A DNA stretch of 64,000 nt. It comes from Macrostomum lignano. Its lineage: Eukaryota. The notes under the pieces were generated by a model, which was given only the letters and a program-made list of their open reading frames with translations, was not told the origin of the DNA and did not search any database. Made by a program: the position numbers and the translations under genes. The DNA lies in assembly GCA_002269645.1 (NCBI GenBank), contig NIVC01003229.1, forward strand, positions 45,790-109,789. Direction: 5' to 3'. Positions 1 to 64,000 of the stretch are shown here, piece by piece (the stretch's first letter is position 1; the number at the start of each line of letters is the position of its first letter).

Positions 1-27
1 TCCGATTTCAAGTACACTTTTGACAGT

Positions 28-300
28 TCAGTCCAGCCACCCTGACATCCGTTTATAGACCTCTGACATCCAGTCCAGCCACCCTGACATCCGTTTATAG
101 ACCTCTGACATCCAGTCCAGCCACCCTGACATCCGTTTATAGACCTCTGACATCCAGTCCAGCCACCCTGACATCCGTTCATAGACCTCTGACATCCAGT
201 CCAGCCACCCTGACATCCGTTCATAGATCTCTGACATCCAGTCCAGCCACCCTGACATCCGTTCATAGACCTCTGACATCCAGTCCAGCCAATCCTAGCA
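28..300. repeat. 42-bp tandem repeat (~6.5 copies; unit is a dimer of ~21-bp GACATCC subunits)
   Basis: GACATCCAGTCCAGCCACCCTGACATCCGTTTATAGACCTCT recurs at 65, 107, 149, 191, 233; degenerate copies continue to ~490. Confidence 0.95.
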
Positions 301-1060
301 TCCATCCATAGACCTCTGACATCCCGTCTAGCCACCCTGACGTTCGTGCTTGCATATCTGACACCCAATCTAGCCATTCTGACATAAGTTGTTAGACCAA
401 TGAAATCGATTCTTGCACATCTGACATTCAAGCTAGCAATTCAGGTATCCGCCCAGACAACTCTGATATCTAATCTAGCAACCCTGATATTGAAGCACAC
501 AACTCTTAGCCCAAGTCCTGAACCAACTGTATGAACAAAATCAGATTGTAGTTGATGCGGCTGCTGATTATAGATTTAAGCTCAGCAGCCGGAGAGCACA
601 GACTAGAAGTGGGCTATCCCTTTGCGCGTGGCGAGTTGCCTAGCGCATGGAACTGCATAGTCTATCTACTCAACAAAAAACACCCAATTGCGCAGCTTTA
701 TCTTTCTCTTAGAGTCGCCTGATAAGAGACTGTTTCATACTATATAGATCAGTCCCACACACACGTACGGACGAGTATAGTGGAATAGCTTTTCAGGTGT
801 TTGCCTCATTTTAATGTTACATATATGTATTATTTCCTTATTTGAACAGTTGGAAAAATGACTGGCTATCTGAAGTCCGCTCGGTGATAGGCAAAGCGCA
901 CGAATGGCAAACGAGGCGTCACACATACGGTCGAGTGACGTAGTAATTTATGACCGCGATCGATACTAGAAAATTAAATTCTTGGATATCCGCATCTATT
1001 TTTGGTTCATTTTAGTTAAAAAATACATTCGAAAACCACGAAGGTTTATTCTTCAACCTT

Positions 1061-2245
1061 TGTCTCTCACCCCTTCTTCTCTCACCCCTTCTTCTCTCAC
1101 CCCTTCTTCTCTCACCCCTTAATCTCTCACACTTCCATCTTTCAACCCTTAATCTCTCACACTTCCATCTCTCACCCCTTCATCTCTCACCCCTTAATCT
1201 CTCACACTTCCATCTCTCACCCCTTCATCTCTCACCCCTTCATCTCTCACACTTCCATCTCTCATCCCTTCATCTCTCACACTTCCATCTCTCACCCCTT
1301 AATCTCTCACTCAATAATCTCTCACACCTCCATCTCTCCCCCCTTAATCTCTCACACTTCCATCTCTCACCCTTTAATCTCTTACGCTTCTAAATCTCAC
1401 CGCTTTATCTCTCACCCCTTCATCTCTCACACTTCCAAATCTCACCCCTTAATCTCTCATCCATTAATATCTCACACTTCCACGTTTCACCCCTTCATCT
1501 CTCACACTTCCATCTCTCATCCCTTCATCTCTCACACTTCCATCTCTCACCCCTTTATCTCTCACTCAATAATCTCTCACACCTCCATCTCTCCCCCCTT
1601 AATCTCTCACACTTCCATCTCTCACCCTTTAATCTCTTACGCTTCTAAATCTCACCGCTTTATCTCTCACCCCTTCATCTCTCACACTTCCAAATCTCAC
1701 CCCTTAATCTCTCATCCATTAATATCTCACACTTCCATCTTTCACCCCTTCATCTCTCACACTTCCAAATCTCACCCCTTTATCTCTCACCCCTTCATCT
1801 TTCACACTTCCATCTCTCACCCTTTATCTCTCTTCCCTTCATCTCTCACACTTCTAAATCTCACCCCTTTATCTCACCCATTCATCTCTCACACTTCCAA
1901 ATCTCTCACCCCTTTATCTCTTACCCCTTCATCTTTCACACTTCCATCTCTCACCCTTCATTTTTCACCCTTTAATCTCTCACACCCCTTAATCTCTCAC
2001 CCCTTAATCTCTCACACTTCCATCTCTCACCCCCTTAACGTCTCACCCCTTAATCTCTCATCCATTAATATCTCACACTTCCATCTCTCACCCTTCATCT
2101 CTCACCCCTTAATCTTACACCCCTTCCTATCTCACCCCTTTATCTCTCACCCCTTCATCTCCCACCCCTTCATCTCCCACCCCTTTATCTCTCACGCTTC
2201 CATCTCTCACCCTTTTATCTCTCACCCTTCATCTCTCCCCCCTTC
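1061..2245. repeat. CT-rich 15-16-bp minisatellite
   Basis: ATCTCTCACCCCTTC / ATCTCTCACACTTCC variants throughout; a ~255-bp higher-order duplication (1261.. vs 1516..). Confidence 0.95.
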
Positions 2246-2494
2246 TCTTATTTTCTAAAACTTCATTTCTCATTCTATACTCTAAACAATGAACAATCCG
2301 ACACACATTGAAATAATTTCAATTATGATAGTTTCTGTGTCTGCACTAAGTTTATCTGAAACCATGCAATCAATGGCAAATTGATGTATTGATAAATCAC
2401 GTGCTAAAAATAGTTAATTTTGAGTAGCCATACTACAGAATTGGGTATACTTGTAACAGGAAGCAAAATGAGAATAAACTGAATGAAAACTCAC

Positions 2495-2830
2495 TTGTGT
2501 CATTGTCCCACTGAGCCTCATCAACAGAGTAACGATGCGCTGCCATTTCGGATTCCCCTAAAGTTTGTTAGAAGCTTTTATTAGAATCTTATATCTGAAA
2601 TTTATCATAATTTTGATATTCGACACAGAAAGAGTTCTCTCATCTACAAAAAAATCGAATTTGTGAGCATACTCACGCCAGTCTCCAGAGAGCGGAGAAA
2701 ACCAAGGCAAAAATCTTCTGGAATTCACTTCCTCTGCAGCGGGAAACCAGTTCTGTCCAGAGTCTTCTAGTCTTTAGGGGCGTTTGCTCAATCAACAATG
2801 CCCGACGGCAGAGAGAGAGAGAGACTTGGC
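2495..2830 (-). CDS. Putative 5' exons of a host gene running off to the left (5'UTR exon plus first coding exon MAAHRYSVDEAQWDNDT)
   Basis: Donor GC|GTGAGT at 2677/2676; acceptor TTTAG| at 2558/2557; ATG 2546; donor A|GTGAGT at 2495/2494. Downstream exons not identified. Confidence 0.45.
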
Positions 2831-3094
2831 ACTAAAATAGAGTTGAGTTGCGGTCGCCCCCGACACGCTGCCCAAGGGCTGCGGCCAATCCTGGGCGAGC
2901 TCAGGGTCTCCTGTGCACACTCAGCGCTTAGTAAGTTTTATTATTAAACATGGAGGTCAGGCGGTTTTCAGTTTCATAAATAACTACAGCTGGCCGCTCT
3001 GTTGTCCAATTAAACCTCGCTGTTAAATCTGGCAAGCCATGACTCAATGTAAAAAAAATTATTTTTCAACTCGACTCAACTGTGAAAATAACAA

Positions 3095-3350
3095 CAGGGC
3101 TGTGGACGCCCTAGTTCACCGTCCCACAACTGCAGCGCTGAGGCGATTCTGCCCACTCCGCTCACTCGTGAGCACATACAAGCGCGCCAGTACTGTACGC
3201 AGACACGCACTCACACACACGCTCACACAGGGTGTAACACCGACAAAAATGACTTTTCAATCGTCAGTAATGTACACCTTGGGCGCCTTAGGCAGCGCAA
3301 GAGATTGAACCAGCTGGGTCGCGTTCGACGCTGAGCTGCTCTGGAAATTG
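3095..3350 (-). mobile_element. Diverged copy of the tRNA-headed SINE family seen at 29196-29555
   Basis: Shares CATACAAGCGCGC, CACTCACACA, ATGTACAC and CTGGGTCGCG blocks with the reverse complement of the 29.2-kb SINE. Confidence 0.55.
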
Positions 3351-3773
3351 CGCAGTTAGAAATCCAGAGCTTGAAATTATTCAAAAATTAATTTATCGAA
3401 TAGGGCCCAAGTTCAGTCCAGGAATTCTTTAATTCATCAAAATATTCCCTTACTAATAAAAGAAGGAACACAGTCATTGCTTTCAGCCAATGAGTTTATT
3501 TCAAATTTTGTTTGATTACATTGCAATTTGAAATAAAATGTTTTTTTCAAGAGGCTTAAATATTTTTTTTTCAAAAACATTTTCTTGTTTTACTGTGTTA
3601 TGAAAAGTAGATTCAAAATAGCATTGAATGGAATTTATCCAACTGTATTAAAGAATGCGGCAAGAGTTTCTTGTAACTCACTTGAAATATTAGAACCGAT
3701 TGAAAATTAGCCAGCCAATTTTTGTAAACTCGATATTTTTTCAAAATTTTCAAGAAAAGAGTCAGAAAGCACC

Positions 3774-6383
3774 ATGTGGGCACACAAACTGCTCTTATTA
3801 GCTTTGATTCCAATTTTTGGCAGCTTCGAAGCTGACGCCGCACTCACAAGGCCGGACTGTAAGGATTAATCATTTTTTTCTGGCTGCATTCTTTGTTCGA
3901 TGCAACTTCTGCTTAAAATAGCTAAAATTAATGTCGAGATGTCATGAGCTCAATGCTAGTTGCTGGGAGTCAGGAGCTCAATGCTAGTTGCTGGGAGTCA
4001 GGAGCTCAATGCTAGTTGCTGGGAGTCAGGAGCTCAATGCTAGTTGCTGGGAGTCAGGAGCTCAATGCTAGTTGCTGGGAGTCAGGAGCTCAATGCTAGT
4101 TGCTGGGAGTCAGGAGCTCAATGCTAGTTGCTGGGAGTCAGGAGCTCAATGCTAGTTGCTGGGAATCAGGAGCTCAATGCTAGTTGCTGGGAGTCAGGAG
4201 CTCAATGGTAGTTGCTGGGATTCAGGAGCTCAATGGTAGTTGCTGGGATTCAGGAGCTCAATGGTAGTTGCTGGGATTCAGGAGCTCAATGCTAGTTGCT
4301 GGGAGTCAGGAGCTCAATGCTAGTTGCTGGGAGTCAGGAGCTCAATGGTAGTTGCTGGGATTCAGGAGCTCAATGGTAGTTGCTGGGAGTCAGGAGCTCA
4401 ATGCTAGTTGCTGGGAGTCAGGAGCTCAATGCTAGTTGCTGGGAGTCAGGAGCTCAATGGTAGTTGCTGGGATTCAGGAGCTCAATGCTAGTTGCTGGGA
4501 ATCAGGAGCTCAATGCTAGTTGCTGGGAGTCAGGAGCTCAATGCTAGTTGCTGGGAGTCAGGAGCTCAATGGTAGTTGCTGGGATTCAGGAGCTCAATGG
4601 TAGTTGCTGGGATTCAGGAGCTCAATGGTAGTTGCTGGGAGTCAGGAGCTCAATGGTAGTTGCTGGGATTCAGGAGCTCAATGGTAGTTGCTGGGATTCA
4701 GGAGCTCAATGCTAGTTGCTGGGAATCAGGAGCTCAATGCTAGTTGCTGGGAGTCAGGAGCTCAATGCTAGTTGCTGGGAGTCAGGAGCTCAATGGTAGT
4801 TGCTGGGATTCAGGAGCTCAATGGTAGTTGCTGGGATTCAGGAGCTCAATGGTAGTTGCTGGGATTCAGGAGCTCAATGGTAGTTGCTGGGATTCAGGAG
4901 CTCAATGGTAGTTGCTGGGATTCAGGAGCTCAATGGTAGTTGCTGGGATTCAGGAGCTCAATGCTAGTTGCTGGGAATCAGGAGCTCAATGCTAGTTGCT
5001 GGGAGTCAGGAGCTCAATGCTAGTTGCTGGGAGTCAGGAGCTCAATGGTAGTTGCTGGGATTCAGGAGCTCAATGGTAGTTGCTGGGATTCAGGAGCTCA
5101 ATGCTAGTTGCTGGGAATCAGGAGCTCAATGCTAGTTGCTGGGAGTCAGGAGCTCAATGCTAGTTGCTGGGAGTCAGGAGCTCAATGGTAGTTGCTGGGA
5201 TTCAGGAGCTCAATGGTAGTTGCTGGGATTCAGGAGCTCAATGGTAGTTGCTGGGAGTCAGGAGCTCAATGGTAGTTGCTGAGATTCAGGAGCTCATATC
5301 AGCTAAGTGGTATTGGATGAATGAGTCCAATTTATTATAACAGTGTTAAAAGTCATTCAAAGCATTTGCTGGCTGAACTTGCTACCCAAACAGGGAATTA
5401 CATCGGCTGCTTCCGGAATACGGCGGTGGACTTTGCAAAGGTTCAGCCCAGCTCCGCTGTGAAGATGACTCGAGAAGTCTGCCGAAGTGAATGCATTCGG
5501 CGAGGCAAAACATTTTTCGGTCTTAGCGGCGGCGCTGAGTGCAGCTGTAGCGACCTGTTCCAGAAGAAAGACGAGAAGGATGCTTGGTTCTGCAAGCTGC
5601 GCTGCGAAGGCGACAGCTCACAGACTTGCGGCGGGCCTGATTTTACAGACGTTTTTCAGGCATATAATCTGCTCGTGCCGAAAATGCCAGGTGAGTGGGG
5701 CAATTTTCGAATCTGTAATGGATGAAAACTTTTTTTTCAGTAGGCCGTTGTCCTATTGAATAGAATAATCCGACACATTTTTTGGCTTTGGATTTTTAAA
5801 GAATTTTTAGCACTAAATTTCCAATTTTTCGCTTTCTGGACTTACATATCGAAAAATCAAGCAAGTGTGTGTTTTTTATAATACCGCTGTGGACTCTGTG
5901 TGAGCGTGTGCATGAGTGTGTTCCTTAATTTTGCTGCAATTACTATTAGCCTGATTGTTGTTTTAGGATTATTCAATATCAAGGTCACTCATATGTCTCA
6001 ATTGCATTCCGAATCAATTTAACTAACTTCTATAGGCGATATCTACCTAATCCAATTCCAATGACCTTTTTTCGACCTTGACGATCCAATTTGTAGCACA
6101 AAGAATCGGTTGCTTTCCGAAAGACGGCTACGGTTCATTCAGACTGACTCAGAGAGCCAAAAATAGATTCATGACTCATGAATATTGCGCCAATGTCTGT
6201 CTTCAGACAAAAAGCAAATACTTCGGCTTGTCTGACACTGACACCTGCTCTTGTGCACGCTCCAATACTACGGAAGTCTACGAAAGTACCGACTGCGGCT
6301 GGCGTTGCAGGGGCAACTATGCCGAAGACTGCGGCGCTGACAGCAGCGTGGCGGTGTTTAAGCTGGAGGAAATGTATGTCTAG
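3774..6383 (+). CDS. Secreted protein with two WSC carbohydrate-binding domains (WSC-1); exons 3774-3858, 5394-5690, 6097-6383
   Basis: Signal-peptide-like MWAHKLLLLALIPIFGSFEADA; all introns GT-AG, phase 1, joining in frame (T|GG=W-NYIGC; G|CA); two WSC patterns (YIGCF..C..C..FFGL....C.C...C...C.G...TCGG). Confidence 0.88.
3946..5297. repeat. 28-bp satellite (~48 copies) filling WSC-1 intron 1
   Basis: GAGCTCAATG(C/G)TAGTTGCTGGGA(G/T/A)TCAG. Confidence 0.97.
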
Positions 6384-6711
6384 CTGCATTGGCTAGAAGC
6401 TTTGTAAGACGCAAAAACGACAACTAACTGTCTCAGCTGCTCTGTTAAGGTCTTTTAAGGTCTAAAATTAAATATATATAATCAACTAAATTTCAAGCCA
6501 ATTCCGAACTAAGTCTTCAATGAAATTGTGTTTGCTTATTATTAATTTTGCTATCCACTGATCCAGATCCTAAGACAAATGCAGGACCGTCCGAATTTTA
6601 TTACCGACATAAGAATAGTTTATGAATTCAAGATACTGTATGGCTTAACTTGAAATTAAATAATCCAAGTCAACTCCAATCTTTGCACAAGTATGGGGTC
6701 AATTTATACTT

Positions 6712-6847
6712 GGCAACACTGAAAATCGCCACCCCTGACGCAATGTGCCTGGGTGAGAGTTGGAAAACCTTGCGTCATTGCAGTGTAGTGAACTGAATTA
6801 AGTCAATCGCTCTGTCTAACACCCTAGAGTGGCGGTTTTCAATGCCA
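6712..6847. mobile_element. Possible small MITE
   Basis: Imperfect TIRs GGCAACACTGAAAATCGCCAC ... GTGGCGGTTTTCAATGCC; inner hairpin TGACGCAA/TTGCGTCA; no TSD established. Confidence 0.35.
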
Positions 6848-6999
6848 TTGAGTGTATGTGTATACAGTATATCACGAACTTCTCTTAAACAAATGCTTAA
6901 ATAAATGCTTAATCCACATGGCTCTAGAAAACATGCGAGTTTAAATACACGAGTACATGTGTCGACGTGCCATCGGGGAAGCGCAAATTTGCCAGCAGA

Positions 7000-7200
7000 C
7001 GCTAATCATTGTCTCTATTGACTTTCGAAAAGCGTTCGATTCGGTGTTGAAAGCTACGCTCCCCGTCTCCCGATAGTCCAAAGGCAGAGCAGCTGGTGGT
7101 AAACGCATCTGATTCTCGTACCGCGGACCAAGGTTCGATTCGGTACTCGGCCACATTAATTTGAGGCTTGTGCACAAAAAATTGGTCTGGGAGTTGTGCG
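7000..7200 (+). mobile_element. Short non-LTR RT fragment
   Basis: Translates IIVSIDFRKAFDSV (RT DxxKAFD motif). Confidence 0.55.
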
Positions 7201-7473
7201 ATTCACGGGCATGAGGGCCGACGGTCAAGGCGCAGAGAGTTGATATTTTTGACGATTAGAAAGACTAGGCCCTTGTACATCTTGTGTGATCGTGTGTATG
7301 AGTGAGTGCCCGCTAGCTTAACTTTACTGAGCTGCAGGGTGGTCCGTAGACACTGCTTGGAAGCGAGGGTCGCCCATTCCGCTGGCCCACGAAGACTGGC
7401 AGAGGCTTGGGGCCGGTCAGGGTCGTCCGCCAGTCCGTCCTGCAGCGTGACATTCCGTAGGGAAGAACTTGGC

Positions 7474-8400
7474 TCATCTTGTCGCCCGGAGGAACTTTCT
7501 GAGCCGTGGGATGCTGTCGAGCTGGCAGACCTTGTCAATAGAAAGGCTCGGCCCGAGGTAGCGTAGCCGGTCTCTGTTGAAGAAAGGGCACTGACAGACA
7601 AAGTGCTGAGCATCTTCGTTGTCGTATTCGAAAATAGAACAAAGTTTGCTCTCGAGATCGCCTTGGAGAAAAAAGTGACTGGCTAGATAGCCATGCCCGG
7701 TAAAGGTCATGACAAGGGCTCGAATATTGGTTGAGAAGGACATTCCTGGGCCTTCGAGAGGGGGGCACAAAACCGCGGCACAAAAGCGTGGGACGTGATA
7801 GGTGGGGTGCTTGCCTATCTGTCCCAGTGAACGGAATCAGCCCAGTCGTCCATCTGACGATTAGGATTAGAAAGGATTAGGGACCAGGGGCTCAGGGCCG
7901 CCTACGAAGGAGCCAGAGCCGCTCGTTTTGGTGAGGTTGTCTTCCGAGGTTGAAACCCTGCCTGCCCTGGAATCCACTTCAGTCGGACAGTATTGCTACT
8001 GGCCGGGAGGTTAAGCTGCTGGGTGCAGTCAGTGACTGTCTTAGTGGTGTGGCAAAGGGCCTGTAAGGCCACTTGGCTGTCAGAGTCGATGACGATATTC
8101 TCTCCTCTTGTACCCTCGGCATTCAGCTCTGTAGCACAGGAGCTGACAGCAAGGACTTTGTTCTGGAAGACCGTGGAGAGTCTGCCAGTGTGCTGTCATG
8201 CGTGGCAATGACGCGGCCGTTGATGATGATACAAACCCCAAAGCCAGCGTAGTGTCTTTGATGGATTCGTCCGTGTACTCGTAACAGTGGACCTCCTGAA
8301 AATTCCAGTGGTCAGTGACAGCATCCCTTGAGGGGATGGTGACCTTGTAGCGCTGAAAGAGGTTAAAAGTGCTTAGCACACTGTCAAATAAGACGTGGAA
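7474..8400 (-). mobile_element. 3' part of an RNase H-bearing LINE (Loa/R1/I group), degraded
   Basis: YTD(E)S, IVIDSDSQVALQAL and LKWIPG RNase H motifs, followed by TGHGYLASH...EDAQHFVCQCP C-terminal Cys/His region. Confidence 0.8.
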
Positions 8401-8449
8401 CCCGCCGCCATTCTCAAGTATTTGAGGCAGAGGTCGGCGTGAGGAAGGA

Positions 8450-9420
8450 GCTTGCGCTTAGCCATGGCCCTATCAGACAGTAGTAGCGGCAGCAAAAGTT
8501 ATTGAGCTCAGACTGCGAAGCAAACACATGCGCGAGGCGGCATCAGCAAAAATCTGCATGCGACCAGGAAGGTGAAGGCCTCCAAACTGATGATGTTCCT
8601 GATGCAAAGCAGAGCCACAGTCTGGTTTAAGCAGCGTTGAAGGCCTGCGATTCCTCCAACACCTGTAGGAACCGCGGGTCACAACAGCTCAGCCAGCCGA
8701 TTGGTCATGCCAGCCGCTGCGGTGCTGTCGCTGTAAATGACAATCTTGCAGGTTGTTGAGCTGAAAGCGACGGTGCAGGATAATCAGCAAAGGTGCCAGA
8801 GCCTCCTTGAAATTGATATGAACATCCTTGAACACACCACCACAGTCCAGGTCCCAGTCGATGATACTTTAGAAACTCTCGGCACCCCAGATGACAGCGG
8901 CTATGCCTGCCCGGCTGTTGTCAGTCTCCATGGCAAACTCCTCATCGAAGCGCGCGGCCACAAAGCAACCGGGGAGCCAAGCCAGGAATCTGAGTCACCA
9001 AGAAAGGTTGGCGCGGGTCTCATCGGTCATCCAAAGCTTGCACTCAACAGCTGTCAGCCAGTCGAAGAGCGGGCGCAGGAAGACTCTGACATGAGGAACA
9101 ATCTGACAGAACCAGCCAAGGTTGCCAATAAACTTCTGAGCAGAGCGCAGGTGCACCCAAGTCTCCAAGCAGGTCTGCCAGCTGCTGGTCAGTGCAGTAC
9201 TTGGTGTGCTTCTGCTGGTCGTAGCAGTCGTTGACAGACTGGCCGGTCGGATAGGACAGGTCATAAATCAAGCGGACCCTCCCGTCGGACTTGGGAACGG
9301 CGCCGATTGGGATGGCTTTGATTGGGCCGCTCCACCGAATGTATCGAATGCACCGATAACGCGTTGCATCAGAAAGTCGCGGTCTGGGTCATCGCTGAGC
9401 AGAGCACTCCAGGCGTCGGG
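8450..9420 (-). mobile_element. DIRS/Ngaro-like (tyrosine-recombinase retrotransposon) RT-RNase H remnant
   Basis: IYDLSYPTGQSVND (DIRS-type RT), RANLSW*LRFL, HINFKEALA and HLPGRMQIFADAASR (RNase H end). Confidence 0.7.
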
Positions 9421-9576
9421 TTGCAGGTCAGACGAGATGAGCAGCGAAGAAATAAAATGGGCTTTATTTTATCTTTAAGAAGTAAAGTAAGACGTAGAAT
9501 TTCTTAGCTGTCAAGGCCCATGGCAATGGGGCGTGAACTGCTGAGTTGTCGAGGCTGATGGGGTTATATCCAAAAT

Positions 9577-9930
9577 GGGGTTGGGGTTGCGGTCAGGGTT
9601 GGGGTTGCGGTCGGGGTTGGGGTTGCTGTCGGGGTTGGGGTTGCGGTCGGGGTTGGGGTTGCAGTCAGGGTTGGGGTTGCGGTCGGGGTTGGGGTTGCGG
9701 TCGGGGTTGGGGTTGCGGTCAGGGTTGGGGTTGCTGTCGGGGTTGGGGTTGCGGTCGGGGTTGGGGTTGCAGTCAGGGTTGGGGTTGCGGTCGGGGTTGA
9801 GGTTGCGGTCAGGGTTGGGGTTGCGGTCAAGGTTGGGGTTGCGGTCGGGGTTGGGGTTGCGGTCAGGGTTGGGGTTGCGGTCGGCGTTGGGGTTGCGGTC
9901 AGGGTTGGGGTTGCGGTCAAGGTTGGGGTT
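9577..9930. repeat. 18-bp G-rich tandem repeat (~19 copies)
   Basis: GGGGTTGGGGTTGCGGTC units; source of the spurious NPNPDR/TATPTP/GLGLRS ORFs. Confidence 0.95.
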
Positions 9931-10354
9931 AAAGCATAAAAGAATCCGCAAAGGAACAAAGAAATTTGGCGTCATTCTAAAGCGGCATGTTTCTTATTTC
10001 TAATAAATTAATTTCCCAAGCCATGGGAGAAGTGGGGTTGCTACAGATGAAGGCTGCCTTGAAGGTTTATGATGAAATGACCGAAATTCACGCGATAAAA
10101 GTTTTTTTTTTAGAAAAAAGAAACGTACCACTTTAAAAAGTTATAGACGTTCTGTTTGCAGCCGTTTCCAATCCTGCTCGCAATAAATTTTTAACTTTCA
10201 GAATTTTCCGGATACTCCTCGTATGAGAAAATACTGAAGTTACTTACTAGCTATATGAGCGGGTATAATTTCAAGCATAATTTGGGAAATTTTTGTATAT
10301 AAAACAAAGCCAATGTCTGGCACTCCTTGTGGTTATTACGATGTTTAAGCCTAA

Positions 10355-10648
10355 GGAGGTTGAAACCCAGTGGTCAGAGCGTCGGACTCGCGACTTGAAG
10401 GTCGGGGGTTCGATTTCCAATCCCAACTGGAACACTTTGTGTCCTTCAGCAAGACACTTAATTCTGCATTGCTTCAGTTCACCCAGCTGTAAAATGGGTG
10501 CCAGCATTAGCTGGGGTAATTGAGGGTGTGCGTGGCGACCCCCCAGTCCTTGGACAGCCTTACGCAGCCTTCAGATGCGCAGCGCAAAAGCCCAGCTGAG
10601 CTGTCGGTTGCACATCTGGCCCAATTAGGCGGCAGGTGTTATTATTAG
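10355..10648 (+). mobile_element. tRNA-derived SINE with CORE/V/Meta-like central domain
   Basis: A-box-like TGGTCAGAGC (10371), B-box GGTTCGATTTCC (10407), then TGTGTCCTTCAGCAAGACACTTAA...CAGCTGTAAAATGGGT and a TTATTATT tail. Confidence 0.75.
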
Positions 10649-10925
10649 TGGTTCCGTTTTTTGTCTGTTTATTTGATGACTAAGTGCCCTTAACTAGTCG
10701 TATGAATTGAATTCATATAGCTCTGAGGTGATTATGTCAAAAAAATTACAAAATAAGTCAACACGGAGTGTAACTCAATTGCATAATTTTTTTATGCAGA
10801 TCTTAAATATTTTAGATTGTACTCAGCACTGTTTGTAGCGCTTGAACATTTCTATTTTGCTGTTAGACATGGTGTTAAAATTTCTGTCAAATTCGAATTA
10901 TTTAGTAGCTACTCAGGGCTCAGGT

Positions 10926-12297
10926 CTATATCTCTTCAGTAAGCAACTCGAATATTTCCATTGCGATTGAACCGCCACACTTTTGTCCAAAATGGTAATT
11001 CTTGCATTGGGCATTGCAATATTTCTTCTTGTCTAATGGCGCTTTGTTTAGTATTTCATCGCCACAGAAGCATAGGTCCCCATTTGCTAGACCAAAATAT
11101 TTGTATGAATATTTCAAGCAGCTTTCAGCACACGTTTTTTGGCTCATCAGTTTGAAAGTTTCTTCAACTTTGTAATGTAGTATTACTTCATCTTTTCTCC
11201 AGTAAAAACATCCCAATGATGGCGCTTAAAGGACCACAAAAGTGTGACTCTGTATATTTTCGACAGCTAAAGCAAACGGCTACGGTTTGTAGAAATGGCT
11301 ATCCGCTTACCTGGCAGTACTGGAACCACAGTATTTTGCATTTTGTAGACGCTCAAAAATGTTTGCCACCACAAGATTTTGCGGCGTCTCCCGGACACCT
11401 AAGATCGCAAAAAAAATCACCATCAGATTTGATCTGATTTGGTTTCCGCAGTAACAACTTTCTTTTTGTATTCCAAAATATTTTTTACTATTTTTTTCAC
11501 ATTCCGATGCGCATAGAAACGGCCTCATGCTGGAGTCTTTAGCGACGAATCGATCTAAAGCTTGCCCATGCTTAGAATGGAATAACAACCCTTATAGTAT
11601 TCTTCTGAAATGGGTTGGTAACGAGTTCAATTTTGATTGTTAGAAAACGTACCGGCAGGTTTAGAGATTTAATAGACACTTACTTTTCAGATCTGAAATT
11701 AAGATGGGAGCTCTGTAATTGTTTGTAAAATCTATATATTTAAAATACCGGTGCTCCGAAGTAAAACACAAAGTCAAAATAAAAATCAGACGCGTAGTCA
11801 GAATTTTTTCACGGGGGATACAACTGGTGAGACTACCGATTATTAGTACTGCTTAAGGTAACTTTCATTAAAATTAAGATGTATGAGTACTACAATATAA
11901 TACAGGGTGGCCCACGCAACGCGCCAATTTTGTCAACATTTTTGCGAATGACACAAGTTATTAACGTTTTACTTTGAATCGCGCGTTACGTGGGCCACCC
12001 TGTATAATATACAATATATAATAACTGCAAAGCTAATGCTAAAATAATTGATAAAAAACTTAACTTTGCAAAATTACCTTCACTTAGTAGCTAATCTAGC
12101 AAATAAATACCCATTTTGCATTGGAATGACGAGTAGACACTTACCGTAGTGGCCTGAAAATTAAAGGCAGAGCCAGTTTAATTCTAATGCATAGCTTCAT
12201 AAAATAAAATCCATACTAGTCTAGATAAAAGAGACTTACCTCCGAAGACGCTTGAACTCGCAGCAAAAAGGATCAGAGCAAGAGTTGAGAACTGCAT
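10926..12297 (-). CDS. Secreted double-WSC protein (WSC-2); exons 12297-12240, 12153-12145, 11692-11684, 11604-11311, 11224-10926; three -1 frameshifts in the first WSC exon
   Basis: Signal peptide MQFSTLALILFAASSSVFG; GT-AG phase-1 introns; WSC cysteine patterns; exon is 294 bp versus 297 bp in the paralogs, explained by 3 single-base losses. Confidence 0.82.
11903..12002. mobile_element. 100-bp Tc1/mariner-type MITE in a WSC-2 intron
   Basis: TIR CAGGGTGGCCCACG / CGTGGGCCACCCTG with TA on both flanks. Confidence 0.8.
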
Positions 12298-13448
12298 TAT
12301 TGCTTTTTTGCTTCGAGAGTTTGTTTTACTAGACTTCTCTGCGATCGTCGAAAACTTGATTCGGCAGCCTCAAGCCTCTCTCTTTTATCGAGCTAGATAT
12401 TCTTGAAATTCTTGAAATATTCCAATTTGAAAGTTTTCAAGTTAAAATTTTTATTGTAATTTTAACTTTCAGTTCGCATGGATTTAAAATGAATTCAATT
12501 AATTGGAATTTAAACTTGAATTCCATTCCTAGACATAGTTTCACTTGAATTTTTTATCGACAGCAAACATTTGCAACTTCGGAATAATTATCTCATTCAT
12601 TTTATTTTTATCTGTAAACTGCTTACGCAAAAAAATTTGATAACTAAGTATTATGTCATCGTTATTAAGAAAAGGCATTCCGATGAAAAAATGCCTTAAT
12701 TACGGCATTGATGCCTTAATGGCAGAAGTAGCAGATGACACTAGCTTGTACAAGACATAGTACTTGCGCTTGTTTTAGCAACAAATTTTCTTGAGCTTTT
12801 TGGCAATGAAAGATAATATAGCCAGCCCATAGTTGAAGCATGAAGTGGAAATTCTATTTCAAAATTATGCTAATTGAAGTGCTGAAGATTTATTTAGCTA
12901 CTAGGGCCCGTGCACTGCCACCTAAGCAAGTGGTAGCTCGTATCGGTTTGGTAATGGGTTACAGATCAGCTGTTTCTCAAGATACAAAACAGATTTACCT
13001 TACAATAAATTTTGGCTTAAAAACCCTGTAGGCTGTAAATAACTTTCAAAGCTTGAATAAAGAATTCAGCTTGCAAAGATGGAAGGAGAAAGGCCTTCCA
13101 GGCGCAGGAGGTACTTTGCTGTCGACTAAGCCCCGAGTGCTCGTCTGTCTTCGCAAGCTACTCAGCTGCACCTCCTGCACCGGCTGTGAGCAGAAAGTCT
13201 CCAGAGCAGGCGTAAGGGCCACTAGCAGTAAATATCGCGGTGTATCGTCAACCCCGCAGAAAAGGTGTATCGAATCAAGGTCCTGCGCATATGCGAATGC
13301 GTTACAGCCACTTGGGCTACTAAGTCGTATACTGTTGAGGTTGAGGGTCGACGTATTTTGCACGACATCGAACTGACCTCGAAATTTTTTTCGGCGTAAC
13401 GATGTCGTAATTGGGACTTCCTTTCGTCGTTTTTTCGCCTTTTTCGAC

Positions 13449-13870
13449 TTAGTTTTGACCTAAATTCAATTCTTGACTTCCTTGACTCAGCTGCATGGGA
13501 TTCCGGGCATCCAGATTTAGCGAGGAAGCGTTGCCGCCTATTTCGCTAACCCATAGCGTCATAGCGATCACAGGCAGCGAGTGCTGCGGTGTCGCGCAGG
13601 GAGTTCCGGTGGTGCCGGTGTCCGCAGCGCGGTCCCCCTCCGGAGAGCCCAAGAGGTGAATGGACGCTCGCACGGTAGCCCTCAGGGTTACGAGCTGGCA
13701 GAGATTCTCGGGCCTGAAAACTTTGGAGAGGTCCGGGTTTGGGCCGAGGTAGACGAGTGAAGGCAGGGCATTCATAGATGAAGTGCTCCGCATTCTCGCC
13801 ACCGGAGAGCTGCAAAATGGGCGTTCCTCACTGCGGATTTTTCCCCTGGAGGTGGCGATGCCTGGCAAAA
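13449..13870 (-). mobile_element. 3' fragment of a Loa/R1-type LINE
   Basis: [16 protein letters not shown]-terminal Cys/His region, like 7474-7770. Confidence 0.6.
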
Positions 13871-14039
13871 CAGCTATGACCCGAGAGAGCCATGGTCACC
13901 GCCCTGAAGTCCTTTCGGTTGAGTCCCTGGTGGAGAAAGGACAGGGGGCAGCCACGTGGGATTTTCTGCAGTCAGGCGTTAGTCGAGCGTTAGTCCACCT
14001 CTCTCTGTGCTTTGAAGCAATCCACTGGTTGATCAGACT

Positions 14040-14700
14040 CGAATGTGCAGAACAAGGTGAGTCGACTGGCTGACGAGGGGAAGCGCGTGGGGCTCCACAT
14101 CAACTACGGCGAGACAGAGGTGCTGCATGTTGGCATTGCCAACTCTCCGGACGGCAACACCATCGCCCCGTGCAATCAGTTCAAATATCTGGGCCACTGA
14201 TTCGGATGCCATTGTCAACAACCGCAAGCAGCTCGCGTGGCGGGCCTCCCACCTTCTCCGCCCCATCTTCAACTGCCGGCTCGCCACCGACAGCCTGAAA
14301 GTCGGCCTATTTCGCTCGGCAGTTGAGACGGTGCTGACGAACGGGCTGGAAGCCGTCCCCATGACTGCCACTCGTGAGCCTGCCATTGCCAGTTCCTGCG
14401 CATTGCACTAGGCATCCGGTGAACAACTCTGCAAAAGCGACGCCAGATGTTGATCGACCACTGCCTGCGTGGCCACACACGGGGCACTGGGCCCTCGCTC
14501 GCCGACCTACTGCTCAGCCCGCCTTGTGGAAGACAAGGCAAGGCAAGACAAGCCGGGGGCCACGCTCGCTGCACCACTCTGACTGACACTTTTCTCTCGG
14601 ACTTGCAGGCTATGGGCCTTACTCTCAGTCTGCAGCTAGGCTGGACTCAGCTGTTTGCCGCCAGCGGGTGCCTCGATGAACCTGGACTAGCGCCTGTTTA
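14040..14700 (+). mobile_element. RTE-clade LINE 3' fragment
   Basis: [19 protein letters not shown]; QLAWRASHLLRPIF...LFRSAVETVL. Confidence 0.75.
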
Positions 14701-15229
14701 ATATAGCTTTTTGCAAGCCATTTGAAATTAGGAGCAAGCAATTTAATAATCAGTGGGGAAACCCAGCGCTGAATGATAGATTTCACTGTACTCTATGGTC
14801 CAAACCATGGGCTTTGGAGCAACCAATTTAATAATCCTTAAACACCACACCCCAAGGATAGGAAGGCGGACGCAAGCGTTTGCGAAAATATAGTAGCGTG
14901 ACAGTTCGAAAAGACACGACGGTCCAAATTCCGAAAAAGGTGGAAGAAAATGAAGACGAGGGGGTGCGCAGGGTGGCTGGGGGATACGCTTGCAAACAAA
15001 GAGTAAAATAGACAGACATAAAAACAGTACTCACTCAATAAAACAACAGTCATCATTGCAAACAAACGAAAAAAAATAAAAGGAAGAAATCAGAAACGCA
15101 CGAGTTGAGAAAAACAAAAGTCTGTGCATTTGAGTTCAAGCCAGCAAAAAAGAGAGCAGACGACAAACCAACTGCTTCCAGGATTAAGGTTAAAGGAATA
15201 ATTACAGGCATTGAGACAGTTTGCTAGCA

Positions 15230-16200
15230 GCCGCCAGCTGGAGGTCGAAGCCGTTCTCCAGCCCCAGGTACACCTAAACCGCCGAGCTCCGCCAGTAGCC
15301 AAGGGCCTTGACGACCGGCAGCGGCACATTGGCGCGGAACGCCAGCGAGGCACCGCTGCGTCGAAGGCTGTGAGGAGACAGACCGGTCTGCCAGGCCGGC
15401 ACGGTGGACCACGTGGCGAAACAGGCAACAGAACCGGGTGCCGGTCAGAGGCGTCAGGCTGCTTCGGTAGGCGAAGAGGTGGGCAGCAGCGGCGCGGTCG
15501 GGCTGTTTGATGCGCAGGTGGTGAAGCAGCGCTGCCACCGGACAGAGCGGATGCTGCGCCGCGTGCCGGAGTCGCGGCAGGACCACGCGGTGCACTCACT
15601 GGCAGAACTGATTTGTCTTGGAGCGCCAAATGTGCAGGAAGGCCAGATCCGGTGATACTTGCATGTCGTCGCAGGTGACCGCCTCGCCAGCTGGTGGGAA
15701 CGGCATCAGACAGCACAGGTTAACGCGGCGCGAGAGGCCCCAGAATCCGCCCAGGACCGCCGCCCAGAAGGCTGCATCTTGAGGCTGCTGCAGACGCAGG
15801 GTTCCTCACATTTTGAGGAGGTCACTCTGAGTGATGCGCACCTTGCGTGCGGGCGGCTTGGCGAGTTTGGCGATGAGCTCTTATTGCTGGCGCTGACTGC
15901 GGCTGAATGCAGGGCCGTGAGCCTTGATGTGCAGCGGCTCGATCTCGGTCGAGTCGCGGCGCCAGCCCATGATAGCCAGCTGGTTGTGTCTGGGCCGCGG
16001 ATGATGCCGCAGCCGCTCCAGTTCGACGCGTCGGACTCGATGGCCCAGCTGGGCCCGGTGGGACGCCAGATTTTGCAGATCTTGGGGTCGTATATGATGG
16101 TTTCCGGAGTAAGTGACGGTGGCATCGAGAAGCTATCAACGGAATCGGACTACCAGATTTTTGGTCAATATCGTTGGTAAAGACAAACTGGGGCGTAACT
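15230..16200 (-). mobile_element. DIRS/Ngaro-like remnant: RNase H fragment plus tyrosine recombinase
   Basis: ESDASNWSG (RH); DAAFWAAVLGGFWGLSRR, PLCPVAAL and SPHSLRRSGAS...GDWRSSAV*VYL (YR catalytic R, HxxR, W, Y). Confidence 0.85.
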
Positions 16201-17066
16201 GGGCTGCCCGTCCACGATTCCACTTCGAGGACAACCAAGGAGAAGAAAGGGAAGACACTGAGGCTTTTTGATTTAGCTAACTCTTGAGAATGACCTAGCT
16301 CCGTGTAACTTGCAAACGGAAAAATCTATGATAGTTATCAGTCTTCTGGTTTTATCAAAAAATTCGCATCTCAGCAGTAGTTTAAACAGCAGCAGCAGCA
16401 GAGTACGCTGCCGGATCGCAAAAGCAACGTCAGATGGCACGCTTCGAAGCTTGGGCGCGAACAAAGGCCGCACCGCCGGCAGAGTCCGGGGCGCCGGCGT
16501 CAGCCAGCAGACAGTCGACGTAGCGCCGTGTCCTCGCTTGTCCCCCGGTAGGGTGCCTGCAACGTAAGTAGCAGCACCTCCTGCACCGGCTCCGGACAGT
16601 AGGCCTCGGCGCGGATGACGCCGAATTGTCATCCGAAGTTGTTTAAGTAGTTTAAAACAACAATAAAAACGTCTAAAACAATATACACTTATCTACCAGA
16701 GCGTTGTAGAGTATCATAAAATGCTACTGCGAGTAGACTAATGTGAACGGCGTAGCAAAACTACGAGCGTATGATGGAAGATGAATCATGTTGCGACTTA
16801 AGATGAAAGATGAGTTATTTTACAACTTATGATGAAATATGAGTCATGTTACTAATAACATATCAAAAATTGTCTATAAATACAAACCAAAAATCCGAGC
16901 TGAAATCTCAGACTCAGAGCAGCCTCAAAAGATCTTGTGCTTTGCCAGAGCAACTAATCGAGGCTATATCTCTGAGAGATAATATTATCAATTGATAAGC
17001 GTTGTTCAAGTCTTTGTTATTTCGATTAATTGAGAGCGATTTTATTGCCGGTTGTTATTGTCCAAT

Positions 17067-17190
17067 TTGACTTCTGCACTCGAGGAATAATTGACTTCTG
17101 CACTCGAGGAATACATTGACTTCTGCACTCGAGGAATACATTGACTTCTGCACTCGAGGAATACATTGACTTCTGCACTCGAGGAATACT
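17067..17190. repeat. 25-bp tandem repeat, 5 copies
   Basis: TTGACTTCTGCACTCGAGGAATACA. Confidence 0.95.
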
Positions 17191-18112
17191 TCGACGGAGT
17201 GTTACACTCTCACATTCGGCCGATTTTGGACTTCAAGGACTTCAAGAGGACTACTCCGGAGGAAGCGGACTTAAGAAGATGAGCTCAGTAGACACGCGCG
17301 ACAAAGAAGAGGAGCCCGCAACAGTAAGTGATCACTGATTTTGTTCCCAGGCTTACGTGTCTGGAAGTGGGAGTTTTCGGGTGACTGATCACCACTCGAC
17401 CAAACTCTTCAGCGTGTTTAAACTCATCTAAGCTTTTAAGCTTCCAAATTATAGATAAAAATCTGTTGTCTGTGCTTTATCCTCATAAAATTGCGCGAAG
17501 GGTCTACGATTGAGGTGCAACAGAATCTATAGGACTGTGCTCTATTGGAAAAATGTTTTGTTTGCATTGTAATTTGATGTAGCCCAGGAGCAGGCAAACT
17601 TTTTTTAACTTAAGGGACATACATAAAATCTAGCGCATGTCTGCGGCCCAGAGAGAGAAGTTTTGAGAAGAGGGGAGAGGAAAGGAGAGAGGAGGGGAGA
17701 GAGGAGGCGAGAGAGGAGAGCTGAGAAGAGACCACTACAACAGGCCGCATTGATTATTGTGAAGTTGTGAAGTTTCAATGGATCCGAGGGCCGGATAGAG
17801 AGGCTTCGTGGAGTGCATGTGGCCCACTAGCCGGAGTTTTGCGACCCCTGATGTAGACGGTGCGGAGGGCAAGGTGGTAAATTGGCCGAGGATTTATTAG
17901 CCAATAAGTTTGAACTGTCTGGCCAATTACAATAAAAATGAAAATGTATTTGAATTGAGCAAAAATTAGAATCAGAATTCAGAATTTGCACGCAGCGGTT
18001 TTTTATTTGCTGCGCCAAATAAAAAAAGAAAATTCAAGCGGCTTTGATGAATAGCTGCAGTCAGTCTCCTATGGCTCGTATTAGCCAAAATTTATCACTT
18101 TGTTTTCCCCAG

Positions 18113-19280
18113 TTAAAAGCCACAGTGGAATTTAGATGCTGCATTCTTCCACGAGCCTGGGCAGAGGTGCTCCTCCCAACTTCTGTTGAAGGTCTCCAGC
18201 CATCTCTCAAGACACTGATCTGGCAGGTTTTTTATGAAGCGCACTTCGATACCCTCCACAACGCCCTTCATGTCCGTGGCCATTTGTTCGAGAGCGTCGT
18301 TTAGCTCTTCCTTGACGAACGGCACGCTAAATTCGGCTGCTTCGTTGTAGTCACTGAGACCCTTGGCCACCCGCCCTCGAAGCATCCTATCCTCTTTACC
18401 GATCTTGACTTTGCTGTTACTAGCGTACATCTCCACAAACAGTTCCTTCACAACAATCTCATTCGAAATGTTTTCCTCTTTTACTGAGTGCAGCACCTTG
18501 ATCGTCCTCCAGGTGCTCTTGCCAGCATCGCCTTCTTAAGGTTCTTTACGTGTTCTTTCCAGTTCAGCCTCTTTTCTCTGATCGTCGCGGCTAGCTGCTC
18601 GTTCGCCGCAATCCATGCAACTCTCTCTGCTGCTAGCGTCCCTGCGCGTCTAAGCATTCCCCTTTCTCTGAATGTCCGACAGCTCCTCGTCCCAGAACGG
18701 CATTTTGCGGTTAGATAATTTCTTCCTCGGGACGCACTCTTCGGCTACCTCCAACATCACTTTGCTGAGGCATTTAATCTCCTGCACCACTGATCCCTTG
18801 GGGATACCCCGGAACGTTGCCTCGCACCTCTCCTGAACATAGACTAGTCTGCCTTCTACCAAGCCTACGACAGCCGTTTTCAACTGTCTCTAACTTTACG
18901 CTGTGACCACGGTGATGATAATAGGGTGGTGGTCAAACTGAGACCGCGAGTGACCTCCCATTGGCAGAGCGTTCCAAGTTGGAGGCCGGAACAACACCGG
19001 TCCTCCAATCAGTATGGGTTGCTGAACCATCTAGAATCTGGTAATCAAATTCAGCAATCCAACACAGCAGCGCCCTGGATTCTCTGCGATCCACTGCGCT
19101 CTGTTCCAGTGCGACTCTCCTTTCTCCACATTCAGGTTGAGATCTTCCAGAACAATCTCGCGGCTGTCGGGGCGAATCCAGCTCAAAATGTCTTCACTTT
19201 CTCTCGCGTCCTCACCTTGCATGCTCCTGACCAGAGGGAGATACACATTTATTATTGTGATTGTTTAAGTCGATGACGGT
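18113..19280 (-). mobile_element. Degraded LINE ORF2 (AP endonuclease to start of RT; I/R1-like), truncated
   Basis: LEDLN, FDHHPIII (APE); MPFWDEEL; PFVKEELNDAL...EGIEVRFIKNL..FNRSW..PGSWKNA (pre-RT). Confidence 0.75.
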
Positions 19281-22200
19281 TTTCATGCTTTCCGTGACAT
19301 AACAAAGCCATGCATACTATCTATACTGTTACGTAGAGTGAACCAAATTCTGCCCAATTTTTTTCGAACGTCCACCCCTGACTGGACAAGGAGTGCGTCC
19401 CGCAACCGGCCATAGGCCACCCGGCGCCGCGCACCCTTGGGCGTACCAGACTGGCTGTACGAGCTATGCATCTGTCCGCACTTAATACTCGACCGAGTGC
19501 CGGACGACCGAGTAAAAGGGTCGGACCAAATGTTTCTCTGCGATAGTTTGCTGTCTCCCAGGAACAACTAGGCGTCTTGCTTTGTTGTCATAAGCTAGTT
19601 TTACGCTCGTATTGCTTTTCGTCGCTTTTTGTAAACCTAACAGTAAACATAGCACAGCAAGCAGCATTTCACTTAGCGATTATAAGCGGTTGGATGACCT
19701 CCCGGTACGACAGCTTCGTTTTTGGCCTGCCCTTTAACTTTTAGTTCCTGTGAGTCTTGTTAAACATTGCTTGGAATCTTTTTGTAAGAAGGCAGTCGAC
19801 CATGCCTGTGACTGATCTGTCACCTATGGAGTACACCTGTCGTCGCAGATAAGCTGTCTGAAAATCAAGAACACTGTTTTTAAAACATCTGACAAGCTTA
19901 CTTTGCTTGCGCACTGAGTTAGCTCGACAAGTGCAGTACACGTACGTTCATTTGTACGCTCATTCGACTGAATCGTCTATGGCCACACCCAACAAAGAGA
20001 AATCATTGAAGTACCCCCAATGTACTTTTAGGGGTAAAACGCATAGCTGTCAGAGCTGTCAAACGCTTGAGTGAACACGAACAATAGGTCCTGACCTCAT
20101 AAATTTGATGGCCCTTCAAAAATGATGAGAAAAAAGCTACCGCCCGCATCTGCTCAGACCATCTGGCGCCAGCCTCAACACTAAGTAGGCGCAGGTGGCT
20201 GTCAGACAAGCTCACAAACAGTGATTTTTGACCCCAAAAGTAGCGAAGACCGCGCCTATGTTATTATGACTACAGGTATGGCAAAAAGATATAGCTACAA
20301 AAATCCTACTAATAGGAATTCTAGGAAAATCACATAAAAAGGAGAGAGCCTGCTGTTAGTAGGCTAACAGCTTCGGAACCCATGCGTGAAGTGAAATTTG
20401 GAAAAAAGTGCGTCCTCATCATATGCCCCCCCCCTATTTGTGAGTTGATCGCAGATTAACTCAAAACAAAGAAGAAAAATGAGCGCAGTTTTGTACTAAA
20501 TCACAGCTTTCACATGAAAAGCTGTGAACTAGAGGCTTTCTACCTGGTAAGCCTCTTGATGGCTTAATTCCTTTGCCGCGAAGTCGACTCGAGCCAGGAT
20601 GGGCGAGGAGTTTGGGAAATGCGTTGCACATTCTCCCCTCCCGCCTGTGAAGTCCACGTGCCGGGAGTTTCTGAGATCGATTGGCGGCTGCTGGCGAATG
20701 GCGACCCTCAGAGGATTAAGGGACCCTCGAATCATCTTCGTTGGCTGGCTGAGACGCTGCTGGGGGAGAATAGCATCTACCACCCCGAGTTTCAGAAGAA
20801 TAAAGACGACTGACACAGCCATCCACTCATGTCATCCACAATCTATCATTCTCGCCTTCGAATCTCGCAACAACATCTCGTTCGCCAGCCCGCGCCTCGC
20901 CACTTTCGCCGACTTTGCACCTCCCGATCTCCAATCGATAAGTCTCCTTTCGGCTTTGTGATTTTGTGATAATCTACCGTCCACTCCAATCAATTAGATA
21001 ATCCCAGACCCGTCCCACAATCCCAGCAACCTTCAGGGTACACTCCCTTCTACTCATTCGTCATTCAGTGCAGTACAGAATAGATATTTTAACATAGATC
21101 ATTGGTAGAGTTTCAGAACAGAGGCCGAATAATTTTTGGACATCAGTGTTTTATTATAAAAGTTCTTTCGAATGTTTCTGTCTTTATAACTCCGCTTGAA
21201 TCGCATTCTTTCTCAATTTAATTCACGCAATCATCCTATTTTGTTTTGCACTCAATATTACTACATGTCAGTAGTATCTCACGGCCACGAAATTCAACTT
21301 AGATTTGTCATTTCGAGAGCAATTAAAGATTTGGAGAATTTCGTATCAATTCAGGTTGACCGCCTAAACTTATTTAAAACTTCACTAATTTAGCCTAGAT
21401 CTCTTTCTTCGCTTCAGCGAAGTTATAGTAATGCGGGAAAACCGATTATTTCAATTCCGACCAAGCGCCATTTCAGAATTCGGCAGTGCATTTTAATTAT
21501 TGGGAAAAATATTCACAATAAATTAGACAAACAGGCAAATATTTACACATAATCAAGCACCGCACCTATTTTCGCCTCACGATTTGGAAAGGTAAAAAAG
21601 AGCAAATATGCAGAACGACTACTAGTAGGAGGATAAATAGCAAAGCACAACAAGTAGTATGTACGCAGAAAAATAAGCATTTGAGTATATGCGCATAAAT
21701 AAATAGGAACACAACACATAACGGTAAATAGGAGTACGCAAGCTTCATAGTATCACAACATTTATTCATCAATATAGATACTCAAAAACAGACAGTCAGT
21801 TAGACAGTCTCTTACAGACTAACAGACAGTTAGACAGTCTCCTACCGCTTGGGCGCAACCATTACCGGGTATCGATCAAGCATACTCCTTATAGCTAGTA
21901 ATAGAAATACAACCTGGTGGAAGCGGTGGGATAATCAACTCAAAAGAGCACCAAAGAACGTTCAACTATTGCACTAAAAACGCTCTGTAGACGCTGAGCT
22001 GGACGCTGAAGCAAGAACAAGAAAACAGTCGATTCTGATGAAAAACTCGACTTTGCTTCTTCCATACGGGCGGATCTGCTTGTGCAGAGTTTTATAGTTT
22101 AGCATGTATAACCTGACGGCTAATATAAGTTCAGGGGATAGTGCAGCCGCAACAAGATATAAAACAATTAACCAACCAACAAGCCACATTTAGAAGCTGT

Positions 22201-23113
22201 TGCAGCGTTTAAATTCTGTTTCTGAAGGTAAAACGTCAAGGAAGCATTTTGCAGCAACATTTATCAAGGCGGGTGCACTCAGAATTTTGTTTTCACTATC
22301 AAGAGACAAAAACTCACTGTTTTGCACTCAGGAATGTCTTTTCTGTTTTTTTAAACGATTACGTCTGGAAGGGATCCTCGAGTCAGCCCGGGTTTATAAT
22401 ATATCAGCGGAAATATTGGATTAGCAAGGAATAAAAAGATTAAGATTAAGTTTTGTGTGTGCATTTGGGTGATAAAATACTCGCACTGGTTAATAGAGGG
22501 AAAACCAGAATAAAGAGGGGGGTCCTCAAGTGGTAGTGAATATTGTAATGATGAAAAAGAACGTAAAGTAGGTCCGGCGGACCACATTGACGGCAGGAAT
22601 CACAGGAATCGATCGCAAGAATGTCTTTACAAATTGAAAGTTTTTATTTTAATTTTTTTCAATTCCATAAAAGTAGTCTTTACCATTTCACTTTTTTGAA
22701 TTTTCAAAGCACTCAGGGCATTGGAAAAACCTCCAAGAAATCGCTCAGAAAAAAATGTATTCCGACCTCCCATTCTCTTGATTGAAACATTCAAATAATT
22801 TGAAAACTTTCGAATCCAAAGACAAAGTCATTTACGTAAAACAAATTTCAAATATCAAAAACTGTTATGGATACAATTGAAAATTTTATAATTGTTTTAC
22901 AATCTATTGTACTCATTGCAAGCTAATAGCTGGATACATTTTAAAATAAAGCTAACTGCACACCGGATTGACACCCGCTGAAACACCTGCACACATGGCA
23001 TACTCGTACACCCGATGAACACCTGGACACATGGTAGACACCCACTAAAACACCTGCATACATGACAGAAGCAAGGTACATTCTGCATCCCAATTACAAG
23101 CGCGTCTTGGTAG

Positions 23114-23744
23114 GTGATCGGGGTGAGAGGCACAAGTGACTCATGGTTGGTGATCGGGTGAGAGGCACAATTAAGTGACTCATGGTTGGTGATCAGGTGA
23201 GAGGCACAATTAAGTGACTCATGGTTGGTGATCAGGTGAGAGGCACAATTAAGTGACTCATGATTGGTGATTGGTGAGAGGCACAAGTGACTCATGGTTG
23301 GTGATTGGTGAGAGGCACAAGTGACTCATGGTTGGTGATCGGTGAGAGGCACAAGTGACTCATGGTTGGTGATCAGGTGAGAGGCACAATTAAGTGACTC
23401 ATGATTGGTGATCGGTGAGAGGCACAAGTGACTCATGGTTGGTGATCGATGAGAGGCACAAGTGACTCATGATTGGTGATTGGTGAGAGGCACAAGTGAC
23501 TCATGATTGGTGATTGGTGAGAGGCACAAGTGACTCATGATTAGTGATCGGTGAGAGGCACAAGTGACTCATGATTGGTGATTGGTGAGAGGCACAAGTG
23601 ACTCATGATTGGTGATTGGTGAGAGGCACAAGTGACTCATGATTGGTGATCGGTGAGAGGCACAAGTGACTCATGATTGGTGATTGGTGAGAGGCACAAG
23701 TGACTCATGATTGGTGATCGGTGAGAGGCACAAGTGACTAATGG
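23114..23744. repeat. 34/38-bp minisatellite (~18 copies)
   Basis: GTGACTCATG(A/G)TTGGTGAT(C/T)GGTGAGAGGCACAA(TTAA). Confidence 0.95.
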
Positions 23745-24400
23745 TTACTTACTTACTTACTTACTTTTGACGGGGTGCGCAGGTTCTACGAATAGGCCGC
23801 GAGGCCCCTATTGCAACCCTAAGGTAAAGGAGCTCAAGGATTAACCCTAGGGGTGCGCCCAGCCACCGCCAGTAGTCGGCAGGTTCGCAGTGGAGGCATC
23901 GGCGACCCTCATCCGGCCGGAGTCCCGGACGAAGGTGCGAAGGTCACGGATGTTGTCTGAGGTGGTCAGCTCGTCCATCCGCTGGGGATGGTCGAGGTAT
24001 TCGTGCCGCACCTTATTGAAGTAAGGCCAGAAGGTGAAGTGATCTCCTCTCTTATAGCACAGAAAGGACAGGTGGGAGGGCAACTGGTTTGCTACAAGAT
24101 ATATCTCTGGAAGAAGCCATGGCCGGTTAAGACCATGCACATCTCCCTGAGGTCGGTTCTGTTAAGCGAGATCAGAAAATTAGAGACTTTTCTGTTCAGG
24201 TTAGACATGGCAGAGCGGGTTTGCCTGTTGTTGGTGCAGCTGTTCTAGTGGAGCTGGTGCTGCTGATGGAGCCACCTGTTGATATGGCGGGTGAATTGCG
24301 ACCTGGGAGTGGGTAGCCTCATTCAGGGAATACTCTAAATTTGGAAGTGACACTCCCCAATGGGGGCGGACCAACCCGGGCCAACTCGTCCCGAAAACCC
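23745..24400 (-). mobile_element. 3' end of a Loa/R1-type LINE with (TAAG)n tail
   Basis: [18 protein letters not shown] region; (TTAC)n at 23746-23764 on the plus strand. Confidence 0.8.
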
Positions 24401-24419
24401 ACCCAGATGAGAGTGGAAA

Positions 24420-24680
24420 GGTGAGGGAATGGGGGAGAGAGAAGAATAAAGAGGAGATGAGACATCGATGAAAGGAGAAAAGAAAGGAGAGAAATAGAGA
24501 GAGAAAAGAGAGAAGATAATTTCCAGGATCGATGAAAGGAGAAAAGAAAGGAGAGAAATAGAGAGAGAAAAGAGAGATGATCGATGAGAGGAGAAAAGAC
24601 AGAAGATAAGAAAAGTGAGGAGATGAAAGAATAGAGGAGACAAGAAAGGTGAGGAGAGGAGAGAGGAGAGGAGAAAACTT
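24420..24680. repeat. GA-rich low-complexity tract
   Basis: Purine-rich GAGAAA/GAAAGG repeats. Confidence 0.85.
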
Positions 24681-25539
24681 AGAAGGGACAGCAACTTTGA
24701 GCGGGCCGAGCTCGATTGCCATTGATAGAGAGGCTTCGTGGACGGAGTTTGTCGGCCTCTGTTCTAAATTTCCAGTTGGGATTTCCAGTGCTGGAAAGTT
24801 GTTCTCGCTGACCAGAAACTGGCGATGCCCATGAAAGCGTTTACCAATGGAATTTGAAAGATATCCTGCAATGTAAAACATGACATTCAGGCTTTCTTTT
24901 CTGAGGATTCCTTACGTCGCAAGGCCAGGCAATGATATAAGAAATGGATATAAGCGACATCACTCTAGTCTTATTTTCATACTGAATAATCTCCTTAGAG
25001 CTGATGTACTATAGACCACCTGACATCTGTCGATACCTTTCGAATTGCCTCTCGATGGGATCCGAAAGAAAAGAAAAGAATTTTTGTTCAGAATGGCATG
25101 TAGCATCGCTGCAGCAATGAAGTGTTCTTTGAAAATGAATAAAAGCTAATTTTCTTCTCCGTCGGTGTCGCATTCGCATAGCCGGAACCCGGAATTGCAG
25201 TCAATAACACAGCAGGAAAATGGGATTTTTCGTTACTCGAAACTTTGTTGAAGTTTATATGAGACACAACTGAGAGAACAGGGAAAAGGCAGATGTACGT
25301 GCATGGGTCATCCCCAGAGCGCCCACTATTGTATACAGGATGTACATTAAGTGTCTTTATTTCTGTTTAGTCAGTGTTTTCCTCTCCAACATTGTTTTTT
25401 CTCACTGTCCTCTCTGCCCCTCTCTTCTGCTCCTTTCGAAATAAGGGAGTTGGGACAGAGTGGACAGTGTTTGAAACCCTCCAAGCAAGAAGTAACGAAG
25501 CTTTTTTCAAGTCATGCTATTTTTCGTTCGAAAAAACCT

Positions 25540-26580
25540 TGGCCTGGGTTGGTCCGCCCTGAGAGGCCTGAATCGGGGAGTGTCACTTCCATATGTAGAG
25601 TATTCCCTGCCTCATCAGACGGTGGCTGCCGTCTGGGTTGCTGCCCTCCTTGGCGAGAGAGTCCGCGAGCTCGTTGCCCAGGATGTTGATGTGGCCGGGC
25701 GCCCAGATAATTCTAGTCCTGTTAAGGACTGAAAGAGATTGCACACTTCGGTGGCATTGATATACTGTAGCAGCGGAGATATTCTCAGTGGTTAAGGAAT
25801 TAATAGCGGCTTGGCTATCAGTGTAAAAGTTAATATTGAAGTTTTTAATGTTCGCCTGGAGTAGGTGCTGGGCGCACTGCTCAATGGCGCAAATTTCAGC
25901 TTGGAAAACCGAGTTGTTCTCACCGAGGTGCAGACTTTCTTGGAAGAGCATCTTACCCTCGTGGAAAATGACAATACCCGCTCCAGCGTGGCCGCTAAAG
26001 CAGTGAATGCCCTGGCTGCGCCGGTTCACGCCGACATCCAGCGGAATGCTGTCTCGGCCAGGGATGGCGGTCTGGAAGCCCCTCCTGATATTTAGAGCGG
26101 GGAGGCGACTATCCACATGTACCTGGACAATGAGGTCGCGGCGGACAAATCCATATGCGGGATTCGGGTTTTTATTGGCAGAGGGTGCGTTATTGAACGT
26201 TTTGTCTCTGATAAGTAAAGAGGCGGACTTCATAGCCTCCGCCGTAATAAATAGGTGAAGCGGAGGCAAATTAAGGATAGTGTTCAGCCCCTCGTAAGGG
26301 GTTGACGGGTACACACCTGTGATGGCGCGACAGATGCTGCCCTGCAGCTGGTAGAGACTCTCACGACCAGTCTTCTGCTCCAGCGCGCTAGACCAGATGA
26401 GGTTCGCGTACGTGATGCTGGGCCGGATGATGCGGGTATAATCCAACGGACCGTTCTTGGCGAGAGGCCCCAAGTCGGCCCGATGGCTTTGCGCAGCTGG
26501 GCAAAGCAGCGTTTTGCCCGACCGATGACGTTATCAAGGTGCTTTGTCCAGCGCAGGTTGATGTGTTCCTTATTACCCGA
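25540..26580 (-). mobile_element. Loa/R1-type LINE fragment (RT thumb plus RNase H)
   Basis: [17 protein letters not shown]; [13 protein letters not shown]; [38 protein letters not shown]. Confidence 0.9.
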
Positions 26581-27909
26581 CTTTCGATAATCAAGGAACA
26601 ATCACTTCTAGCTCTGTAGCTAGGCAACCCAGTAAGTCAAACGAAGGTATTCAATTACCTTTAGTCCTGTTGAGTAGATCTCTTCCTTGAGTAGATCTCG
26701 TCTGTGTAGATCTCGCGTAGATCTCTTGGTTTCTTCGATCAGGCGCCTTTGTTTCTTTCGTCAAGTCTGGTCCGGTTTCTCCTTTGTCTCTGGCCGGCCG
26801 GTGGCTGTAGTTCGGACCAATGGGAAGCTTCCAATTAACAGTGGGATCCCTGCGCCAAACTGCGGTATAATATAAGCCTACTCTTTCTAGCAGTGCCTCT
26901 ATGCACTCTAGGTATAGCTCCGGAAACCACTGATAGTCTTCAAGGATCTATCAGGGGCAGTCCTTCTGGAGACTGCAACCAGTGGAGTCTAACTAGACTC
27001 GAGAGTCTCAACAGACTCAAATGAATTCAAGTCTCTCTAAACTTGAGCGAGACGTCTCAACCAACGGTCGCAAATGAGTAAGGCTTACCGCAAGAACTCG
27101 ACCGAGTCTCGAGTTGCTTCAGGAAGACTTCGCTAGAGCTTCCTCTTCGGAGCTTTTCCTCTCGGGAAGATGTTGGCTCCGGGTGCGTTCCGGACCACTT
27201 GTATTTATAGGCAAACGGACCATTTTCGAGGTCGTACATCACTGTCTTCGCAAATGTCAAAGGGTCACGATTCGGTGGCTGTCCAGCATGACAGGGTAGA
27301 AAGTTATGCAACTAGTCTACTGTAAAACACACATGATTGGTTACCGTATCTGGTGTTTTTCTGTCGCGTTTGATTGGTTCGCTCGGTGCAGAATGGGTGC
27401 AAGCCAGATGATGAATCGCAAGTGGGGTTAGTTTTGACAAACGTAGGTTACACGTGACCAATGATAAATCGAAAATGGGATTTAACTTGACAATTGTGGG
27501 TCACGAGTGATTGGTTGGTTACTAAAATAACATTACCAACTTTTCGAATTTCTGATTGGTTAATACAAATGTAGCCAAGGTTCAATACTTATTTTTGTAC
27601 GTGCCTTTGCTATACTACTGTATAAGTAGCATGTTAACAAGGTTTATAGATTTTTAAAAAAGATGAAATTCTAACTCTACAAAATCTCCCTTTTTACGAA
27701 AAAAACTCGTCCCGAGATTTAACAATGAAATAATAAAAATTCTGTGGTGATCAAATAATATAGGATATAAACAATTGATTTTGTGCGCGTCTAGCTAAGC
27801 GAGGGTGTGGTCAAAACTCTAAAAACTTTTCAATACATTTCGCGGTCAAAACTCGAATATCGTCAACACGTAGACATTGAGTGGTATCAGGTTCGATGCG
27901 ACACCACTT

Positions 27910-28251
27910 TCAAAACGTGCAGTCTCGCGGCATACTATTAAAAATGGGGCATCCTATCAGGCCTCTACTAGCTGTTTTCTTTAAACAGTGTATGCAAATA
28001 AAATGGGCATGATTACAATATTGAAACGTGCGCCATGAATCACAGTAGGCGCATTGCGTTAAGCTACTTCTACAGAGCGGGCAATTCTGCCAGAGTTCAA
28101 TATAGTGCGCATCGCTTAAGCAAGCTCCGCATATGCGATGTCCGTTTTCACAAATAATTGGTAGCTTGACAGCCAAGTTATCAGTAAAACATATCGGGCA
28201 TTCGTAAAGTTTCTGTAGTTGGGGCGCCTGTTTGGACAGTGCGTTGCCCAT
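27910..28251 (-). CDS. Intronless 113-aa C3HC4 RING protein with a second Cys/His cluster and N-terminal MGxxxS
   Basis: CPIC..CENGHRICGAC..CPLC, then CAYC..CNHAHFICIHC..GCP; starts MGNALS. Confidence 0.7.
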   Translation of the reverse strand: MGNALSKQAPQLQKLYECPICFTDNLAVKLPIICENGHRICGACLSDAHYIELWQNCPLCRSSLTQCAYCDSWRTFQYCNHAHFICIHCLKKTASRGLIGCPIFNSMPRDCTF

Positions 28252-28549
28252 TGCCGTCGTCGCTTGAAGTTTGAAGTCGCTCAGATTAGTCGCATTTTAC
28301 GACAAGCTTGCGAAGCTGTAGTGCTATTCTTTATCCCGGTCACTACACGGGGTTGGTCTCGAAACTTAACGCGGTCGTATGTTGTAACCATGCTGCTGGC
28401 TCTTCGTGCTTCGTTGTGACGTGGCGGTTCGTCGATCGCGTGCGATCGGCGTTGTCCAGTGACGGTAGAAACGCTGTCGTGTCGGTGCCGATCTTCTTCA
28501 GCCGATGAATGTGCACGTAGAATTGGTGCTGATGAGGATCTTGCACATT

Positions 28550-30190
28550 AGGCCGGGCGCCCATATAATTCTAATCCTGTTAAGGACTGAGAGAGATTGC
28601 ACACCTCGGTGGCATTGAGATACTGTAGCAGCGGAGATTTTCTCAGTGGTTAAAGCCTTGATAGCGGCTTTGCTATCAGTGTAAAAGTTAATATTGAAGT
28701 TATTATCGTTCGCTGGAGTAGGTGCTGGGCGCACTGCTCAATGGCGCAAATTTCAGCTTGGAAAATCGAGGTGTTCTCACCGAGGAGGTGCAAACTTTCT
28801 TAGAAGAGCATCTTACTTTCGTGGAATAAGGCAATACCCGCTCCAGCGTGGCCATTAAACAACGAGCCGTCGGTGAAGCAGTGAATGCCCTGGCTGCGCC
28901 GGTTCACGCCGACATTCAGCGGAATGCTGTCTCGGCCAGGGATGGCGGCCTAGAAGCCCCTCCTGATGTTGAGAGCGGGGAGGCGACTATCCACATGGAC
29001 CTGGACAATGAGGTCGCGGCGGACAAAATCCATATGTGGGCTTAGGGTTTTCATTGGCATAAAGTCAGAGGGTACGTTATTTAACGTTTTGTCTCTGATA
29101 AGTCGAGAGGCGGACTTCATAGCCTCCGCCGTAATAAATAGGTGAAGCGGAGGCAAATTAAGGCTAGTGTTCAGCCCCTCGTAGGGGGTTGACGGAAGGG
29201 GGCCGTAGCCCAGCGGTAGCGCAGCTGCTCTGGTGTGCCGCGACCCAGGCTCGATTCCAAGTGCAGCCACATTAATTTGGGGCTGGATTGGAATCTTGGC
29301 TTGGCTGCTCGCTTGTGCAATTAACGGCCTTGAGAGCCAACCCCCAAGGCGCAGTGAAGTGTACATGCCTAATAATTCATAAAGTTAGGGCCGCTGTACA
29401 CTCCTGTGTGAGTGTGTGCCTGCGTAACGTATCCGCGCGCTTGTATGCCTGCTCAGGGGAGTCGGCGGAATGGGCAGTAATGCCTCTCGCCGGTTGTGTG
29501 CCAATGACGCTTAAATTGCGCCAGGGTGCACACAACCCCCTGCCTCTAATAAAAAAGGGGGTTGACGGGTACGCACCTGTGATGGTGCGACAGATTCTGC
29601 CCTGCAGTTGGTAAAGACGCTCGTGGGCGGTCTTCTGCTCTAGCGCGCTAGTCCAGATGAGGCTCGCGTACGTGATGCTGGGCGGATGATGCCGGTATAA
29701 ATCCAACGGAACGTTCTTGGCGAGAGGCCCCACGTCAGCCCGATGGCTCTGCGCAGCTGGGCAAAGCAGCGTTTTGCCCGGAAAATGACGTCTTCAAGGT
29801 GCTTCGTCCAGCGCAGGTCATGCGTTAGCGTCACACCGAGGTATTTGACCTCCTTCTTGAAGGGGATGTTTCTGCCATAGACAGTGAGGTTTTGCATCTC
29901 CCACGCACGGCGCTTGCTGAAGACGACAGCAACAGTCTTAGACGCTGATTTTTAGGCGATGTTGCGTGGCCCAGTCAGCCGCCTTGTCGGCGAATTGCTG
30001 CATCAGGTTGCGCAGAGTGGCGGGGTCGGGTCCGCTGACGACCGCGGCAACGTCATCGGCGTAGCCCGCCCTGGTGATACTGCTGGGAATGTCAGCGGTT
30101 AGGAGCTCGTCCATGACGAGATTCCAAAGAAGTGGAGTCAGCACGCCACCTTGCCTTTCATCACTACTTCGCAGCCACCTGCCCTGCAAA
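28550..30190 (-). mobile_element. Second copy of the same Loa/R1-type LINE (RT to RNase H), interrupted by a SINE
   Basis: [34 protein letters not shown]; closely similar to 25540-26580. Confidence 0.9.
29196..29555 (+). mobile_element. 360-bp tRNA-derived SINE with a 13-bp TSD
   Basis: A box TAGCCCAGCGG, B box GGCTCGATTCC, A-rich tail; AGGGGGTTGACGG at 29183-29195 and 29556-29568; empty site visible in the other LINE copy near 26300. Confidence 0.9.
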
Positions 30191-30220
30191 AAGGCAGCAG
30201 GGGGGATCCGTCCTCCATCA

Positions 30221-32530
30221 GAAGACCAAAAACGAGGAAGCTGGCCGCTTCCACGCCAGGCCTGAGCGAAAGAGAAGGCGGAAAAGCCTCCTCAAAGAGC
30301 GAAAAGCTGCGCGATGTCACAGAGTCCCTCGGTTTAAGTTTCCATTTGCCCCCGTGACTCATGGTTAGTGATCGGTGAGAGGCACAAGTGACTCATGGTT
30401 GGTGATCGGTGAGGGGCACAAGTGACTCATGGCTGGTGATCGGTGAGAGGGCCCCCGATGGCGTTTCAAAATGCCTCTGTAGTACGAGACAGACTAGGCC
30501 TATGGGCTATGGTCTGCGATGTTTCACGCCCCCCCCAACTGTGCACGTAAAGGTTGGTATGAGATCTGCACTATCTATTTGTCTCTTTTTGCCACAGACT
30601 CCCCCAAGCTGTTTCGTTAGCCAACTTAGAAACTCTTCCCACTGGTGTGCAAGGCAGACCCTCGGTCTCTGGTGCTGGCGACCCATCCAGTAGCTCCGGC
30701 CGAACTGGGGTATGTGGCTTTGCAGGCCTTGGTTCTGACAAACGTACCCGGCCCTATAACGCCTGAGGCGTTCTCTGCGCTGCTAGGCTGGAAGGCCGGG
30801 GAGTAGTCCGGTCGCTAGTGGTCCACCTTCTGGTGTCAAGCCAGCCTTGAGGAATCTTTTTTTGGCATCCTGCCTGGTCAGGTGGAGCGGCCAGATAGGT
30901 ATCGCGGCCCTCGTGAATAACTCATCAACTTGTATCATGGCTTCGAGCCGACTGTGGATAATGCACTCAAACTAGGGACGGGACCTTTCTAAACCCAACC
31001 TCGGTCCGAAAGACCGGCCGGCTCTACGGGCAGATCCAACCGACTGACTCAACCATGGAGAACTGAAAAAAACAAGAACTGACGGGGTCTGCTTGCAGAT
31101 CCAACTGGAGCCATAAAACTAAAGATACCTGAAAACATGCCGGCCTTGCCAGTGGATCAAAGAGAACCTTGCGAGCTCTAAGCTCAAAGAACCGACCAGA
31201 GCTCGCAGATCAAAAAAGCTCGACAGAGATCAGAAGATCACAAGTTAGTTGCAACAGGGGAAGATGAAAGAATGCTTAAGCCATGGGAGAAGTGTGTTGC
31301 TGCGAGTGAAGACTGTGATGAGAAGGCTGCTTCGAAGGCTTCTGAATATAAGAATGACAGCAATTTCTTCCCATATGGACAAAGCGCCTCTTTGAATATT
31401 CTGCCACTTTCACTTAAAGACCAAAAACGAGGAAGCTGGCCGCTTCCACACCAGGCCTGAGCCAAAGAGGAGGGGGAAAAGCCTCCTCGAAGAGCAAAAA
31501 GCTGGCAGATGTCACAGAGTCCCTCGGTTTAAGTTGCCATTTGCCCCCCGTGACTCATGGTTGGTGATCGGTAAGGGGCACAAGTGACACATGGTTGGTG
31601 ATCGGTGAGAGGGCCCCCGATGGCGTTTCAGAATGCCTCTGTAGTACGAGACAGACTAGGCCTATAGGCTATGGTCTGCGATGTTTAACGCCGCCCCCCC
31701 CCCCCTACTGTGCACGTCAAGGTTGGTAAGAGATCTGCACCATCTATTTGTCTCTTTTTGCCGCAGACTCCCCCAAGCTGTTTCTTTAACTCTTCTCCAC
31801 TGGTGTGCAAGGCAGAACCCAGGGCTCTGGTGCTGGTGACCCATCCACTAGCTCCGGCCGAACTGGGGTATGCGGCTTGCTTGGTTCTGCCCAACGTACG
31901 CGGCCCTCTAACGCCTAAGGCGTTCTCTGCGCTGCTAGGCTGGAAGGCCGGGGAGTAGTCCGGTCGCTAGCGGTCCACCTTCTGGTGTCGAGCCAGCTTT
32001 GAGGAATCTTTTTTTGGCATCCTGCCTGGTCAGGTGGAGCGGCCAGATAGGTATTGCGGCCCTCGTGGGTAACTCATCAACTTGTATCATGGCTTCGAGC
32101 CGACTGTGGATAATGCACTCAAACTAGGGACGAGGACCTTTCTAAACCCAACCTCGGTCCGAAAGACCGGCTGGCTCTACGGGCAGATCCCAACCGACTG
32201 ACTGAATCATGGAGAACTGAAAAAAAAGAACTGACAGGGTCTGATTGCAGATCCAACTGGAGCCATAAAACTAAAGATACCTGAAAACATGCCGGCCTTG
32301 TCACTGGACCCAAAGAGAACCTTGTGAGCTCTAAGCTTAAACAACCGGCCAGAGCTGGCAGATAAAAAAAGCTCGACGGAGATGCTTAAGCCATGAGAGA
32401 AGTGTGTTGCTGCGAGTGAAGACTGTGATGAGAAGGCTGCTTCGAAGGCTTCTGAATATAATAATGACATCAATTTCTTTCCATATGGACAAAGCGCCTC
32501 TTTGAATATTCTGCCACTTTCACTTAAAGA
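30221..32530. repeat. Diverged tandem duplication (~1.1-1.2-kb unit, two copies)
   Basis: AAGACCAAAAACGAGGAAGCTGGCCGCTTCCAC at 30221 and ~31417; GACAAAGCGCCTCTTTGAATATTCTGCC at 31378 and 32488. Confidence 0.9.
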
Positions 32531-32752
32531 CTATCAGTGCGAGTCGATGATTATTTAATGAAAGAAAGAAAGAAAGAGAAAGAAAGAAAGAAAGAAAGAA
32601 ATGACTCAATCAGATTTCATTGCATCAGTTTTTTATGCAGGTCTTGGATTTTTAACTGAACAATGTTTATTCAGCTTGAACTTTTATATTTTGCTGTTAA
32701 ATGGTGTGTTTAAAGTTTTGGTCAAATTCCAGCTAGTCAGTAGCTGTTCGGC

Positions 32753-34360
32753 TCAGATATATGTAGTAAGCAATGCGAATATTTCCATTCCACCAGGGCC
32801 ACCACACGTTTCGTTTTCAAGGCCTTTCTTGCATCGCGTGTTACAGTACTCCTTAGACGCTGCCATTCCTTGCTGTATTTTATTGCCACAGTAGCACTCG
32901 TCGCCATTTGCTAGACCAAAATATTTGTATGACCATTGCAAGCAGCCTTCAGCACACATTCTTTGATTCATAGCCGCAAAATGTATATCAAACATGAAGT
33001 CCAAGACCGTTTCGTCTTTTTGAAACAAATAACATCCCTTTGACGGCGCTAAAAAACACAAAAGTGTGAGTCTGTACATTTTTGACAGCTAATAAATCAA
33101 ACGGCTACGGGTTAAAGAAACGGCTGTTCACTTACCCGGCACTATTACAGCCGTAGTAGGTGGCACTTCGAAGATACTCATACCAAAACTGCCAACACAA
33201 GTTTCCCGGATGTTTCCCGGACACCTGCGATCGCACCTTGATGGCAAAATCGGCTTTGAACTGATGTAGTTTCCGCAATAGCATTTTGTTTTTTGTACTC
33301 CAAAATATTGTTTGTTAATGTCTCGACATGCCCAAAGGCATGTACGCAGAAACATGTTGGAGTCCGTTTTGACTTTTTTTAGTAGAGCACTTTTATGGTC
33401 AAAATGCAAAAAACAGCCCTGATAATATGTTCCTGAAATTTTTTGGTAAAAATTCAATTATTGTTTGTAGGATTATGTACGCCAGTGCATTATAAATACA
33501 TGTGAATACAATTTCTAAGGCCACCAAGTCACAACACATCTGCAAGCAGATCAACTTGGTCGCATATCAAGGTAGTGTTAGTCGCTGCGAAGCCCAGGGA
33601 AGTGGTCGCTGTGGCGCTAACTATTGATTCGAATAGTCAGGCATATGCATTTTGGTTTTGCAGCTTCAGTATGAAACAAATTATGGTCCTCAGAAGGGCA
33701 AGACGCATTATGAAGGTAAGGCACTCTCGCAAAGGCATGAGGAAGATAAGGGTCAACACGAGAGAGAAGCTGAAGAAGCGCACAAATACACAACAGACTC
33801 AACAGGACAAGGAAGTCAGCGAGTCGAGTCAAAATGTCACCTGGCATAACGGACCAAATTAAGATGCATTCTATCTAAGTAGCTGGAGAATGCTTGCTTT
33901 ATAAATGCGTACACCTATTTAACGTCTAGCCTATTTAGCCTAGCCGTTTATATGTTTTGGGGTTAATAGATACTTACCTGTTATATCTGAAATTGAGATA
34001 TGGGAACTCGGTTATTGTTGGTAAAATAGCACCGCAAATACTCAGAATTAAAATACGAAATCAGTGAAATACATCCTAATTGTAAAGCCAAAATTAAATA
34101 AATGCGTAAATTAATTTTTACTTTCAGCTAGTAATTAAAAATCTATGAATAAATATCAATTGGCATTAGAATGACGCGTAGGCACTTACTGACGTAGCCT
34201 GAAAGTAAAGCCCGGTATAATTTTTAATGCAAATACACATAAGATAATACTAATACTATTTCAATTAAATTCATACTAATCCATCCCGAGTATAGAGGCT
34301 TACCTCCGAAGACGCTTGAAACCGCAACAAGAGGAACAGAGCAAGAGTTGCAAACTGCAT
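32753..34360 (-). CDS. Secreted double-WSC protein (WSC-3); exons 34360-34304, 34198-34190, 33986-33978, 33432-33136, 33048-32753
   Basis: Paralog of WSC-2 with the same exon structure; intact 297-bp WSC exon; exon 1 is 57 bp versus 58 bp in WSC-2 (single-base loss); TATAAAA at 34461-34455. Confidence 0.85.
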
Positions 34361-34513
34361 GATTGCTTCAATTGCTTTTTTGCTTCGAGAGTTTGTTTTA
34401 CTAGACTCCTGTATTTGTCGAAAACTTGATTCGGCAGCCTTGAGCCTCTCTTTCTTTTATAGAGCTCGAATGCAAATTCTTAAAATAAATTTGTGCCACG
34501 TTGCAAATTCCTA

Positions 34514-35514
34514 AGTAGAATGCATGAGGGGGCTTCTGGGACAAAATTTTTCACCTCCTCCATAATCCACCTAAATCCATCCATATTATCCCTGACAGAA
34601 TCAGAAAAAAGGGGGGTCGCACTCGCTCACAAAACATCCTCCATAATCCACCTAAATCCATCCATATTATCCCTGACAGAATCAGAAATAAAGGGGGTCG
34701 CACTTGCTCCGAAAACTTCGAACATAATCCTATTAAATCGATCCATTATTATCCTGACCGCTTCCGGACATTTGCCCTCCGGCACTTCCCTCCGGCACTT
34801 GCCCTCCGGCACTTCCCCTCGGCGGCGTTTGCCCTCCGGACATTTGCCCTCCGGGACATTTCCCCTCCGGACATTTGCCCTCCGGACATTTCCCCTCGGG
34901 GACATTTGCCCTCGGGGACATTTGCCCTCCGGACATTTGCCCTCCGGACATTTCCCCTCCGCACATTTGCCCTCTGCAAATTTACCCCCTCGCACATTAC
35001 TCACCTCACCTCCTCCTGTACCCACCCGTCGTTCCTCCAGCACCAACCTCATCCTCCCGCCTCTTGCATCCATCGGGTTCTTCTCCAGCCAACAACTCAT
35101 CCTTTTCTAGTAAGCAATATATACCCGCGCCCTACCCTATCCCCAGCCTTACCTGTACTTTTTCCAGAGGGGAAATGTCCGGAGGGCAAATGTCCGGAGG
35201 GCAAATGTCCGAGGGCAAATGTCCCCGAGGGCAAATGTCCGGAGGGCAAATGTCCGGAGGGCAAATGTCCCCGAGGGCAAATGTCCTCGAGGGCAAATGT
35301 CCGGAGGGGAAATGCCGGAGGGCAAATGTCCGGAGGGCAAATGCCGGAGGGCAAATGTCCGGTAGCCATCCCTGACAGAATCAGAGCATAACAGATGTCC
35401 ACTAACACCTGTTATGCTCACTGACACCGACATCCACCCATAACATTTCTAAAACAATCAGAAAATAATCTGCATTCTTCTCCCCACATTCAATTCGCAA
35501 CGCGAAACCAGATC
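34514..35514 (+). repeat. Left TIR of the Polinton, interrupted by a 610-bp insertion
   Basis: 34514-34757 plus 35368-35514 match the reverse complement of 50472-50855 with about 7 substitutions. Confidence 0.95.
34758..35367. mobile_element. Foldback-like MITE with arrays of GGACATTTGCCCTCC in opposite orientations
   Basis: Absent from the right TIR; flanked by ATCCTGA / ATCCCTGA (probable 8-bp TSD with a 1-nt loss). Confidence 0.8.
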
Positions 35515-35580
35515 CCTAAAACTTTAAATCATCAGCGCAGGGTCCTTACCCATTGAAAAAAATCTAATTTTTCTCTAAAA

Positions 35581-35816
35581 ATGTTTGCAGTTGTCTCTCC
35601 AGGTTCTTATTACAAAGCGGACGAGCCTAATTACAAGAGTAAGTACAATGCAAGAAGGAATGCAGTGAGTACATGATAAAATATTGGCCCAACGTTGATA
35701 TCAATGTCCCTAATATTAATCTAGCTCTCCAAAGACACTGGTTTCATAAGTATGGAGTAGTCATTAACGATTACGACAGCTACTATAACTTTGCAGAAAT
35801 CATTAAGCAATTGTGA
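35581..35816 (+). CDS. Small Polinton ORF (~78 aa if one -1 frameshift is corrected), function unknown
   Basis: TAAAAATG start; MFAVVSPGSYYKADEPNYKSKY / KKECSEYMIKYWPNV...FAEIIKQL*. Confidence 0.45.
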
Positions 35817-35820
35817 TTTC

Positions 35821-36684
35821 TTACATTCTCTCAATGATCAACGTCAATACAAACTCTTCCCCATTAAAATCAACGCCCATCCCATCTTCAGTCTCAAACT
35901 GTAGCACAATCTCGTGAATCTCTTTATTACTCAATACAACTCTTTTCACTGGATTTGGTTTCTCTACCACCATCTGTCCTCCAGCAACAGAGTTGGAGAT
36001 GTTGTACAAAATATTCGTTCGCTTTCCCTTAAATACCCAATCAAGACTGAGATTGCTTCTGATTAGAATATTCAAACCCTTTACAATGTCTGCAATATTG
36101 GGTGCTAAGAACAAACCGCTTACACTTTCCCGGACCATTCTAACAGTCCCCGATGCTTGAGTGGCGGTCTGCGCCGCGGATTCTGCCTTATAAACTTTCT
36201 TCTCGAATCCTAGTTCCCTATACCAAGTGTCATCTTTAAACTCAACCTCCGCATTTTTGTGAACTTGCATGACCACTCTCATTACAGTGAGATCATAGGT
36301 TAGTTTGACAGGGAACAGTTTCTTCTCTGGCTTACTCGCATCAGGTGTCTCAAAATGGCCTCTCTTAGTAAAGACATTTTCTAGAAAGTTATTGTAGGTA
36401 TCCACACTTTGCGTGCTCACATGGAATACCACAGGGTCTTCTGCTGCACCTTTCCATTTGTAATAAAACTTATTATTTGCTGCCATCACATTGGGAACGT
36501 TTGACCAACCAGTGAAGTCGTTAAGATAGACATGGTAATTAGCACCTGGATCCAGGCGAATCGCCTGCTCTAATTTTTCATTAAATATCCCGTTTGAGTC
36601 ATTAATTCGCCCGGTTACTGTAATAGGAATGCTCTCCTTAGAGTGTGAAACAATGTTGTTTAGTCTTTCGGCTATAGCTTCCAT
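35821..36684 (-). CDS. Minor capsid protein (penton-like), intact
   Basis: ~287 aa; IRLDPGANYHVYL..WSNVPNVMAANNKFYY resembles Polinton penton N-termini; adjacent to MCP. Confidence 0.75.
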   Translation of the reverse strand: MEAIAERLNNIVSHSKESIPITVTGRINDSNGIFNEKLEQAIRLDPGANYHVYLNDFTGWSNVPNVMAANNKFYYKWKGAAEDPVVFHVSTQSVDTYNNFLENVFTKRGHFETPDASKPEKKLFPVKLTYDLTVMRVVMQVHKNAEVEFKDDTWYRELGFEKKVYKAESAAQTATQASGTVRMVRESVSGLFLAPNIADIVKGLNILIRSNLSLDWVFKGKRTNILYNISNSVAGGQMVVEKPNPVKRVVLSNKEIHEIVLQFETEDGMGVDFNGEEFVLTLIIERM

Positions 36685-36707
36685 TTTTTTCACCCACAAA
36701 AAAATAT

Positions 36708-37994
36708 TTAAACTTTACTGGATGAATTGTTGATCATGTTAAGCTTCACCTTCCTCTCAAATGCATAGATAATGTACAGGTCCACGGGTGTTGCGGTAGT
36801 CCTTTCAATGTTAGTCACGATATTCACAGGGCTGTTATCAGTAGGCATTTGTCTGGCAGACACATCAGCGCCAAACATCGGATATAGAGTTCCATATTGA
36901 AGAGCAGTGATAGCAATTCCATTGTTCTCTTTCACAGCCAAGTCGACCAACTCGCTGTAAAATTTGCTAATCTTGTTCTGACTGAAATCTCCATTTTGTG
37001 GCAGTGCAGGGTAAAGATTATCACTGATTTCATGCTGAATGGACCGCACGTCTCCATGCATGTAGCGTATGATGCTATTTGGGTTTCTCATATTAATAAT
37101 GATATACCTTGGATTGCTGCATGATCCCTCTTTAATGCAGATATTTGTTCTAGTTTCGTTTCGCTCATCTCGACACATGTAGGCTGTGTATGCAACATCA
37201 ATGTCCTTCTCTATTGCCTTAAGATAATCCGCTTTTAGTGCAGTCTTTGGCTCAATGACTTCCAAATACAGCTCGATTCCGGTTAGCTTCACCTCCATCC
37301 TTGTGTGGTCCGCCCCAGTCCACAACACTCTACTGCGATCATCTCTAGTCATCCTAAATGTGTAGCTAAAGTTACTAGTCAGTCGATTAAATGTATTACA
37401 GAATCCACTCATGAATCTCAATGGTACAAATACATCAACAGACCGATACTGCGGGTTCTTAGCAGCATCATCTGCACCTTGCAATGCATAGTTGTATCTC
37501 TTCTTCCTATTTTTATAGCCACTGTCATTGGTGTCTCCTTCTTTTTCATCTGCGATAAAACCCGCACCACTTCCCAACTGAATAAAATCAGGATTCTCGA
37601 TCAAACAATGAGCGTCATAGACAATTCCAAAGTTGGCGATTCGCTCCAACTCAGTGCTCCCATTCGATACACTAAACTCCTTGAACATGTACGCCCAAAA
37701 GTTACTGATCAGAGCCACATCCGCATCATGCTTGTCAACGTTAGCACGAGCCGCATCCGCACCACCTTTTGTCTTGAATTGAAATGTCATATGGAAGCCG
37801 CTCTTAAGACTGTGCACACTAACCAGAGACGAACATCCATTGTATGTAAATGTCAGTGTTTGACCTGGACCCAAATTAGTTTCATTCTGGTTCTCGTGAC
37901 TCGGAACTCTAACTTGTGTCGCTTTGATTGTGCTATCATCACTCAAAATAGGCTTGTTAATTTTGTAGAAAACTGGTGTCAGTGGGTCGTTCAT
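36708..37994 (-). CDS. Major capsid protein (double jelly-roll type), intact 428 aa
   Basis: Size, beta-rich sequence and Polinton MCP-like N-terminus (ILSDDSTI..NL...LTF); located next to the penton gene. Confidence 0.82.
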   Translation of the reverse strand: MNDPLTPVFYKINKPILSDDSTIKATQVRVPSHENQNETNLGPGQTLTFTYNGCSSLVSVHSLKSGFHMTFQFKTKGGADAARANVDKHDADVALISNFWAYMFKEFSVSNGSTELERIANFGIVYDAHCLIENPDFIQLGSGAGFIADEKEGDTNDSGYKNRKKRYNYALQGADDAAKNPQYRSVDVFVPLRFMSGFCNTFNRLTSNFSYTFRMTRDDRSRVLWTGADHTRMEVKLTGIELYLEVIEPKTALKADYLKAIEKDIDVAYTAYMCRDERNETRTNICIKEGSCSNPRYIIINMRNPNSIIRYMHGDVRSIQHEISDNLYPALPQNGDFSQNKISKFYSELVDLAVKENNGIAITALQYGTLYPMFGADVSARQMPTDNSPVNIVTNIERTTATPVDLYIIYAFERKVKLNMINNSSSKV

Positions 37995-38024
37995 TTTTTA
38001 ACTAAAAATAAAATAAAATAAGAA

Positions 38025-39239
38025 ATGAAGCGGAAAAGTTCATATCATATCTCTGAACTAGAAAAGCTGGCGCAAGCAGAGAAACGAGTTACCGGACTAA
38101 TCAACAAAGAACAACAATCTTACAATGAATTCGTCCAAGCAGCCACCGAATTTCACAAACCTGGATACACAGAAGCGAAGAAAAACATCGACACTGTGAA
38201 GGAAACAATTGATGATATTCAAGAGAGCCAGTTGCAAAACACATTGGGTAAAATCCCATCTTCACCGGGACAACCACAGGCTCAGCAACCAGGACAACCA
38301 GTGCAGATGAAAGTGACGGATAACTTTTTTGGCCCCGTAACGGATGATGGAAAATATATATTTGGAATTAGCGCCTGGCGAAAAAATATCACCGGGGAAC
38401 CGGCGGATTACAACATTGAAGTGACGAAGGAAACTATTTCAATCAATAAAGGCGCAGAAACTAAACGAATCCCCTTCACTCAAAGTTTACTCGACTACAT
38501 GACTAAAAATCAGGAAAAAATATCCGAGAAGCAATTAAAGAATTATAGAGATCTGGTTACCTTCGCTTTAGAGAGGGACATAGACATTCTCAAGAACAAC
38601 GGTGTTTTGAAAGTTTTACATGAAAACAGGATTGACTTGAACAGGTTTAGAAAATACAAATACTTTAAACAATGGTTTGGTTTGCCGGATCAAGAAGAGG
38701 TCATAAGACAACAACCACAACAACCACAGCCACAACAGCAGCAACCACAACAGCAGCAACCAAAACAACAACTACAACAACCACAACAGCAGCAACCACA
38801 AACACAACCACAACCACAACAACCTCCACCGCCACAGCAACAAATCACACCCGAACAAGTACTAGAAGCGCTTGAAAAAGCAGGGCCAAATGAGATTTCC
38901 CAGTACAAAGATACAAACCCTGATACTTGGCGACAATTAGAGCGGCTCTCCCCAGAACGAATGAAGCGAATCAATGACAGAGTATTCACACCTCAACAAA
39001 GACAAGCGCCACATGACAGTTCCTCCTCTGACCAATCATTCGAATCACCTCCAAGCTCTTCCGGAAAAGGCATGCCTGAATTCTACAAGCGGTTAGCTGT
39101 TCTTCTAGGAGCGGCAAAGACCGGAATGAAAGACGAGAATAGAAAAGAATTTGTCAACATCCTGGACAAAATGCTTGAGAGAAAATATATCGATAAAAGA
39201 GCAAGAGAACTTTTGCTTTCACGGTTTAACAAAAAATAA
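38025..39239 (+). CDS. 404-aa Polinton protein with poly-Q/P linker and C-terminal helical motif
   Basis: Intact ORF; C-terminal RLAVLLGAAKTG..EFVNILDKML resembles a motif I recall from Polinton accessory proteins. Confidence 0.7.
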   Translation: MKRKSSYHISELEKLAQAEKRVTGLINKEQQSYNEFVQAATEFHKPGYTEAKKNIDTVKETIDDIQESQLQNTLGKIPSSPGQPQAQQPGQPVQMKVTDNFFGPVTDDGKYIFGISAWRKNITGEPADYNIEVTKETISINKGAETKRIPFTQSLLDYMTKNQEKISEKQLKNYRDLVTFALERDIDILKNNGVLKVLHENRIDLNRFRKYKYFKQWFGLPDQEEVIRQQPQQPQPQQQQPQQQQPKQQLQQPQQQQPQTQPQPQQPPPPQQQITPEQVLEALEKAGPNEISQYKDTNPDTWRQLERLSPERMKRINDRVFTPQQRQAPHDSSSSDQSFESPPSSSGKGMPEFYKRLAVLLGAAKTGMKDENRKEFVNILDKMLERKYIDKRARELLLSRFNKK

Positions 39240-39255
39240 ATTTCTATTTAAAAAG

Positions 39256-39621
39256 ATGCCAATTATTTTCGAAAAAGACATTGACAAATACTACGACAAA
39301 GAGGAACTTAATCTCATTAAACGCGGATCTGGACTTTTCCCTGCAGGCCACTATCCAAGAAAAGAACGCTCTGGGAATGGCCTTGCTGATTTGATCGCTC
39401 AAGGGGCCAAGATTTTTAAGGTCATTGGAGAGAACAAAGAGAACATCAAGAACGTTGCCGAAGCGGCTGGCAGTGTAGCCACAGCAGCCAAAAAGATTAA
39501 AGATACGTAAAACCTAAACGATATTCAACCCCTTGCACCGAGTGCAGATAGTGTCGATCCAGCCATCTACGCAAAGATGAGAGCTGAATATAAGAAAGGA
39601 GGCGGTTTTAAATTTGACTAA
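39256..39621 (+). CDS. Small amphipathic virion-core/membrane-active-like protein (in-frame TAA at ~39508)
   Basis: GSG, GNG and GGG motifs; GLADLIAQGAKIFKVIG amphipathic helix; a second partial copy at 40316-40594. Confidence 0.6.
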
Positions 39622-39776
39622 TTTGGTGCACCCTGACGGTAAAAGAGGTGTGAGGGTGTAGGACTAGTCGGATGTAGGACTAGTCGAAAAAAGACACACA
39701 CATACACATCCCGAAAAAAAGACACACGCGTCTTAAATACACAAGTTTAAAAAGAAAAAGTTTTTTTACATAAAAA

Positions 39777-41467
39777 ATGGACTTCACAAACGACTTTCAT
39801 CCCCACTGGACACGCAATCAGATAAAATTTGCTCACAACGAGATAATTCCAGGGCACTTCCGATGCATTGTTGTTGGCTCATCTGGGTCAGGGAAAACCT
39901 TCAGAGTTTTTAACATGCTCCTCAGACCTGGATTCCTCGATTATGACACACTACATATCTATTCACCCACTCTGTATCAAGATGAGTATAAAATGCTAGT
40001 AGCGGGCCTACAGAACAAACTCAACAAGGAAGATATTATTCAATGTTTTAGACATCAAAAAGACCTCAACAGCAACCCGGAAGTTGTAGCCACTGAATAC
40101 GCAAAGCACATCCCAGACAATGAAAAATGGCAAAATATTAAAGTTTTCACTTATGGAGATCCACAGATAGATCCTAAAACTAAACTCTTACCTCAACCTG
40201 ATGAACTAGAAAAGGGGAGAAAGCACCTGATTGTCTTTGATGACTGCATGACCGGTCCCAGAAACAGATAGAAAATTATTTCACCCGGGGTAGACACAAT
40301 AACTGCAATGTTATTAATCTCATTAAACGCGGATCTGGACTTTTCCCTGCAGGCCACTATCCAAGAAAAGAACGCTCTGGTGGCCTTGATTTGATCGCTG
40401 GGGCCAAGATTTTTAAGGTCATTGGAGAGAACAAAGAGAACATCAAGAACGTTGCCGAAGCGGCTGGCAGTGTAGCCACAGCAGCCAAAAAGATTAAAGA
40501 TAATTATGCACCGAGTGCAGATAGTGTCGATCCAGCCATCTACGCAAAGATGAGAGCTGAATATAAGAAAGGAGGCGGTTTTAAATTTGACTAATTTGGT
40601 GCACCCTGACGGTAAAAGAGGTGTGAGGGTGTAGGACTAGTCGGATGTAGGACTAGTCGACAGGACACACGCGTCTTAAATACACAAGTTTAAAAAGAAA
40701 AAGTTTTTTTACATGGACTTCACAAACGACTTTCATATAATCAGAGTCATTGCACTTCCGATGCATTGTTGTTGGCTCATCTGGGTCAGGGAAAACCTTC
40801 AGAGTTTTTAACATGCTCCTCAGACCTGGATTCCTCGATTATGACACACTACATATCTATTCACCCACTCTGTATCAAGATGAGTATAAAATGCTAGTAG
40901 CGGGCCTACAGAACAAACTCAACAAGGAAGATATTATTCAATGTTTTAGACATCAAAAGACCTCAACAGCAACCCGGAAGTTGTAGCCACTGAATACGCA
41001 AAGCACATCCCAGACAATGAAAAATGGCAAAATATTAAAGTTTTCACTTATGGAGATCCACAGATAGATCCTAAAACTAAACTCTTACCTCAACCTGATG
41101 AACTAGAAAAGGGGAGAAAGCACCTGATTGATGACTGCATGACCGGTCCCAGAAACAGATAGAAAATTATTTCACCCGGGGTAGACACAATAACTGCAAT
41201 GTTATTTACATTGCCCAAAACTGGTTTGAACTGCCAAATAAAACAATTAGAGGTAACTGTAATTTGATTCTCCTTTTCCCAACCATACCACAGGATCGAC
41301 TGAAACGATTTTATAATGAGGTCATTGCCCCAGCTCACATTACATATCCAGCTAAGAACTCTAACAGAACAATATCACAGGAGGAATTTGTTAACATATG
41401 CTATGAAAAGTGGAACCAACCCTATCAGTTTGTCATGATTAATAAGGAGAAAAGAATTTTACTTTAA
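39777..41467 (+). CDS. A32/FtsK-like packaging ATPase, split by an internal tandem duplication and frameshifts
   Basis: Walker A GSSGSGKT, Walker B LIVFDD, then TRGRHNNCNVIYIAQ..LP..IRGN. Confidence 0.92.
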
Positions 41468-41483
41468 TTTTTCATTTAAAAAA

Positions 41484-42260
41484 ATGTCTATTAATTTTGG
41501 TGAGTCAACTACAGGCAACAGCACTCTCACAACTTCCTTCCTTGACAAGCGCTACATTAACACTGATGAAGAGATCCCAGAGATCAAACTGAATAAAAAC
41601 AGACTGAAAGCCCTAGAGCGCTCCATGCACCAGTTGCAAATAAACATGGAAGATCTCAGGCTTAAAGTAGCTAGGCAGAAGTTTGAAAGTGATAAGCTTT
41701 ATGTGCCGTTGTTAAACGCAACTAATGAACTAAGGTCAGAAATAACTTCGATAGTCTCGCTAATCAACGGCTTAAGATCGACAGTTAATCTTCTGGGAAA
41801 TTCCACTGATAGACGGATGCGTATTCTTGAAGGAGGAGTTTTCACAAACACAGCTAAAGTAAATAATTTAGAAGAGTTCATGAACCAGTCAACAGCGTTG
41901 CATGATAGAATTAGAGAAAACGTCGCAACCAACACAGGTAAAGTGAGGAATTTAGAAGAGTTCATGACTCAGTCAACAGCGTTGCATGATCGAATCAAAG
42001 AAAGACTTGAAGCATTAAAGAGAAAGGATGTATCACACAGTAGCTATCTAAACGGAATGTATAGCGCTTGGGGTAAAATAATAAGGAGGCTTGATCGTCT
42101 GGAGAGAACACTCAATCTTCGTGATATTGCTATTGATGAAGCAGAATCTACTGCTCGTCCGGTCATGTCTATTAATGAAATTATCGAATTTCATCAAAAT
42201 CAAATCAAATCAAAAGAAAACAGGTCTTTTTTCAAAACAATAGATCTTCAAACCGGATAG
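41484..42260 (+). CDS. 258-aa coiled-coil protein (fibre/spike candidate)
   Basis: Heptad-rich; internal 25-aa repeat NTxKVxNLEEFMxQSTALHDRI. Confidence 0.6.
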   Translation: MSINFGESTTGNSTLTTSFLDKRYINTDEEIPEIKLNKNRLKALERSMHQLQINMEDLRLKVARQKFESDKLYVPLLNATNELRSEITSIVSLINGLRSTVNLLGNSTDRRMRILEGGVFTNTAKVNNLEEFMNQSTALHDRIRENVATNTGKVRNLEEFMTQSTALHDRIKERLEALKRKDVSHSSYLNGMYSAWGKIIRRLDRLERTLNLRDIAIDEAESTARPVMSINEIIEFHQNQIKSKENRSFFKTIDLQTG

Positions 42261-42294
42261 TTTTGTAATTTTTTTATTTTTTCTAGGGAAAAAA

Positions 42295-42995
42295 ACCCAA
42301 CAAAATTCTCTATACGATCAGTCTCAATACGCTGAACCTAAAATACCGACAGCACCAAACCCAATGGACCGAATTCGAACACACAAAGCCTGAATGCACC
42401 GAATCTGAATGCACCTCAATATGAGCAACAAAAACTCTACCCCGTCATTTCATGTAACTCTCAACAGTTTCGACTGGTGGAGATTCAAAAAATGCGAGAT
42501 GATCTTGAAAAAAATATTTTCCACAACACAAAGAAAATTAAGCGCTATGACAGCCACTGTAAATTTTTCGACTACAGCAATATGATTCTAGGATCTGTGT
42601 CTGTTCTATCTGGATCTGCTGCAGCTGTCTCAACGTTGCCAGTCATCACAGCCCCAATCGCAATTCCGCTCGGCTCTGTGGGTGCTGCATGTGGACTTAT
42701 TTCAGCAATTACTGGAGCATTAGCGCGAAACAGGCGAAAAAAACTAAAGCAGCTACAGGAGAAGCAAGTAAAAGAGAAAGGGGTGCACACTTCAATCATA
42801 GGGTACATTTCAAGGGCAATCGAGGATAAGTTCATTTCAGAGGATGAGTTCAAAACCATTCAGGATCTTTATGAACAATCAATTCGAATGAACTTGAACA
42901 TGGTCGGTACTGATGACATGAGTCAGCTGAGAAATGAACTCGAGAAAGTTCTTCAACATTATGCGGAAAGAAAGTCGGCAAGAAATGCACAATGA
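42295..42995 (+). CDS. Polinton PX-like hydrophobic membrane protein; 5' end disrupted
   Basis: LYP..FRL..I..., two hydrophobic segments, basic stretch, ISRAIEDKFISEDEF. Confidence 0.75.
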
Positions 42996-42999
42996 ACCC

Positions 43000-43407
43000 C
43001 TATGAAACACAGCCTAGAATAATTTCCTTGTAGGTCTTTCGTGTTTTGGTCATTGCATACAAAACAGTCATGCACAGCTCACCGCAAATATCACTGCTAA
43101 GACCTTGGAGAATAAAGTCTGAGCGATAAATTTTTTTATTATTTTTTCCCTTCATATAATTTCTTAGCTCTTCTGGTACTGCCGTCCCATAGCTATCGAA
43201 GTAATAACACTTGTGCTTGCGATCGGGATCAATCACCCAGCAAACCCAATGAGATCCTGGCTTATCAGTGCTGTCAAAGTTCATGATGCCGCATTCTTTT
43301 CTTAGAGGAAAATCAGGCAGAGTGTCCCTCATAAATACGAGTATTCCTCTAAAGTTTGGGATTTCCAGTTCGTTAGCCAAATCTTCAAGAAAGTTATTTG
43401 TTGTCAT
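43000..43407 (-). CDS. Adenain/Ulp1-like cysteine maturation protease, intact
   Basis: GSHWV, YYFDSYG, Q and ICG catalytic motifs. Confidence 0.93.
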   Translation of the reverse strand: MTTNNFLEDLANELEIPNFRGILVFMRDTLPDFPLRKECGIMNFDSTDKPGSHWVCWVIDPDRKHKCYYFDSYGTAVPEELRNYMKGKNNKKIYRSDFILQGLSSDICGELCMTVLYAMTKTRKTYKEIILGCVS

Positions 43408-43480
43408 TTTTTATGAGGTTTATTCAACTTTCTCTTAAACCTAAACCCAATCTCAACCTCCTAAACCCAACCTCCTAAGC

Positions 43481-46268
43481 CTAATCTCCACCTCCTAAAC
43501 CTAATCTCCAGTGCCCGAACGGCAGACTGTTGATATTGTCATCAAAAATGAATCTCTTGTTATCTGCACCTGACAATCCAATCTTCTTTTGCTGAATTGT
43601 GTGAATAATATGGTTTTTAGATTGTAGCTTTGAGAACTCATGTGATGTCTTTTTGTTACAATTCAAGGCGTCTCTGTATTCAGCTTCATTAAGTTCCTTC
43701 CTAACCACACGTTTCGGAATTCCCTTTGATTTTTTAATTGGGTCTGACGACTCACATTTTACAAAATAGGACTTTGCTCTCAACCCAATGAATTCAGTGA
43801 TTATGTCACCAGCAATCTCGTCCTTCATTTTCCCAATCACTTTCTTGTTAGTAGCGTCAAACACTTGATCGCCATTCTGTGTCCTGAAAGATCATCATAC
43901 TCAGACAAGTCAAACAAATCTTTTTGCTGCAGCATGTCCTGATAAATGTCTTCTGTTTGAATGTCCATAATGAAACTGTCTGTGTCAGTGTACAAAGTTT
44001 CATTTTATCCTTGTACTGCTGCTTCATGCCATAGAAGAACTGGTACATCAGACGTTTTGATTCGTCGAGAACAGTGACACCTGTATAGATCGGCTTGCGC
44101 AGCGTCACCTTGGTTTTGTAAAATATGATCACACCTAAGTAGCTATTAAAGATATGGAGTTCTTTGAATGTTGGCTTTGACATATTTGCCTGAATAACAG
44201 CAGGCTCTGATGAGGTAACAAGTTTCAGGTTTGTTCTTTTCCGCTCATTCTCAAGAGTCTTGCCATAGACGGAGTTGTTGGCTAACTTAAAGAGGTTCTT
44301 GTCAAAGTCGTTGGTTGCTTTGGTCCTAAACTGGGTGTTCTTATCAATGTAGGGTTTCATCCACGCTTCCTCTGTAAATGTAAGAGCCCTGTGAACTTTG
44401 GTGACCCTGCAACCCAGTGAGATAAAATACTGAAGCAGTTTGTAATGGATTTTGTAACGTGTCTTGTTGTTTAGATTCTGTGTTAGTTTCTCTGTATGTT
44501 CTTTTTCTGTTCCTGACAGGTGCCAAGTTCCATTATTATCATTGGGAGTTTCGATTATTTTCGGGCACTTAATGTTCTCTGGGAAGGGTGGAAAGTCAGA
44601 GAAATAGTCGTGAAGCTCTGTGGAATGTAAACATCAACCTCATAAATGGCAGCCAATGAAAAGTCCCACTTTAGTTCTGATGAGGGTAGCCATCGAAAAT
44701 CTCTAACTGGAAGATCTTGACTCATCGCCCACCCGTAGAGATTATTAGCGTCCAAGTAAGTAATGTAGTTTGAGGGTTGCTCCTTATTGTAAGATTCAAT
44801 GTAGGGATTGTTTGCTTTTGCATACCTGTTAACGCAAATTGAGATCCCCCTCGCTTTGACGATTCGACAAAATTGTACATGTCAATGTCTGTAAGAAGTT
44901 CAATGTACCAATCTGGATCTTGATCCCATTTCATTTTAAGCAAAGATTCCCAGCTAGTGGCGGGCAGAGACACATAATGTGCTGGATCGAGGCCATATGC
45001 TGTGTACCAGGTGTCTCTGAAGGTTTCAAACACATCGGCCAGCAGAAACACATCTGTGTAGAGGTAAAGCAGGTGATACTGGAAAAAGTTTTGACAATTA
45101 AAGTAATTATAGACATGCTTCGCGTGCTCATAGTCTTTGTCAGAGATTCCAGAGTCTGTTAGCTTTGAAAAGAACTTTTCTTGTGGTGGTAAACCATCTT
45201 CAAATACGTGATACCCAGTAATATTTTCATAGGGGTAGAAGCCTTTCTTTCTTAAAAGTTTAAATGATTCATCACTGTTGTTAATTTGACTTGAAAATAT
45301 CTTTGTATATGTACATTGTTCATCTTTTAGATTCTTGCTTAGTTCGTCTAGACTGGCAGCTAGAAATTGATATGAATCCTTCAGTCTTATTTTACCTGTA
45401 ATTGAATTATCCTGTTTAATATCAACACACTTAAACTTCTCCTTGTTCTCTGCGATGCAATCAAGGTGTATGTCTGGAATCATGCCGATTTTTTCAACTA
45501 TTAAATGCATGTCATAGTTCTTTGCGTTGTGACAAAATATCGTTAGATCATGAATGTTCGATTTTAGCTTTAAATTACAGGTGTTATGCGCTGCGCCTCT
45601 AAATTTCCCAGTAAAGTGGCAGTGGTCCCTAACGGTGGGGTTTTTTAAATCAGTGCAAGTTAAATGTTTCCTGCAGATGTGGCAATGAGTTGCTGATAGG
45701 AAATTGCTTTCATCCTCCTCATACATACTTATTGGAACAGGTTGAAGGGTGCTAATCACTTTTTGCAGCTCTAACATTCTGGCAATAAACTGCTCCACAC
45801 ACTGCTCTCCAAAGAAATAATTATACTCAACAAGTCCTTTTGTAGTAATAAAGGCATATGCTACTGAGTTGGGGACATGTTTTTGAGTTTGAGTTTGTTT
45901 TTTGAGTATGAGTTTGTTTTTGAGTCTCTGGCACGATTGAGCATTCGAAATCAGCATATACAACAAATGGGAGCTTCTCCATCTTGTGATAGTTCTTAAA
46001 ACGGAGATACTTCTCTTCAGCTGAAGGAAGAGAGCAGTTTGTCGGGTGATCCTCGCATGATAATTCATGGATTTTTTATAGGCGCATACTGGTTGGATTC
46101 TAATTGTTTGATGATTTCCAACTGTTTTTCATAGCTTCCCAGGTGACCGGGGTCGGTGTTAAACTTTTGTTTACATGCTTCTCTTAGTAAATTACTTTTG
46201 TCTTGAAATGAGACGCCTTTTGAAAAATGTTTGTTGACTAAATCTTTTGCTGGATTACCTTTTGGCAT
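43481..46268 (-). CDS. polB: Protein-primed family B DNA polymerase, several frameshifts
   Basis: VVYADFE (ExoI), HNAKNYD (ExoII), KGFYPY, YTDVFLLADVFETFR, DANNLYGWAM, KLANNSVYGK, YTDTDS, KSY; endonuclease-VII-like CHIC..DHCH..AHNTCN. Confidence 0.95.
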
Positions 46269-46392
46269 TTTTTTCTCTAAAATAAACAAAATTTTTGAGG
46301 GTGACCACCCTGATAGAAAAGTTGAACTGTTTCTACATCCTATAAGTAGCGCTAGGTTTATGAAGCTGGATAAAGTGGGGTTTTAAACCTCA

Positions 46393-46839
46393 TCACATCC
46401 GCATTATTGTAAACCCAGCATTGTGTAGTGTCATGATTGCTTTGACAATGTCAGACTTGCTTACAGAATTTTCATGCTCACAATCATCAAAATCCGGGCA
46501 GCCCTCTCCTGCCTTAATTGTTATACCTTTATCTCTTGCAATCTTTTGCAATTCCAGCTGGTGGGCTCTATCATTACCAGCTTTAACAGCAGTTGCTACA
46601 CCTCCAGCTACACCACCTGCGGCACTTACAGCGCCTGCAATGATCGGAATAAGAGCTGCTAATGGTAGGATTCCTCCTGACTTTTCATCTGTGATGCTGT
46701 GTCTTTGCTCATTACACTGAACTATTTGCTGCACGGGATCGACTTTTACTTTGGCACCTTTAATTGATATAAGACCTGGTTTCTTTGATTCAATGATTTT
46801 ATTGAGTTTATTGAGGGTTCTAGTTTCAATCTTTGTCAT
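46393..46839 (-). CDS. 148-aa adenovirus pX-like core/membrane protein
   Basis: SGGILPLAALIPIIAGAVSAAGGVA resembles the adenovirus pX C-terminus (GGILPLLIPLIAAAIGAVPGIASVA, recalled from memory). Confidence 0.7.
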   Translation of the reverse strand: MTKIETRTLNKLNKIIESKKPGLISIKGAKVKVDPVQQIVQCNEQRHSITDEKSGGILPLAALIPIIAGAVSAAGGVAGGVATAVKAGNDRAHQLELQKIARDKGITIKAGEGCPDFDDCEHENSVSKSDIVKAIMTLHNAGFTIMRM

Positions 46840-46855
46840 TTTTTATTTTAATATT

Positions 46856-47851
46856 TTAATTAATTTCCGTGTCAGCTGGTATCATTAGGAGTTCAGCTCT
46901 AGTGAATGACCGCGTGGGGGATTTAGGGTTAAAGGCCTGAGATAAAAAGTAATAGTCACCGGAGTCGGAGGTAAAATGTCTGTCTATTTTATGTACATCA
47001 AGGCTGAAGTATGGATCTGTAGCTCTTCTTTTGGTGTCCTTCTCTAGCTCTCCAGGTAGATATAAAAAGCGTAGAAACTCAGAGTTTGTCAGTATGTATG
47101 GTGATTCAACTCCTGGAAGCTTAGGGTAGTTCGAGGTGTCTGTTCTATGAGATGACTTAAGTTCGACAGTGTCTTGTTTAATTGCATGGGATGGTTTCAA
47201 TCCAGTCATGCGTGTGACTTCATTGTTCAGTTGCTCTATAACAGTGGGGAGCCGGTCTGTCCACTTGGTATAGTACTGACCACCTTTTAGTTTCAGCTCT
47301 TCAGCTGTCTGCTTTGTGAATAGTCTCTTGGCTAGAGTTAGATTGAATCTTTCCACAAAAGCCTGGTCTCTGTGGAGCTCAGTTCTGCCATAGCGAATTT
47401 TTGCGTCATACTTATGTAGAAGTGATTTCACTGCCCCAAAGAATTCTTTACCCGGGTCCGTCATAAAGATTTGGGGGTATGTGAGCGGAGAGTTTTTATA
47501 AATATCTTGGAGGGCGGCTGCAACTGCTTCTGACTTCTTCGTCTTAAGCGGTCTCGCTTCCTTATATCTGGAGGCAACGTCTGTAATTGTAAGAGCATAC
47601 TTGTAGCCTGAGTCGTTGGGGAGAAACAAAAGATCTGCTTGGTGCGCTTCATTAGGTTTATAGATGCTAAAGTGAGGTCTTGTAAATTTTACTGGTGGGA
47701 AATAGACTTGAAAGAGAGCCTGCTTAGAGAGCCATTTTTCTACTGTAGCTTTTGGTTCCTTACTCAGCTCCATGAGTTTACTAACGGCATTTTTGCCTAC
47801 AAAGAATCCTTTGTCGCTGTAGTAGAGTTTTTTAAGTTTCTGATCTGTCAT
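46856..47851 (-). CDS. int: Retroviral-type DDE integrase, intact 331 aa
   Basis: HQADL, MTDPGKEF, VERFN. Confidence 0.95.
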   Translation of the reverse strand: MTDQKLKKLYYSDKGFFVGKNAVSKLMELSKEPKATVEKWLSKQALFQVYFPPVKFTRPHFSIYKPNEAHQADLLFLPNDSGYKYALTITDVASRYKEARPLKTKKSEAVAAALQDIYKNSPLTYPQIFMTDPGKEFFGAVKSLLHKYDAKIRYGRTELHRDQAFVERFNLTLAKRLFTKQTAEELKLKGGQYYTKWTDRLPTVIEQLNNEVTRMTGLKPSHAIKQDTVELKSSHRTDTSNYPKLPGVESPYILTNSEFLRFLYLPGELEKDTKRRATDPYFSLDVHKIDRHFTSDSGDYYFLSQAFNPKSPTRSFTRAELLMIPADTEIN

Positions 47852-47881
47852 TTATTTAAAAAGAAAATTTTAAATAAAATA

Positions 47882-48370
47882 ATGCAGCGCTCTGGTGGTA
47901 AAATAGATTCACATGGACTGATAGAAAAGCTTCCTCATCCAAACAAAGGCTGGACACTTCCCGGCTATAAATATTGCGGGCCTTTGAATCCACTTGAAAT
48001 ACAGCTAGATAAAAACAATAATCCACATCCTGGGCATGAGCCTGTGAACGAGCTAGACTCTGTCTGCATGTGGCACGACGTTAAGTATAGAGATTTTCCT
48101 GAGGAGAAGAATCGTTGGGACAAAGAAATGCTCAGGAGACTCGACAATATAGGGGCTTCAAGCGGATTTCGTGAGTCGATCGCTCGGAAGCTAGTTAAAG
48201 CTGTTATTTTTAGTAAGACAAAACTGGGGTTGGGGGTGTACGCCGAGGGCGGGTGTTTGGGGAGAGAGGGCGGGTGCACGGGGTGCTCGGGAACAGGGTT
48301 TATTTTGTGTGCTCCAAACGAGGAACTAGGAAGACTGCTGAAAGATATGGGGATAGAGAGAGACGCTTGA
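47882..48370 (+). CDS. Parvovirus VP1u-type phospholipase A2 protein (162 aa)
   Basis: LPGYKYCGPLN calcium-loop motif and NELDSVCMWHDVKY catalytic HDxxY. Confidence 0.88.
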   Translation: MQRSGGKIDSHGLIEKLPHPNKGWTLPGYKYCGPLNPLEIQLDKNNNPHPGHEPVNELDSVCMWHDVKYRDFPEEKNRWDKEMLRRLDNIGASSGFRESIARKLVKAVIFSKTKLGLGVYAEGGCLGREGGCTGCSGTGFILCAPNEELGRLLKDMGIERDA

Positions 48371-48576
48371 GTCGGGAAGGATTTAAAAAAAAGACTCATC
48401 GATATTAAATTGTAATAAGTGAAGAGCTTGGTTAAATATTTTATTTTATGTTAATAAACAAAAAAAACATTAACACAAAGTTGTTCAAAGTTACATATAA
48501 TAATTTGCTTAGTTAATTCATTCAGTTATTATTTCATTGAAAACTACTATGAGTAGGCTTAGCTTCGAAAAAAGTT

Positions 48577-49260
48577 CTAAACACTTTCCTGGATCTCCAG
48601 GATTTTTTTCCAGGATTTTTTTTCCAGGATTTTATCCAGGATTTTATCAATGTAAGCCGCTCATAGTGGTTTTCAGGGTAAAATAACAGGATTATTTTTT
48701 TAATTTTAATAAGTGAAGAGCATGGTTAAATATTTTATTTTATGTTAATAAACAAAAAAAAACATTAATACAAAGTTGTTCAAAGTTACTTATAATAATT
48801 TGCTTAGTTAATTCATCCAGTTATTATTACATTGAAAACACTACGAGTAGGCTTAGCTTCGAAAAAAATTCTAAACACTTTCCTGGATCTCTAGGATTTT
48901 TTTCCAGGATTTTTTTCCAGGATTTTATCAATGTAAACTACTCATAGTAGTCCTCTAAACACTTTCCTGGATCTCCAGGATTTTTTTCCAGGATTTTTTT
49001 CCAGGATTTTATCAATGTAAGCTACTAATAGTAGTTTTCTAAACACTTTCCTGGATCTCCAGGATTTTTTCCAGGATTTTTTTCCAGGATTTTATCAATG
49101 TAAACTACTCATAGTAGTCTTCTAACACTTTCCTGGATCTCCAGGATTTTTTTCCAGGATTTTTTCCAGGATTTTATCAATGTAAACTACTCATAGTAGT
49201 CCTCTAAACACTTTCCTGGATCTCCAGGATTTTTTTCCAGGATTTTATCAATGTGAACTA
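48577..49260. repeat. Palindrome-containing ~83-bp repeat array inside the Polinton
   Basis: ACTTTCCTGGATCTCCAGGA at ~48583, 48877, 48961, 49045, 49127, 49210; plus a ~300-bp duplication (48408.. vs 48709..). Confidence 0.93.
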
Positions 49261-49328
49261 GTTTTCAAGGTAAAATAACAGGATGAATTTTTTTACGTTA
49301 CAATTTGTTTAGTTTATTCATCCTTGGC

Positions 49329-50207
49329 TTAGTCGACTGATGCAGTCGCCAACTCCATCGTAGTCTCCTCCAGCAAGGCGTCCTCGTTCTCTCCTTCAAA
49401 CACGATGGCAATATCAGTCTCCAACTTGCAGCAGAAGTTGTCGTCCTGCTCCGCCTCTTTCTCGATCGCTCTTTTGTATGTGAGCAGCGACTCGAACGAG
49501 TGCCCGGAGAAGACTAAATTTGGGTACTTCCTGATGAACCCGTGGAAGGTGTACAGTCGTTCGGCGAACTTGGGGTCGATGTCCAGTCGCTTGGCGGCTC
49601 CTTCTGTTGAGAGACCTTGGGTCTTAATAGACGCGAGGATCTCCGCCTGCTTTTTTCTCGCCAGACAGGTGAGCACCTCCAAGTCCCCAATGAAGGACTC
49701 TAAACTGGCGAACTGCGTCAACATTCCGTCCACATCCGTTTGAACGTCGGCCAAGCATAACGCTTTAGCGTTGTAGAAACTAAAAAAAGCAATAACACGG
49801 AATCATAATGTAAAATATGTTTCGCTTTCTAGAAATCATAAAAACCTTAAGTAATTTAAATCACGTTTTAACCAAGTCAAGGATTGCAAATAATAGAATA
49901 AGCAAAAAAAAACTTACCGCGTCTTGATGTCGATCTGCTCATTTTTAATTTTTTTGAGACTCTCTTTTAGACGCGCTATGAAGCGTGCCTCTCGGCGCTC
50001 CTTGTCATTACTGGAGCGCTTGGCCTCGTCGGATTTCTCTTTTTTCAACGATTCACGATCGATTTTTTGCAAGCATTCAAACAGTGAGGCCTGCTCCTCT
50101 TCGTTAATGGCGGTAATCGCGACAGCCGTGCTTGCGATGTCTTTGCTACTGATACTTTTAATTGTATCGATAATTTTTGTCGGCTGCTGTTTCACCTTCG
50201 AATTCAT
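49329..50207 (-). CDS. Spliced Polinton gene, 246 aa (exons 50207-49918 and 49779-49329), function unknown
   Basis: TATATAAA 50290-50283; CG|GTAAGT donor and TTTTTTAG|T acceptor join the two ORFs in frame (KTR-FYN). Confidence 0.8.
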
Positions 50208-50303
50208 GACAGAAGAGAGCAAGGTGAGGCTAGGCGAGGCAGGGCGAGTCGAGGCGGGGCGAGGTGCGGTGTGAATTGGCTGTTTATATACCCGGCAGTT
50301 GCA

Positions 50304-50360
50304 TGTAGTTGCCAACTACAAGGTAGTACCTTGTAGTTGGCAACTACAAGGTACTACCTT
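50304..50360. promoter_or_regulatory. Two overlapping perfect palindromes between the TATA box and the right TIR
   Basis: 22-bp arms around 50326 and 20-bp arms around 50340. Confidence 0.75.
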
Positions 50361-50471
50361 ATAACTTCAGCCAATGGAGAGAATGGAAAGCACATGTGGA
50401 GCGCATGGCATGGGTTTTATTTTTACGTAGAACTTACGTAAACAAGGTACTACCTTGTAGTTGGCAACTAC

Positions 50472-50855
50472 GATCTGATTTCGCGTTGCGAATTGAATGT
50501 GGGGAGAAGAATGCAGATTATTTTCTGATTGTTTTAGAAATGTCATGGGTGGATGTCGGTGTCAATGAGCATAACAGGTGTTAGTGGACATCTGTTATGC
50601 TCTGATTCTGTCAGGGATAATAATGGATGGATTTAATAGAATTATGTTCGAAGTTTTCGGAGCAAGTTCGACCCCTTTTATTTCTGATTCTGTCAGGGAT
50701 AATATGGATGGATTTAGGTGGATTATGGAGGATGTTTTGTGAGCGAGTGCGACCCCCCTTTTTTCTGATTCTGTCAGGGATAATATGGATGGATTTAGGT
50801 GGATTATGGAGGAGGTGAAAAATTTTGTCCCAGAAGCCCCCTCATGCCTTCTACT
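50472..50855 (-). repeat. Right TIR of the Polinton (384 bp)
   Basis: Reverse complement of the left TIR without the MITE. Confidence 0.96.
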
Positions 50856-51179
50856 TTCCTACATTAACTACCACGTAGAAATTGAATTTTAGAATGTGAG
50901 TGGCTAAAAGTTTTCGTTCAACTTAAAGTTTTTCAACTCATTTTTATTTTAAATTTCAGGAAGTTGAAACTCGGATTCAATTACTAGAACTCTGTTTTAA
51001 GCGTTTTTAAAATAATTAAGATCTTCTTCAGAAATAAATAAAATGCAAAAAATTCAGAAAAAAATGAAAACCAAGTATTGAAAGTAACTACGAATGGTGT
51101 TTCAAAAGTATTGCCGCATTTCTTTGCACTACCTTTCATGATCATAGATTGAAACAAAGGGAATAATCACTGAATAACG

Positions 51180-53433
51180 GCTTTAACTTTAACTGTGGGC
51201 GAAAGTCAGAGGACAGGGATTTTCCCAGCAGAGGCAAGTGACTGTTGCCATCAACAGAGACCCAGGGATCCAATTACAATTACAGCAAAAATACTGGAAG
51301 GACAACAGGAACATGCAATCCGATGTTAATTAGATACCGGAGCTGGTGTTTCAATAATGTCCGAAATGTTGTGGAACCAGTTGGGCAGGCCTAGACTGCA
51401 ACCTTCAAGCACCAAGCTGGGTCGCTATGCCAACAACCACACATTCCAAGTACTAGGACAGAAGTGACAGAAGTGTCGGCGAAATCATAGCAGGGCGTGG
51501 TTTCTAGGCCACATTCTAGACAATGGTCGCATCTACCCGAACGACGAGAAAGTCAGTGCAATCAAGGAAATGGAGCCACCAAAAAGTTTGGCAGAATTAG
51601 AGTCATTTCTGGGATTAGTAACATTCTGTTATCGCTTCATACCTAACTTGTCAGAAATGACAACCACACTGATTTAACTGAAGCAGAAAGGTTCAAAGTT
51701 CCACTGGGGTTCAGGACAAATGGAAGCTTTCAACAACATCAAAAGGTTAATTTCAAAAGACGCAGAGTTGTCCGCTTACGATCCGAAACTACCCGTAGAA
51801 CTGGAGGTTGACGCATCGAAGAAAGCCTTGGGAGGGGTACTGAGTCAAGAAGGTCGCCTCGTACTCTATATCAGTAAAGCTCTTTCCAAAGCAGAAAAAA
51901 ACTACTCGAAAATTGAGCGTGAGGCACTGGCCATAGTCTGGGGAATTCGCAGATGCCATCGATTTCTCTGTGGGAGGAAGTTCAGCTTGGTCACGGACCA
52001 TAGATCCTTGATCTACATTTTAGCAGTCGACAAGGAACTTCCACCCCGAGTGTCTGCCAGACTACAGAGAGATGAGCGATTTTCCTTACAGCCTACGACT
52101 ATGCAATCCAGTACCGGAACACAAAGGCTATGGCTTCTGATGCGCTATCTCGACTAGTCAAGACAGGGTTAGACGAAACTACTCTGGAAATTGGAAACGT
52201 AAATGTGTTTTGCTCGCTCGTGTCAGCTAATGAGATGGTACATGCTACGAATAGTTGTCAGGACATGCGGATGCTAAAGAAAGCTGTGACAACAGGGGAC
52301 TCCAGGCATTGGGCACTGAGACCCTTCAAGCCTATCCGGGATGAACTAACTGTTCAAGATGATCTTGTTCTGAGGGGACAGAGAATCGTTGTTCCAAAAT
52401 CGCTACGTGACAGAGTGATCAAGGCCGTTCATCAAACACACCTTGGAATCGTCAGGTCAACGTCTTTGACCAGAAAAAGAGTTCTGGTGGCCTGCTATGG
52501 ACAAAGATCTCGAGAAAGCGATTGGCTTGTGTAAAATTTGCCGCTCTGCTAAGCCACAGAACCGAAATTTTCGTACATCTTGGCCGGAAGCAAATGTTCC
52601 GTGGGATCGAGTTCATGCGGATTTTGCCGGTCCCGTTGAGAACCTATATCTTCTAGTGATAGCAGACTCGTACACAGGCTACCCCGAGATCCACATCACT
52701 AAAGATATGACATCGCAAACGGTGATTCAATGTCTTCGACGAACATTTTCTCAACTGGGAATACCTCGCACCATAGTATCAGACAACGGTCCAAGCTTCA
52801 CGAGCAGGGAGTTCAGAGAATGGCTTGATGGAATCGATTGCAAACATTTGATGACTGCACCATACCATCCTCAGAGCAATGGAGCTGAAAGACTAGTACG
52901 AACACTGAAAGAGGCAATCAGAAGGTGGTGCTTCCTATCGGGCAGAGCATGGCGCTCATCAAGACAGATGAGGAACAACCAAAGTACAGGAAGGTTCACT
53001 TTGACCAAATTCAGCCATATGAACAGCCAAGTGAGCAAGCAGACGCAATGGCAGACCAACCGCGGACGGAAGAGCCTAGACCGGATGCAGAAGAAGACGC
53101 AAGTGCGAATAGTCCGGAGCCAGAACCGGATGGAGTTTAATGGGCTAAGGCGCAGTCAGCGATTAATGCAAAAACCGCGAGTTGACTATGGTTGCTGATG
53201 CTGACTTCAGCAGCGAATTGACTGTTTCCAATCACTAACTGGCGTTACTTATTGTAAGGGGGAAGATGCTGTTTGTGGGCTCAATCAGTGCCATAGTGCC
53301 TTTTTGTATAAAATATAAGCTCTGCAGAGCGAAATAAAAAGTAATTCGTTTAGCAAGACTCCGAGCGCTGAAAATATACAAGCATAAGACTCGTGTTACC
53401 TTTATGACTCCGACTCCCTAGTGCTACATAACA
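51180..53433 (+). mobile_element. Ty3/Gypsy remnant: protease, RT largely deleted, RNase H, integrase, PPT, putative 3' LTR
   Basis: LDTGAGVS; EVDASKKALG, NYSKIEREALA; HQTHLG..CKIC, HADFAGP, SDNGPSF, HPQSNG; PPT AAGGGGGAAGA then TG at 53267. Confidence 0.88.
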
Positions 53434-54539
53434 GTTTGTGCTACACGTCTGCGCTGCCCCAGCTCCACTAATACTTGCTTCTACCCAAAGTCGGAGTGGA
53501 CTTTACGTCTGTGTAAATCTATAGCACATGAAACAATGGGAGATTATACATACGGTACTAGAGGTAAACAATAAGCAAAATCACGAGTGGCGTAAGCTGT
53601 TTTGCAGGCAAAGGTAATTATTTCTAGCACCTCATCAGAATAATGATGGCAAGCAAAAGCGACACTTTGGAGTAGTTTTTTCATTTATACGAGATTTACG
53701 TTTGTATTTTTAGTAACTAAAAATGAGTACTTCAGCACTTTTTAAAAGTAAGGAAAGACTTCTAGATAAAAATTGTGGAACATGATGTCTTGTTTACGAA
53801 ATTAATGCCAATGACAAAAGGAACAAATAATGTCAATAGATTTAGCTGAATGCATATATTAGCTGTCAGTTTACCTGTCACCTAAATGTTATGCAAAGTT
53901 GTGGATAAAGCGCTGTTAAAGGTACGCCCATTCTTAGAGTGCAGTGAGCTATGCATGCTTACTTCTAGCGACATTGCCATAAGGAATGGTATCTTTTTAG
54001 ATTTGGGTTAAAACTGCTGCTTTGTAGGTGGTAAAACAAATCTATCCTAATTAGCAAGTAAGCTGCAAAGTTTAAGGAGGGAATTCAGCCTGCGAAGGTC
54101 CAGACGGAGAAAGGCATTCGGAGACAAGTATTTCGGTGTACTTCGCTGTAGACTAAGCCTCGTCGGTCATAATCATAAGCCAGGCTTCAATGCAAACAAG
54201 ACTCGAATTATTTTTTGCAAATTGTAGCTACTTCCTAAATAAGACTCGCTTTACGGTTCTTTCTAAGAGCTCATCTTCTTGCATTACAGTAATGTAGTAC
54301 AAGCTTCAATAAAAAAACAAACGGATGATTTGCTTTGGCATCCCAAAGGAATCTAAAAGGGATCTGCTGGCACACTATCACTTCAGTTTATCCCTATTAT
54401 TCCAGATTTACAGTGTAAGCACCTAATAGGTTACACCCGTTAATGTAAGGAGATTTACTCAGCAATATTTCAATCTGAACCATTGCTAATTCCGTGGTCT
54501 TCATAAGCTGTTTTAATAGAATTCCGCCAACGTGGCATC

Positions 54540-54790
54540 ATGGCACTAGCGCTGCTGTACTAACACCGGATGGCCTGTCGGATTTCTTTGAGACACCTCT
54601 GGGATGCTTCAGGGAGACACGCTTGCGCCGTGCACTCACTGGGTGCTCTTTCTTCTAACGACGACGGCTTCCTGCTGCATCGACGCGTGGTTCGACGCCA
54701 ACTGGAGTGGCGGCCCTCAGCACGCTTGGCTACGCCTGAAGAGTTTATTGGATGGTGATCAGTCACTCAATAACTCCCACTTCTAGACAC
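54540..54790 (+). mobile_element. RTE LINE RT fragment
   Basis: AVLTPDGLSDFF..LQGDTLAP. Confidence 0.7.
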
Positions 54791-55599
54791 TGGGGAACAG
54801 GTATATACAAAATCGAATAACTCTTACTGCAGCGGATCATCTTGTAGTTTGTAGACGTCTGGGTCTTGTAGTGTGTAGCGCTGTCTGACTTGGCTGAGCG
54901 GTGGCGGCGGCCGGTTCCGGTGAACCGCTGTTGTTTCTTGGAGTCCTTAACTTTATCTGTGGGTCGACCAAAACGAGAGCGAATTAGAATTCTTGACGGT
55001 CCTCGAGCTCGGAATTAACAATAGAACGTATGAACAATTGACTTCTCTGAATATCTGTAATAGGTCCTCCTGAAGGGCGTCTTCTTTGTTACGTCCGAAA
55101 CGTAACGGACAACTCAATTCAAATCAATAAATCCTTTAGGAATGTATCCTAGGAAACAAGGAGGCCTTTCTCAAATGTCTCGACAATAAGTGGCTCTCGT
55201 AGACTGAATTAATCAACTTGCTAGTGCTATAGGAAAGAACTAAATCAGGTAACGCTTACCAATCTATCCGGCTTTCTTCTTGGTTAACGTATTTCAAAGT
55301 CTTCATTAAGACCGCTCCGAGTCTGAATTTTTGACTCGGATTTTCGCTTATATTTATAGTAAAATTTTGGTGAAAAACTGGTTTAAAATCGGTTATTTAC
55401 TTAGCTCGTAGGTAACGTAAGTTTGATCATTACCATATATGGGATTAAGCAAATAAAACTCCAGAGAACCGGTTTCTTGATCAAATAAACGTTGATCCTA
55501 CGTAGGGCTCTGACTCACTTCTGTTTGCATATGCAACTAATTCTAAAAATAGATATTACTCATCATGACTCATTCTAAAAATGGATTGTTTAGAATTGT

Positions 55600-57400
55600 T
55601 TAGATTGTTTAGATAGCTGTAGGAATAAACTTGTCTCTGACTCTGATCAATTCTTTGCCCAGACTCACGCTATTGTGAGTAGCAAGAAGAACAGGTTGAT
55701 TCATGAAACTTTGAAACAACTGAGGGCTAATAAAGAGATTAAGGTTGTTGGCTATGATAAGGGTTACGGAGTTGCCATTCTTGATAGTGATGACTATCAT
55801 AGAAAGTTGAATGACATCGTTAGTGATCAATCCAAGTTTCGTTGCTTAGGTCCTAACGACGAGGTGACGATGATGCACCCTGTGCTAAAGGCTGAACGCA
55901 GTATCCAAACCTACATCAGAACTCAGGTGAAGAGGTATGTGAAAGAAGAAACGTACAAATGTATAATGCCCAGTGGTAGCCAGCCTGGCCAGTTGTATGG
56001 CCTGTGTTCAAAGTCCACAAAGAGGACAAGCCCCTGCGTCCCATCGTGTCTATGATTAATACTGCTGAGTATGAGTTGGCCAGGTTTTTAGACTCTATCA
56101 TCAAGCCAAAAATGCGCCAAGAGTTTAGTGTCAATTCTAACCATCAGTTCATTGAAGCTCTGAAATCTGTGAGGCCGGACGGTAATGACAGTGTGTTCAG
56201 CTTTGATGTCACTTCGCTATTAACGAACATTCCTCTCAAGCTTGCTTTAGATCTTGCACTGACGTTGTCTTTGTTGAGTCTCCTCCTGAAATACCTAAAG
56301 CGGTGTTTAGGAAGCTGCTGACTTTAGCTACTTCGGGTATCTTTCTCTTTCAAGACAAATACTATCGCCAAGTTGACGGGTGTGCTATGGGTAGCTCGCT
56401 TGCTCCAACGCTGGCTAACGTCTGCATGGCTTACTGGGAGAAGCAGTGGATGTCTCTTCCATGTGCTCCGACCTTTTATAGGAGGTATGTTGATGATACC
56501 TTTGCGATCTTCGATGAGGCTAGTAAGCAAAGTCAATTTCTCCAAGCGCTGAACTTACTCACCCAAACATTCGGTTCACCGTGGAAGGGGGTGATAAGAT
56601 AAGAAGTTGCCCTTTCTTGACATTGAGGTTGAGTTGAGTCTGGACACTGTTAGCACTAAGGTGTACGCAAACCCACGTTTACTGGTCTGATGCTCAACTT
56701 TAATGCGTTGTGGCCCGCGCCAATGGAAGGCTGGTCTTGTCCGTTGCATGATGCACAGAGCGTTCAGTATCTGTAGTACCTGGCAATCTTTCCACCAAGA
56801 AGTGGTCGAGCTCACTGACATTTTTCAACGTAATGGTTTCCCTAGGGGTTTTGTTGGTAAAGTGCTGAACAGATTTCTGACTAAGAAAATGACTGAGTCT
56901 AGTTTGACTGACGAAGCTAAGAGGTCGAATTCCAGTGATGTGCTGATCAAACTCCCATTCCTTGGTGTCCCGTCCCTGAGTCTGGAAAAGAAGCTTAAAA
57001 GAACCTTCTTGAAGTATTTCAACTCTCGGGTCATGGTTGTGTTTCAGACCGCCAAAATCGGCCAGTTTGTTAGCAGGTTGAAGTCGAAGGCCCCTAGAGC
57101 TCTGTCTGCTGGTGTCATCTATCAATTTTGTTGCTCTGGTGATCAGAGCATTTCCTACATAGGAAAAACCAAAAGGCACCTGTACACAGGGCTAGGGAGC
57201 ATAGAATGAATAACTCTGCTGTGCATGATCACTTGCTTAGTTGCAATGCTTGTTGTGAGCATGAGCCGACTGAGCTTTTCATCGTTTTGGATAGATGTAA
57301 AATTGATGGCAAACTCAGAATGCTGGAAGCCTTGCTTGCAGGTGTAGGAGCCAGTTCACAGCTCAAAGTTTTCTAGGCTTGGTGTGGGTTTGCGGCTCTC
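55600..57400 (+). mobile_element. Penelope-like element (RT plus GIY-YIG), frameshifted
   Basis: PGQLYGL/KVHKEDKPLRPIVS, SFDVTSL, GCAMGSSLAP, RYVDDTF; VIYQFCC..SYIGKT. Confidence 0.92.
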
Positions 57401-57575
57401 TCCTCGCCATTATTGTTTGCTCTGTGTTTGTTTGTTCTTTGTGATGGCCTAAAAATTTAATTTATTTTCGTCTCTTAATGTACAATTATCGACCGGACTG
57501 AACGTCTTATTGCCCTGTACAGTTTTTGATTTTCTTTATTTATTTAAATATACGGAACTGTTAATCATGAGTGCA

Positions 57576-57614
57576 AGCCCTGAAGATGACCGCCTGTGTC
57601 GAAACGCGTTGGCT
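57576..57614 (+). ncRNA. Minimal type I hammerhead ribozyme at the Penelope 3' end
   Basis: AGCC-CTGAAGA-T-GAC(cgcctgt)GTC-GAAA-CGCG-TT-GGCT. Confidence 0.7.
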
Positions 57615-57729
57615 GTAATAACAATTTACTCATACGTTGGTGTTGGCCTTCATTTTTCTATTATTTATTAAACGAGCATCTCTACCAGATTGTGAGTTTA
57701 AAATGGTTTTATTAGAATATTACTTGAAG

Positions 57730-58450
57730 TAGTGCATTACGGTATGACTAACGGCTCTATACACGCCGACGATCTCGTCCTACTGTCATCGACCGTCAAG
57801 GCGCCCAACGCCAGCTGGAGCAGCTGGTAAATGTTGCGGCGAGCGTCGCCTTGTGGTCAAAACGCAGAAGACCGTCGTGCTCTGCGTGCAGGACGACATC
57901 GAGGCTGCTATTTTTTGCCGAGGCCGTGACGGACAGTTGACAAGGCTTCCGCGCTGTCAGCAGTTTTTCTATCTCGGCGGTCTGGTACCTGACGTTCGCC
58001 AGGATCTGCGACATCACCGTGGACTTTCCTGAGCTTCCTTCCGTTCCGCGAGGTCTGTCCTATAGTTCGAGGCCCTGTCTGACTTTGTAGGCGTCGATCG
58101 CGGTGTCGATCACTCCGAGGTTTATCACTCCGAGACCTGGACGCTGACGGAATCGCTCGAACAGCAGATCGATGCGGCGTACGCTGACCAACTGCACGAC
58201 GCCTTCAATATCGGCTACAAGCGAGTCAACAATGCGTCACTTTATCGCTGCACCGTCCCAGCGAACCGTTGCGCCGTCGGCGACTCCAGCTGGCAGGCTA
58301 TTTCATGAGAGCCGAGTCGTACTGCCCGTAGCCGGTGTAGGAGGTGCTGCTGCTGACGCTGCAGGCACCCTACCGTCGACTGCCTGTCTGCTGATTCCGG
58401 CGCCCCGGAAACTGCTGGCGTTGCGGCCTACGTTCGCGCCCAAGCCTTGA
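57730..58450 (+). mobile_element. RTE LINE fragment (RT C-terminal part)
   Basis: ADDLVLLSS, QKTVVLCV, YLGGLVPDVR, ETWTLTESLEQQIDAA. Confidence 0.8.
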
Positions 58451-58959
58451 AACGCGCCCTGTGACATTGTCCATAAGACACAGCCTGGCGTAATGACAAA
58501 CTCAAGTGGCCATTGTGTGATTATGCTGTACGCACATTACTCAACGCTTAGGAATTATTATTTAAGGCTACTAAAAAACATTCACGAGACAATGTGCTTG
58601 TGCATACGATTTGTCCATCTCCAAAACCTAATACACAGTCTATCATTATTTCAGTCCCTTACCTACTACGCAATCACCATTGTCTAACGCTTGACTGGCT
58701 GAACAAAGTTTTTTGTTGTTTTTTGTGCTTAACAGAATATTCTTCCTTGGGGAAGATAGACAGTCGCTTGGGAATGCAGTGGAATCTGCATGACCAATCG
58801 CGGGATGCTTTCGGCTCATGTATTATTCATGGGTTCGGCCAGGCGTGGTAAAGGCGGCATCTAACAAAAGTTAATATTGGTATTATTGTTATGAAATATT
58901 AACTATACTTTTAGTATTATGATTATGATTATTAATATGAATGTTATTATATTTTTTAT

Positions 58960-59160
58960 TACTATATAGTGTTACTAGACAACCGCACGCACAGGGGTTA
59001 TTAAAGCACCCTCTGGTGGAAAATAGCTGTGTCCAGCCTAGCTGTAGATTGTGGGGTAAGGCCCAGACCCGCAAGTCAAGGAGAAAATTTTGGTCAGAGT
59101 GGTGCGGCTTGGCCCCGGCGGAGTCTCCCACAGCCCAGACGCCTTGCTGAGGCGGCTCTC
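58960..59160 (-). mobile_element. RTE LINE extreme 3' end
   Basis: LQLGWTQLF as at ~14640; adjacent (ATT)-rich tail. Confidence 0.65.
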
Positions 59161-61038
59161 AGCGCCTGAAAACTTAAAAACAAAAACAAAAACAAACACA
59201 AAAAACAGCTTGCAAGAAGATTTTGGACAAAACCTAATGGTTTGGTCTGTCACTTGATGATCTGCCACTATCTGTCACTGTGACTTGATAATGTTCTGTC
59301 ACTTGAAAAAAAGTTTAAAATAATGACAAGACCGATTTAACATGAAAAATCGATTAATGCGTCGTTAGAGCAGCATGTGAGGCACAAAATATTGTGATTA
59401 GAACTTTCTCTGACACTTAAGAGACCCAATCACTGTTTTAGTGTTGAAAATCGTGAAATTTCCTATCTCCGTAGTGTATTATTTTGGTGAAACCTGCCTT
59501 TAAAACTATTTCTGAACAAAAAGCTTTATGAATATCGATAGAGCTATAAGAAAGGCAGGCACAACATATCAAAAGATTAATACTGGATCTGCCTCCTCTC
59601 AAAAGCAATAACAATTTTTGTGCTGAAAAAATTAAAACCTGCATTCTCTGTAGTCTTTTTATCGGCGAAAAGTTGCCTTCAAAACATTTACCATAGATTT
59701 CGAGTGTTGCGTCCTACTACTTAAGTTGTCCTTGCACGGGTGCACCGTGTTACTTAAGCGAATCCCTCGAAGCTCTTGCTAGAGGACGATCTGAACCACC
59801 AACTAAAACAACGCCGCTTCCTCAAACAACAAAGCTCGTGGCGACGCTGCAGATTTTTGCAGACAAACTGGTAAAAGTTTTCGAACTTCGCACAGCACGC
59901 ACGCCGTCACTGGGTGCTCAAAGATTAAGAACACCGAGACGAGACCAATTATGGGTCTAGTAGGAGCTGCTATTGCTGCAGCAAAATTCGGTTCAGCTGA
60001 CAGCTGACAAGTGTCAATAAGCTTGATAAAGCCAAAATCTTTGAATAGGAGAAAAATAGAGGCTACAAGCAACTTAAAACCAATTAAGCCCCGGATATTA
60101 ACAGCACACTGTGGAAATCTAGAATACTTCAAGCGTTGCTCACAGTTGCCGCCGTCCACCTGCAATCGAGTCCATTATAGTTTTCCAAAAAATCGTCCAA
60201 TCCTGCGCGGACTGCGCCACTGGCATGTTTCTCTACGAAGTGTTAATGTTTTACAAAAAACAAACCATTATTATTTTTTAACCACATTTAATATATGATT
60301 ATTAAAAATTTGGGCCATACCAGGGTATCAGTGTATATTTCTGGGAGCCGAAAATTTAATCTTCAATGGAAATACTGAAAGTTCAACCCACCCGTTAGCC
60401 GCATGGCCATGGTATATGACAGTTTCACTCAGGTTTGATTCACGTCACCCAGAAAACTAAACTATGGTCAAATAATTTTAACACGTAAAAAATCAGCTCA
60501 GTTGTTCAAACTTTTCAATAGCTAAGAAACTCGAAATTGAGGCTTAGCCTTAAATAAGGCTTTGGATTAGTTAGTAATGGAAAATATTTTCCGAAGCAAT
60601 ATTCACACGAACTGCACGAATCAGAAAATCATCGCTTGGAAATTGCCAGGAGATTTCGGACAAAACTTAATGGAAAATATTTTCAAGTTAGAAAGTTATT
60701 TTCAGACGAGTTTCAATGCACTCTTACTTTTGATGGAATGCCAAAAAGCAGTAAAATTTGCCTGGCGACGAATTGTTTTAAATTTAAGTTTACAAGCCAT
60801 AAAAATGCAAAAAATATCTATGAATAAAATGCGAAGAATATTCTTCAGTAACTTAGATTGAAAGTTTTTATTTTAAATTCTACAAATCATAAAAAGTAAC
60901 TTGAACTTTTAAAATTTAAAAGTAAAAAGTAAAAATTTAAATTTACCATTTCATTTTTAAGCACTCAATCGGCGCATTGAAAAAAACCCATAAAGAATTC
61001 GATTCAATTTGAAGAAAATGAATTTCTGACCTCCCATT

Positions 61039-63702
61039 TGTTCTGTTGTTGAATTAACGAACGCAGAAACAAGATAGATAATTATCCGGGCGCTCAGTGG
61101 CACCAAAAGAAGGGTTGGCCAATAGGAGGGCGGCTCGTATATTTATGCACGCGGGGAAGGAAAGTTCTAGAAAGACCGGGGAAGGAAACTTCTGGAACTA
61201 TGCGTAAACAAGTCCGCGGTGGAAGTTTCTAGAAACGCTGTCCCCGAACTACCCCTACGCCTCGCATGCCTTTGCAATACACAACATTCTTCCCTCCTTC
61301 AAGGAGTCCAACAGTCCCCAAGCTTCACTTTAATCAGTCCCAGCGGCAGTTCATGAAGCGTATCGGCGGGTGCCTGGCTCGCTCAGATCGGCGGGGCGCT
61401 GCTGTTCTTGCCGGAGGCTCCGCCGCCGGTGCCGCCGGTGCCGCCGTGCCGGCTCCGGTCGTTGGCGCCGAGTCCACCAGTGGGTCGAACCGCTCTCTCG
61501 GCTGTGCCGGGTGCGGCGTTCGGATCAGCCGCTGCTGGTTCCACCTGGTGCCGTCGCTGAGCTCGAACGCGTGGTGTCCCACCTGATGGAGCACTTGTAG
61601 TGGCCGTGAGAGGCGGGTACCCAGCTTGCCCTTCTTGGTGGGCCGTCGGATTCTCACCCACTCGCCGGGGTGGAACGTCTCGGGGCGGCCCTTCGTCTGG
61701 CATCGGTGTAGGCCTTGATCCGCTGCTGCCGCGCCTCGATTTGCTGCCGCAGTGCCTGAGGCGTCGCCTCGGTCATTGTCATTCCCCCTCCGGGAGACAG
61801 CATGGTGATCGCGGTGCGCCACTTCCGACCCAGCATGAGCTCGGCCGGTGACTTGCCCGTCAGGCTGTGCTTGGAGCTCCGGTAGGCAGACAAGAAGTTG
61901 GTCACGGCGTCTTGAAACGGCCTGTTCTCCACCATGGCCGCTCTGATGCTGGCGAGTAGCGACCGATTGAGACGCTCCGTCTGGCCGTTGGTTTGCGGAT
62001 GGTAGAGGCTGGTCTTGACGTGCCGGATGCCCTGCTCGGCCAAGAAGTCCGAGAACTCGCTCGATGATGCCGTCCTTCTCCATCTTGTCGAGTTCGGCAC
62101 CGACCTGCTCCTGTCGCATGAGGGGCAGGCGGCGGAGTGGCTGCTGGACGGGTCGCGCTGCTGGGTCGACCTTGGGCTGGTGTACAGCGCCGGCGCAGCA
62201 TCCTATCGCACCGCTGAAGGTCGTTGGGTACCGCGCCTGCAAGTCCGCCGTCAAGTCGCTGACCTTCGCGATTCCGGGTGGCTGCCGCTAAGGTCGACTC
62301 GGAAGCCCAGCTTCTCCATCAGGTCTCTACGACGATGTTGTCGCCGCTGGCGCAACGAAGAAACGAAGAACCGGTGCTGCATCGCCTTGTCGCCGTAGCG
62401 CACCTCCAGCTCGGTGACACCACTTAGCTGGATTGGCAGTCCGCCGTAGGCACGCAGCTTCGTCGTGGTGGGAGAGGTGACTGCACCTGAGATCCGGTCG
62501 GCGGTCTGTCGGACAGCAGCGACACCCTTGCGCCGCAGTCCACCATCAGGCTGACAGCGGTCCTGTCCGGTCCGAGTTCCAGCGTCGCCCGGACCTCCCT
62601 GTCGCCACCCGGCACTGCGTAGACTGTGATCACCTCGTCCGCGCATTGACAGCAGCCTGCTGGCTGCGACAGCAACTCCGGAAGTGGTTCTTCTTGCCAC
62701 AAGCGTCGCATGTCTTGCCCTTGCCGGACAGGGGGTCGTCGGTCCGTGGTCTCGCCCACAGCGTGTGCAGGCGCCGCCGGGTTTGGCCGTCCTGCCAGCT
62801 GGTGCTGGCGGTGCCTCCCCTTTGCAGCGACCTTCTGGCCCCTCGGCTGTCGGATCGATTGGACGGCTGCCGTGCTCGAGGTTGATGGCGCCATCGCCTT
62901 GGCTTCTTTGGAGGCTTCCTCGATGGAGACCGCGATGCTGAGTGCTTTCGCCAGGTTGAGGTCCTCCACCTTCTCCGTCAGCAGCCTCTCTCGGATTCTG
63001 GGGTTACTGGTCTTCTCAGCCAGCTGGTCTCTGATGAGATCGTCCTGTATTGCGCCGTAGTTGCACAGCTCCGTCAGCTCCCTCAGGGCTGCCACGAAGG
63101 TCTTGACGTCCTCCCGGGTAGCTGCTGGCGCTGGCGGAAGCGATATCTGGCTACCATCACGTTGGGCTTCTCGCCGAAAATTTTCTCGAGCTCCGCCTTA
63201 GTTGCTGCGAACGTGTCGTTCTCCTTGATTGCTTGCGTGCTCGAGCAACCCGCTGACCTTCGAACCCAAGCAGATGGAGCAGAAGGCTCCTCTTCAGCGG
63301 TTTCGCCTCTTCCTTCCCTTCGGGCTCCTTGAATTGGGCCGCCTCGTAATAAAATTCAAAGGCCTCAATCCATCGGCTCCATGGTACTGTCGTGATCCGC
63401 AGTTCGCCAGGAAGGGCGTGGGTGCAGGGATGCTAGCCGCCATCCTCGTCGCCAATGTTCTGTTGTTGAATTAACGAATGCAGAAACAAGATAGATAATT
63501 ATCCGGGCGCTCAGTGGCACCAAAAGAAGGGGTTGGCCAATAGGAGGGCGGCTCGTATATTTATGCACGCGGGAAGGAAAGTTCTAGAAAGACCGGGGAA
63601 GGAAACTTCTGGAACTATGCGTAAACAAGTCCGCGTGGAAGTTTCTAGAAACGCTGTCCCCGAACTACCCCTACGCCTCGCATGCCTTTGCAATACACAA
63701 CA
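61039..63702 (-). mobile_element. Recent, internally deleted Ty3/Gypsy LTR element (2,664 bp)
   Basis: LTRs 61039-61286 and 63456-63702 (TGTT..AACA); TSD CCATT; PBS-like TGGCGACGAGG; PPT; gag with Zn knuckle, protease DCGA, RT start joined to integrase core HPQTNG. Confidence 0.95.
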
Positions 63703-64000
63703 CCATTATTTTAATTGAAACATGAATAATCTCGAAAACTTTCAAATCGATAGATTTGTTAATTTAAACAAAATTTTCATTTCAAAATTGATTAAATTCA
63801 TAATTAAATTACATGAGCACACTAGATGCATTTTAATCATTGATACTAAACATCCGTACTTTCAAACACAAATATTTGACTTAATACATTATTTACCGAA
63901 TACATTTTAAACTAGAACAACCTGCACACAAGGCAGACACATGCGAAAAAACCTGCACACATGACATACACCCACCGAAACACCTGCACACATGGTAGAA

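Follow-up and report, generated by a model that had tools for sequence, protein, structure and literature searches.

A damaged Polinton (Maverick, adintovirus-like) provirus and its multicopy relatives in the genome of Macrostomum lignano

Polintons, or Mavericks (Polintoviricetes), are described in the accessible parts of Jeong 2023 and Krupovic 2014 as elements of 13–25 kb with terminal inverted repeats (TIRs), 5–8 bp target-site duplications and genes for a family B DNA polymerase that uses protein priming (pPolB), an rve integrase, an ATPase, a protease, a double-jelly-roll (DJR) major capsid protein (MCP) and a penton. According to the accessible part of Barreat and Katzourakis (2021), their copies are mostly degraded, copy numbers in vertebrates have a median of 8 and a maximum of 287, and animal Maverick particles have not yet been observed. 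In nematodes, the accessible part of Widen et al. (bioRxiv 10.1101/2022.07.12.499685) reports Mavericks with a poorly conserved TIR–integrase region of 2–5 kb, whose intron-bearing genes are exchanged between elements. For flatworms, a survey of the Platyhelminthes counted 748 integrase-linked pPolB1 genes in 8 of 73 genomes, and the silencing of planarian Polintons by piRNA is already in print.

Here we analysed a 64,000-nucleotide stretch of the Macrostomum lignano genome (contig NIVC01003229.1; hereafter the window), in which positions 34514–50855 hold a DNA provirus of the Polinton kind (Maverick, adintovirus-like), a single copy that is integrated and damaged. The element has the architecture and gene set of the Polintons/Mavericks and belongs with those carrying an Alpha-type PolB, a kind of element that was already known. 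Its features are as follows:

34508–34513, no strand: left 6-bp target-site duplication, single copy at empty sites
34514–35514 (34514–34750 and 35368–35514), no strand: left TIR with 81-bp internal repeats, split by a MITE
34751–35367, no strand: MITE of a separate dispersed family with inverted 15-bp arrays, inserted after integration, not viral
35821–36684, − strand: predicted penton (minor capsid protein), 287 aa, open (AF2 model, structure matches)
36708–37994, − strand: predicted DJR MCP, 428 aa, open (PF21738, E 2e-5; AF2 model)
38025–39239, + strand: ORF404, glutamine-rich, open (ORF, profile search)
39256–39621, + strand: "core-like" gene for a small basic protein (other copies encode about 126 aa), disrupted near 39.5 kb
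39308–41206, no strand: tandem duplication (39308–40315 and 40314–41206), absent from the sister assembly
39777–41467, + strand: A32-like packaging ATPase (other copies encode 266 aa), disrupted in this copy (PF04665)
41484–42260, + strand: coiled-coil protein with 84-bp repeat, earlier called "fibre" (ORF, repeats)
42230–42995, + strand: coiled-coil protein with hydrophobic hairpin, 5' part frameshifted
43000–43407, − strand: adenain-like cysteine protease, 135 aa, His/Asp/Cys motifs, open (PF00770 over cut-off)
43481–46268, − strand: protein-primed PolB with endonuclease-VII-like insert, frameshifted, about 1.06 kb missing (PF03175, E 4e-10)
46393–46839, − strand: pX-like protein, 148 aa, open (PF05829, E 4e-7)
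46856–47851, − strand: retrovirus-like integrase, 331 aa, open (PF00665, E 2e-10)
47882–48370, + strand: parvovirus-type PLA2, 162 aa, open, unfused to pX (PF08398, E 3e-13)
48405–49246, no strand: cargo-slot repeats, a 294-bp pair and an 84-bp array (repeat analysis)
49329–50207, − strand: cargo gene of an unnamed helical protein family, two exons (50207–49918, 49779–49329)
50472–50855, no strand: right TIR, 384 bp (sequence alignment)
50856–50861, no strand: right 6-bp target-site duplication (sequence)

An earlier note on this DNA had claimed both termini, a 6-bp duplication and TIRs about 2% divergent, and all of these were borne out. The hexamer TTCCTA flanks the element on both sides and is present once in each of two homologous empty sites in the same genome, while the two TIRs can be aligned along 237 + 147 bp, in which 8 positions are mismatched (2.1% divergence). 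The ends (AG...CT, with inverted repeats and the 6-bp duplication) are thus those of a Polinton/Maverick, and the gene order, from the penton and MCP genes to the spliced gene, is the one previously given.

The proposed adintovirus/Polinton identity with a full set of virion genes is supported by the gene matches and by the models of two capsid proteins. AlphaFold (AF2) predicted a DJR for the MCP (pLDDT 93, pTM 0.90), the fold on which the earlier note had made its reading depend and one characteristic of Polintons/Mavericks, and this model matched the MCPs of Sputnik, SGIV and PBCV-1 at E about 5e-17; a MELD virus and also an adintovirus protein are among the matches in BFVD. For the penton, a model of middling confidence (pLDDT 74.5, pTM 0.52) predicts the single jelly roll of Polinton/Maverick pentons, and it matched the Mavirus penton (E 6e-10), adenovirus pentons and VIA (Z 12.5, rmsd 8.0, 233 aligned). 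The A32/FtsK-like ATPase and adenovirus-like protease of Polintons/Mavericks are likewise recognised (PF04665, PF00770), the ATPase exceeding the cut-off in an open copy elsewhere in the family. The labels "fibre", "core" and "PX" found no support in profile and database searches; in the accessible part of Krupovic 2014, PX denotes the penton.

The exonuclease and palm motifs of PolB lie in an open natural frame, as in protein-primed family B polymerases (the gene is broken in the window copy), and the integrase carries the acidic motifs of rve integrases, with a 42-bp in-frame variant common to 4 copies. PolB is 34% identical over 938 aa to that of a Corynactis coral adintovirus, with putative OTU Cys and His motifs aligned, and Pfam gave no match to an OTU domain. 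Alpha adintoviruses (Starrett 2021) and the element both have a PF03175-type PolB, adenain, integrase, FtsK-like ATPase, hexon, penton and PLA2; a fused PLA2X is described for the former, whereas here PLA2 (47882–48370, +) and pX (46393–46839, −) are separate and on opposite strands, and the MCP is without a named close relative. Since the best database matches of PolB reach only 33–47% identity, the family sits on a long unplaced branch in a quick PolB tree (35 rows), and the sequence relatives of the MCP (43–78% identity) are all unnamed, the lineage is undescribed at the sequence level, as the earlier note had supposed, but flatworm Polintons as such have been published. A scan of IMG/VR and JGI contigs with two peptide patterns found no relatives of the MCP, and we found no paper on Macrostomum Polintons in the accessible literature or in part of the Starrett supplement.

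The damage to polB and the ATPase gene had been described as largely single-base loss, which understates it: a gap of about 1.06 kb (1,056–1,066 bp) near 46.07 kb removes much of the terminal-protein and vOTU-like parts of polB, which also carries several frameshifts, the core/ATPase region is duplicated (copy two, 40314–41206, differs from copy one by small deletions only), and a MITE lies within the left repeat. This MITE (617 bp; family members 92–99% identical, 40 scored) is also present in the sister assembly. Among the genes listed as intact, those for the MCP, penton, protease, integrase, PLA2 and pX-like protein are open, but the two coiled-coil genes are not fully so, by a test that is soft because reference lengths vary at their ends; nor is the core gene fully open. 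As assembled, the window copy cannot make PolB or ATPase and would need helper functions, so that "complete" holds for its ends and gene list but not for its function. The lesions are private to copies rather than common to all (the latter being the outcome that had been named as counting against the earlier reading), and among 40 scored matches the window alone spans the polB gap junction. In a second assembly, the same insertion has neither the duplication nor the 1.06-kb deletion and differs mainly by small indels. As sister assemblies differ mostly in this way (substitutions vs small indels: 3 vs 15, 10 vs 12, 11 vs 13), many breaks in the element's genes are likely to be assembly errors. 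The sister assembly of the window insertion is chimeric, its right half passing over into a different copy. The penton–MCP stretch occurs in 20 of 24 listed sequencing runs (19 of organism A, 1 of organism B), none recorded as RNA. All 30 bins of 41210–48400 are covered, mostly in unbroken forms, by contigs from four runs (two DNA-like, two "RNA?"), a coverage that bears neither on expression nor on the window's lesions, because calling a run "RNA?" is guesswork and rare alleles are lost from contigs. A search of the genome for COX1 returned a single weak match interrupted by stops.

Similar copies number at least about 165 in the genome, a count close to the upper end of what the accessible part of Barreat and Katzourakis (2021) gives for vertebrates, and the exact 23-nt termini occur 329 times (control: 0). 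All 98 scored MCP matches (of 661 candidates) were 98–100% identical and 96 were stop-free, in a sample picked by similarity and hence biased toward high identity. Judged by its sequences, the family is young and large. Of the 15 further copies with both ends, 13 are flanked by a 6-bp duplication of their own (mismatched in one case), and two have none. When the window was compared with a divergent capsid module (4 copies, same termini), dN/dS was 0.05–0.07 for MCP and penton, and variants present in at least three copies were mostly silent (silent:non-silent, integrase 71:16, core 22:2, ATPase 32:11, MCP 47:10, penton 40:24; neutral expectation about 1:3.4–4). These ratios indicate purifying selection on the family's genes, which for the capsid genes records past, not present, use. 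Distances between copies are barely correlated between genes (Spearman −0.11 to 0.32, 21 pairs), and the family is mosaic in its alleles, likely through recombination among copies. Across 19 copies, left and right repeats differ by a median of 1.5% within a copy and 7.1% between copies, and range from about 250 to 1,124 bp in length. There are also palindromic copies, one left–left (arms 4.7 kb, 99.85%, found in two contigs) and one right–right (arms 5.4 kb, 99.2%), both keeping a direct 6-bp duplication, as well as derivatives of 640–870 bp that consist of terminal repeats only and have target duplications. No paper on palindromic Polintons was found in the accessible literature.

The slot adjoining the right repeat holds 22 non-alignable cassettes among 49 copies, containing RING-finger genes or members of the unnamed helical protein family. 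As far as the accessible part of Widen et al. goes, this resembles the cargo region of nematode Mavericks, which carry WASP proteases or KRMA kinases instead; here a single family in a single genome accounts for all 22 cassette types. Pfam detected no fusogen in the family. The spliced gene claimed for the window held up, with two exons in frame, a GT–AG intron and an intronless homolog in another copy. The helical family had no match in Pfam, PHROGs, PDB sequences or phage records, its Atlas matches were unnamed or mixed, and 2 of 12 aligned proteins failed a leave-one-out test. A possible resemblance to DUF3102/helix-turn-helix proteins gained no support, and the notion of every cargo protein binding to a repeat array of its own fared poorly, tandem repeats occurring in 14 of 22 cassette representatives, RING cassettes included. 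The helical protein is probably nuclear. From the Pfam RING match and the position only, we tentatively propose that the accessory gene counters host silencing or regulates the element.

We consider it probable (about 0.7) that this is a young Polinton family that replicates as free linear DNA by protein priming, recombines, inserts with a 6-bp duplication and is packaged in predicted DJR capsids. PolB (terminal protein, vOTU, exonuclease, palm) would copy the genome from its ends, and the family's genomes would replicate outside the chromosomes, recombining with one another. Pairing of terminal repeats during strand-displacement copying would homogenise and lengthen these repeats, and would occasionally give palindromic defective genomes, inserted by the integrase of another genome. 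ATPase, protease, pX and PLA2 would fill, mature and release particles, and the slot beside the right repeat would carry an accessory gene, for a RING ligase or a helical protein, that can be exchanged. Particles would be expected from such a family and may form. Adenoviruses have a penton fold, adenain, pX and a protein-primed linear genome with inverted repeats in common with the element, whereas only the element has an integrase, an A32-type packaging ATPase and germline residence. Adenoviruses likewise carry variable accessory genes close to the right end and repair their repeats by end pairing.

The proposed replication is weakened by the state of polB, which was open from start to stop in none of the 44 copies covering the gene and was not shown whole in any of the 45 candidates, out of 1,535, with the highest scores, and because chimeric assembly can mimic recombination. 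Broken polB genes would fit an intracellular self-synthesising transposon whose capsid genes are recent passengers of an ended infection, with no particles now, as would the mobilisation of the short repeat-only derivatives without any capsid gene and the lack of relatives in the scanned IMG/VR and JGI contigs. We regard this as unlikely given the strong purifying selection on MCP and penton and the 12 of 46 copies in which all four virion-module genes are open; moreover, the indel-rich differences between sister assemblies suggest that many breaks are errors.

Those assemblies also bear on whether mosaics, cassettes, palindromes and variable repeats mostly reflect 16-kb repeats so alike that assembly collapsed or misjoined them, or gene conversion and repair that followed integration. 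One copy, that in the sister assembly of the window insertion, is proven chimeric, two of the window's lesions are absent there, and inter-repeat conversion could preserve a target duplication. Misjoining cannot, however, yield 22 non-alignable cassettes or alleles of 80% identity with saturated silent sites, and with palindrome flanks direct rather than mirrored, one palindrome in two contigs and matching duplications at both ends of most copies, we find this account distinctly improbable. Very improbable is a host-kept antiviral or helper-dependent element, reactivated only on infection by a large DNA virus, like endogenous virophages: the predicted folds are closest to virophage capsid proteins, and the accessible literature reports such dependence in virophages and in some PLVs, but the element has genes for a PolB and an integrase of its own, this PolB groups with those of animal Polintons, and the intron-bearing cargo points to the host nucleus.

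Architecture, high copy numbers, capsid-gene selection, mosaicism and the cargo region are each known already from other Polintons. This family, being young and having capsid, penton, ATPase and protease genes open by the dozen, offers a concrete place to seek particles, with no engineering; the palindromic copies and homogenised repeats would be fossils left behind by the end-primed replication proposed here, and for a protein family not yet characterised the slot supplies natural alleles in large number. More speculatively, and in our view rather unlikely, the family would be a still-replicating, freely recombining animal Polinton population with helper genomes, snap-back defectives integrated in trans, two interchangeable capsid modules, two ATPase alleles and 20-plus cargo alleles (for RING ligases or members of a new family of helical proteins) that are exchanged even with Polintons of other, unrelated families in this host, the slot being the site of an arms race with host silencing or among the elements themselves. 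Cargo alleles in such a population would often carry their own repeat arrays.

The element at 34514–50855 of the window (16,342 bp) belongs to a real, young, high-copy Polinton/Maverick family. It is flanked by TTCCTA on both sides, its termini read AGTAG...CTACT, and its inverted repeats show 8 mismatches (2.1%) across alignable stretches of 237 + 147 bp, the left one being interrupted by a 617-bp MITE (34751–35367). Searching the genome assembly G000 with the left junction turned up a second contig that carries this insertion, together with three homologous regions matching the flank only; in the two of these that are readable at the site, the hexamer is single and joined directly to the window's right flank. 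For MCP, G000 contained 661 candidates, and all 98 that were scored were 98–100% identical, 96 of them stop-free. A 23-nt terminus pattern occurred 329 times (control, 0), which implies about 165 elements or more if short derivatives are counted. Most of the other two-ended copies (13/15) had a 6-bp duplication of their own, and only three pairs of left flanks were common among 47. Within one copy, the first 200 bp of the left and right repeats differed by a median of 1.5% (6/19 were identical), compared with 7.1% between copies, and repeat length ranged from about 250 to 1,124 bp. We give the age in qualitative terms only, as ‘recent’.

The MITE represents a separate family (40 scored matches among 172 candidates, 92–99% identical over most of its length), with inverted 15-bp arrays and an 8–9 bp duplication; G000 contains 40 or more near-full copies. 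Three 640–870 bp stretches consisting of terminal-repeat sequence only (L150, L151 and L152, on contigs C32, C124 and C289 of G000) are non-autonomous offspring of the Polinton family; they are flanked by 6-bp duplications, one of them mismatched. Many right repeats also contain, in their inner part, a small conserved ORF of about 90–146 aa (e.g. L074:5766–6203) without a Pfam match, which in many copies points inward from an extended repeat and which the window has only in part or not at all. Partial copies that are nested or in tandem within 20 kb (L085-L086, L081-L082, L065-L066) reflect either self-integration or misassembly.

All Polinton-defining features tested were present. Pfam matches comprised a double-jelly-roll-like domain, an A32 ATPase, an adenovirus protease, pX, an rve integrase, a parvovirus-type PLA2, and PolB2 with an endonuclease-VII-like insert. 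The MCP model, built from 88 sequences (pLDDT 93, pTM 0.90), matched the capsid proteins of iridovirus, Sputnik and PBCV-1 (E about 5e-17), while the adjoining 287-aa protein, which had no Pfam match, yielded a model (pLDDT 74.5) resembling the Mavirus penton (E 6e-10) and adenovirus penton bases. Database searches, including Pfam, supported no name for ORF404, the ‘core’ gene or the two coiled-coil genes. The PolB is of the PF03175 type (Alpha, pPolB1-like), with best matches at 33–47% (34% to the Corynactis adintovirus), and its branch in a quick tree was long. The element lacks the fused PLA2X described for Alpha adintoviruses (Starrett 2021, PMC8502044). MCP and penton relatives at 55–78% were found only on unnamed short contigs, and our literature search found no paper on this family. 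Flatworm Polintons as such are tabulated in PMC10748475 and described as piRNA targets in PMC8532177, and for corals PMC11131425 reports that every hallmark gene is expressed. The family is a Polinton/Maverick with unusually rich population features.

As assembled, the window copy is defective. Relative to other copies, about 1.06 kb of its polB is missing near 46.07 kb, comprising much of the terminal-protein part and the region with vOTU-like Cys and His motifs (domain order from Krupovic 2024, PMC11161782); among 40 scored matches, only the window spans this junction. The gene additionally carries several frameshifts, and 39308–40315 is present twice, with small deletions. The second contig with this insertion also carries the MITE; within the first 5.7 kb, 3 substitutions and 8 indels (1–2 bp each) separate it from the window. 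It has neither the duplication nor the large deletion, its ATPase is open, its MCP and polB are broken, and its right half derives from another copy. Two further such pairs showed 3 substitutions versus 15 small indels, and 10 versus 12. Across copies, frameshifts were mostly private single-base losses (in unselected genes, roughly 1–2 per kb in each copy). We infer that many gene breaks are assembly errors, so that the assembly does not fix the true number of intact copies. Among 58 stretches picked by MCP or polB similarity, some insertions being counted twice, the genes open as assembled were penton in 42/52, MCP in 49/51, ATPase in 32/51, protease in 31/52, integrase in 24/37 and polB in 0/44. 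All four virion-module genes were open in 12/46. In some copies the polB frame stays open for >1,250 codons and is interrupted only close to its start.

Paired matches, rather than a systematic count, brought two palindromic insertions to light. One, present in two contigs, has left ends on both sides (arms of 4.7 kb, 99.85% identical) and no polB or integrase; the other has right ends on both sides (5.4 kb, 99.2%) and no capsid genes. Both carry direct 6-bp duplications and unmirrored flanks. As the simplest reading we infer a template switch on a free linear genome, which would then have been integrated in trans; repair after integration is a possible alternative origin. Palindrome formation by template switching has a parallel in adenoviruses. 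For a life cycle of free linear, protein-primed replication, recombination, integration with 6-bp duplication and predicted packaging in double-jelly-roll capsids, we estimate a probability of roughly 0.7; that replication and slot exchange are still ongoing appears rather unlikely.

Variants common to at least three copies were mostly silent, against a neutral expectation of a 3.4–4-fold excess of replacement changes. Four copies carry a capsid module only 80–83% amino-acid identical behind the same termini (dN/dS 0.05–0.07), and two alleles of the ATPase share 87% identity, their silent sites being saturated. Inter-copy distances were nearly uncorrelated from gene to gene, which chimeric assembly explains in part. 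Both mosaicism and purifying selection have been described for Polintons generally (Barth et al., 10.64898/2026.10.13.758929; PMC8097293).

From PLA2 to the right repeat, the cargo slot held <500 unique bases in 11/49 copies and one of 22 mutually non-alignable cassettes in the other 38. The slot census found six with RING fingers (three tested by Pfam) and 21 with a match to a profile of the helical family to which the window's two-exon gene belongs. Members of this family share a median identity of 15% over the common block, and 10 of 12 were recovered above shuffles when left out. Two queries matched G000 129 and 90 times; of 60 loci examined, 29 adjoin the backbone of the window's family, some at its left end. 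Ten other loci were read more widely: seven have divergent PolB, integrase, ATPase or capsid genes nearby and three do not. At one of them, a cassette with 95.5% identity across 649 bp stands between a 33–41% PolB and an unrelated capsid gene, which suggests cassette exchange between different Polinton families. Judging from the RING domain and position, the likeliest role of the cargo, which we put at somewhat below even odds, is to oppose silencing by the host or to regulate the element. In nematode Mavericks, Widen et al. describe a similar variable region whose cargo bears introns. The same genome contains several other divergent Polinton families (L252-L255, L265-L269, L261; PolB 24–49% identical), some with the same helical cargo family. 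Beside a cargo-family gene lies an ORF of 379 aa (L259:8371–9507), flanked by a 350-bp direct repeat; it has a PCIF1-like domain (PF12237, E 1e-26) and is a possible cap-methyltransferase cargo.

The window appears to be mostly mobile DNA, and outside the element it includes the following features:

1063–2245, long tandem array of 15 bp units
3941–5296, long tandem array of 28 bp units
9577–9930, long tandem array of 18 bp units
23122–23743, long tandem array of 34 bp units
25583–26601, presumably an LTR-retrotransposon/LINE-like coding fragment
28950–30291, presumably likewise
51678–53198, presumably likewise
55594–57209, presumably likewise
61334–63197, presumably likewise
27910–28296, minus strand, host flank, which we take to be a RING-like ORF
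33128–33457, minus strand, host flank, putative cysteine-rich exon similar to a WSC domain

Follow-up and report, generated by a model that had tools for sequence, protein, structure and literature searches.

A spliced gene for a predicted helix-turn-helix protein and an adjacent candidate operator array near the terminal inverted repeat of a Polinton in Macrostomum lignano

Introduction

Little is understood of how integrated Polintons are activated. The locus studied here has a spliced gene with a candidate TATA-type promoter next to the terminal inverted repeat (TIR) of such an element. The gene had been noted in a preliminary description of the window, by which we mean the whole 64-kb stretch of DNA that was analysed. 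We examined the gene, its predicted protein, a palindrome array lying behind it and the relatives of both elsewhere in the genome. The gene and its array are together called the cassette.

Results and Discussion

The Polinton carrying the gene

The element and the features flanking the cassette are as follows.

34514..50855, unstranded: Polinton/Maverick with an alpha-adintovirus-like gene set, 16,342 bp, recognised by its ends, a 6-bp target-site duplication and TIRs
50472..50855, unstranded: right TIR, 98% complementary to 34513-34754 plus 35368-35514
46856..47851, minus strand: integrase, the first core gene past the cassette (PF00665, E 1.6e-10)
47882..48370, plus strand: PLA2 gene of parvovirus type, running towards the array (PF08398, E 1.1e-13)

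Besides TIRs and the 6-bp target-site duplication, the element has the Polinton set of pPolB, rve integrase, capsid, ATPase and protease, the double jelly roll capsid and the A32 ATPase being Pfam matches below the curated cut-offs. ORFs with Pfam matches encode PolB (pfam03175), the rve integrase, an adenain-like protease, PLA2 and pX. The integrase had 121 scored matches in the genome, with 89-100% identity among the matches listed, and the closest database proteins of the element carry the label Macrostomum lignano. Since PolB is split into four reading-frame pieces (43481-46268), the window copy is probably non-autonomous.

The ATPase and an 84-aa gene are partially duplicated in tandem at 39256-41200 (207 nt, 100% identity, 898 nt apart), with both ATPase copies interrupted. 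At 34755-35367 the left TIR is broken by inserted GC-rich sequence made up of 15-bp tandem repeats in inverted arrangement, which has the look of a small foldback or MITE-type element. A TIR-adjacent ORF of 80 aa, for which there was no Pfam match, is interrupted in the window (35580-35820) and intact in many sister ends (e.g., L049:2539-2778). Interrupted retrotransposon-like ORFs lie beside the right end of the element (51720-53198 and beyond), and the Polinton seems to have landed among other repeats. Tandem arrays were observed outside it at 945-1900 (period 15 nt), 3774-5400 (28 nt), 9505-9984 (18 nt) and 23122-23800 (34 nt).

A spliced gene under selection

The transcription unit comprises the following parts.

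49918..50207, minus strand: coding exon 1, residues 1-97, ATG at 50207; charged, helical N-terminal part
49780..49917, minus strand: GT-AG spliceosomal intron, 138 nt, phase 2, from a contig joint, its conserved position and UniRef record P0001
49329..49779, minus strand: coding exon 2, residues 98-246, an ORF whose stop ends at 49329
49313..49318, minus strand: AATAAA, candidate poly(A) signal 10 nt past the stop, from the sequence

It had been proposed that two ORFs join across a 138-bp intron at 49917-49780 to give 246 aa, and both the coordinates and the product were confirmed; the UniRef record P0001 (Macrostomum lignano) is the 246-aa spliced form. The intron begins with GTAAGT, ends with TTTTAG and has a GC content of 0.25, compared with 0.45 and 0.53 in the exons. 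It has the GT-AG ends and pyrimidine tract of a U2-type intron and is removed from transcripts, removal having been seen for a sister copy. The exon joint 49918/49779, at which junction reads had been predicted, was found (skip of 138 nt, CT..AC) in contigs of all four sequencing runs, which came from four studies and were only guessed to be RNA, none being on record as such. Contigs retaining the intron, derived from other copies, occurred in two of the four. The contigs extended beyond the candidate AATAAA to 49207-49256, and 50332-50415, on the far side of the TATA box from the gene, was covered by no run of the four. In runs X4 and X10, the long contigs with the spliced form differed from the window at 49502 (both runs) and 50194 (X10), and at both positions were identical to the sister copy L003, which is 2 nt from the window. 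Expression is therefore established for the family and not for the window copy.

Exon 2 had 97 genome matches, and conservation was surveyed in the best 30 of these, 29 of which had both exons. The projected donor GT was present in 27 of the 29 copies, both misses having internal stops, and the projected acceptor AG in 25, with displacement by 1-2 nt in the remaining four; intron length ranged from 72 to 228 nt. Among 11 further loci, eight had both exons, with the donor GTAAGT in every one and the acceptor exact in five. The splice sites persist in sister copies whose proteins are as little as about 50% identical; intron conservation in other copies was one of the checks named in the preliminary description. 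The intron was limited to the window-like clade, with 11 of 12 distant types open across its position and the twelfth (L045) a broken copy. In type L073 a candidate intron lies at another place, ahead of an acidic tail. Comparisons between types gave pN values of 0.21-0.32 with saturated pS (0.77-1.08) in six of six cases, which argues that the splice sites and the protein are under selection. We regard it as virtually certain that the spliced gene is real.

A gene family in a variable terminal slot

Intronless paralogs with 25-37% identity were found close to the TIR of elements that have an integrase, penton or capsid 88-98% identical to that of the window. Of 105 loci examined, 81 had a family match, and 71 of these were kept (10 short or weak ones being left out), representing 23 types; the family tree was weakly supported, with 3 of its 20 branches starred. 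Some family genes at the slot have less than 20% identity and some are inverted; the most distant slot genes were in the scoring profile, and their kinship rests on alignment. No host counterpart of the family was found. When 40 integrase-side ends were drawn from the 121 scored integrase matches, a family gene was present in 16 and no detectable one in 24. Both orientations of the cassette were seen, as were locations at each of the two ends, and it is also present inside a second Polinton family.

Slots lacking a detectable gene and a cassette that changes end, orientation and host element are what one might expect of passenger cargo, or of a selfish cassette regulating only itself and doing nothing for the Polinton, whose dyads may be bound by host factors or have arisen by hairpin-driven duplication. 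Nematode Mavericks hold host-like intron-bearing cargo in the same slot, according to the available part of bioRxiv 10.1101/2022.07.12.499685. We nevertheless consider cargo decidedly unlikely here, because in the surroundings of 14 of 15 distant loci there were Polinton genes, an ATPase-like ORF, a TIR or a cassette of the same type, the gene is under purifying selection, and the dyad shifts with gene type while the core stays alike.

Predicted fold of the protein

Two parts of the protein are of particular concern.

49527..49670, minus strand: predicted helix-turn-helix (HTH), approximately residues 134-181, recognition helix starting DPKFAERL, from the AlphaFold2 model and a DeoR match
49332..49418, minus strand: acidic, hydrophobic C-terminal tail, candidate activation region (9 D/E and 0 K/R in 29 aa)

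The protein had been described as having a charged helical N-terminus and a possible HTH-like segment. The AlphaFold2 model bore this out, with helices and a true HTH fold that had structural matches to HTH domains. The pLDDT was 88.8 over the full length and 94.8 over residues 108-221, and the modelled order is long N-terminal helices, a long helix, the HTH, three short helices and the acidic tail. The best structural match was the DeoR HTH (Z 8.8, rmsd 1.5 Å, 50 residues). The longest were ParB, KorB, Spo0J and VirB (Z 6.0-7.1, 76-90 residues), covering only residues ~133-229, and a search with the domain alone placed KorB first (Z 6.0, rmsd 3.3 Å, 79 residues). The ParB and KorB scores (Z 5.4-7.1) tie with or fall below those of unrelated HTH matches. 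These middling values establish an HTH in the model and not membership of the ParB family. Foldseek searches against the PDB and viral models gave no match at E <= 0.001.

Sequence searches added little. Pfam gave no named family for the protein, exon 2 included; matches to HTH profiles were weak, and those to End3 and similar families were rejected as coiled-coil noise. The ESM Atlas returned unnamed clusters with weak DUF3102 and DUF6192 leads; DUF3102 (PF11300) was absent among the Pfam matches listed and came up in the atlas solely for P0015, a distant relative, at a low rank. When 1.84 billion representatives were searched, 14 matched; of the 10 proteins looked up, 4 had M. lignano records and the other 6 had ENA/Logan records without a name. 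Viral and metagenome scans for relatives outside this genome gave no loci, and P0015 retrieved only itself. The acidic tail was present in most window-like types and in L080; several types (L036, L046, L054, L055 and L062) had none, which counts against the activator reading proposed below. Taken together with its structural matches, the model indicates that the protein is very probably a DNA-binding HTH protein.

A palindrome array paired with gene type

48520..49270, unstranded: array of ~84-bp units with the dyad TCCTGG-AGAT-CCAGGA and extra half-sites, candidate operator array, from the sequence

Exact copies of the 16-bp dyad lie at 48587, 48965, 49049, 49131 and 49214 and nowhere else in the window; its absence from the gene promoter, the TIRs and the core promoters of this copy is a point against the activator reading. 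Genome-wide there were 85 exact dyads on 37 contigs, compared with 0 for a reversed control, and at least 26 of the 37 contigs were also among the integrase or family-gene matches listed. Most gene types have a palindrome of their own, 16-17 bp long, behind the gene, with sites starting 14-230 nt past the stop codon. The dyad arms vary symmetrically by type (TCCTGG..CCAGGA, TTCTGG..CCAGAA, TCCTGA..TCAGGA), and other types have other dyads, namely TTACG-N6-CGTAA (L038, L080), TTCTA-N7-TAGAA (L054) and TATTG-N7-CAATA (L047).

The HTH domain was compared with the dyad across the 23 types by seeking T[CT]CTG-N5-7-CAG[GA]A within 900 nt 3' of the domain. The motif was found in 9 of the 11 types with a K-x-x-[EQ]-R recognition helix and in 2 of the 12 others, and these two exceptions have near-matching helices (KKAERV and NFSQRL). 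Of the two misses among the 11, L023 has had its 3' region replaced by PolB sequence and L089 differs by one mismatch. Types with window-like recognition helices keep the motif despite saturated silent sites, and L042 keeps it with a protein 36% identical and no alignable flank. In none of the 71 loci did the motif lie upstream of the gene, and the idea that the gene regulates itself by way of a promoter site was rejected. Because the motif was defined on the loci that were counted, the types are related, the tree is weak, and the array is inherited together with the gene next to it, the pairing is no independent test; it is a strong lead from sequence comparison.

Other observations complicate the pairing. 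In the array of type L031, units of the window type are interspersed (94% identical), and four ends (L049, L050, L053 and L060) have 5-10 TCCTG-N6-CAGGA sites and no detected family gene; both run against the activator reading, and the latter ends could respond to protein made in trans. By a strict rule there was no repeated dyad in L036, L045, L046, L055, L062, L073 and others, which likewise counts against that reading. Repeated dyads occurred in 25 of the 40 sampled ends versus 1 of 200 shuffled sequences, a weak control since tandem duplication multiplies any chance dyad. Repeated GGCCT-N6-AGGCC dyads were observed in L048, L057, L064, L069 and L083, where no HTH gene was detected in 5 kb, again a point against the activator reading. 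AACGCGTT-centred dyads lie beside the sister types L054 and L055 and a partial ORF in L067. On balance, the protein probably binds the array behind its gene.

Binding of this kind might also serve episome maintenance, with the array as a parS- or oriP-like anchor or origin and the protein tethering or licensing free linear genomes. A 16-bp dyad is the format of parS; ParB, Spo0J, KorB and VirB are the longest structural matches and stand at the top of weak Foldseek lists, and arrays are retained in ends without the gene. We think this role improbable. The N-terminal CTPase of ParB (ParBc) had no Pfam match in the protein, residues 1-97 being modelled with high confidence as long helices, and the structural matches are limited to residues ~133-229. 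There was no ParA-like ORF among the ORFs of the element, 15 of the 40 ends lacked a repeated dyad, and Polinton replication is generally taken to be protein-primed, starting at the ends of the element.

Promoter region and contrast with the core genes

50283..50290, minus strand: TATA box TATATAAA, starting at 50290, 83 nt upstream of the ATG
50305..50471, unstranded: promoter region with three copies of the 15-bp palindrome GTAGTTG-N-CAACTAC (50305, 50333 and 50457), from the sequence
50371..50375, plus strand: CCAAT, from the preliminary description; probably chance

A TATA box had been placed about 80 bp upstream of the gene. It is present at 83 nt, and TATAWAWR occurs 60-100 nt upstream in 21 of the 29 copies; the contigs do not map a transcription start, and the TATA-type Pol II promoter is a candidate. 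The CCAAT reported at ~50371 does exist on the plus strand, but it is conserved only in L001-L004 and L014, and this 5-mer, common by chance, was rejected as a promoter element. The GTAGTTG-N-CAACTAC palindrome, which may resemble an RFX X-box, has three copies in the 64 kb, all within 50305..50471. Three-unit heat-shock elements were found upstream in 24 of 45 loci. None was found in the window copy or in L002-L004, the expressed sister L003 included; this counts against the activator reading, and a heat-shock promoter was rejected for the window copy. These copies have the GTAGTTG palindromes in place of heat-shock elements, so that the same coding sequence stands behind two promoter types. 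In M. lignano, LTR retrotransposons are induced by heat through such elements (PMC12801592, available part). A 5' spliced leader was also considered, one contig having 31 unaligned letters that end at 50251, and is not proposed, since there is no acceptor AG at this position, where L005-type copies diverge. We infer that host RNA polymerase II transcribes the gene from the integrated copy.

The gene has a pyrimidine/GC-rich leader and GC3 values of 0.56 and 0.72, whereas the 12 core ORFs have A/T-rich leaders and GC3 values of 0.31-0.47. AAAA directly precedes the ATG in 8 of the 12 core ORFs, compared with 17 of 596 ATGs in the element. The contrast in leader and GC3 upholds the claim that a spliced, TATA-type gene stands apart from the rest of the element. 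In the capsid (37995-38005) and PolB (46269-46290) leaders, T-rich tracts ending in AG were observed just before the A-run and ATG; they look like splice acceptors, and addition of a spliced leader to the core genes is conceivable.

The preliminary description had gone on to suggest an adenovirus-like division into early and late genes, in which the protein would transactivate the late structural genes at their own promoters. A Pol II-type promoter with an intron, an HTH with an acidic tail and the A-run starts of the core ORFs would all suit such an early regulator. The division was not supported, however: the starts of PolB and integrase are A/T-rich, the same as those of the capsid genes, and since these two group with the core, the split is between one cassette and the whole core, not between early and late. 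In the window copy no candidate binding site was found before any core gene, the structural genes included. Adenovirus late genes are themselves transcribed by Pol II and spliced, and to our knowledge E1A is not a sequence-specific HTH protein. The LXCXE motif beside paired CXXC that marks adintovirus Oncoid (E1A-like) genes, as defined in the accessible text of PMC8502044, is absent from the 246 aa. We therefore regard an early regulator of this kind as very improbable.

Proposed role of the cassette

The reading that we prefer, tentatively and by analogy with the VANC proteins of VANDAL transposons, is that of a host-transcribed, type-specific DNA-binding activator with its own operator array. 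In an integrated copy, host Pol II would make the mRNA of the HTH protein, a dimer of which would read the 5-N6-5 dyad. The acidic tail might recruit the host transcription machinery, and the array would serve both the gene and the neighbouring PLA2 and integrase starts as an enhancer. In this way the protein would switch on, or keep unsilenced, elements of matching type. That the protein activates or anti-silences elements of its own type is a possibility to which we give serious but less than even weight.

The same array could instead be bound by a repressor, a latency or immunity factor made from the integrated copy and silencing its own type or blocking read-through into it, in the manner of a phage repressor or KorB. 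Type-specific sites resemble phage immunity groups, the repressor KorB is among the closest domain-length folds, and sites 14-230 nt past the stop are where a roadblock would act. Transcripts were also present in all four runs, themselves guessed to be RNA, with no inducing condition on record. A repressor is nonetheless unlikely in our judgement: the acidic-hydrophobic tails of most types and the heat-shock promoters of 24 of 45 loci suit an inducer better, and no site overlaps the promoter in the window copy.

More broadly, we put forward with considerable doubt a picture of an exchangeable regulator-plus-operator cassette that combines a prokaryote-style HTH family, host promoters (TATA and heat-shock), an intron in one clade and private 16-bp palindromes. 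If it is true, near-identical elements would gain private specificity groups, switching on or excluding only their own type. In animals, such a system would correspond to the immunity groups of phages and to plant VANC/VANDAL, and would offer a handle on the start of Polinton gene expression. Taken by itself the intron is unremarkable, and there are precedents for it; the interest comes from the type-matched candidate operator arrays. The locus is a tangible candidate in a laboratory species for which transgenesis exists, offering a transcribed gene, a predicted fold and a 16-bp site, and natural variants of protein and site permit swap controls.

Comparison with known systems

In the literature consulted, which included few subscription papers or Repbase reports, there was no Macrostomum Polinton and no Polinton HTH gene with palindrome arrays. 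A comparable gene was not seen in the available parts of PMC8502044, PMC11296320, bioRxiv 10.1101/2023.08.22.554363, 10.1101/2022.07.28.501842 and 10.64898/2026.10.13.758929. The element shares pfam03175 PolB, rve, adenain-like protease, PLA2, pX and TIRs with the alpha adintoviruses and Maverick-Polintons of PMC8502044, but the accessible text of that paper describes no spliced HTH gene or palindrome array in adintoviruses, and the flatworm protein lacks the Oncoid motifs.

The modelled protein resembles ParB, Spo0J, KorB and VirB, and DeoR/SorC-type proteins, in that more helices come after the HTH (KorB Z 6.0-6.5, 78-79 residues), and in its candidate site, a dyad of approximately 16 bp. 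Unlike these, it has no CTPase or effector domain, and its long N-terminal helices and acidic tail are without counterpart. Baculovirus IE1 with the hr palindromes and Epstein-Barr virus EBNA1 with oriP each pair a host-transcribed viral protein with a palindrome array acting at a distance. The flatworm case differs in that no structural match to IE1 or EBNA1 was found among the matches listed, and in that its array is single, gene-adjacent and exchanged with the gene.

In Arabidopsis VANDAL transposons, the targets of VANC are tandem repeats that differ between related elements (PMC5735166, available part). The likeness lies in an element-encoded protein and element-specific tandem motifs, which are candidates here. 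VANC binding and anti-silencing are experimental findings, whereas the flatworm case is known from sequence; the elements belong to different classes and no homology is claimed. The closest parallel in position comes from nematode Mavericks (wasp, krma), which, in the accessible part of bioRxiv 10.1101/2022.07.12.499685, have 2-5 kb of high GC and low conservation between TIR and integrase, with intron-bearing genes there and an intronless core. The window element likewise has a variable GC-rich, intron-bearing gene between TIR and integrase. The nematode cargo consists of proteases and kinases judged to be host-derived, whereas the flatworm slot holds one diverse predicted HTH family, most types of which have a palindrome of their own.
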